NCBI RefSeq assembly: GCF_028285745.1 | Contig: NZ_JANQOP010000042.1 | Coordinates: 1 to 20,210, forward strand | Source of the DNA: Acaryochloris sp. IP29b_bin.137 | GTDB taxonomy: Bacteria > Cyanobacteriota > Cyanobacteriia > Thermosynechococcales > Thermosynechococcaceae | DNA length: 20,210 nt | Direction: 5' to 3' | In this document: positions 1 to 20,210 of the stretch, piece by piece | Layout: each line of letters begins with the position of its first letter | Position numbering within the stretch: the stretch's first letter is position 1 | Made by a program: the position numbers and the translations under genes | Notes under the pieces: model-generated | What the model was told of the DNA's origin: nothing | What the model saw: the letters and a program-made list of their open reading frames with translations, nothing else | The model's database searches: none

Positions 1-159
1 TTCATTTAGACGCATCGACTGCTGAAAAACCAACTCTGTGGGATTGAACATAAATTCAATATCTTTACTCTTGTCCGTGGGTTGGTGGACTAAAGTTGCC
101 TTGGCTAACTTGCCTGAGGCAACGGCACTATTATTACTGCGAGAACCACTATAGGTCAT
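1..159 (-). CDS. Partial CDS (N-terminal 53 aa, runs off the left edge): tube-initiator-like protein of a contractile injection system or phage tail (Afp7/Pvc7/Cis7-type N-terminal region)
   Basis: My own reverse-complement translation from ATG at 159..157 gives MTYSGSRSNNSAVASGKLAKATLVHQPTDKSKDIEFMFNPTELVFQQSMRLNE, open to base 1. The L-x-KA-x-[ILV] ... [IV]-x-F-x-FNP-x-E pattern is what I recall for the N-terminal domain of CIS tube-initiator (often LysM-containing) proteins. It starts 29 nt downstream of the giant ORF stop on the same strand. It is absent from the supplied ORF track because it is truncated. The family call rests on memory of a short motif only. Confidence 0.5.
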   Translation of the reverse strand, partial: MTYSGSRSNNSAVASGKLAKATLVHQPTDKSKDIEFMFNPTELVFQQSMRLNE

Positions 160-188
160 GGTTTATTTTCAACCTTTTCGTTAGAACA

Positions 189-3100
189 TCACCAAGGCAA
201 ACGACCGGAATGATACCCTCCATGTCGTTCTCGTTCGACTTCTAAGCGCTGACGCAGGACATGATAGATCTCCCTTGCTAGGATTTCGAAATTTTGCTCG
301 TCTACTTCAGATTCGGTGGGCTGTTCTGTTTGGAACTGGCGCATCACCACTTCGGTGGTTGGAGGAGTGGAAGAGACCGGAGGCGTTGCAGATACCTTTT
401 GCACGGTTTGGGTCCGCTGGATGGGAGCAGGTTTTCGTTGGACTTGCTTCTCAGGATAAATTCCAGTGGGGGTGAGGACTAAATCTGATGTAGTTACAGA
501 CGCTGGAGAGGGCGATTTTGTTTTACGTTGGACGATTTTAGGTGATTGTGGTTGAGCTGTGAATAGATCTTCGATACTAGACCAACTTGAAGGGAGTGCC
601 TGGTCTGAACGACTATTTGAGCGCTGTATTGCGGGCGCGATCGCACCCTCTACACCTACCTCCAAAGTATCCTCAAAACTTGCCACATCTCCAGAAACAG
701 AGACTAGATCTGGTGGAGCATCTAGACTTGGGAAATGGCTGGGTGCCTGGGATTGGCGCTTAGGTTTACTGGTAGGCAAAAGGCTACTCAGGTGCTTAGG
801 AGAAACCAAGTTATCTGAAATGCTGGACAAGGGCGAGGGAGCCTGGCCGTTCGCCAGTAGCTGAGCAACGGTTAGATCTGGGGAGTTTCCTTCAGATAGA
901 TCTGATTCAGGGGGTTTAGCCGCTAACTCAATAACTCGTCGTTGAGGAGAATCTGTAGAATCCGACGAAGTATGTTCTTCTTCTATCTCCTGATGGGCTC
1001 CATCAGGAGTGGCTTCTGCTTGGCGCTGAACTATTGGTTGATTTAGTTCTAATGATTGCGACTTAGTTGAAGTGAGAGGGGGACCAATATGATCTGCTGT
1101 GGAAGCCTGAATATTTGAATCAGCACTTACTTGAGGAACTTCTGCAACCTCGGATTTTTGTGCAGTATCAGGAGATGATTCTGTATGAGTAAGGCCAGGA
1201 CCTGCTTCTGTCAAGGAAGCGTTGTTTTCCAACTTTGGTTGAAGAGGTTGATTCTGGTTTAGGTCGGAGGATGGACTTGACGATAGCTCTGGAGCGGGCG
1301 GGTTAGTCGTTCCACTATTCTCTTCGGGGAGCTGAGCTGAAATTTCTATCACCCGACGATGGGAAGAATCTATCTTGTCCGGTTGAGGCTGGATGCTTTC
1401 TGATACTTGAGGGGATGAATCAGCAATATTTTCAGTTGTAAGTTGTTGTAATTCTGGAGTTTCTGTGTCAGAAATATTCGGATGGGTTGGGGCATTGGAA
1501 TTAACCTGATCCGAATTGTTTGAACTTGAGGTGGATAGGGTCGAATCGGACTTTGTATTGGGCTGATGAGTAGATTGAATGATTCCTGACTCTTCTGAAA
1601 TATCGGTAGGAGCCGCATTAGGGGTGTGAGATTCCTCTACTGTTGAGGATTGAATGACGGGGGCTAATTCAGACAGATCAACGGAAGGTGTGACGGTTGG
1701 TGGAGTTTGCGACGAAATCTGTGGTGCAATTTGCTGTGGTTCGGATGGCTCAGTTGATTGGGAAAGTTGGCTATCTGAGGTGGGTTGTATGGAGAGATTA
1801 TCTTCAGCTTTTGAAGTTGATGCTTGAATGCGATCGCTCTCATCAAACGATTGACCAGAGATCGCTTGCTGAGGCTGTGATTCAGCCTTGGGTTGAACCA
1901 CGGAAATCTCAACAGTTTGAATTGGAACATTAGAAGTTGGCTTAGATGCCAGATTTGATTCTTCTGTGGTTGATTCTGACGGCGCAGAAGGATCTTCTAA
2001 TTCAGGAGTTTCAGAGGCTTTTAGCTGAGTGTTTTCTGGTTCGCTAGTCTCAGTACTCAGCTGAATAATGTCGTTCGTCCCGGCGGTATTTATACTCGCG
2101 CTATCGCTTGTATTTAGGGGCGCAATATTATCTGCAGTGTCTGAGGCAGAATTAGGGCTTTGAGGAGAAGCAATATTCGTATCATCGGCTATAGCAGGCG
2201 ATGAAATCGTTTCAGAAACGTTCTTCTCGGTCAGATCTACTTTGGCTTGAATCGTAGGAGAAGGATGATCTTCCTGAATGTCGAAGTCTTGCCCTCCATC
2301 TGGGAATGTTTTGTTATGAGTACTATCCAGATTGTGGCCAGACGTTTGGGTTAATGAGTCGCTTACATTGTCGAAATTGGGTCTGAAGGTTTGAACTAGG
2401 GATGTTGAGGGATCAACTCCTAAACCACTAACCTCGATCTCAGAAATCTCATTAGCATCATTGAACTTACTCTCACTGGAAAGCTGGTTTTGTTCTGCCC
2501 TAGAGTGCTGGGCAGATGAATGGGGGTTAGGTGTGAGCTGCTGTTGAGGTTGAATCGGGTGAGTTGTTGATGGATATTCAACCTTAGTCTGAATAGAAAT
2601 TTCACCAATGGGCGGACATTCTGGAGATGTTGATGCTGTTGCCGGGACAGTTTGTTCTAGTGAATGTTGAATATCAGAGTCTGGTAGAGAAGGTGTAGAT
2701 TGATCTTGAGTAATGTGCTGTGGGGATAGGCTATCTTGATCGGCGGATGGGTTGGCTAGTGGAGTCTGAGTATCGGATATTCCTAAATCCTCTTGAGGGA
2801 TTTTTTGCGCCTGGACAGGTAGTACAGTTTGAGGATGCGTATTTGAGACGGTGGAACCTGTTGATTGTTTTATTGAATCATCAACGGGCTGTGATGTTTG
2901 TGGATGAGATGTGGCTTGATGTTGGATTGGGTCTCCTTCACTACCCGTACTTGGATTAGCGGCTGCTTGCGCTGATACTTCACCTTGAGAAACGTAATCT
3001 TTCTGAGAAGCAAGTCGCCTCTCATTTGAAGTAGACGGAGAAGGAAGTTCTGCTTTTCTCTGAATATTGGGTTCGTTGGCATAGCTTGAACTCTCTATGT

Positions 3101-6100
3101 CTGGGGGATTAGAGTCGGTTCCTTCAGCAGAGATGGGCTGTGGTTGGATAAATTCTGATGTGTGTGAATTCAGCTCAGCGGAGCTATCAACTAAGGGTGA
3201 AGGAAGATCAGATGCAAGATTTTCTGATTTTGGGGAGTCAACAGTGGCTGATGGTTCGATTCTTGGAGGTTGGTCTGAGACCATCTCATTCTGCACCGGA
3301 CCTGCATCATCCTTTTCACTAATATGCTGACTTTGTACTGCTATATCTCCCGTATTGGGTGATGCTTGTGTCTGAACAGTTGGTGGTTTTGAGATTTCTG
3401 GCTGATCCGTAGATTGAGAGATTTGATCTGGTACAGAATTTGAGGCAGGGGGGATTGAAGGGGTTGACGTCTTCTCGCTGGATAGTTGGGCTGGAGATGT
3501 TGACTTCTGTTTTTTTGTCTTGCGTTTGGACTTCGCCTTTTTAGGGCGCAAATTCGCTAGCTGCTGAACAATGGTTGTTCCTATTTTTGAAATAGGGGAA
3601 TTGAGGGGATTGTTGCGATCGCGACTTTGAGACGATTCAGAGATTACAATACTTTGATGGTCTGGACTCACAGACGTTAATTCAGAGCTATTTTGAGACT
3701 TCTGGATAGAGTTCTTATTTTGCGATCGCAACGTCGCATCACTTTGTTCTGAATCTTGTTGTGGCGTCTTAACCTCTGCTTCATCAATAGAGTTAGTTTG
3801 AATCGGAGGCACTGCGTTTACTTCTGCTAGATTATTATCTTCGTCTAGTGAAGGCGTAACGACAGAGTTTCCACCAGTTTGCTCCAGACTTTCTATTGCA
3901 GAGTTAGATAGAGGAGCGAGTTGTACTGGATCAGTCTCTAAGGTTTGCTCCTTACCTGAGTTCGGCTCAGCAGAAGCCTGAATATTATCTTCATTAGACT
4001 CAGAAACATCTGCAGGTTGTATGGATAGGTTGGTCTCTGCAACACCGAGGGATTGAGTTGGTTCAACCGAACTCGCTTCCTTCGCTGACTTAGGCTTCGA
4101 CAATGGATCTTGTGAAATTTGTCTTCGTATCGACCGATTAACCCTCTCTTTAATTTTTGATCCTAGATTGACGAGTTCATCTGCGACTTGATTCTGAAGT
4201 GCTTGCCACTCAGGTTTAACCACATTGGATTGTGATTCTGATTTCGAAAGAGAGGCTGGTATCTGCTTTTCCTGAGTCGAGGGTTCCCTAGAGCGACTCG
4301 GAGCGGATATTTTCTCAGGTTGAAGAGGCACAGATCCTAAAGGTGGGGATTCTGCTGTCTGCGAAATGGGAAATGATTGAGTTTGGAGATTTTCTTCGGT
4401 TGTTTTCTGAATAGGAAGATTGGCTAGACCCTCTTGGCTCCCTTGAACGCTAGCACTGGGTGAAGACTGTGAACTAAGATCTGCATCCGGTGCTGAAGGT
4501 TGGGCCTGAGTGCCTGGCAGTGCCGAACCTGCTGTGATGTCATTAGAGTTTTTGTTATTACCAGGTGTGGGTTGTTGGGGGTGTTTGCCTTCAGCTATCG
4601 TTCTTTGAGATGGGACAGTTCCACTGGTGTGTTCTGCACTAATCTGCGCTGATGCGCTGGATGGGGTTTGTTGAGGGATAGCACCCTCATCAGGATGAGG
4701 CTCAATCTGGCGACTGACGGTATCCACAACCTGCTTACTGAAGCTGGTCAGCCGTTGCAGGGGTTGTGTTGGGAATTGTCTTCGCTTTTTTGACTTAGCT
4801 CGAGAAGAACTAGCCCCAGGACTAGAAACTATATCACTAGCCTTTTTCTGCTCTGCACTGGACTGCGATGCTGATGATTCAGATTCAATTTGATTTTGTC
4901 TAGTACCCTTGGAATTAGGGATAGGCTCAGACACCTCTGTGATGTCAGAGTTTGAGTCAGGATGTTTGTCTCGCTGAATTGTTGGCTCTGATATCTGCGT
5001 TTGTATTGGCGTAGAGGAAGGATGCTCTTGGGAGGAGTCATCTGATTCAGGGATTGCTTGAACAGTTGAAGCATTCTGTTGATGGTTGACAACCTCAGCT
5101 GCCTTTGGAAGCGTTTTTTCTGGAGAAGCTGTTTGCTCTGAGGCCTGCGTTTCGCTTTGGATTAGAGATAATTCCGGAGATGATTGTTTTGAGTCTGGAG
5201 ATGATGCGGCTGGAAGCGATGGAGTATTGGACGGTTGGAGTTGAGGGGAATTACTCGTGGAGCCTCTTTGCCTTGCCTTAGTTTCTGATTTGCCGATGGG
5301 GAGAGAGTCCGAAGCCTGCTTGAGCTGCTTACCAACCTTGTTAATATCCTGTTTAGCCCGTTCCCCCGCTCGCAAGAGCTGAGTTTGCAAGGGAATCTTT
5401 TTCTGTTTGCTTTTTTTGCTCTGTTTCTTCTGTTTTGTAGCAGATGTTTCAGTTGATGCCTGAGGAGAATGACTGTCTGATCTTTGGAGAATTTTTTCTT
5501 GTATCGCCTCCCTATCTGCCTTAATCGAAGAGCTAAGTGTAGAGGGATTCTCTGTTATTGAGGGTTCATGACTAGAACTAGTTTGTTTAGTCTCTACCGT
5601 TGGTGTAAGTGGGGTATCAGTAGTTGTCTGAGCCGTAGAACTCTCTTTTCTTTGAACACTTGTTGTCTCGATTGGTCTCCCGCTAGTCTGGGTTAGATCG
5701 TTAGGTGTCTTGTAACTCTCCTCCTGTAAAGGTTGATCATCAGGTGATTGTTGAGTGAAGGGTTGGGCAACTCTTTGGACAGTTGTCGGCTCTGTTGATT
5801 TCTCGTTGATTTGGACTGGAGTGCTGGGTGTTGCAGTATTTTCGATTGGTAGGCCATTGCTAACCGGGATGCTTGGATTAGTCTCTACTCTTGGGTTGGC
5901 GTGAGGAGACTGTGAGTTACTCGTTTGCTGATGGTTAGAAGGACTAGGAGATGACTTTACCGTCTGATTAATAGGCAAATCTGTGGTTTTGTCAGTCGAT
6001 CCTTCTGACGGTATAGAGACCCCATCCTCTTTGTTGGCAGCAGGGACATCTTGTGACTTTTGACTCGAAACGGATGGAGACTTTGCAAGTTGTATTTCAG

Positions 6101-7397
6101 AAACTTGCTGTTCCTGGTTTGGAGCAGGCAGAGGCGCTTGGCTCGAAGCTGACAGAAACTGTGCGCCAGAGACTTGCTGTTCCAGGCGATTAGGATTGTG
6201 TTCAGAACGTGGAACTTCTGGGGCTGATACTTCTTTGTTTTGGCCAACCAATTCTTTTGGCTTAGATTGAGCTACAGAAGTATCGTTGAAAGATGAAGCT
6301 TCTGGGTAGCTGGGTTGAAGGTGACCAGAGGTCTCTGAGTCTTTGATTGAAGGTGAATCAGAATGAGTGGGTTTAACAAGAGGCAGGGATTCTTGGTTAG
6401 GAGGCTTTACGTCTGAGTTTCTATGAGTTGCCTGTTCTCGATGATTAGAGGGGCTCTCTTGAATTGTGGGGAGCACAGAATCAGTATTGTCCAGAGGTTT
6501 CGCCTGAAGGGGCGATACTTCTGGTGGATGGGCAAAAGGACTTACTTCCTTAGAGCCTTCGGGGGGAGGATGGGCGATTGATTGTTGCTTAGTTTGGTCT
6601 GATTTTTGTTTGGACTCCTGATTAGGTTGCTCTGAAACCACCGCTGATGCTTGATAGCCTGAAGCATTTTCTGTTGGGGAGGGAACTGAGAAATTTGTAG
6701 ACTCTTGAGACTGAGGTTCAGTAGCTGGAAAGCCAAGTTCAGGAGCTTGGATCTGTTTGGGTTGAAGAGCATCATTAGGACCGCTTTGATCTGGATCAGT
6801 CTGCCTGACTGACTCAGCCTGATCAGAATGGGGGCTGGAAGACTGTGGAGAGATCGGATGCTCAGATGGAGGTTGAGCTGGGGAAGTTACTAGGGATTGG
6901 TCATCATTTAGAGCTGAACTAACCTTACTGGATGGCGACTGTTCTAATTCTGTTGCCGGAGCTGCATTGCTGGGGCTTATATCGGCATTGTTTGCAGTTG
7001 GTGGCTGTTCCTGATGGGCTGAAACTGACTCTGGTGGGGGTTGAAGCCTCTCGACGGATGCTTTTGGCATAAGAGCTTTGGGCTGTGCAGCTTCAGGAAA
7101 CTGGATTCCGACGGATGGAGAAATATGGGTATGACCTGAAAAGCTGTCGTCAATTATTTCCGTTGGCCCTTGAGCAGAGAAACGGTTATAAAGAGTATTT
7201 TCCCTGTCTTTTTCACCTGTTAGAGAAGTATCCAAATTGATTAGAGATACTGCACCTAAGGGAGACAGAGTATGAGGTTGGAGAAATGATTGTCCCAGCG
7301 CAGGGGGAGGTAGCAATGGATGCCTAAGACCAAGCGAGTCTGAGGAAGGAATCTCTTCCGGTAGGGATTGGTGACCTTGGCCTGAATTGATATCCAT
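189..7397 (-). CDS. Giant (2,402 aa) S/P/Q/T/E-rich, predicted intrinsically disordered protein in the tape-measure slot of a CIS/phage-tail-like operon, with a short conserved C-terminal amphipathic RER tail
   Basis: An uninterrupted 7.2-kb ORF cannot plausibly arise by chance. ATG at 7397..7395, TGA at 191..189. It lies between the tube gene (12 nt upstream) and the initiator-like gene (29 nt downstream). By eye it has 1 Cys, about 3 Trp, no signal peptide, no TM segment and no recognisable catalytic motif. It contains 4 HIP1 sites (637, 1830, 3615, 3722). The functional label comes from synteny only. Confidence 0.9.
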   Translation of the reverse strand: MDINSGQGHQSLPEEIPSSDSLGLRHPLLPPPALGQSFLQPHTLSPLGAVSLINLDTSLTGEKDRENTLYNRFSAQGPTEIIDDSFSGHTHISPSVGIQFPEAAQPKALMPKASVERLQPPPESVSAHQEQPPTANNADISPSNAAPATELEQSPSSKVSSALNDDQSLVTSPAQPPSEHPISPQSSSPHSDQAESVRQTDPDQSGPNDALQPKQIQAPELGFPATEPQSQESTNFSVPSPTENASGYQASAVVSEQPNQESKQKSDQTKQQSIAHPPPEGSKEVSPFAHPPEVSPLQAKPLDNTDSVLPTIQESPSNHREQATHRNSDVKPPNQESLPLVKPTHSDSPSIKDSETSGHLQPSYPEASSFNDTSVAQSKPKELVGQNKEVSAPEVPRSEHNPNRLEQQVSGAQFLSASSQAPLPAPNQEQQVSEIQLAKSPSVSSQKSQDVPAANKEDGVSIPSEGSTDKTTDLPINQTVKSSPSPSNHQQTSNSQSPHANPRVETNPSIPVSNGLPIENTATPSTPVQINEKSTEPTTVQRVAQPFTQQSPDDQPLQEESYKTPNDLTQTSGRPIETTSVQRKESSTAQTTTDTPLTPTVETKQTSSSHEPSITENPSTLSSSIKADREAIQEKILQRSDSHSPQASTETSATKQKKQSKKSKQKKIPLQTQLLRAGERAKQDINKVGKQLKQASDSLPIGKSETKARQRGSTSNSPQLQPSNTPSLPAASSPDSKQSSPELSLIQSETQASEQTASPEKTLPKAAEVVNHQQNASTVQAIPESDDSSQEHPSSTPIQTQISEPTIQRDKHPDSNSDITEVSEPIPNSKGTRQNQIESESSASQSSAEQKKASDIVSSPGASSSRAKSKKRRQFPTQPLQRLTSFSKQVVDTVSRQIEPHPDEGAIPQQTPSSASAQISAEHTSGTVPSQRTIAEGKHPQQPTPGNNKNSNDITAGSALPGTQAQPSAPDADLSSQSSPSASVQGSQEGLANLPIQKTTEENLQTQSFPISQTAESPPLGSVPLQPEKISAPSRSREPSTQEKQIPASLSKSESQSNVVKPEWQALQNQVADELVNLGSKIKERVNRSIRRQISQDPLSKPKSAKEASSVEPTQSLGVAETNLSIQPADVSESNEDNIQASAEPNSGKEQTLETDPVQLAPLSNSAIESLEQTGGNSVVTPSLDEDNNLAEVNAVPPIQTNSIDEAEVKTPQQDSEQSDATLRSQNKNSIQKSQNSSELTSVSPDHQSIVISESSQSRDRNNPLNSPISKIGTTIVQQLANLRPKKAKSKRKTKKQKSTSPAQLSSEKTSTPSIPPASNSVPDQISQSTDQPEISKPPTVQTQASPNTGDIAVQSQHISEKDDAGPVQNEMVSDQPPRIEPSATVDSPKSENLASDLPSPLVDSSAELNSHTSEFIQPQPISAEGTDSNPPDIESSSYANEPNIQRKAELPSPSTSNERRLASQKDYVSQGEVSAQAAANPSTGSEGDPIQHQATSHPQTSQPVDDSIKQSTGSTVSNTHPQTVLPVQAQKIPQEDLGISDTQTPLANPSADQDSLSPQHITQDQSTPSLPDSDIQHSLEQTVPATASTSPECPPIGEISIQTKVEYPSTTHPIQPQQQLTPNPHSSAQHSRAEQNQLSSESKFNDANEISEIEVSGLGVDPSTSLVQTFRPNFDNVSDSLTQTSGHNLDSTHNKTFPDGGQDFDIQEDHPSPTIQAKVDLTEKNVSETISSPAIADDTNIASPQSPNSASDTADNIAPLNTSDSASINTAGTNDIIQLSTETSEPENTQLKASETPELEDPSAPSESTTEESNLASKPTSNVPIQTVEISVVQPKAESQPQQAISGQSFDESDRIQASTSKAEDNLSIQPTSDSQLSQSTEPSEPQQIAPQISSQTPPTVTPSVDLSELAPVIQSSTVEESHTPNAAPTDISEESGIIQSTHQPNTKSDSTLSTSSSNNSDQVNSNAPTHPNISDTETPELQQLTTENIADSSPQVSESIQPQPDKIDSSHRRVIEISAQLPEENSGTTNPPAPELSSSPSSDLNQNQPLQPKLENNASLTEAGPGLTHTESSPDTAQKSEVAEVPQVSADSNIQASTADHIGPPLTSTKSQSLELNQPIVQRQAEATPDGAHQEIEEEHTSSDSTDSPQRRVIELAAKPPESDLSEGNSPDLTVAQLLANGQAPSPLSSISDNLVSPKHLSSLLPTSKPKRQSQAPSHFPSLDAPPDLVSVSGDVASFEDTLEVGVEGAIAPAIQRSNSRSDQALPSSWSSIEDLFTAQPQSPKIVQRKTKSPSPASVTTSDLVLTPTGIYPEKQVQRKPAPIQRTQTVQKVSATPPVSSTPPTTEVVMRQFQTEQPTESEVDEQNFEILAREIYHVLRQRLEVERERHGGYHSGRLPW

Positions 7398-7409
7398 AAA
7401 CTTTGCAAG

Positions 7410-7973
7410 TTAGTTACTGGGGTAAAATCCTCCGGCATTCGTATCTCTGCCTTTTAAGAAGGTGGCCCCACCGCCTGCATTACTGCTGGGTTGCAGATTG
7501 GCAACAACTTTTAGACCTTCATAGGCCAGGGTGAGTTCTTCGATCGCAACGGTGGATGCATCCGCTTGGAGGGATGGCGCTTGCCAACCCACGGGAACGG
7601 CACCAATTAAGGTCCAGGTCTGTATCGTTTCTCCCGCTTGATTAAATAGGAGAATGTTGATATTACGACGCTGAGGATTGACATTGCGATCGCTGGGCTC
7701 TAGCTGGGTGAGCATCCGACTGGCCCATCCCCAAAACACCAGATCATTGGTGATCCCCCGTTTGAGGGTGACATCGGAGAATTCGGTTTGGCCGAGGATA
7801 ATCCGCTGTTGGTTGTTAACACCACCTTCAAAGTAGGTGTCATGCTTAATTTTGGCGCTTAACCCTGAACATTCGCTAAAGCAAGCACTGATATAGCTCT
7901 TCTCTTGGATCTCGACATAAAAGCGGTTGGCGGTGACATAGTTGAGGTTATGGGTTTCGCTGTTGCTGGCCAC
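7410..7973 (-). CDS. Phage-tail/CIS inner tube protein (T4 gp19-like, TIGR02241/PF06841 type; Afp1/Afp5/Pvc1/Cis1-like) with a roughly 32-aa Gly/Ser/Asn-rich C-terminal extension
   Basis: The translation shows the family hallmarks: ANRFYVEI..., FSECSGL, YFEGG, FSDVTLKRG, LVFWGW, INILLFNQAGE, TW.L....P..W, VAIEELTLAYEGL. GTG start at 7973..7971 overlaps the upstream stop (TAGTG). TAA stop at 7412..7410. Confidence 0.85.
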   Translation of the reverse strand: MASNSETHNLNYVTANRFYVEIQEKSYISACFSECSGLSAKIKHDTYFEGGVNNQQRIILGQTEFSDVTLKRGITNDLVFWGWASRMLTQLEPSDRNVNPQRRNINILLFNQAGETIQTWTLIGAVPVGWQAPSLQADASTVAIEELTLAYEGLKVVANLQPSSNAGGGATFLKGRDTNAGGFYPSN

Positions 7974-8428
7974 TAATATCGCCCCCCATAGTTCTGCTGC
8001 CGCTCACGCTGATATTGCAAGTCGTTTTGCATCAGTTCATAAATACGATCGCACAATTTCGATTGCGCCAGGGGATCTTGCAAAACTTGAGACGCGAGTT
8101 GCATAACCGCTTGACGCTCTGGAGGACTAACGGATAACTCTAAATAACGATATCCAGCAGGGGGTGGACCGATTCCCCACTGACCTCTCTGTCCTTGATC
8201 CCCTTGGTTCATCTGCCTAAATCCCCATAAGACATTCTGTCCATCCATAGCCAACCCATCAGCAATATTGGGGTCGGGGGACCGCTTATTACTGTATGGC
8301 TCTACCGGAGCTGTCGAAAGTAGACCAAAGTCTAACTTGTCAAGTTGCTCTTCTGTATGCCAGGAATGAACGCATACAAAATTGTAATTTTGGCTTTCCT
8401 GGAGCATAGGAAAACTCAAAGGGGTCAA
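7973..8428 (-). CDS. Hypothetical 151-aa protein, first gene of the tube operon; its C-terminal tail resembles the C-terminus of the giant protein
   Basis: The ORF-track start at 8428 is TTG. An ATG alternative lies at 8407..8405 (MLQESQNY...). Its stop TAG (7975..7973) overlaps the tube GTG by 1 nt, which suggests translational coupling. I recognise no domain. The C-terminus is LCDRIYELMQNDLQYQRERQQNYGGRY. Confidence 0.6.
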   Translation of the reverse strand: MTPLSFPMLQESQNYNFVCVHSWHTEEQLDKLDFGLLSTAPVEPYSNKRSPDPNIADGLAMDGQNVLWGFRQMNQGDQGQRGQWGIGPPPAGYRYLELSVSPPERQAVMQLASQVLQDPLAQSKLCDRIYELMQNDLQYQRERQQNYGGRY

Positions 8429-8938
8429 TCAGTCCTTTTCGCCATCGGCTACCCATGGGTAAATTTTCAGAAATCAAGGTGATTTTGAGGATAAATACCG
8501 CGTATTTAGCAGTTGCCCCCCGAAAAATGGCTTAGCTTAATAATTTTTTACAGAATTAAATTTCGATTACTGAATAATTCTTTAATGAAATCTGAATCCT
8601 TAAATTTTTTCCTTGTAATCCCTTGAAGCTCTTTTTCCGCAAGCATTCTGAGGCGATCGTTTTTTGCTCACCTATGAGACTTAGCCCCATTTAATATTGC
8701 TCGCCGAACCACAATTTTTAAAAAAAACCTGAAATCCAGAGGTTATCAAGGTTTGGTCGATCTATTTTTAGCAAATAGCAATTAAAATATTCCATTAAAA
8801 TATCGTGGCTGCGACATTTCAGCCTGTTAGGTTGTAAAAAGGCTCTAGAAAAATTGCGTAATTTTATAGGGTTTAGTCAAAATCAGCAGACTCGAGTATT
8901 TTTTGCTTACGCTTAATTAAACAAATAGGAGTCAATCA
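8429..8938. promoter_or_regulatory. 510-bp AT-rich divergent intergenic region, presumed to hold promoters for the minus-strand tube operon and plus-strand hup
   Basis: It lies between divergently oriented start codons. It has long A/T tracts (for example aatttttaaaaaaaa near 8714..8731) and a tandem 10-bp direct repeat at 8781..8803. I could not assign -35/-10 pairs confidently. Confidence 0.4.
8927..8931 (+). promoter_or_regulatory. Shine-Dalgarno sequence (AGGAG) for hup
   Basis: AGGAG lies 7 nt upstream of the ATG at 8939. Confidence 0.6.
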
Positions 8939-9220
8939 ATGAATAAAGGAGAACTCGTTGACGCTGTAGCTGATAAGGCAAGTGTCACGAAAAAGCAGGC
9001 GGATGCAGTTCTTTCTGCTGCCTTAGAGGCCATTGTTGAAACCGTCTCTTCTGGGGAAAAAGTCACCTTGGTGGGATTTGGCTCATTTGAACCTCGCGAA
9101 CGTAAAGCCCGTGAGGGTCGCAATCCCAAAACCGGTGCAAAAATGAAGATTCCCGCAACTAAGGTTCCAGCTTTCTCTGCAGGTAAGCTATTCAAGGAAA
9201 AAGTTGCCCCTAAAAAGTAA
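8939..9220 (+). CDS. hup: HU family nucleoid-associated DNA-binding protein
   Basis: 93 aa. MNKGELVDAVA..., GFGSFEPRERKAREGRNPKTG..IPA.KVPAFSAGK is the canonical HU/IHF fold signature. A good RBS is present. Confidence 0.95.
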   Translation: MNKGELVDAVADKASVTKKQADAVLSAALEAIVETVSSGEKVTLVGFGSFEPRERKAREGRNPKTGAKMKIPATKVPAFSAGKLFKEKVAPKK

Positions 9221-9258
9221 TTCTCTTAACCATCTGAATTCTGTATGAGGCGTAACAT

Positions 9259-10362
9259 TTGAATCGCCCTATACATGGGGGCAACCTGGCATGGGCTGCA
9301 GACTTAGCAGGTTGCTCTCCTCACTCCATTCTTGATTTCTCGGCCAGTATTAACCCGCTGGGGCCACCGCAAACTGCGATCTCAGCCGTCCAAGCCCACC
9401 TTGATACCCTAACCACCTATCCTGATCCAAGCTGTAAGGCTATCTGTCAGACATTAAGCCGCATTCATCAACTGCCGATGAATTGGTTTCTGCCTGGCAA
9501 TGGATCTGCAGAGTTACTAACCTGGGCCTGTCGCGACCTTGCCCAGTTGCCTGCAACGGCGATGGTCACGCCAGCGTTTGCCGATTATCGAAGAGCGTTA
9601 AACGCATTTCAAGCTCAAATTCGTTCGTTTTCGCTGGACTTTAAAGCAGGCCAGAACGATTCCCTACCCGGTTTGATGGATCAAGTCTTGACTTCGATTG
9701 GTCAGTCTACTGAAATCTCTGAGTCAGGCCTATTGCTGAATAATCCTCACAATCCAACCGGACAGATCCTATCCCTCAATCAAACAGAGCGCCTACTTAA
9801 CCAATTTGCATGGGTTGTGGTGGATGAAGCCTTTATGGATTTTGTCCCATCTCAGGATCAGTTCAGCCTGATTCCTAAAATACAAGATTTTCCAAATCTC
9901 ATCATCTTGCGCTCTTTGACCAAGTTTTATAGTCTCCCAGGTTTACGCTTGGGCTATGCCGTGGGTCATCCCGACCATCTGCAGCGATGGCAGCAGTGGC
10001 GTGATCCCTGGTCGGTGAATTCTCTGGCTATGGCGGCTGGCGTGGCTGTTTTAGAAGATCATGCTTTTCAAACACAAACGATGCATTGGTTACCCCATGC
10101 CCGCTCTCAGCTTATGACAGGGTTAATAGAGCGGGGATTTCGCCCCTATCAAAGTGCTGCAAATTTTTTATTGGTTGCCACAGATGTTTCAGTGCCGTCC
10201 CTACAAGAAGTCCTGTTAAAACATCATCAGATTCTGATTCGGGATTGCCTGAGTTTCCCGGAGTTGGGAGAGCACTTCTTTCGCGTTGCGGTGCGAACGC
10301 CTGAGGAAAATCAGCGGTTGCTCAATGCTTTGGCGCACTGCATGCCAAGCATATCTGTATAA
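9259..10362 (+). CDS. cobD: Threonine-phosphate decarboxylase (CobD-type class I/II PLP aminotransferase fold; cobalamin biosynthesis)
   Basis: The N-terminal HGGN...ILDFSASINPLGPP, NPHNPTG, and SLTKFYSLPGLRLGY (PLP lysine) are typical of CobD or histidinol-phosphate-aminotransferase-like enzymes. The ORF-track start is TTG, and the upstream ATG at 9245 hits a stop. Confidence 0.75.
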   Translation: MNRPIHGGNLAWAADLAGCSPHSILDFSASINPLGPPQTAISAVQAHLDTLTTYPDPSCKAICQTLSRIHQLPMNWFLPGNGSAELLTWACRDLAQLPATAMVTPAFADYRRALNAFQAQIRSFSLDFKAGQNDSLPGLMDQVLTSIGQSTEISESGLLLNNPHNPTGQILSLNQTERLLNQFAWVVVDEAFMDFVPSQDQFSLIPKIQDFPNLIILRSLTKFYSLPGLRLGYAVGHPDHLQRWQQWRDPWSVNSLAMAAGVAVLEDHAFQTQTMHWLPHARSQLMTGLIERGFRPYQSAANFLLVATDVSVPSLQEVLLKHHQILIRDCLSFPELGEHFFRVAVRTPEENQRLLNALAHCMPSISV

Positions 10363-10394
10363 CATTGATAGAACGGGATCATCTGGAATAAGGT

Positions 10395-11702
10395 ATGGCG
10401 GTTGATTACGATTTAGTGGTGGTGGGAAATAATACCGCGGCCCGTTTTGCTGCGATCGCAGCAAAAGAACGTTCAGCGCGGGTTGCCTTTATTTCCGTCG
10501 CGCCGGAAGTGATTCCCCATCATTTATTTTTGAATCAATGGAGCCAGACCCGACCTCATCAATGTTCCCTAAAAGCATGGGCTGAGGCCAGGACAATGAC
10601 CTGGCAAGCGCCGCATTCTCCTGCTCAGTTGGCTAACTTGGGCATTGAGCAAATTAATGGAGCAGTCCAGTTTCGAAAGGAACCTCAGCTTCAGGTACAT
10701 GTTCAAGATCGGGTGTTGCGATCGCGCCGCTATCTGCTTTGCCTTGATGCCGATCAATGTCCTCCCACTATTCCAGGTGTGCAGACAGAGGATTGGATTT
10801 TCCCCGCCAATATTATTGAATATTTAGACAATCTAGCCCCTTCTCTGTCACACCCTATTCTGGTTGTGGGAGGGGGGCCAATCTCGACCATTCTCTGCCA
10901 AGCCATTGCCCGTCTCGGATATCCAGTTACTTTGCTCTGCGAACATCCCCATATTCTGCCTTGGGAAGATCCAGAGGCTGCCGCTCGGATCCAAGCCCAT
11001 TTGGAGGCAGATGGCGTTCAGATCTTTTCCCGTTGTCAAATTAAAGAAGTAATTCCGAAATCCCAGTCCTTCTATCAAGTCGTGACGAATTATGGTGAAC
11101 TGACCGTAGATAGGTTAGTTTGGGCAGCAGAACCTTTATCATCAGCGATTCATCCCAGCCGGATGGATGTTGAACTTCAGCACCGTTCCCAAGGACTATG
11201 GGTCAACCCTCAACTCCAGACGTCTTCTTCTCAAATTTATGCCTGTGGTTCAGTCTTAGGGGGGTATACCCTTGCTGATATTACTCACCACGAAGCCTTA
11301 GTGGCGGTTAGAAATGTCTTGTCAAAACGGCAGACGACGGTGGATTATCGACTCGTGCCCTGGTCAATTCAAACCGCTCCAGCGCTAGCAAGGGTCGGGT
11401 TGACAGAACAACAAGCCCAACAACAGCAGCTATCCTTTCGAGTAGTATATCCTTCCCTTCTCAATACGCCCACAGGTCGGCTCCAAAATCTGACGGCAGG
11501 CTGGAGTAAGTTGATTGTCCAAGCGGATGGACAGATTCTAGGCGCCCATGTGATTGGTCCGACTGCTGCAGAAATTATTTATGGGGTTACGATCGCGATC
11601 CAACAGCGTTGCCCAATCTCCAAATTAGCGGATGGGGCCGCTTTTAGCTCAAGTTACAGCAGCATAATCGGTCAAGTCGCTTGTCAGTGGTCCAATCGGT
11701 AG
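10395..11702 (+). CDS. Pyridine nucleotide-disulfide oxidoreductase family protein (dihydrolipoamide dehydrogenase/mercuric reductase-like fold), apparently degenerate
   Basis: The two-dinucleotide-fold layout is present: DLVVVGNNTAA at the N-terminus, ILVVGGGPIS in the middle, IYACGSV, and the C-terminal dimerisation-type region VPWSIQTAPALARVGLTE. The canonical CxxxxC near aa 40-50 is not visible, and neither is the C-terminal HP...E dyad. Confidence 0.7.
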   Translation: MAVDYDLVVVGNNTAARFAAIAAKERSARVAFISVAPEVIPHHLFLNQWSQTRPHQCSLKAWAEARTMTWQAPHSPAQLANLGIEQINGAVQFRKEPQLQVHVQDRVLRSRRYLLCLDADQCPPTIPGVQTEDWIFPANIIEYLDNLAPSLSHPILVVGGGPISTILCQAIARLGYPVTLLCEHPHILPWEDPEAAARIQAHLEADGVQIFSRCQIKEVIPKSQSFYQVVTNYGELTVDRLVWAAEPLSSAIHPSRMDVELQHRSQGLWVNPQLQTSSSQIYACGSVLGGYTLADITHHEALVAVRNVLSKRQTTVDYRLVPWSIQTAPALARVGLTEQQAQQQQLSFRVVYPSLLNTPTGRLQNLTAGWSKLIVQADGQILGAHVIGPTAAEIIYGVTIAIQQRCPISKLADGAAFSSSYSSIIGQVACQWSNR

Positions 11703-11716
11703 CCTAACCTTATGGT

Positions 11717-12724
11717 TTAAACCGACTGAGGGGCTTGTCCCATCGTTTCGCGACCGTGGGGAGCCGATAAACGGGTAATATCTGGTCCAGCGGGGATAAT
11801 TCCGCCAGGATTCAAGGGGAATAGGGTGCCATAATAGCTTTGCTTAACGGCGTCTAGATTACAGGTATCTGCCACGCCGGGAAGTTGATACAAATCATGC
11901 AGATAAGCTCCTAAATGGGGGTAGTCTTGAATTCGTCTGCGATTGCACTTAAACAAGCCGTAGTAGGCTACATCAAAACGGAACAGGGTGGGAAACAGGC
12001 GAACATCGGCTAGGGTAAGGGAATCGCCGCAAAGGTAGCGGTGATTGGCCAAGACTTGATCCAGCTCATCCAACACTTGGAAGAGTTCGTTCACCGCTTG
12101 ATCATAGGCGGCTTGGGTTTGAGCAAAGCCACAACGATAGACTCCATTATTGACCGCATGATAGATTTTCTCGTTCCACTGGTCGATCTGGCGACGTAAC
12201 GATTCTGGATAAAGGTCTAGTTCTGGCTGCTGGGCCACAGCATTAAAGGCTGAATTGAGAATCAGAATAATTTCCGAGCTTTCGTTATTGACAATCCTTT
12301 GGGTCTGAGTATCCCAAAGGACTGGAACGGTGCAGCGCCCCTCATAACTGGGTTGGGCAAGGTGATAGAGATCCCTGAGACTGTTGCACCCCTGATGTTG
12401 GGAGACAAAGACCCACCCTCCGTCGGTTGCTGACGGCTGAACGACCACAACATCAATAACGTCTTGGAGACCCTTCAAGGCCCGAACCACTAGGGTTCGA
12501 TGGGCCCAGGGACAACCTAATCCCACGTATAGCCTATATCGCCGATTCTCAGCAGGAAAAGCAGACTCGGGACCTGCAATGGTTTGTCGAAATTGGCTAT
12601 CAGGACGAACATAGGCTCCTTCCTTGCTGCGAGGGGCCATATTCGACATCATTAGATTCCACAGGGTGGTCCAAGCAAATTTTCCCAGTCCAATAATGGC
12701 TTTCGGTGGCAGAGATTTACCCAT
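11717..12724 (-). CDS. Xi-class glutathione S-transferase / glutathionyl-hydroquinone reductase (YqjG/ECM4-like)
   Basis: Supported by the CPWAHR active-site motif (LYVGLGCPWAHRTLV), VRPDSQFRQTI, TVPVLWD, and a C-terminal GST helical domain. Length is 335 aa. Confidence 0.85.
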   Translation of the reverse strand: MGKSLPPKAIIGLGKFAWTTLWNLMMSNMAPRSKEGAYVRPDSQFRQTIAGPESAFPAENRRYRLYVGLGCPWAHRTLVVRALKGLQDVIDVVVVQPSATDGGWVFVSQHQGCNSLRDLYHLAQPSYEGRCTVPVLWDTQTQRIVNNESSEIILILNSAFNAVAQQPELDLYPESLRRQIDQWNEKIYHAVNNGVYRCGFAQTQAAYDQAVNELFQVLDELDQVLANHRYLCGDSLTLADVRLFPTLFRFDVAYYGLFKCNRRRIQDYPHLGAYLHDLYQLPGVADTCNLDAVKQSYYGTLFPLNPGGIIPAGPDITRLSAPHGRETMGQAPQSV

Positions 12725-13063
12725 GGCGATCTCCTTCAGTCACTCAAGGATTACCTTTAGCTTTGATATTAACCGAGGGTATCAATAGCCCTAAGACCTT
12801 CCCCTATCGTCAATACCCCATTGATGACTAGCCTAAAGGTTTCAGCTAGCGGATTGAAGACCAAGGACAAAATAGTAGCTCCCGGAGAACCATTGCATTA
12901 TTGTCCTTTCCAAGACGCAATAAAGGTGAAATGATCTTTAGCTTCGCTTGGTTGGCTAAATTTGTCTACTAGAGTAAGAAGTGCAGTTTGCTTCATCTAT
13001 CGTCTTCAGGATTTCGCTGTTTGAAGCTTTGATGGTTATCCCCTCTCAACCCCGGATAAGAAC

Positions 13064-13441
13064 ATGCGTGGACTTGTTTTAACCCTACTTGCAACAGCTC
13101 TCAGCCTATTAGTGGTCGATTTCGTGTTTGCAGGCGTTGAGATTGCCAACTTTCCTGTTGCGATCGCAGCAGCCATATCGATTGGTATTGTCAATGCCAT
13201 AGTTAAACCGATCCTCACCATTCTCTCGTTTCCCCTAACCTTGTTAACCCTGGGAGGATTCTTATTAGTCCTGAATGGGATCTGTTTTTCTCTGGCATCC
13301 GTATTTGTGCAAGGCTTTCAAGTGCATGGTTTACTAGCATTCTTGTTGGGGCCAATTTTGCTCTCGTTGACCAACGCATTCTTGAATCGGTACTTGATCA
13401 CAGATACGCCTTCTCAAGGGACGGATGGGGAGCGCTCCTAA
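13064..13441 (+). CDS. Small four-TM membrane protein, phage holin family IV / DUF360 (YvlD-like)
   Basis: 125 aa, highly hydrophobic. The NAIVKPILTILSFPLTLLTLGGFLLVLNG pattern matches my memory of PF04020 proteins. Confidence 0.6.
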   Translation: MRGLVLTLLATALSLLVVDFVFAGVEIANFPVAIAAAISIGIVNAIVKPILTILSFPLTLLTLGGFLLVLNGICFSLASVFVQGFQVHGLLAFLLGPILLSLTNAFLNRYLITDTPSQGTDGERS

Positions 13442-13482
13442 TAACGAGGTCTTGCTTGGAACCCTGACTCTGCTGGCCCCTA

Positions 13483-13773
13483 TTAGCCTGCGATTAAATC
13501 TCGTGTCAGTACTTCAAGGGGAGGATGGATGGCCACCTTCACTTTCAACGGACAGCATAATTCTTTCCGAGATTGAGCCAGTTCTCGAATCAACAGCAGC
13601 CGGGATTGAAGATATGCTTTGGTATTGGCTTCCTCGCTAGTAGGCAGCAAGTTGCGCTCTTTAAGATTAGTGAGCAAGACTTGAACCAGTTGTTTGTCAT
13701 TGAGTTGTGTGAGGACATCGGTCTGAGTCGTTTCAATCACTTCCCAAACTTGTCGGAGACGATTGGAATTCAT
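13483..13773 (-). CDS. Hypothetical small protein (96 aa from ATG 13773; the longest ORF extends to 13911)
   Basis: MNSNRLRQVWEVIETTQTDVLTQLNDKQLVQVLL... looks protein-like. The 46 codons upstream (13774..13911) are AT-rich and look like promoter DNA. No family recognised. Confidence 0.4.
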   Translation of the reverse strand: MNSNRLRQVWEVIETTQTDVLTQLNDKQLVQVLLTNLKERNLLPTSEEANTKAYLQSRLLLIRELAQSRKELCCPLKVKVAIHPPLEVLTRDLIAG

Positions 13774-14023
13774 TACAGTCACCCTAGGTGAGGGTTTTTC
13801 TTGTCGAAAACTGAGTTTAGAACACGTTTTAATATTTTCTTTATATTTGCTTCCTTCCAATTCTACGCTTATCGTTGAGCAACCCACTGTCAGATCAACC
13901 ACAAAACACATAAATTAACTTGAGCAACATATAAGTTAACTCCTGGGTGCAAAGGATTGCACAAATTGAGGAGTGACGCCTCCGCAAGTGAGAGGGGAGA
14001 TGGGCAGACGGCCATTTGGAGGG

Positions 14024-14521
14024 TTAGATACTTAGAATTCGCCCCAGCCAAGTATCGGCTTTTTGCTGAAGCTGATGCTTGCGTTCCCATCGGCGGAACG
14101 CCTGTTCGTAGGCTTCATCGCCAGTGTGGAAGACATTCCAGGCATTAAGTCCCAGTCGGAGTCCCCACAACAGGGCAATATAGAGGGACCAGGGGAACGA
14201 AAATCCCATTAAGGCATTGACTAAGATGAGACTGGAATTTGCGATCGCATATCGTCCGGCTTTCTTGCGTAAATTGGCCCGACGGTACTGATCGAAGCTT
14301 TGCCGCCTAGCCAGCTCGCTTTGCTGAGTTTTGACGTTCTGAATGGCTTGGTCTAGCGTGGGCTGGGGGATGCCAAGTTCTTCAGCAATTTCGAGAAGTT
14401 GGGCATGGGAAAACTCGCCATCGTAGTCTTGTTGCGCGATCGCAAGGTTTAATATTTGCTGAACTTGCTCTTGGCTGTAGGTCAATGTGGCTTTTGAGGG
14501 GTTAATGGCCATTCCATACAA
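14024..14521 (-). CDS. 2TM domain-containing membrane protein (cyanobacterial type, with an N-terminal helical soluble region)
   Basis: The N-terminus (YSQEQVQQILNLAIAQQ...LLEIAEELGIP) is followed by a two-helix hydrophobic hairpin (YAIANSSLILVNALMGFSFPWSLYIALLWGLRLGLNAW). The start could be M1 (14521) or M4 (14512). Confidence 0.65.
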   Translation of the reverse strand: MYGMAINPSKATLTYSQEQVQQILNLAIAQQDYDGEFSHAQLLEIAEELGIPQPTLDQAIQNVKTQQSELARRQSFDQYRRANLRKKAGRYAIANSSLILVNALMGFSFPWSLYIALLWGLRLGLNAWNVFHTGDEAYEQAFRRWERKHQLQQKADTWLGRILSI

Positions 14522-14744
14522 TCTCTTGCCTCATTCTAATTATTGCAAATGGGAAAGGATCAACTTCAAGATCTGAGTCGAACGAACCCTAAACCTGTCC
14601 TCAAACCCATCAATCCCAAAAGCGGTGGCTTGAGGGGAGAATCGGCTGGGCGAAAGCTTTGCTGACGTTGGGTATGGAGACAGGCCAACGGGTACGGTAA
14701 TTTCTACAGTTGGGCCCAAGGGACAAGCGGAGGTTAAGCCGCAA

Positions 14745-15356
14745 CTACCAAATTTGCCTCATTTTCAATCGGAATCCAGGGAGTTCTGGCTCACAATTCA
14801 CAAATTCTGGGTTGTTTAAGATCTCAGGCGGCTTGTGGGGGCGGTAAACACGGACTTGGCAGCTTTTTCGATCAATGAGTAACCCTAATCGCACACCATT
14901 TGCCATATACTCCTCCATCTTCTCCTGCAGTCTGATCAGCGAATCACTGCTAGACCGTAGCTCTACCACAAAATCCGGTGAGATAGGGGCAAATGAAGCC
15001 TGCTCTTCTGGGGATAGCGCTTGCCAACGCTCAGATTGGATCCAAGCTGCATCTGGAGAAAGGGTCGCGCCATTCGGTAAAGTAAAGCCAGCGCTAGAAT
15101 CAAACACTTCTCCAGTATTGTTTTTATCTGCCCAGTTACCAATTTGTTGAGCGATTTTGAAATTCCGATTTCCTGTATCGGCAAAAGCAGGTGGCATAAC
15201 GGTGACTTCCCCACTAGCGCTGCGTTCGATGCGGAGTTCTGGGTTGGTACGGCAAAATTCGCAGAACTGCCGGTAACTCATTTGTTGAGTTGAGATCAGC
15301 GCCGAGAGATCAATCGGCAATGAAATTTTTTCGGATTTGACAATAAGGCTAGTCAT
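14745..15356 (-). CDS. Uma2 family endonuclease (DUF820, putative restriction-endonuclease-like fold)
   Basis: 203 aa. Motifs typical of the cyanobacterial Uma2 family are present: ELRIERSASGEVTVMPP, GNRN, LSPDAAW, PDFVVELRS.SD, GVRLGLLID. Confidence 0.85.
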   Translation of the reverse strand: MTSLIVKSEKISLPIDLSALISTQQMSYRQFCEFCRTNPELRIERSASGEVTVMPPAFADTGNRNFKIAQQIGNWADKNNTGEVFDSSAGFTLPNGATLSPDAAWIQSERWQALSPEEQASFAPISPDFVVELRSSSDSLIRLQEKMEEYMANGVRLGLLIDRKSCQVRVYRPHKPPEILNNPEFVNCEPELPGFRLKMRQIW

Positions 15357-15601
15357 TTGGCCGGCACTTAATTGGGGAAGTAGTCTTTCTGCTTCTTCAT
15401 TGTATCGAAGGCTAGATTACGGTGAGTTGAGCTGTTTTCTTAGATTGTGGAAGGATTGGGCACAGCTGATATACAAGATAATCATCTTGCTACATATCTC
15501 TTTGCTAAACTTATAGAATTTTCAACCCTATTTCGGGCCCCTCCATCTCCATCGCCTTTCACGCCTTTGTTCAACTGTTGTTTGAGGCCTATACGGTAGC
15601 C

Positions 15602-18577
15602 ATGACCCAATCCCCCATCAAAACTTCTGTTTCTCCTGAAACCTCATTTTTCTCTGGGGAAGGTGGTAGTGGAACGCTGAGTCCCCTGCTATCTCAGCAT
15701 CTACCAACAAAACTGAAACCATCAGATACGTTTACCCATCGCCACATTGGTCCCAGCGAAGCAGAAATTGCTCAAATGCTAGAGACGATGAAGGTGGACG
15801 ATCTGGCGTCATTGATTGATGCGGCTGTTCCTGCTCAGATCCGTCTCAAGCAGCCTTTGAATTTGGGACAAGAGCGGGGGGAACATCAGCTGATTCAGGA
15901 CTTACGAGCGATTGCTGCTAAAAACAAAATCTTTCGGTCCTACATTGGCACGGGATACTCCGCCTGTATTACGCCTCCGGTGATTCAGCGGAATATCCTT
16001 GAAAACCCAGGCTGGTATACCCAATACACCCCCTATCAAGCAGAGATTGCTCAGGGACGATTAGAGGCGCTGCTCAACTTCCAAACCATGGTGATGGATT
16101 TAACGGGGTTGGAAATTGCCAATGCTTCGCTGCTAGACGAAGGGACCGCTGCTGCCGAAGCGATGGCCATGAGCTATAACTTGCAAAAGAAGCAGACCGC
16201 TAAAACCTTCTTTGTCTCTGAGAAATGTCATCCCCAAACCGTTGATATTATTCATACTCGGGCCTTGCCCCTTGGCATAGATGTGATTGTGGGTGATCAC
16301 CAGCAGTATGACTTTGGCGAGGGTACGACCTTTGGGGCATTACTGCAATATCCCGCCACAGACGGAGCAATTGATGACTATCGATCTTTTGTTGAGGTGG
16401 CCCATCAGGCAGGAGCCATCGTAACTGTAGCGACGGATCTGCTCAGTCTGCTGTTACTGACTCCACCGGGGGAATGGGGCGCTGATATTGCGGTGGGTAA
16501 TAGCCAACGCTTTGGCGTACCCCTGGGATATGGTGGTCCTCATGCTGCGTTCTTCGCCACGCGAGCTGCCTATCAACGCAAGATCCCTGGTCGAATTGTG
16601 GGAATCTCCCATGATGTTCAGGATAAGCCAGCGCTACGACTGGCTTTGCAAACCCGTGAACAACATATCCGCCGAGATAAGGCCACGAGCAATATTTGTA
16701 CCGCTCAGGTTTTATTAGCTGTGATCGCGGGAATGTACGCCGTCTACCATGGTCCGCAAGGGCTGAAACAAATTGCCGCTCGCACGCATCTATTGACGGG
16801 TTTGTTAGCCACTGGGTTGAAGAAACTCGGCTTTGAGCTGACCGCGGAGCTGTTCTTTGATACCGTGACGGTGAAGTTAGGGGACTTATCGGCAGAGGAA
16901 CTGCGGGTGCGATCGCACGCGAAATCCATTAATCTGCGCTATATGGATGCCAAGACGGTGAGTATCGCCTTTGATGAAACTACCACCCCCACCGATCTGT
17001 GGGATGTTCTCAGTTTATTTACCTCAGAGCCACTTTGCTTTACTTTAGAAGACTTGCTTGCCGAAGCGACGATTGACTTACCCGAACAACATCAGCGCAA
17101 AAGCAAGTATTTAGCTGAACCAGTTTTTAACACCTACCATTCTGAAACCGAACTGCTTCGCTATATGCATCGGTTGCAGGCTAAAGATCTGTCCCTCACC
17201 ACCTCGATGATTCCGTTGGGCTCCTGCACAATGAAACTGAATGGCACTTCGGAAATGGTTCCCGTTACTTGGCCCGAGTTCGGTCAACTCCACCCCTTTG
17301 TGCCAGTGGATCAAGCTCAAGGATATAAGGAACTCTTTCAACAGCTAGAAACCATGCTGGCTGAAATAACGGGGTTCGCCGGAATTTCGCTTCAACCAAA
17401 TGCGGGGTCTCAAGGGGAATATACAGGCTTGTTAGTGATTCACCAATACCATGCCAGCCGAGGAGACACCCACCGCAATATCTGTTTAATTCCCGACTCT
17501 GCTCACGGTACCAATCCAGCCAGTGCAGTGATGGCGGGAATGAAAGTGGTGGTGGTGGCCTGTGATGCGCTGGGCAACATCGATATGGTTGATTTGCGCC
17601 AAAAAGCAGAGAAACATCGTGATCGTCTATCGGCATTGATGGTCACCTATCCCTCCACCCACGGTGTTTTTGAAGAAACCATTCAGGAGATTTGTGACCT
17701 GATCCATGAAAATGGGGGACAGGTCTATATGGATGGTGCCAACCTCAATGCTCAAGTAGGACTTTGCCGTCCGGGCGATATTGGTGCTGATGTCTGTCAT
17801 CTGAATTTGCATAAAACCTTCTGCATTCCCCATGGCGGCGGCGGTCCAGGCATGGGGCCGATTGGAGTCGCGGCGCATCTGGTTCCCTTTATTCCCAAAC
17901 ATCCGGTGGTATCCATGGGCGGGGAACAAGGCATTGGGGCCGTGGCGGCTGCTCCTTGGGGAAGTGCTAGCATTCTGCCGATTTCCTGGGTCTATATTGC
18001 CTTGATGGGGTCTAGGGGCTTAACTTACGCGACCGAGGTCGCCATTCTTAATGCCAACTATATTGCCAAGCGTCTAGACCCCTACTACCCAGTGTTGTAC
18101 AAAGGGAAATCCGGGTTAGTAGCCCATGAATGCATCTTGGATTTGCGCGGGGTGAAGAAAATGGCTGGCATCGAAGTTGAAGATATTGCCAAGCGACTGA
18201 TGGACTACGGGTATCACGCACCTACAGTGTCTTGGCCCGTACCCGGCACGATTATGATTGAGCCGACCGAGAGTGAATCCAAAGCTGAACTGGACCGATT
18301 CTGTGAAGCAATGATTGCCATCCGCGCGGAGATTGCCGAGATTGAAGCCGGACAAGCAGATGCCCAAAATAACGTCTTAAAGAATGCGCCTCATCCGGCT
18401 GATGTGGTGATTGCCGATAGCTGGGACCGACCCTACTCCCGCGAGAAAGCTGCCTATCCTGCCCCCTGGACGCGAGAGTCTAAGTTTTGGCCCGCTGTTA
18501 GTCGGATTAACAATGCCTATGGCGATCGCAACTTGGTCTGTTCCTGCGCCCCCCTGTCAGACTATGCTGAGCCTTAA
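15602..18577 (+). CDS. gcvP: Glycine dehydrogenase (decarboxylating), glycine cleavage system P protein
   Basis: A single-chain P protein of about 990 aa. Motifs: [51 protein letters not shown] (PLP lysine). The ORF track starts at TTG 15578. I prefer ATG 15602 (MTQSPIK...). Confidence 0.95.
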
Positions 18578-18595
18578 TCGCTAGCTTTTTTGAAA

Positions 18596-18638
18596 GGGCA
18601 GCCTGTCTAAATTCTCCCCAAAACGAGCAAGGCTGCCC
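18596..18638. terminator. Candidate hairpin between convergent gcvP and chlB
   Basis: A perfect 9-bp inverted repeat, GGGCAGCCT (18596..18604) / AGGCTGCCC (18630..18638), with a 25-nt loop. No U-tract follows on either strand, so it is not a canonical intrinsic terminator. Confidence 0.3.
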
Positions 18639-18683
18639 GAGATTGGACAACCTTGACATCTTTACTTTCAATCAGAGTTGAGG

Positions 18684-20210
18684 TTATGCCCCCACCGCTT
18701 CTTTCGCGGCATATAGCACTTCAGCTGTAATCTCGGTAATATTACGCTCACGAGCGAACTTCTCGGTATTCCGCTTCACTTTACCGCGCACAAAACCGGG
18801 GATTTTGTTGAGCTCGGCTTGCCCATCAGCACTCCAACCCAAATCAGAATCAGCTGAAATTCCCTTCGTGATCACTTCCTTGGTGTCATGGCCACCGAAG
18901 ATTTCTAGCAAATGGTCTTCCATTCCTAGGGTAAAGGAGTTGTACACCAAATCAGCCACCTGATTCGTTCCTTCGTAGCCGAGGAAAGGCTTATAGCCGA
19001 TGGGGAAATCTTGGATATGGATGGGAGCGGCAATCACCCCACAAGGGATATTGAGCCGCTTACCTACGTGACGCTCCATTTGGGTGCCGAAGATCGCAGA
19101 GGGTTCGACTCGGGCAATAGCATCACCGATGGCACCATGATCTTCATTGATCAGCACTTCGTCACAGTACTCGCTGACTTCTTTGCGGAACCATTCTTGA
19201 TCATATTTGCAGTAGGTACCCGCCCAAACCACATGAATGCCCATTTCCCGTGCCAAGATTTTGGTCATGGCTGCAGCATGGGTGTTATCGCCATAGACGA
19301 CTGCTTTTTTACCAGTGAGGTTTTGGCAGTCGATGGAGCGAGAGAACCAGGCTGCCTGGGAAACATGGAGGGTCTGGTTTTCGATGTACTCTTCGTAGTT
19401 AACGTCTGCTCCTTGCGCATTCAACACTTCTTGAATCTTGCGAATGCAACGAGCTGTTTCCACCACACCCATGGGTGTGATATCGACGAAGGGCATGCCA
19501 AACTCTTTCTCCAGATAGTGAGCGGACATATGGCCAATCTCACGATAGGGAATCAGGTTAAACCAGGCTTGAGGGAGACGCTTGAGGTTATGGACTGAAG
19601 CCCCTTCAGGAATGACTTCGTTGACTTCAATGCCTAGGTCAGCCATCAACCGCTTCAGTTCAGTGCAGTCATGCTGGTTATGGAACCCTAAGGTGGAAAT
19701 ACCAATGATATTTACAGAAGGCTTAGCCGTTTTTTCTTCCAGTAAATCGCCATTCTTACGGGCTTTTTGGATATAAAACTGGACAATTTGGTCAAGGGTA
19801 CGGTCTGCAGCCTGTAGCTCGTTGACGCGATAGTGATTCACATCAGCCAGTAGGACATCTCCTTGGGTGCTGAGGGAAGCTCGCTCTACAAAGTTCTCCA
19901 GGTCTTCTTGCAAAATACTGGAGGTGCAGGTGGGGGTGAGGACAATCAAATCAGGATTTTCCTCTTCATCCTTGCGGGTAATATTATCGACTACCTTCTC
20001 TTGCGAGCCACGGGCTAAAACATGACGATCGACCACGCTGGCCGTCACGGGAGTGAAGTTCCGCTCTCGCTCTAGCATGGAGCGCATGACGTTGAAGTAG
20101 TCATCCCCCAAGGGAGCATGCATAATGCCATGAACATTTTTAAAAGAACTGGCCACTCTCAACGTGCCAATATGCGCTGGACCAGCGTACATCCAGTAGG
20201 CTAATTTCAT
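18684..20210 (-). CDS. chlB: Light-independent (dark-operative) protochlorophyllide reductase subunit B
   Basis: 508 aa. [58 protein letters not shown]... is the highly conserved ChlB N-terminus. The ATG sits exactly at the window's last three bases, and the TAA stop is at 18686..18684. Confidence 0.97.

What the first reader, a model, noticed from the sequence alone, without database searches (positions are those of the whole stretch)
1..8428. Tube/ruler module of a contractile-injection-system-like locus abutting housekeeping genes, with no sheath gene where one is expected
Seen in sequence: four co-directional minus-strand genes (151-aa unknown, gp19-type tube, 2,402-aa protein, initiator-like fragment) have junctions of -1 nt, 12 nt and 29 nt, so they form one operon. 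Immediately upstream lie 510 bp of AT-rich DNA and a divergent hup gene. Established knowledge: in P2/Mu-like myophage tails and Afp/PVC-type eCIS loci the order is sheath, tube, (chaperone), tape measure, tube initiator/hub, spike and baseplate. Inference: this is the right-hand boundary of a CIS locus. Its sheath, cap, baseplate and AAA+ genes must lie left of the window or at another locus, which would make this a split or re-ordered architecture. No integrase, tRNA or att-like repeat marks the boundary, and HIP1 sites occur inside the genes. Both points argue for a long-resident element rather than a recent prophage.
Basis: partly seen in the sequence, partly recalled or inferred. Interest (0 to 1): 0.75.

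Follow-up and report, generated by a model that had tools for sequence, protein, structure and literature searches.

The report
Detached spike cassette of injection system
This stretch of an Acaryochloris (cyanobacterium) genome carries a six-gene cassette for the inner spike and tube-start of a phage-tail-like injection machine, including a 2,402-residue floppy protein where a plug or length ruler is expected, while the sheath and baseplate genes lie elsewhere or are missing.

Summary
Window 1-8428 carries a co-directional minus-strand operon with junctions of -1, 12 and 29 nt. A divergent hup gene lies upstream and there is no sheath gene. The source is an Acaryochloris MAG contig.

- **Tube:** a gp19-type protein in the Cis5 (tube-adaptor) position.
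- **Fragment at 1-159:** the N-terminus of a Cis7 tube initiator.
- **"151-aa" gene:** really about 79 aa. It belongs to a small helical family found just before Cis5 in 37 related loci.
- **2,402-aa protein:** almost wholly disordered and acidic. Only an N-terminal PLG-rich segment and a C-terminal amphipathic helix are conserved. The helix is paralogous to that of the small protein. Orthologues between Cis5 and Cis7 range from 237 to 2,496 aa and match no curated family.

In near-identical relatives only VgrG and a PAAR-like DUF4280 follow, then housekeeping genes. The rest of the machine is therefore not left of the window. This is a detached "inner-axis" cassette. In 22 related loci the sheath and Cis1 tubes lie upstream of Cis5, usually by 2-4 kb.

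I could not locate a sheath in Acaryochloris. The best reading is a split lineage-II contractile injection system whose giant protein is a lumen-resident plug/ruler-like component. I rate it a new variant of a known kind.

The parts
1..159 (-). First 53 codons of the Cis7-type tube initiator (the gene runs off the window).
   Evidence: Translation. It is 53/53 identical to the start of A. marina's 191-aa protein. That protein hits PF19266 CIS_tube at 1.2e-18 and solved tube initiators 8kea_P and 7aeb_M. Orthologues in L002 and L042 carry PF19266.
189..7397 (-). Giant 2,402-aa disordered acidic protein in the Cis6/tape-measure position, between Cis5 and Cis7.
   Evidence: ORF. It has no Pfam, NCBIfam, PHROG or PADLOC hit. 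Composition is S17 P11 Q10 T8 E8 %, net charge -135, with no TM-like segment. AF2 gives pLDDT below 50 for 1150 of the last 1200 residues, with a clear helix only at the C-terminus. Orthologues of 237-2496 aa occupy the same position in 23 related loci.
7197..7397 (-). Conserved N-terminal segment of the giant protein (residues 1-67; LGLxHPLLPPPxLGQ..LSPLGAVSL).
   Evidence: The four-strain alignment shows a conserved island. dN/dS is 0.10-0.18 here against 0.45-0.48 in the middle. PLG-type motifs recur at the N-termini of orthologues.
192..365 (-). Conserved C-terminal segment of the giant protein (residues 2345-2402), including the amphipathic helix EILAREIYHVLRQRLEVERER and the tail SGRLPW.
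   Evidence: dN/dS is 0.06-0.12. AF2 predicts a helix at residues 2365-2391. The hydrophobic moment is 0.51. A profile of this motif finds 522 library proteins, nearly always at their extreme C-terminus.
7410..7973 (-). gp19-type tube protein in the Cis5 (tube-adaptor) position, 187 aa.
   Evidence: PF06841 2.2e-36, TIGR02241 6.5e-41, and CIS5_fam 73.6 bits against CIS1_fam 28.5 bits, both below their cut-offs. The PDB best hits (Alg1, Afp5, Alg5, All3324, All3323) score about equally. In relatives it always lies directly before the giant gene and Cis7, while 1-3 other gp19 paralogues sit next to the sheath. dN/dS is 0.02.
7973..8212 (-). Its C-terminal helix is paralogous to that of the giant protein, and its stop overlaps the tube start.
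   Evidence: Start candidates are. The A. marina frame is only 78 codons, and relatives are called at 77-79 aa. An ORF with the same motif ends at or overlaps the Cis5 start in 37 related loci. AF2 gives pLDDT 77.6 with helices at 30-42 and 47-75. No family or PDB hit.
8213..8938 (.). AT-rich intergenic region between the cassette and divergent hup. It presumably holds the promoter (inferred only).
   Evidence: GC is 0.35 in 8501-9000. There is no Rfam hit and no sigma-70 consensus hit, so promoter function is not shown.
8939..9220 (+). hup (HU), the right-hand housekeeping boundary of the cassette. It is not part of the CIS.
   Evidence: PF00216 1.8e-33. The same flank of GST, pyridine-nucleotide oxidoreductase and CobD occurs in L002 and A. 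marina L007; HU itself was called in L002.

Best explanation
Window 1-8428 is the 5' two-thirds of a detached six-gene "inner-axis" cassette of a lineage-II (cyanobacterial/Streptomyces-like) contractile injection system in Acaryochloris. The gene order is: small helix protein, Cis5-type tube adaptor, giant disordered protein, Cis7 tube initiator, VgrG spike, DUF4280 PAAR-like tip.

The identities of the tube, Cis7, VgrG and tip genes, and the housekeeping flanks on both sides, are shown.

The mechanism is inferred:
1. The VgrG trimer with its tip nucleates assembly.
2. The C-terminal amphipathic helices of the giant protein and/or its small paralogue form the helical plug in the tube-facing cavity of the spike, as Cis6/Pvc6/Alg6 do.
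3. Cis7 and Cis5 rings stack on top.
4. The roughly 2,300-residue acidic disordered chain lies in the tube lumen as the tube and sheath polymerise. There it acts as a tape-measure-like length determinant or lumen filler, and it is expelled on contraction.

Sheath, Cis1 tube, cap, AAA+ ATPase and wedge genes must be supplied from another locus. In relatives these genes lie just upstream or in a divergent operon.
For: **Gene identities.**

**Cassette content and both flanks in near-identical relatives.** L002 (tube 98% identical), A. marina L007 (95%) and L042 (98%).

**Canonical layout in relatives.** The usual order is cap(-)/AAA(-) | sheath, 1-3 Cis1 tubes, small ORF, Cis5, giant, Cis7, VgrG, DUF4280. 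Twenty-two related loci carry a sheath gene upstream of Cis5 within the fetched DNA.

**Other half-loci exist.**
- L012 and L015 (Spirulina-like) have housekeeping genes next to the same cassette.
- A Pseudanabaena plasmid carries cap, sheath and three tubes with no spike within the 20 kb shown.

**The giant protein.**
- The termini are conserved (dN/dS 0.06-0.18).
- The middle is fast-evolving (0.45-0.48; 37-48% identity between strains whose tubes are 95-98% identical).
- Length stays at 2402-2454 aa across the four strains.
- It is predicted disordered except for the C-terminal helix.

**The small protein.** A disordered N-terminus is followed by a long C-terminal helix. This matches the published architecture of Alg6/Pvc6 (PMC8894135, PMC12546770). 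Both helices are amphipathic.

**Co-occurrence of the pair.** In nearly every locus exactly two ORFs carry the motif. Gloeothece lacks both.

**Literature.** Afp6 and Afp14 homologues are reported absent or highly divergent in lineage II (PMC6899500, PMC10066040, PMC11566945). That leaves these roles unassigned.
Against: - Neither the giant nor the small protein shows sequence or profile similarity to solved Cis6/Pvc6/Alg6 chains or to any tape-measure family.
- Known tape measures, including Alg14, are alpha-helical. This protein is S/P/Q/T-rich and disordered.
- Orthologue length differs two-fold (1166 against about 2140 aa) between relatives whose tubes are 95% identical. That is awkward for a strict ruler.
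- At the published 0.22 nm per residue the particle would be about 0.5 micrometres long.
- The enriched [ILV]-Q-[RK] motif, shared with DUF4157 effector N-termini, points towards a cargo-like role.
- No sheath, baseplate or ATPase locus was found for Acaryochloris, so function as part of a contractile machine is not shown.
- No structural or expression data exist.
Confidence: 0.6

Rival explanations
1. The giant protein is mainly an ejected cargo or effector scaffold, like the tape-measure-related effector Tme of Streptomyces davawensis, rather than a length ruler. Its many [ILV]-Q-R motifs would be loading or lumen-binding signals of the kind that also head the DUF4157 effectors. This reading is compatible with the cassette identification and partly with the best explanation.
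For: - The motif occurs 14 times against 2.7 expected (z 6.8) in the window protein.
- In orthologues it reaches z 31 and 50 copies. It is absent from the two shortest orthologues.
- eCIS_core/DUF4157 proteins of related loci start with the same motif within about 10-15 residues.
- Tme is over 2,000 aa, about 70% disordered, the largest ORF of its cluster, and lies immediately upstream of the baseplate genes (PMC11126660).
- N-terminal loading sequences and an AAA+ loader are known for eCIS cargo (bioRxiv 10.64898/2026.05.27.728243).
Against: - No DUF4157 domain, no transmembrane segment and no enzymatic C-terminal domain were found.
- The conserved parts are the two termini. The C-terminus is a plug-like helix shared with a structural-looking small protein.
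- The gene lies inside the structural operon between Cis5 and Cis7 in every lineage.
Confidence: 0.3
2. The cassette is an auxiliary, exchangeable "warhead" module, analogous to orphan hcp-vgrG-PAAR islands of type VI secretion. It would serve a complete CIS cluster encoded elsewhere that has its own Cis5/Cis7/VgrG set, rather than being the complementary half of a split single locus.
For: - The cassette is self-contained (tube adaptor to spike tip) and flanked by housekeeping genes on both sides.
- Another Acaryochloris (CRU_2_0) carries a different CIS cluster with its own Cis1, Cis5, 2268-aa giant, Cis7, VgrG, DUF4280 and cap.
Against: - It is not known whether any genome holds both the cassette and a complete cluster.
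- No second Acaryochloris Cis5 or VgrG of this lineage was visible among the best 120 hits, except that of CRU_2_0. Clustering at 90% identity could hide one.
- No effector gene is attached to the cassette.
Confidence: 0.25
3. The cassette is what remains of a CIS locus after the sheath and baseplate were lost. It is either a decaying remnant or a sheath-less complex with a new, non-contractile role.
For: - No sheath, gp25, baseplate-J, cap or ATPase gene lies within about 10 kb on either side in Acaryochloris relatives.
- No A. marina plasmid carries a sheath of this lineage.
Against: - Purifying selection is strong on the tube (dN/dS 0.02) and on both termini of the giant protein.
- ORFs of 7.2-7.4 kb are intact in four strains separated by dS of about 0.7-1.0.
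- The chromosome of A. marina could not be searched, so absence of a sheath is untested.
Confidence: 0.08
4. The genes are the tail-tube and tape-measure part of a P2/Mu-like prophage or tailocin.
For: The order tube, long protein, hub, spike resembles myophage tail modules. The tube hits PHROG 4542, a tail tube family.
Against: - No capsid, integrase, tRNA or att-like boundary was found.
- Housekeeping genes lie on both sides.
- HIP1 density matches the host.
- Relatives carry Pvc16_N cap, AAA+ ATPase and eCIS_core effectors typical of CIS.
- An IMG/VR scan found no close viral relatives of the lineage's sheath.
Confidence: 0.02

Closest known systems
Lineage-II eCIS/CIS clusters of cyanobacteria and Streptomyces (dbeCIS; CIS-Sc; related to but distinct from the Anabaena tCIS)
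   Same: - gp19-type tubes, PF19266 Cis7, VgrG and a PAAR-like tip.
- In relatives, a Pvc16_N cap, AAA+ ATPase, sheath, gp25, baseplate J and eCIS_core effectors.
- The lineage's sheath is about 41% identical to Streptomyces CIS sheaths.
   Different: In Acaryochloris only the six inner-axis genes are together, and the rest is not adjacent. The lineage also has a giant disordered protein and a small paralogue that published descriptions do not annotate.
Cis6 / Afp6 / Pvc6 / Alg6 spike plug
   Same: - The giant gene sits where cis6 sits in Anabaena (all3324 = Cis1, all3323 = Cis5).
- Both new proteins end in an amphipathic helix of about 27-29 residues.
- The small protein has the plug's size and its N-disordered, C-helix layout (PMC8894135, PMC12546770).
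   Different: - No detectable sequence similarity to solved plugs.
- The small gene lies upstream of cis5, not between cis5 and cis7.
- The protein in the cis6 position is 40-50 times larger than any known plug.
Tape measure proteins (Afp14, Alg14, phage gpH/gp29/gpT)
   Same: - It is by far the largest ORF of the window's operon and lies directly upstream of the tube-initiator and hub genes.
- The C-terminus is conserved.
- The middle is free to vary in sequence while keeping its length within a genus.
   Different: - It is not alpha-helical and is predicted disordered.
- It matches no tape-measure profile.
- Length varies ten-fold across relatives and two-fold between close ones.
- At 0.22 nm per residue (bioRxiv 10.64898/2026.05.27.728243) it would imply a particle of about 0.5 micrometres.
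Tme (BN159_7576) of Streptomyces davawensis and Sle1-type effectors
   Same: It is over 2,000 aa, mostly disordered, and lies just upstream of the hub and baseplate genes. It would be lumen-resident and ejected (PMC11126660, PMC13277306).
   Different: It has no DUF4157 domain, transmembrane helices, coiled coil or nuclease domain. Sle1 is encoded upstream of the sheath and is alpha-helical.
Orphan hcp-vgrG-PAAR islands of type VI secretion systems (own knowledge)
   Same: A self-contained spike and tube-start module sits away from the sheath and baseplate genes.
   Different: It belongs to a different CIS class. No attached effector or immunity genes were seen. It is not shown to supplement a complete main cluster.

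Membership tests
Contractile injection system (Afp/PVC-like superfamily, lineage II) | gp19-type inner tube protein (PF06841) | tested here: met
   PF06841 2.2e-36 and TIGR02241 6.5e-41. PDB hits to Alg1, Afp5, Alg5, Cis1 and Cis5.
Contractile injection system (Afp/PVC-like superfamily, lineage II) | Tube initiator (Cis7/Afp7, PF19266) | tested here: met
   The window fragment is 53/53 identical to the A. marina protein. That protein hits PF19266 at 1.2e-18 and solved tube initiators. No LysM domain was detected by Pfam in the 191-aa protein.
Contractile injection system (Afp/PVC-like superfamily, lineage II) | VgrG-like spike and PAAR-like tip | tested here: met
   These lie outside the window. 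VgrG is present directly downstream of Cis7 in L002, L007 and L042 (PF05954, PF04717), and DUF4280 (PF14107) follows it in L002 and L042.
Contractile injection system (Afp/PVC-like superfamily, lineage II) | Contractile sheath (PF04984/PF17482) encoded with the tube | tested here: not met
   There is none in the window (several right-hand ORFs not scanned). There is none in the 6-10 kb fetched upstream of the tube (L002, L007) or the roughly 6 kb fetched downstream of DUF4280 (L042). There is none on A. marina plasmids at lineage-level identity. The chromosome could not be searched.
Contractile injection system (Afp/PVC-like superfamily, lineage II) | Baseplate wedge genes (gp25, baseplate J/Afp11, P2_I), cap (Pvc16_N) and AAA+ ATPase | tested here: not met
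   They are absent from both flanks in Acaryochloris. They are present next to the orthologous cassette in other cyanobacteria. Whole-genome presence was not testable.
Cis5/Afp5 tube adaptor (as opposed to the Cis1 main tube) | Sequence closer to Cis5 than to Cis1, and a gene directly preceding the hub genes | tested here: inconclusive
   NCBIfam CIS5_fam scores 73.6 bits against 28.5 for CIS1_fam, both far below their cut-offs. PDB scores for Cis1-type and Cis5-type chains are about equal. Position is consistently Cis5-like in more than 20 loci.
Cis6/Afp6 spike plug | Small protein (about 50-60 aa) with a C-terminal amphipathic helix, homologous to Afp6/Pvc6/Alg6, forming a trimer in the spike cavity | tested here: inconclusive
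   Size and helix are met for the 79-aa protein. The helix is met for the giant protein. Homology is not detected. Location in the spike cavity is not testable with these tools.
Tape measure protein (Afp14/Cis14, phage TMP) | Long, mostly alpha-helical protein with TMP-profile similarity, whose length sets tail length | tested here: not met
   There is no TMP profile hit. The protein is predicted disordered, not helical. Only gene position and size fit. The relation between protein length and tail length is not testable here.
DUF4157/eCIS_core effectors and Tme-type tape-measure-related effectors | eCIS_core (PF13699) domain, and for Tme also transmembrane helices and a C-terminal enzymatic domain | tested here: not met
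   There is no PF13699 hit. The maximum 19-residue hydropathy is 0.82. There is no folded C-terminal domain. Only the short [ILV]-Q-[RK] motif is shared with effector N-termini.
Prophage / tailocin | Integrase, att/tRNA boundary, head or lysis genes, and atypical composition | tested here: not met
   No tRNA. No integrase among the ORFs scanned. HIP1 density is the same inside and outside the cassette.

The most novel reading that the evidence does not exclude
The giant disordered protein and its small paralogue are the "missing" plug and tape-measure pair of lineage-II contractile injection systems. A three-helix plug is built from their shared C-terminal helix. A 0.2-2.4-thousand-residue acidic, disordered, multivalent array of phi-Q-R motifs fills and measures the tube, using the same short signal that loads DUF4157 effectors. 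In Acaryochloris this inner-axis set has become a free-standing cassette, encoded apart from the sheath and baseplate genes.
Probability: 0.3. Interest if true: 0.75.

Novelty: new variant of a known kind. Interest (0 to 1): 0.6.

Why it matters
How lineage-II contractile injection systems set their length and plug their spike is an open question. Surveys and structural papers report Afp6 and Afp14 homologues as absent or too divergent to recognise (PMC6899500, PMC10066040, PMC11566945).

This locus points to a concrete, widespread and unannotated candidate pair. The profile search found 522 hits, and every named member I checked was a cyanobacterial "hypothetical protein".

- **A testable handle.** Natural length variants from 237 to about 2,500 aa (3,170 aa in the wider library) allow protein length to be compared with particle length.
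- **A new kind of ruler.** If a disordered chain can act as a ruler or lumen scaffold, the alpha-helical tape-measure paradigm would widen. That would bear on engineering cargo capacity.
- **Annotation practice.** The detached cassette shows that CIS genes can be split into inner-axis and sheath/baseplate halves. Locus-based detectors that require co-located genes would miss or mis-score such systems.

Tried and rejected
1. **Extending the contig.** The exact 2,402-aa protein is on record only on a 7.3-kb Logan contig. The MAG contig is just 707 nt longer than the window.
2. **First genome scan.** A scan with the giant protein's C-terminus found nothing.
3. **Finding the Acaryochloris sheath.**
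   - tblastn of a lineage sheath against PLSDB gave no Acaryochloris plasmid in the 60-80% identity band, although pREB1 is in the collection.
   - An IMG/VR scan with a ten-sheath alignment gave no hit above 52% identity and none traceable to Acaryochloris.
   - Supplements of two CIS papers do not list Acaryochloris, and a literature search found nothing.
   - The chromosome of A. marina could not be searched with the caps left.
4. **Linking the giant and small proteins to known families.** Pfam, NCBIfam, PHROGs and PADLOC were all negative. PDB sequence and profile searches returned only chance hits. Foldseek on the small-protein model gave nothing.
5. **Separating Cis5 from Cis1 by PDB sequence scores.** This was not possible.
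6. **Other features.** There are no tandem DNA repeats in the giant gene, no Rfam hit and no consensus promoter in the intergenic region.
7. **MSA for the small protein.** An alignment from the library hits failed, because most short hits are fragments of giant-type proteins.
8. **Length constraint.** I considered claiming that indels are balanced so as to hold the length constant. I rejected that as unproven, because low-complexity alignments are unreliable and the net differences are within what a random walk could give.

Full report
**1. Observation check**

The small ORF's TAG stop shares its G with the tube's GTG start. The tube-giant gap is 12 nt and the giant-Cis7 gap is 29 nt.

Upstream lie 510 bp to the maximal ORF, with GC 0.35 in the 8501-9000 window. 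Beyond that is a divergent HU gene (PF00216). There is no tRNA. No integrase appears among the window ORFs I scanned; several right-hand ORFs were not scanned.

HIP1 occurs 12 times against 0.26 expected. Five sites lie inside the CIS genes, the same density as in the flanks.

One correction concerns the 151-aa ORF, which is over-extended. A. marina's frame is only 78 codons from stop to stop, and relatives are called at 77-79 aa. ATG 8212 (79 aa) is the likely start.

**2. Source and relatives**

Exact look-ups place the window on a 20,917-nt contig of the MAG Acaryochloris sp. IP29b_bin.137. The left edge is therefore a contig end, not a biological boundary.

Three near-identical relatives show the full context:
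- L002, tube 98% identical.
- A. marina MBIC11017 chromosome, L007, tube 95% identical.
- L042, tube 98% identical.

L002 and L007 keep the flank GST, oxidoreductase and CobD on one side; HU itself was called in L002, and a 33-codon fragment in the HU position in L042. The cassette order is then small ORF, tube, a 2,411-2,454-aa giant, Cis7 (PF19266) and VgrG. DUF4280 follows VgrG in L002 and L042; L007 ends just after VgrG.

In L042 the next genes are Band_7, two unknowns, a pentapeptide protein, QueG and PNPase. So the cassette has six genes and is flanked by housekeeping genes on both sides. The sheath, cap, wedge and ATPase genes are not to the left of the window.

**3. Gene identities**

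*Tube.*
- It hits PF06841 at 2e-36 and TIGR02241 at 6.5e-41.
- It scores higher on NCBIfam CIS5 than on CIS1 (73.6 against 28.5 bits), both below their cut-offs.
- PDB scores do not separate Cis1-type from Cis5-type chains.
- In more than 20 related loci this orthologue always directly precedes the giant gene and Cis7. One to three other gp19 paralogues sit beside the sheath. I therefore call it Cis5-type by position.

*Fragment at 1-159.* The 53-aa fragment equals the start of A. marina's Cis7. That protein matches PF19266 and solved tube initiators.

**4. Comparative architecture**

A genome scan with the tube gave 35 cyanobacterial loci. I annotated them by BLAST with Pfam-labelled references.

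The common layout is: cap(-) and AAA+(-), sometimes preceded by gp25(-) and baseplate J(-) | sheath, Cis1 tubes, an unknown gene, small ORF, Cis5, giant, Cis7, VgrG, DUF4280. In some loci gp25, baseplate J and P2_I follow.

- Twenty-two loci have the sheath upstream of Cis5 within the fetched DNA, usually by 2-4 kb.
- About ten have none there. These are mostly the clade closest to Acaryochloris, and many of them carry a PBP_like_2 gene upstream.

Other half-loci exist:
- L012 has housekeeping genes and a caspase-domain protein directly upstream of the cassette.
- L015 and L022 have housekeeping genes after DUF4280.
- A Pseudanabaena plasmid carries cap, sheath and three tubes with no spike or baseplate within the 20 kb shown.

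The expectation of a sheath here is justified by the relatives.

**5. The giant protein**

*Composition and structure.*
- It has no hit in Pfam, NCBIfam, PHROGs or PADLOC.
- Composition is S17 P11 Q10 T8 E8 %, with net charge -135 and no membrane-like segment.
- AF2 (single sequence) gives pLDDT below 50 for 1150 of the last 1200 residues.
- The one clear helix is at residues 2365-2391, and a short one lies in a conserved island.

*Orthologues.* They occupy the same position in 23 other loci and range from 237 to 2,496 aa. They share two features:
- an N-terminal segment with PLG-type motifs;
- a C-terminal motif, LExLAxEIYxLLRQRLxxERERxG.

*Evolution within Acaryochloris.*
- The tube has dN/dS 0.02.
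- The giant's termini have dN/dS 0.06-0.18 and its middle 0.45-0.48.
- Overall identity is only 37-48%, yet length stays at 2,402-2,454 aa. Alignments of low-complexity sequence are uncertain.
- A few internal islands are conserved, three of them basic.

*Between closer relatives elsewhere.* Length can differ two-fold, 1,166 against about 2,140 aa at 95% tube identity.

*Wider distribution.* A profile of the C-terminal motif finds 522 proteins among 1.84 billion representatives. The motif is nearly always at the extreme C-terminus, in proteins of 53-3,170 aa. The named ones I checked are all cyanobacterial hypothetical proteins.

**6. The small protein**

The same profile, searched against every stop-to-stop ORF of all loci, hits two ORFs per locus in nearly every case. 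One is the giant's C-terminus. The other is a small ORF that ends at, or overlaps, the Cis5 start. This holds in 37 loci plus the window.

- Gloeothece PCC 7424 lacks both.
- Ancylothrix has a 272-aa "giant" and no small ORF.
- AF2 predicts a disordered N-terminus, a short helix and a 29-residue C-terminal helix (pLDDT 77.6).
- Both helices are amphipathic, with hydrophobic moments of 0.46-0.51.

This is the layout published for the plug proteins Alg6 and Pvc6. Those have an N-terminal strand or disordered part and a C-terminal helix that trimerises in the spike cavity (PMC8894135, PMC12546770). No sequence, profile or fold match to solved plugs was obtained.

**7. A recurring short motif**

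- [ILV]-Q-[RK] occurs 14 times in the window protein against 2.7 expected by shuffling (z 6.8).
- It is enriched in almost all long orthologues, up to 50 copies and z 31. It is absent from the two shortest.
- The eCIS_core/DUF4157 effector-type proteins of related loci begin with the same motif within about 10-15 residues. Several giants of other clades do so too.

This suggests a shared loading or lumen-binding signal, but nothing here tests that.

**8. Mechanism (inferred)**

The cassette encodes the whole central axis: tip, spike, tube initiator, tube adaptor and two helix-bearing proteins. My reading is as follows.
1. The shared C-terminal helix forms the plug in the VgrG cavity.
2. The giant's disordered chain lies in the lumen while Cis1 and the sheath, encoded elsewhere, polymerise.
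3. The chain acts as a ruler or filler and is expelled on firing.

A rough calculation bears on this.
- One chain occupies about 310 nm^3.
- A 4.5-nm-wide lumen (the PVC value, PMC12546770) offers about 16 nm^3 per nm of length.
- Three chains therefore need at least about 60 nm of tube at full packing, and more realistically over 120 nm.
- The published eCIS coefficient of about 0.22 nm per residue would give about 0.5 micrometres (bioRxiv 10.64898/2026.05.27.728243).

The cargo/scaffold reading, the auxiliary-cassette reading and the relic reading remain open.

**9. Comparison with known systems and novelty**

The system belongs with lineage-II CIS. Its lineage's sheath is about 41% identical to Streptomyces CIS sheaths.

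The literature reports Afp6 and Afp14 homologues as absent or highly divergent in lineage II (PMC6899500). It also reports them missing from Streptomyces and haloarchaeal clusters (PMC10066040, PMC11566945).

Tme of S. davawensis is the nearest published analogue in size, disorder and position. It has DUF4157, transmembrane and nuclease parts that are absent here (PMC11126660).

I rate the finding a new variant of a known kind. It is a known machine with an unannotated, apparently cyanobacterial pair of axis proteins, carried in a detached cassette.

**10. Limits**

I could not search the A. marina chromosome for a sheath, so the split is shown only for the flanks. All functional statements about the giant and small proteins are inference from position, conservation pattern and predicted structure.

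Noticed in passing
window 189-7397 (-); related loci L006, L016-L043: The short motif [ILV]-Q-[RK] (84% R) is strongly enriched along the giant proteins: 14 copies against 2.7 expected in the window protein, and up to 50 copies (z 31) in L028. The same motif heads the eCIS_core/DUF4157 effector-type proteins of related loci (MQKQQIQKK, MQTRSSLQRR and others).
   Followed up: partly
window 5271-5432, 4674-4775, 3504-3593 (-) (giant residues 656-709, 875-908, 1269-1298): Three conserved islands, rich in basic residues and partly helical, interrupt the otherwise acidic and fast-evolving chain in all four Acaryochloris strains. AF2 gives a short helix in the third island.
   Followed up: partly
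L012 8291-9577 (+): A caspase-domain (Peptidase_C14) protein lies directly upstream of the detached small-ORF/Cis5 cassette in a Spirulina-like MAG. This may be coincidence, but CIS of cyanobacteria and Streptomyces have been linked to cell death.
   Followed up: no
L003 7116-9620, and the homologous genes in L008, L009, L011, L014, L031, L033, L035: A protein of about 830 aa with a C-terminal PBP_like_2 domain sits immediately upstream of Cis5 in the clade closest to Acaryochloris. It is a lineage-specific CIS-associated gene of unknown role and is absent from the Acaryochloris cassette.
   Followed up: no
L046 (Pseudanabaena sp. ABRG5-3 plasmid ABRG53d) 17637-23927: This is a half-locus of the opposite kind: cap (DUF4255), response regulator, sheath and three tube genes. 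No spike or baseplate lies within the 20 kb shown, on a plasmid that also carries nif and psbA genes. Further on lie an AAA ATPase, a "phage tail assembly protein", a DUF6760 protein and DUF4157 proteins.
   Followed up: no
L004/L005 (Gloeothece citriformis PCC 7424) 9510-13819: Here Cis5 is followed directly by Cis7, with no giant and no small ORF. DUF4280 precedes Cis5 and no VgrG is nearby. The giant and small genes are absent together.
   Followed up: partly
L043 (Acaryochloris sp. CRU_2_0) 1-13324: A second CIS lineage occurs within the genus (VgrG 62% identical). It carries Cis1, a 51-aa small ORF with the helix motif, Cis5, an extra 132-aa gene, a 2,268-aa giant, Cis7, VgrG, DUF4280 and a Pvc16_N cap.
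   Followed up: partly
L017 10508-13345, L019 8043-8900, and many library hits: Some giant-type proteins carry the C-terminal helix motif twice, as two matched stretches near the C-terminus.
   Followed up: no
window 1-7500: GC skew is strongly positive (up to 0.39) and AT skew negative on the + strand across the giant gene. A C- and A-rich coding strand encoding P, S, T and Q codons would explain this, rather than replication.
   Followed up: no
window 14745-15356 (-); L006 8591-9205 and 18970-19566; L046 28301-28876: Uma2-family endonuclease genes recur in or near these cyanobacterial CIS neighbourhoods, including 6 kb to the right of the cassette in the window.
   Followed up: no

What the first reader, a model, noticed from the sequence alone, without database searches (positions are those of the whole stretch)
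189..7397. 2,402-aa, almost entirely disordered protein in the tape-measure position
Seen in sequence: this is the only gene between the tube and initiator-like genes. Nearly all of it is S/P/Q/T/E/N-rich low-complexity sequence, with frequent Pro and very few aromatic or Cys residues. It is not repetitive at the DNA level. More ordinary-looking sequence is confined to about the first 110 aa (nt ~7068..7397), four internal islands, and the last ~250 aa. Established knowledge: tape-measure proteins occupy this slot, are mostly alpha-helical, and set tube length at roughly 0.15 nm per residue, as shown for lambda gpH. Inference: as a canonical helical ruler, 2,402 aa would specify a tube of about 360 nm, far longer than classic Afp/PVC particles. 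The Pro-rich composition also argues against a helical ruler. Three readings remain. It may be a hyper-extended ruler with a disordered spacer. It may be a lumen-threaded cargo that keeps only the ruler's terminal docking elements. Or it may have another role, such as a tether or anchor. I know of no characterised precedent for any of these.
Basis: partly seen in the sequence, partly recalled or inferred. Interest (0 to 1): 0.9.

Follow-up and report, generated by a model that had tools for sequence, protein, structure and literature searches.

The report
Giant disordered protein in tape-measure slot
A real 2,402-residue, almost wholly unstructured protein sits where a phage-tail-like injection machine normally encodes its length ruler; it belongs to a large unnamed family that may be the 'missing' ruler or lumen cargo of a whole branch of these machines.

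Summary
Nt 189..7397 (-) is one 2,402-aa ORF, rich in S/P/Q/T/E with 1.6% aromatics. AlphaFold gives mean pLDDT 33 and about 4% helix. The DNA is not repetitive. The gene lies between a Cis5-like tube gene and the tube initiator.

It is not an oddity or an insertion. All 35 related cyanobacterial loci fill this slot with the same kind of protein. These share a conserved N-terminal 'PLG' region, a low-complexity middle of 220 to about 2,500 aa (one relative reaches 3,170), and a C-terminal helix, LAREIYxLLRQRLExERERxG. A profile of that helix finds 764 protein clusters, and those that carry a name are called hypothetical.

The gene order matches phage P2: sheath, tube, chaperone, tape measure, gpU, gpD. 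A complete cluster has no other tape-measure candidate.

The middle evolves about 23 times faster than the tube gene. It is studded with a short [IVL]Q[RK] motif. The same motif recurs in the disordered loading regions of DUF4157 cargo proteins in related loci.

Streptomyces Tme is 2,247 aa, about 70% disordered, and sits in the same position. This protein lacks Tme's DUF4157 domain, membrane helices and nuclease.

My best reading is a hub-docked protein threaded through the tube lumen. Ruler versus cargo remains open.

The parts
189..7397 (-). Slot gene: 2,402-aa intrinsically disordered protein with stop codon at 189-191. It is a member of a family with a conserved N-terminal PLG region, a variable low-complexity middle and a C-terminal helix.
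   Evidence: family
7227..7397 (-). N-terminal conserved region, aa 1-57. It carries (S/P)LG...PLLPPPALGQSFLQP...SPLG motifs shared across the family. It is not predicted to fold.
5289..5444 (-). Island 1, aa 652-703: a Lys-rich patch (KQKKQSKKSKQKK) followed by a predicted helix at 670-698. Conserved in A. marina.
4692..4790 (-). Island 2, aa 870-902: a basic patch (RAKSKKRRQ) followed by the conserved stretch LQRLTSFSKQVVDTVSRQIEPHP.
4107..4211 (-). Island 3, aa 1063-1097: predicted helix EWQALQNQVADELVNLGSKIKERVNRSIRRQ.
3501..3638 (-). Island 4, aa 1254-1299: a short helix (1269-1280) followed by the Lys-rich, NLS/CPP-like patch RPKKAKSKRKTKKQKS. Conserved in A. marina.
1338..1388 (-). First copy of the SHRRVIEIS motif, aa 2004-2020.
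774..941 (-). Second RRVIEL motif plus a conserved Leu/Pro block, aa 2153-2208. Relatives carry an L-x-P-L-G-V-L module at a similar distance from the C-terminus.
192..503 (-). C-terminal conserved region, aa 2299-2402, with five closely spaced [IV]Q[RK] motifs from aa 2289 on. It ends in the family signature FEILAREIYHVLRQRLEVERERHGGYHSGRLPW.
225..305 (-). Predicted C-terminal alpha-helix, aa 2365-2391, with pLDDT up to about 82. This is the proposed hub- or spike-docking element.
   Evidence: conservation
7410..7973 (-). Cis5-like inner-tube adaptor protein, 187 aa.
   Evidence: 95 % identical to A. marina
7973..8212 (-). Small 79-aa protein (the longest ORF extends to 8428). Its C-terminal helix is paralogous to that of the slot protein. 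It sits where relatives encode a tail assembly chaperone.
1..158 (-). First 52 codons of the tube initiator (Cis7/gpU-like, CIS_tube family); the gene runs off the window.

Best explanation
The protein is the Streptomyces-type ('lineage II-like') CIS counterpart of the phage tape-measure / Tme protein.

**Proposed arrangement.** It is a hub-docked, lumen-threaded, intrinsically disordered chain.
- Its C-terminal helix (aa 2365-2391) docks in the cavity formed by the VgrG spike and the Cis7/Cis5 initiator rings. Phage tape-measure C-termini and the small Cis6 plug dock the same way. This step is inferred.
- The N-terminal PLG region marks the distal end. This is inferred.
- The roughly 2,300-aa acidic, Pro-rich middle lies unfolded inside the tube, which polymerises around it. 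It is expelled on firing. This is inferred.

**What is shown.**
- The position and synteny.
- The conserved termini with a free-evolving middle.
- The near-total lack of predicted structure.
- A recurring [IVL]Q[RK] linear motif, shared with the disordered loading regions of DUF4157/eCIS_core cargo proteins in related loci.

**Most likely role.** It is an assembly scaffold and lumen occupant that uses the same contacts as cargo.
- About 0.7 that it is lumen-resident and hub-docked.
- About 0.3-0.4 that its length also sets tube length.
For: **Synteny.** In the contiguous cluster L011 the order is AAA ATPase, Pvc16_N cap, sheath, three tubes, chaperone (phrog_508, 4e-5), Cis5-like tube, 2,144-aa slot protein, CIS_tube initiator (weak P2 GpU hit), VgrG (Phage_GPD), PAAR. 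No other tape-measure candidate is present.

**Slot occupancy.** All 35 cyanobacterial loci fill the slot with an S/P/Q/T-rich ORF carrying the same termini.

**Family size.** The C-terminal profile finds 764 clusters at E<=1e-3. The motif ends 16-17 aa from the C-terminus in nearly all of them.

**Evolutionary rates.** The termini are conserved while the middle is free. The tube gene has dN 0.019. The slot gene has dN 0.44 overall and 0.21 in its last 213 codons.

**Motif.**
- [IVL]Q[RK] reaches z=7 here and up to z=32 in relatives, where it is spaced 46-63 aa apart.
- In eCIS_core effector N-terminal regions, [IVL]Q[RKTA] occurs 59 times against 6.3 expected.
- In AlgoCIS the disordered N-terminal region is the cargo loading signal (10.64898/2026.05.27.728243).

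**Literature parallels.**
- The Cis6, Alg6 and Pvc6 plugs are encoded between cis5 and cis7, and each docks a C-terminal helix as a trimer in the spike cavity (PMC8894135, PMC8894136, PMC12546770).
- Tme occupies the same position and binds spike and initiator (PMC11126660).

**Relatives outside cyanobacteria.** The equivalent slot protein in Deinococcus carries eCIS_core and a C-terminus scoring 14.4 bits against the cyanobacterial profile, above all 900 shuffles.
Against: - There is no sequence homology to any tape-measure, plug or Tme family in Pfam, NCBIfam, PHROGs or PDB.
- Docking of the C-terminal helix is inferred only. Its hydrophobic moment is not exceptional: 16 % of shuffles reach it.
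- Slot length ranges from 220 to 3,170 aa, and 2-fold within one clade (1,166 against 2,050-2,496). A strict ruler would then imply 10-fold differences in tube length.
- In Acaryochloris and Gloeothece the module stands alone, without sheath or wedge genes. Whether a complete machine exists in this organism was not shown.
- In S. coelicolor, lumen density depends on Sco4256-4258 and not on any such protein (PMC10066040).
- AlphaFold was run without an alignment.
Confidence: 0.55

Rival explanations
1. It is pure cargo or effector. The disordered chain is itself the payload, a Tme-like effector stripped of its DUF4157 domain. It is anchored to the spike by its C-terminal helix and injected into a target cell, where its linear motifs and Lys-rich NLS/CPP-like patches act. 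It has no role in tube length.
For: - Tme is a characterised effector in the same position (PMC11126660).
- The motif is shared with cargo loading regions.
- The middle evolves fast, with dN/dS of 0.35-0.58, typical of host-facing proteins.
- The Lys-rich patches are clade-specific.
- The stand-alone hub module resembles orphan VgrG-effector islands, and no DUF4157 effector is adjacent in Acaryochloris.
- The 10-fold length range is easy to explain for a cargo.
Against: - No folded or catalytic domain is present anywhere.
- The slot is filled in every locus, including those that also encode separate DUF4157 effectors. That pattern suggests a structural necessity.
- No other ruler candidate exists in the complete cluster.
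Confidence: 0.25
2. It is a true ruler of a new physical kind. Tube length is set by the disordered chain, either through its confined-polymer extension or through one [IVL]Q[RK]-containing unit per tube ring.
For: - Length is similar within clades despite less than 50 % identity. Six Acaryochloris orthologues span 2,223-2,474 aa (CV 3.6 %), and three others are 1,018-1,050 aa.
- Relatives are degenerate arrays of 46-63-aa units.
- Streptomyces-type CIS have uniform length, yet no tape measure has been reported for them (PMC12237407, PMC10066040, PMC10286715).
- Afp14 homologues are reported as absent from lineage II (PMC6899500).
- My own estimate, by inference, is that a blob model for a 4.5-nm lumen gives about 60 residues per blob. 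That predicts 180-250 nm for 2,402 aa.
Against: - The within-clade spread (SD 85 aa) is no tighter than a random walk of the observed indels. My arithmetic on the list gives an SD of about 116 aa, so length constraint is not demonstrated.
- L017 is half the length of its clade.
- Members of 220-240 aa occur in loci with full baseplate genes.
- All characterised tape measures are helical (10.64898/2026.05.27.728243).
Confidence: 0.15
3. It is a tether or anchor, or a decaying or non-functional gene.
For: Size and disorder alone. No tool result points to this reading.
Against: - The highest 19-residue hydropathy is 0.82, so there is no membrane helix, and there is no signal-like N-terminus.
- The ORF is intact over 7.2 kb in six Acaryochloris-clade orthologues, with dN/dS below 1 and conserved termini.
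- The family has 764 clusters.
Confidence: 0.05

Closest known systems
Tme (BN159_7576) of Streptomyces davawensis and 'tme-like' genes (Nagakubo et al. 2024, PMC11126660)
   Same: - It is the largest ORF of the cluster and lies immediately upstream of the initiator and spike genes.
- It is over 2,200 aa and mostly disordered.
- It belongs to a Streptomyces-type CIS.
- Slot proteins in Kitasatospora and Deinococcus clusters carry eCIS_core, and the Deinococcus one ends in a similar helix.
   Different: - No DUF4157/eCIS_core domain.
- No predicted membrane helices or coiled coils.
- No remote tape-measure homology.
- No C-terminal nuclease.
- Disorder is about 95 % against about 70 %.
- It has a [IVL]Q[RK] motif array and a C-terminal helix where Tme has an enzyme domain.
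Cis6 / Alg6 / Pvc6 / Afp6 spike plug (PMC8894135, PMC8894136, PMC12546770)
   Same: It is encoded exactly between cis5 and cis7. It ends in an alpha-helix of about 27 aa. The plug's flexible part faces the tube lumen.
   Different: - The plug is about 50-60 aa, while this protein is 2,402 aa.
- There is no sequence match to solved plug chains.
- A separate 79-aa protein with a paralogous helix lies upstream of cis5.
Tape measure proteins Afp14 / Pvc14 / Alg14, phage P2 gpT, T4 gp29
   Same: Its gene position relative to chaperone, tube and hub genes matches. It is the largest gene of the module. Its termini are conserved and its middle varies in length.
   Different: - Those proteins have a helical centre, with 0.15 nm per residue in lambda and 0.22-0.23 nm per residue in eCIS (10.64898/2026.05.27.728243).
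- Here there is a proline every 9 residues and about 4 % predicted helix.
- No family-level homology was found.
Disordered N-terminal loading sequences of DUF4157 eCIS cargo (Cgo1/Cgo2; PROCIS preprint)
   Same: Both are disordered and acidic. Both carry the same [IVL]Q[RKTA] linear motif, as seen in the effectors of related cyanobacterial loci.
   Different: Those regions are 100-300 aa and precede a folded effector. Here the whole protein is 'loading sequence', and it ends in a hub-type helix.

Membership tests
Tape measure protein (Afp14/Pvc14/Alg14, P2 gpT, T4 gp29) | Gene lies between the tube/chaperone genes and the hub (gpU/gpD-like) genes | tested here: met
   Window order is confirmed. 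The full P2-like order, including a phrog_508 chaperone, is seen in L011.
Tape measure protein (Afp14/Pvc14/Alg14, P2 gpT, T4 gp29) | Sequence homology to a tape-measure family | tested here: not met
   No hit in Pfam, NCBIfam or PHROGs at E<=0.1. No hit in PDB.
Tape measure protein (Afp14/Pvc14/Alg14, P2 gpT, T4 gp29) | Long alpha-helical or coiled-coil central region | tested here: not met
   About 100 of 2,400 residues are helical in AF2 models with mean pLDDT 33. The median Pro-free stretch is 7 aa.
Tape measure protein (Afp14/Pvc14/Alg14, P2 gpT, T4 gp29) | Protein length proportional to tube length | not testable with these tools
   No particle measurements exist for any organism carrying a family member. 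The within-clade length-conservation test was inconclusive.
Tme-like CIS effectors (PMC11126660) | Largest ORF of the cluster, immediately upstream of the baseplate hub genes | tested here: met
Tme-like CIS effectors (PMC11126660) | DUF4157/eCIS_core domain in the N-terminal region | tested here: not met
   No Pfam hit at E<=0.1 here, and none at E<=0.01 in L023. The domain is found readily in the Kitasatospora and Deinococcus slot proteins and in L031 effectors.
Tme-like CIS effectors (PMC11126660) | Predicted transmembrane helices and a C-terminal enzymatic domain | tested here: not met
   Maximum 19-residue hydropathy is 0.82. There is no domain hit and no folded region.
Cis6/Alg6/Pvc6 spike plug | Encoded between cis5 and cis7 | tested here: met
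Cis6/Alg6/Pvc6 spike plug | Small protein of about 50-60 aa | tested here: not met
   The protein is 2,402 aa.
Cis6/Alg6/Pvc6 spike plug | C-terminal alpha-helix that trimerises in the spike cavity | tested here: inconclusive
   A helix at aa 2365-2391 is predicted with pLDDT up to about 82 and is conserved in 764 clusters. Its location and oligomeric state cannot be tested here. There is no sequence match to solved plugs.
eCIS lumen cargo with a disordered loading sequence | Disordered N-terminal region that shares system-specific sequence features with other cargo of the same system | tested here: met
   The [IVL]Q[RK] motif is enriched here and in the N-terminal regions of eCIS_core effectors of related loci.
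eCIS lumen cargo with a disordered loading sequence | Folded effector domain downstream of the loading region | tested here: not met

The most novel reading that the evidence does not exclude
This would be an intrinsically disordered tape measure. In Streptomyces-type CIS, several papers state that no tape-measure gene exists although particles have uniform length. Under this reading, tube length is set by this family. The mechanism would be either the confined extension of an unfolded chain or one [IVL]Q[RK] unit engaging each tube ring. Cargo proteins would be loaded because their N-terminal regions mimic the same motif.
Probability: 0.2. Interest if true: 0.9.

Novelty: new variant of a known kind. 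Interest (0 to 1): 0.66.

Why it matters
How Streptomyces-type ('lineage II') contractile injection systems fix their length and load their lumen is an open question. Papers on S. coelicolor and S. lividans state that the tape-measure gene is absent, although particles are a uniform 268 nm (PMC12237407, PMC10066040, PMC10286715).

A conserved, hub-adjacent family could supply the missing component. It has docking termini, a freely evolving unfolded middle, and a linear motif shared with cargo loading regions. That makes a concrete, testable candidate.

If it measures length, it would be the first non-helical molecular ruler in a tail-like machine. If it is cargo, it shows that an entire payload can be 'loading sequence', which is useful for engineering delivery systems.

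Culturable hosts exist: Acaryochloris marina MBIC11017 and Gloeothece verrucosa PCC 7822.

Tried and rejected
- **Word-indexed homologue searches.** The C-terminal 177 aa gave one fragment. The C-terminal profile gave ten fragments. The full S. clavuligerus protein gave nothing. The exhaustive profile search was what revealed the family.
- **PDB sequence searches.** The C-terminus, its profile and the small protein gave only chance hits.
- **Viral-contig scan.** The C-terminal 70 aa gave one 15-residue match in a non-coding frame of a high-GC contig, which is chance.
- **Self-comparison of the window protein.** Only compositional alignments appeared, plus the RRVIE duplication. The relative L023, by contrast, is strongly self-similar.
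- **Test for length constraint.** This was inconclusive. The spread of six orthologues (SD 85 aa) is about what a random walk of the roughly 52 indels between two of them would give (about 116 aa).
- **Amphipathicity of the C-terminal helix.** It is not significant against shuffles.
- **Calibrating nm per residue on S. coelicolor.** This failed because the orthologue could not be identified. A divergent promoter between sco4248 and sco4249 suggests a different layout there.
- **Searching for the rest of the machine in A. marina.** Plasmid tblastn with a sheath protein listed no Acaryochloris record among the 25 shown of 144 matches.
- **Kitasatospora C-terminus.** It looks similar by eye but scores 0.2 bits, so it is not claimed.
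Full report
**1. The observation**

- Nt 189..7397 (-) is a single ATG-initiated ORF of 2,402 codons.
- Composition is S 16.7, P 10.9, Q 10.0, T 8.0, E 7.6 %. Aromatics are 1.6 % and there is one Cys.
- Upstream, after a 12-nt gap, lies a 187-aa Phage_T4_gp19 tube protein. Its best NCBIfam match is CIS5_fam at 73.6 bits, well below the curated cut-off.
- Downstream, after a 30-nt gap, begins MTYSGSRSNNSAVASGKLAKATLVH...FMFNPTEL. Its full-length orthologue is a PF19266 CIS_tube initiator.
- TRF and the repeat finder see no real DNA repeats.
- The rest of the window is ordinary cyanobacterial housekeeping: HU, an aminotransferase, GST, GcvP and ChlB. The closest genome is Acaryochloris marina MBIC11017.

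**2. Disorder**

- AlphaFold2 on the two halves gives mean pLDDT 33.6 and 33.3. Helices appear only at aa 670-698, 1063-1096, 1269-1280 and 2365-2391. These were single-sequence runs, so low confidence alone is weak evidence.
- The sequence agrees independently. The median proline-free stretch is 7 aa. Only 10 % of residues lie in Pro-free stretches of 30 aa or more. Net charge is -135. The chain falls on the disordered side of the charge-hydropathy boundary.
- There is no membrane-like segment.
- A continuous helical ruler is therefore excluded.

**3. It is a family, not an accident**

- A tube-protein scan returned 35 cyanobacterial loci. In every one, the slot after the Cis5-like tube holds an S/P/Q/T/E/N-rich ORF.
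- Where complete, that ORF has an N-terminus with repeated PLG motifs and a C-terminus of the form LE.LA(R/Q)E(I/V)Y.L(L/I)RQRL..E(R/Q)ER.G. It is followed directly by the initiator and VgrG.
- Complete lengths are 237, 407, 822-1,174 and 2,050-2,496 aa.
- An exhaustive profile search with the C-terminus found 764 clusters at E<=1e-3 and 276 at E<=1e-10. The motif ends 16-17 aa from the C-terminus. Composition is the same throughout, and lengths reach 3,170 aa.
- Those with names are 'hypothetical protein' from cyanobacteria, including Gloeothece PCC 7822, Pantanalinema and Floridanema.

**4. How it evolves**

- Against the A. marina orthologue (2,418 aa), the tube gene has dN 0.019 and dS 0.83. 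The slot gene has dN 0.44 and dS 1.06. Identity is 46 % with about 52 indels.
- Conserved blocks are confined to aa 1-57, three basic or helical islands, two RRVIE motifs, aa 2153-2208, and the last roughly 100 aa.
- Six Acaryochloris-clade orthologues are less than 50 % identical overall yet span only 2,223-2,474 aa.
- That spread is no tighter than a random walk of the observed indels would give, so I do not claim length constraint. One member of the Leptolyngbya clade is half the length of its relatives.

**5. A cryptic motif**

- [IVL]Q[RK] occurs 14 times against 2.6 expected here. The looser [IVL]Q[RKTAPS] occurs 47 times against 18.5. The reverse dipeptide is not enriched.
- In Leptolyngbya-clade relatives the motif occurs up to 50 times against 2.3 expected. 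It is spaced 46-63 aa apart in visibly repeated units. The window protein therefore looks like a decayed version of such an array.
- The same motif is repeated in the disordered N-terminal regions of eCIS_core (DUF4157) effectors in related loci, 59 observed against 6.3 expected.
- In AlgoCIS that region is the part required for loading cargo into the tube lumen (10.64898/2026.05.27.728243).

**6. Context**

- L011 is a contiguous cluster: AAA ATPase, Pvc16_N cap, sheath, three tubes, a phrog_508 tail assembly chaperone, Cis5-like tube, slot protein, initiator, VgrG, PAAR. Other loci continue with gp25, Baseplate_J and P2_I homologues.
- This is the P2 order FI-FII-E-T-U-D with the slot gene at T. 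No other tape-measure candidate is present.
- The sheath's nearest non-cyanobacterial relatives are from Streptomyces, Kitasatospora and Deinococcus, at 40-42 % identity.
- In Acaryochloris (L037, L038) and Gloeothece (L044), only the hub sub-module is present. It consists of a small protein, Cis5, the slot protein, Cis7, VgrG and, in Acaryochloris, a PAAR-like gene, flanked by unrelated genes.
- A Pseudanabaena plasmid carries only the complementary cap-sheath-tube half. Split clusters therefore occur, but I could not show where the rest of the machine is in this organism.

**7. Comparison with what is known**

- *Afp-type systems.* The gene between cis5 and cis7 is the roughly 50-aa plug Cis6/Alg6/Pvc6. 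Its C-terminal helix forms a trimer in the spike cavity, and its loop faces the lumen (PMC8894135, PMC8894136, PMC12546770). The tape measure, Cis14, is a separate helical protein (10.64898/2026.05.27.728243).
- *Lineage II.* Afp6 and Afp14 homologues are reported as largely absent (PMC6899500). Streptomyces papers state that no tape-measure gene exists, although particles are uniform (PMC10066040, PMC12237407, PMC10286715).
- *Tme.* In S. davawensis, Tme is 2,247 aa, about 70 % disordered, carries DUF4157, membrane helices and an EndA-like nuclease, lies immediately upstream of the hub genes, and binds spike and initiator (PMC11126660).
- *Slot proteins elsewhere.* The Kitasatospora (1,243 aa) and Deinococcus (1,506 aa) slot proteins carry eCIS_core. 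The Deinococcus C-terminus matches the cyanobacterial profile at 14.4 bits, above all 900 shuffles.
- *S. clavuligerus.* One plasmid cluster has a 1,381-aa ORF missing from the PLSDB gene table. It has 20 [IVL]Q[RK] motifs against 0.5 expected and a similar, though only marginally scoring, C-terminus.
- *Conclusion.* The window protein is best described as a domain-less, fully disordered variant of the tape-measure-position or Tme-like proteins of this CIS branch. Its C-terminal helix is plug-like.

**8. Mechanism**

- *Shown:* position, conserved termini, an unfolded acidic middle, and a motif shared with cargo loading regions.
- *Inferred:* the C-terminal helix docks in the spike/initiator cavity, the chain lies in the lumen, and it leaves on firing.
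- *Ruler or cargo* is open.
  - For a ruler: no alternative candidate exists and lengths are similar within clades.
  - Against a ruler: the length range is 10-fold, there are 2-fold jumps within a clade, and 220-240-aa members occur in loci with full baseplates.
- As a rough inference, an unfolded chain confined in a 4.5-nm lumen would extend about 0.07-0.1 nm per residue. That gives about 180-250 nm for this protein. It is not the 360 nm of a helix, nor the 520-550 nm implied by the empirical eCIS slope.

**9. Verdict**

The 'no precedent' claim is superseded by Tme. The protein is a new variant of a known kind and a member of a large uncharacterised family. It is a good experimental handle on length control and lumen loading in Streptomyces-type CIS.

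Noticed in passing
window 7973..8212 (-) (longest ORF to 8428): A small protein (79 aa by the gene call on L037) lies just upstream of the Cis5-like tube gene. Its C-terminus, KLCDRIYELMQNDLQYQRERQQNYGGRY, scores 12.9 bits against the slot-protein C-terminal profile, above 1,200 shuffles (best 8.3). It occupies the position of the phrog_508 chaperone in L011-type loci. It could be the real plug, a chaperone, or a competitor for the same docking site.
   Followed up: partly
L037 1227-12236; L038; L044 9097-16231: In Acaryochloris and Gloeothece PCC 7822 the hub module stands alone among housekeeping genes. It consists of the small protein, Cis5, slot protein, Cis7 and VgrG, with a PAAR-like gene in Acaryochloris. 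No sheath, wedge, cap or ATPase lies within 10 kb. A Pseudanabaena plasmid (L039) carries only the cap-sheath-tube half.
   Followed up: partly
L044 5770-8986; L003, L004, L006, L009, L012, L028, L030 upstream of the tube gene: A protein of about 810-850 aa recurs immediately upstream of the hub module in many loci. It is PBP_like_2 in Gloeothece, where an FHA protein follows it. Its function and its link to the module are unknown.
   Followed up: no
L040 16786-20931 (+), Streptomyces clavuligerus plasmid pF1D18A: A 1,381-aa Pro/Ala/Gly/Thr-rich ORF lies between the chaperone-like gene and the Cis5-like tube gene and is missing from the PLSDB gene table. It carries about 20 PAVQR(T/A)P motifs (z=28) and ends ...LDRLARRLVAPLSRLLRAELRGDRERVGRLRDG. 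It may be the actinobacterial counterpart of the family.
   Followed up: partly
window 5384-5443 and 3489-3563 (aa 652-671, 1279-1303): Lys-rich patches resembling NLS or cell-penetrating sequences (KQKKQSKKSKQKK; RPKKAKSKRKTKKQK) are conserved in A. marina. Among the 19 complete slot proteins scanned, the only other such patch is one in L010. Tme also has a CPP-like segment.
   Followed up: partly
L012 10523-13345 (Calothrix parasitica NIES-267): The slot protein carries the C-terminal helix motif twice: LEILAHQIYKIIRQKLENDRESQG and, about 45 aa later, MNILAREVYNLISIRLHTERERYSY. Several family representatives also show two matched stretches.
   Followed up: no
L017 7397-10897 vs L011, L016, L020-L023, L032: One member of the Leptolyngbya clade is 1,166 aa while its seven relatives are 2,050-2,496 aa, with near-identical termini. 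This looks like a natural half-length variant, useful for testing the ruler idea.
   Followed up: no
window 1..7500: There is strong strand-asymmetric composition across the gene. GC skew is +0.12 to +0.34 and AT skew is -0.09 to -0.31 on the + strand, and both end at the gene boundary. I attribute this, by inference, to the Ser/Pro/Gln/Thr codon bias of the coding strand.
   Followed up: no
window 13064..15356: Three small accessory genes sit among the housekeeping genes: a PF04020 holin-family membrane protein, a 2TM-domain protein and a Uma2-family endonuclease. I saw no link to the CIS module.
   Followed up: no

What the first reader, a model, noticed from the sequence alone, without database searches (positions are those of the whole stretch)
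192..8056. Two proteins in the operon end in the same amphipathic L..IY......L...RER...Y tail
Seen in sequence: the giant protein ends LAREIYHVLRQRLEVERERHGGYHSGRLPW (nt 192..281). The 151-aa protein ends LCDRIYELMQNDLQYQRERQQNYGGRY (nt 7976..8056). Aligned without gaps they share L, IY, L, RER and Y at identical spacing, with similar residues between. The rest of the two proteins is unrelated. Inference: this is a modular C-terminal docking helix. By analogy with tape-measure C-termini, which sit in the hub/spike cavity, it could be the element that plugs a protein into the baseplate or tube lumen. The 151-aa protein would then be a second client, either an alternative short ruler or a cargo using the same address tag. 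From memory, and unverified, similar ...RL..ERER... tails occur on hypothetical proteins in actinobacterial and cyanobacterial CIS loci.
Basis: partly seen in the sequence, partly recalled or inferred. Interest (0 to 1): 0.75.

Follow-up and report, generated by a model that had tools for sequence, protein, structure and literature searches.

The report
Shared docking helix in injection-system operon
Two neighbouring genes of a cyanobacterial phage-tail-like injection system end in the same conserved 30-residue helix, which most likely anchors an unrecognised tape-measure-type protein and a small plug-like partner inside the spike end of the tube.

Summary
On the minus strand, the 2402-aa protein (189..7397) and the small ORF (7973..8428) end in the quoted tails. 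They flank a Cis5-like tube gene. The pairwise match is marginal (BLASTP E 0.004). But the tail is kept in both gene families in 34 related cyanobacterial loci, and the two tail profiles match each other (hhalign E 6e-8). A tail HMM hits nothing else in 572,000 residues of six-frame ORFs.

An exhaustive profile search finds 835 protein clusters. In nearly all, the tail sits within 5 residues of the C-terminus of disordered proteins in the tape-measure slot. AlphaFold predicts a 29-31-residue helix in both tails. No Pfam, NCBIfam, PHROG or PDB entry covers it.

The "151-aa" protein is really about 79 aa. The two classes carry conserved opposite charges at the same helix positions. This argues for pairing, not for two clients sharing one address.

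Best reading: a hub/spike-docking helix of a tape-measure-slot protein, plus a plug-like mini-paralogue. The docking site and the pairing are inferred, not shown. Globular proteins or cargo carrying the tail were not found. This is a new variant of known kinds (tape-measure C-terminal anchor, Cis6 plug).

The parts
7973..8212 (-). Small gene, most likely 79 aa. The maximal ORF runs to 8428 (151 aa), but its 5' half is probably not coding.
   Evidence: ORF list. DNA conservation with A. marina begins at ATG 8212. Relatives P0002-P0008 are 71-79 aa. The A. marina ORF is 78 codons stop-to-stop. The TAG stop overlaps the GTG start of the tube gene.
7976..8104 (-). Tail module of the small protein: helix, DP kink, long helix. 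The AF2 long helix, residues 47-75, is 7988..8074.
   Evidence: HMM match to residues 109-151 of the 151-aa ORF, 73 bits. AF2 gives helices 30-45 and 47-75, with pLDDT above 90 over residues 41-70. Translation.
7410..7973 (-). Cis5-like inner-tube / tube-adaptor gene (187 aa) between the two tail-bearing genes.
   Evidence: PF06841 E 2e-36. TIGR02241 E 6.5e-41. NCBIfam CIS5_fam E 1.3e-20, below its cut-off.
189..7397 (-). Giant 2402-aa disordered protein in the tape-measure / Cis6 slot. Composition: 16.6% S, 10.9% P, 10% Q.
   Evidence: ORF. Composition. No Pfam, NCBIfam or PHROG family. In A. marina its orthologue is followed by CIS_tube (Cis7-like) and VgrG genes.
192..323 (-). Tail module of the giant. 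The AF2 helix is about 222..314.
   Evidence: HMM match at ORF residues 2363-2403, 46 bits. AF2 of the last 45 aa gives a helix over residues 5-35, pLDDT about 95. Translation.
7242..7340 (-). Conserved N-terminal 'PLG' boxes of the giant (SDSLGLRHPLLPPPALGQSFLQPHTLSPLGAVSL).
   Evidence: The N-termini of big proteins from loci and database hits share (P/S)LG..PLL.P..LGQ...PLG.
552..593 (-). WSSIEDLF box, a second conserved short motif upstream of the tail.
   Evidence: The regex W[SAGL][SNQ][ILV].[ED][LF] is found in 94 of 161 tail-bearing proteins and once in the giant.

Best explanation
The two tails are homologous copies of one amphipathic alpha-helix of about 30 residues. The consensus is h..LA.E[IV]Y.L[LIV]RQRL..E[RQ]ER.G in the big class and DP.....L[CS]DR[IV][YH].L[LM]..[DE][IL]..Q[RQ]ER in the small class.

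The giant belongs to a large, unannotated family of disordered proteins, 239 to over 3000 aa long. They have conserved ends and a hypervariable middle. They occupy the tape-measure slot of this CIS lineage: after the tail-assembly-chaperone-like gene, and before the Cis7-like tube initiator and the VgrG spike.

Its C-terminal helix most likely anchors the chain in the lumen-facing cavity of the initiator/spike complex. Tape-measure C-termini do this in phages and tailocins, and so does the Cis6 plug helix in AFP-like systems.

The small protein (about 79 aa) has a disordered N-part, a short helix and the tail helix. It is a plug-like mini-paralogue of that anchor, made in step with the Cis5-like tube protein because its stop overlaps that gene's start.

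The two classes carry conserved opposite charges at the same helix positions. So they most likely pack against each other in one helical bundle at the hub, rather than competing for one site.

Shown: homology, conservation, synteny, C-terminal position, predicted helices, and the charge swap. Inferred: the docking site, the pairing, and the tape-measure and plug roles.
For: Homology and conservation.

Spread: 835 representative clusters. The tail ends within 5 residues of the C-terminus in 151 of 160.

Context:
- Small, Cis5-like tube, big, CIS_tube (Cis7-like), VgrG, PAAR, then eCIS_core cargo.
- The gene upstream of the small gene matches PHROG 508 'tail assembly chaperone' at E 7e-7 and 1e-4, followed by DUF6760.
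- The same small + big pair occurs in a 63% GC metagenomic lineage.

Helix predictions.

Charge swap across 35 small and 19 big tails, positions counted from the conserved [IV]:
- Position -1: R/K in 35/35 small, E in 16/19 big.
- Position +7: D/E in 35/35 small, R in 19/19 big.
- Position +11: Q in 31/35 small, E in 18/19 big.
- The hydrophobic positions -4, 0, +1, +3, +4, +8, and E/D+13 and R+14, are shared.

Precedents:
- Diffocin tape-measure helices 795-817 intertwine with spike helices. The C-terminal 20-35 residues of the phage 80alpha and T5 tape measures are seen as trimers (PMC10996793).
- Alg6/Pvc6/Cis6 plugs are roughly 50-60-residue proteins (Pvc6 is modelled to residue 51, SalCis6 traced to residue 56) whose C-terminal helix (Pvc6 residues 24-51) trimerises in the spike cavity. 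They are essential for assembly.

Translational coupling of the small and tube genes.
Against: - No structure or interaction data. The docking site and the pairing are inferences.
- The giant is not helical like typical tape measures. It is S/P/Q-rich, and its orthologues differ tenfold in length.
- The small gene lies 5' of cis5, not between cis5 and cis7 as Cis6 does.
- There is no sequence or fold match to any PDB chain or curated family.
- Tail-bearing tape-measure-slot proteins exist without a small partner gene: Nostoc pn3 L042, Rhodococcus L041, S. clavuligerus L040. So the big tail can work alone.
- In the GC-rich lineage the charge swap is only partial.
- Twenty-three of 161 big proteins carry two tandem tails, which the simple model does not explain.
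- The sequences compared are phylogenetically related, so the counts overstate independence.
Confidence: 0.55

Rival explanations
1. Shared address tag. Both proteins use the same helix to bind the same site. The small protein would be an alternative client, such as cargo or a short ruler, that competes with or substitutes for the giant.
For: The tails are homologous and both strictly C-terminal. In AlgoCIS the tape measure is absent from mature particles while the plug stays, so replacement at one site is conceivable.
Against: Class-specific conserved charge reversal at helix positions -1, +7 and +11. One binding surface would be expected to select the same charges. Only two classes carry the tail, and no diverse clients were found. 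Known eCIS loading signals are N-terminal. The small protein is almost nothing but the helix.
Confidence: 0.2
2. Recognition element for an assembly factor rather than for the hub. The C-terminal helix would be bound by the Cis15-type AAA+ ATPase, for extraction or unfolding of the lumen protein, or by the tail assembly chaperone.
For: The tail is at the extreme C-terminus. AAA+ ATPase and chaperone-like genes are in the same loci. The AAA+ protein is needed for cargo loading, and the tape measure leaves AlgoCIS particles.
Against: The conserved part is a long amphipathic helix with a fixed hydrophobic face. The last 5-10 residues after it vary. Two-tail proteins keep an internal copy about 70 residues from the end. 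There is no precedent in the papers read.
Confidence: 0.15
3. Chance or compositional resemblance of two charged amphipathic helices, with no common origin or function.
For: The pairwise BLASTP E is only 0.004 in a reduced search space.
Against: Profile-profile E 6e-8. Conservation in both families in 34 loci. No off-target HMM hits in 572,314 residues of ORFs. There are 835 specific hits in 1.84 billion proteins.
Confidence: 0.02

Closest known systems
Cis6 / Afp6 / Pvc6 / Alg6 spike 'plug' of extracellular contractile injection systems
   Same: A very small protein with a disordered or strand N-part followed by one long C-terminal amphipathic helix. The Pvc6 helix spans residues 24-51; here it spans residues 47-75. 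It is encoded next to the cis5 and cis7 genes of a CIS operon. Known plugs trimerise in the lumen-facing spike cavity and are essential for assembly.
   Different: The small gene lies upstream of the cis5-like gene, not between cis5 and cis7. That slot is taken by the giant, which carries the same helix. There is no detectable sequence or fold similarity to any PDB chain or curated family. It has an extra short helix before the DP kink. Whether it forms a trimer is unknown.
C-terminal anchor helices of tail tape measure proteins (diffocin CD1366 residues 795-817; phages 80alpha and T5; Afp14/Cis14-type rulers)
   Same: The gene follows the tail-assembly-chaperone-like gene(s) and precedes the tube initiator and hub. 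It has a conserved helix of about 30 residues at the very C-terminus. In diffocin these helices form an intertwined bundle with helices of another baseplate protein.
   Different: The body is S/P/Q-rich and disordered, not coiled-coil. Length varies from 239 to over 3000 aa between relatives. It matches no tape-measure family in Pfam, NCBIfam or PHROGs. A separate small gene duplicates the anchor helix with inverted charges.
Disordered N-terminal loading regions of DUF4157 (eCIS_core) cargo
   Same: The giant shares the repeated short box h-[IV]-Q-R-x with the N-terminal regions of the DUF4157 proteins of related loci.
   Different: The giant and the small protein have no DUF4157 domain. The element under study is C-terminal and helical. 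Cargo loading signals are N-terminal and disordered. No DUF4157 protein carries the tail.

Membership tests
Cis6/Afp6/Alg6 spike plug (candidate: small protein) | Very small protein, about 50-80 aa | tested here: met
   79 aa from the conserved ATG at 8212. Relatives are 52-79 aa.
Cis6/Afp6/Alg6 spike plug (candidate: small protein) | Unstructured or strand N-part followed by a long C-terminal amphipathic helix | tested here: met
   AF2: residues 1-29 have low confidence; helices at 30-45 and 47-75 have pLDDT above 90. The hydrophobic positions are conserved.
Cis6/Afp6/Alg6 spike plug (candidate: small protein) | Gene located between cis5 and cis7 | tested here: not met
   The small gene is immediately 5' of the cis5-like gene in the window and in 34 loci. 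The giant occupies the cis5-cis7 slot.
Cis6/Afp6/Alg6 spike plug (candidate: small protein) | Sequence or fold similarity to known plug proteins | tested here: not met
   The tail profile against all PDB chains gives nothing below E 0.29 and no CIS protein. Foldseek of the model against PDB gives 0 hits. No NCBIfam or Pfam match. Whether the plug chains are present in the PDB copy was not checked one by one.
Cis6/Afp6/Alg6 spike plug (candidate: small protein) | Trimer inside the gp27-like cavity of the spike; required for particle assembly | not testable with these tools
   Needs multimer modelling, cryo-EM or genetics.
Tail tape measure protein / Cis14 (candidate: giant) | Gene after the tail assembly chaperone gene(s) and before the tube initiator/hub genes | tested here: met
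   Related loci have a PHROG 508 chaperone-like gene (E 7e-7, 1e-4), sometimes DUF6760, then small, cis5-like, big, Cis7-like and VgrG. In Acaryochloris the operon starts at the small gene, so the chaperone is not adjacent.
Tail tape measure protein / Cis14 (candidate: giant) | Long, mostly alpha-helical / coiled-coil body | tested here: not met
   Composition is 16.6% S, 10.9% P, 10% Q and 7.9% T. The median for the family is 52% S/T/P/Q/N/E. This is judged from composition only. No full-length structure prediction was run.
Tail tape measure protein / Cis14 (candidate: giant) | Match to curated tape-measure families | tested here: not met
   No Pfam, NCBIfam or PHROG hit for the whole protein or its ends.
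Tail tape measure protein / Cis14 (candidate: giant) | C-terminal helix that anchors on the hub/spike | tested here: inconclusive
   A conserved terminal 31-residue helix is predicted. Its binding site could not be tested.
Tail tape measure protein / Cis14 (candidate: giant) | Protein length sets particle length | not testable with these tools
   Orthologue lengths run from 239 to 2497 aa in the loci and up to 3170 aa in the database. No particle measurements are available.
   No domain is found. The protein is 79 aa and mostly the helix. The conserved element is C-terminal.

The most novel reading that the evidence does not exclude
The disordered, [IV]QR-box-rich protein that ends in this helix would be the 'missing' tape measure / lumen scaffold of the CIS lineage that includes the cytoplasmic Streptomyces-type systems. 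Three papers state that those systems have no tape-measure gene, even though their particles are uniform in length. The small gene would be a spike-plug protein that arose by duplication of the tape measure's own C-terminal anchor. It would now form a charge-complementary hetero-bundle with that anchor at the hub. This would give both an origin for Cis6-type plugs and a mechanism for starting assembly.
Probability: 0.3. Interest if true: 0.75.

Novelty: new variant of a known kind. Interest (0 to 1): 0.6.

Why it matters
CIS structural papers describe a plug helix in the spike cavity and tape-measure anchors as separate things. For the Streptomyces-type lineage they report no tape-measure gene at all (PMC10066040, PMC12237407, PMC10286715). 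This finding has three consequences:

- It defines a sequence signature with 835 clusters and no existing family. The signature marks the tape-measure-slot protein in hundreds of cyanobacterial loci, and more weakly in actinobacterial loci.
- It reveals a conserved mini-gene carrying the same helix with inverted charges.
- It gives a directly testable hypothesis for how the lumen protein is anchored, and for where plug proteins came from.

It also supplies a handle for engineering particle length or lumen content in this lineage: the tail, the charge pair, and the [IV]QR boxes.

Tried and rejected
- Plus-strand reading of the coordinates gives nonsense. The genes are on the minus strand.
- Word-indexed homology searches with the 151-aa ORF and with the giant's last 303 aa found only the protein itself, or nothing.
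- Pfam, NCBIfam and PHROGs scans of whole proteins and of tails at E<=10 gave only noise.
- The PDB profile search and Foldseek of the AF2 model found nothing.
- Idea: the small protein is a miniature of the giant with both ends conserved. Rejected, because hhalign of the N-terminal parts gives probability 0.05%.
- Idea: the small protein is made by a frameshift from the chaperone gene, like lambda G-T. Rejected. Every small ORF has its own ATG near its 5' end. In several loci other genes separate it from the chaperone, and in Acaryochloris there is no chaperone upstream.
- Idea: small and big tails covary at +12 (Q/R). This is not consistent across clades.
- A viral-contig scan with a back-translated strict big-tail pattern gave 0 matches.
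- Actinobacterial tails: Rhodococcus scores E 0.009, S. clavuligerus resembles the tail only by eye, and Streptomyces sp. YIM 121038 and Deinococcus show none. This is too weak to claim membership.
- The Cis6-position protein of an AFP-like S. clavuligerus cluster (L045 8522-8734) does not match the tail HMM.
Full report
**1. The observation**

Both genes are on the minus strand. Read on the plus strand, the quoted coordinates give nonsense. On the minus strand they give exactly the quoted tails.

The gene order is a small ORF (7973..8428, maximal 151 aa), a 187-aa gene (7410..7973) and a 2402-aa gene (189..7397). The middle gene is a phage-tail tube protein: PF06841 E 2e-36, TIGR02241 E 6.5e-41, and a weaker sub-threshold similarity to NCBIfam CIS5.

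The window comes from an Acaryochloris MAG. Its contig ends just after the giant. In A. marina MBIC11017 the same three genes are followed by a CIS_tube (Cis7-like) gene and a VgrG spike gene.

**2. Is it more than chance?**

Pairwise BLASTP gives 10/27 identities at E 0.004, in a search space limited to the giant's last 303 residues. That is marginal. Comparative data settle the matter.

- Using the tube protein as an anchor, I fetched 35 cyanobacterial loci.
- In all 34 loci that include upstream DNA, the ORF immediately 5' of the tube gene ends in the tail.
- Nineteen complete ORFs immediately 3' of the tube gene (239-2497 aa) also end in it.
- The apparent exceptions are interrupted or truncated ORFs. 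In L013 and L029 the tail reappears in the next frame, just before the Cis7-like gene.
- Profiles built separately from small and big tails match each other: hhalign probability 94.7%, E 6e-8 over 39 columns.
- A tail HMM scanned over all 8731 six-frame ORFs (572,314 residues) of the window and the 35 loci hits only these two genes per locus. The next best score is 7.9 bits.
- An exhaustive profile search of 1.84 billion representative proteins returns 835 proteins at E<=1e-3 and 110 at E<=1e-10.
- Of the 161 sequences I could inspect, 160 carry the tail and one is a repeat-protein false positive. In 151 the tail ends within 5 residues of the C-terminus.

Neither is met.

**3. Corrections to the gene models**

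The small protein is almost certainly 79 aa, not 151.

- DNA similarity to A. marina starts at the ATG at 8212 and is about 90% over the tail.
- The A. marina ORF is only 78 codons between stops.
- Seven database relatives are 71-79 aa and start MNQGDQ/MSQGNQ.
- Its TAG stop overlaps the GTG start of the tube gene (TAGTG), which suggests coupled translation.

Outside the tails the two proteins are unrelated.

**4. Anatomy of the tail**

AlphaFold2 predicts the small protein as disordered over residues 1-29, a helix at 30-45, a DP kink, and a helix at 47-75 with pLDDT above 90. For the giant's last 45 residues it predicts a single 31-residue helix followed by about 10 non-helical residues.

Positions below are counted from the conserved [IV].

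Shared positions:
- Hydrophobic at -4, 0, +1 (Y/H), +3, +4 and +8.
- The terminal E/D(+13) and R(+14), with R invariant in all 54 sequences.

Class-specific positions:

| Position | Small class | Big class |
|---|---|---|
| -2/-1 | D-R (33/35 D, 34/35 R; R/K 35/35 at -1) | Q/R-E (E in 16/19) |
| +5..+7 | x-[ED]-D (D/E in 35/35 at +7) | R-Q-R (R in 19/19 at +7) |
| +11 | Q (31/35) | E (18/19) |

By simple helical arithmetic (my inference), +7, +11 and +14 continue the stripe formed by -4, 0 and +3/+4. The swapped charges would therefore lie in or next to the packing face. In the database set the big signature (E at -1, R at +7) accounts for 133 tails and the small signature (R, D) for 8.

**5. 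What the two proteins are**

No curated family covers either protein or the tail. Nothing was found in Pfam, NCBIfam or PHROGs down to E 10, and there is no match to any PDB chain.

*The giant.* It is 16.6% S, 10.9% P and 10% Q. Its family has these features:
- conserved N-terminal 'PLG' boxes;
- a hypervariable middle;
- a WSxIxEL box, present in 94 of 161;
- the tail;
- lengths from 239 to 3170 aa.

Twenty-three of 161 carry two tandem tails about 70 residues apart. One such locus (L039) still has the small gene.

*Context.* The fuller loci have this order: AAA+ ATPase, Pvc16_N cap, sheath, tube(s), a 109-150-aa protein, sometimes DUF6760, the small tail protein, the Cis5-like tube, the big tail protein, Cis7-like, VgrG, PAAR, gp25, and baseplate and DUF4157 cargo genes. 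The 109-150-aa protein matches PHROG 508 'tail assembly chaperone' (E 7e-7 and 1e-4).

This order is the tube, chaperone, tape measure, hub order that I recall for phage P2. That recollection was not checked here. The only tool hint is a weak DUF6760 match to Pfam Phage_P2_GpE (E 0.05). The order places the big protein in the tape-measure slot.

*Beyond cyanobacteria.* The same small + big pair is found in a 63% GC metagenomic lineage. There the small protein is 54 aa, ending LAREILALLKRELQLERERSGRA. The big protein is 862 aa, ending LAKQVYPIIKRMLAQERERRHGSG.

Diverged tails without a small gene occur on two plasmids:
- Nostoc plasmid pn3, on the 525-aa protein between the Cis5-like and Cis7 genes (…LADQVYQVIERKIKVERQRRGMF, E 0.006).
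- A Rhodococcus plasmid, just before Cis7 (…LTDRIVDRLDARLVAHRERFGRAF, E 0.009).

In a S. clavuligerus plasmid cluster, an unannotated 1383-codon ORF in the same slot ends …LARRLVAPLSRLLRAELRGDRERVG. That resemblance is visible only by eye.

**6. How it most likely works**

Two kinds of helix are known to occupy the lumen-facing end of the spike.

- *Tape-measure C-termini.* In diffocin, residues 795-817 of three tape-measure chains form an intertwined bundle with spike helices. The C-terminal 20-35 residues of the phage 80alpha and T5 tape measures are seen as trimers (PMC10996793).
- *The Cis6/Afp6/Pvc6/Alg6 plug.* This is a roughly 50-60-residue protein (Pvc6 is modelled to residue 51). It has an N-terminal strand, a flexible loop and a C-terminal amphipathic helix. 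The helix trimerises in the gp27-like cavity, contacts Cis7 and Cis8, and is essential for assembly (PMC8894135; PMC8894136; PMC12546770; PMC13266070).

The giant has the position and terminal helix of a tape-measure anchor. The small protein has the size and architecture of a plug. They share one helix with inverted charges.

I therefore propose that both helices sit together at the initiator/spike cavity. There the small protein would pair with, or cap, the anchor of the lumen protein and nucleate tube assembly.

The steps that are shown are homology, conservation, synteny, terminal position, helicity and the charge swap. The docking site, the pairing, the stoichiometry and the ruler function are inferred. 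I put this model at about 0.55.

**7. Rivals**

It is weakened by the charge reversal, by the absence of any other client class, and by the N-terminal nature of known eCIS loading signals.
- *A recognition element for the AAA+ ATPase or the chaperone* (about 0.15). It fits the terminal position. It fits less well with the long conserved hydrophobic face, the variable last residues and the internal copies in two-tail proteins.
- *Chance.* Excluded.

**8. Against my own model**

- The giant is not helical like canonical tape measures, and its length varies tenfold.
- The small gene is not in the Cis6 slot.
- Tail-bearing big proteins exist without a small gene.
- The charge swap is only partial in the GC-rich lineage.
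- Two-tail variants are unexplained.
- There is no physical evidence.

**9. Novelty**

I found no paper in the library that describes this motif or the small gene. A search for DUF6760 returns no paper. Three Streptomyces CIS papers state that the related clusters lack a tape-measure gene, although the particles are uniformly 268 nm long.

The element combines two known kinds, the tape-measure anchor and the plug, in a new arrangement. It also defines an unannotated family. I rate it a new variant of a known kind, with interest 0.6.

The most novel reading not excluded has two parts. This family would be the missing tape measure / lumen scaffold of that lineage, and plug proteins would have arisen by duplication of its anchor helix (probability about 0.3).

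Noticed in passing
window 189..7397 (-); L030 16606-18150 and 18331-20025; L039 15553-19329; L040 4750-8898: The giant carries 13 short [IVL]Q[RK] boxes, for example EPTIQRDKH, QPIVQRQAE and PKIVQRKTK. The same box is repeated in the disordered N-terminal regions of the DUF4157/eCIS_core cargo proteins of related loci (QQPIQREE, TPLVQREA, NSIQREA). It also occurs 20 times, as xPAVQRxP, in an unannotated 1383-codon ORF in the tape-measure slot of a S. clavuligerus plasmid CIS cluster. A shared lumen- or ATPase-binding motif for the scaffold and the cargo seems possible.
   Followed up: partly
window 7973..8428 (-): The 151-aa ORF (NCBI aa) is over-called. Conservation, relatives and the A. marina stop codon all point to a 79-aa protein starting at ATG 8212. 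Its TAG stop overlaps the GTG start of the tube gene.
   Followed up: yes
P0022-P0032 and others; L039 10001-12613; L013 8043-8897: Twenty-three of 161 tail-bearing big proteins have two tandem tails about 70 residues apart. The first is followed by a conserved G(Y/S)P(I/T)WL box. Locus L039 has the small gene as well, giving three tail helices per locus.
   Followed up: partly
window 7242..7340 (-) and 552..593 (-): Besides the tail, the big-protein family keeps N-terminal (P/S)LG..PLL.P..LGQ...PLG boxes, and a W-S-x-I-x-E-L box (WSSIEDLF in the giant, present in 94 of 161). The middle is hypervariable and repetitive, with lengths from 239 to 3170 aa.
   Followed up: partly
L036 5934-6460; L039 6467-6796; L041 9429-9955; L042 9429-9961: A 109-150-aa protein matching PHROG 508 'tail assembly chaperone' is followed by, or overlaps by 4 nt, a ~50-aa DUF6760 gene. 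DUF6760 has a faint Phage_P2_GpE resemblance (E 0.05). This looks like an E/E'-type chaperone pair upstream of the small gene. No paper in the library mentions DUF6760.
   Followed up: partly
L002, L003, L008, L011, L027, L029, L039 (PBP_like_2); L030, L032-L035 (CHASE2): In many cyanobacterial loci a large periplasmic-binding-like protein (PBP_like_2, about 820-850 aa) or a CHASE2 sensor gene is inserted between the chaperone-like gene and the small tail gene, inside the structural operon.
   Followed up: no
window 8429..20210; L001 1-9700: In Acaryochloris the operon starts at the small gene. Upstream lie unrelated genes, not sheath, tube or chaperone genes, so the CIS genes are split in this genus. 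Other window genes with family hits are a 2TM-domain protein (14024..14521), a Uma2 endonuclease-like protein (14745..15356) and a Phage_holin_4_2 membrane protein (13064..13441).
   Followed up: no
L045 8522-8734: An AFP-like S. clavuligerus plasmid cluster has a 70-aa gene in the true Cis6 slot, between the cis5-like tube gene and the LysM Cis7 gene. It has a strand-like N-part and a C-terminal helix ending …HTRSERRIG. It does not match the tail HMM.
   Followed up: partly
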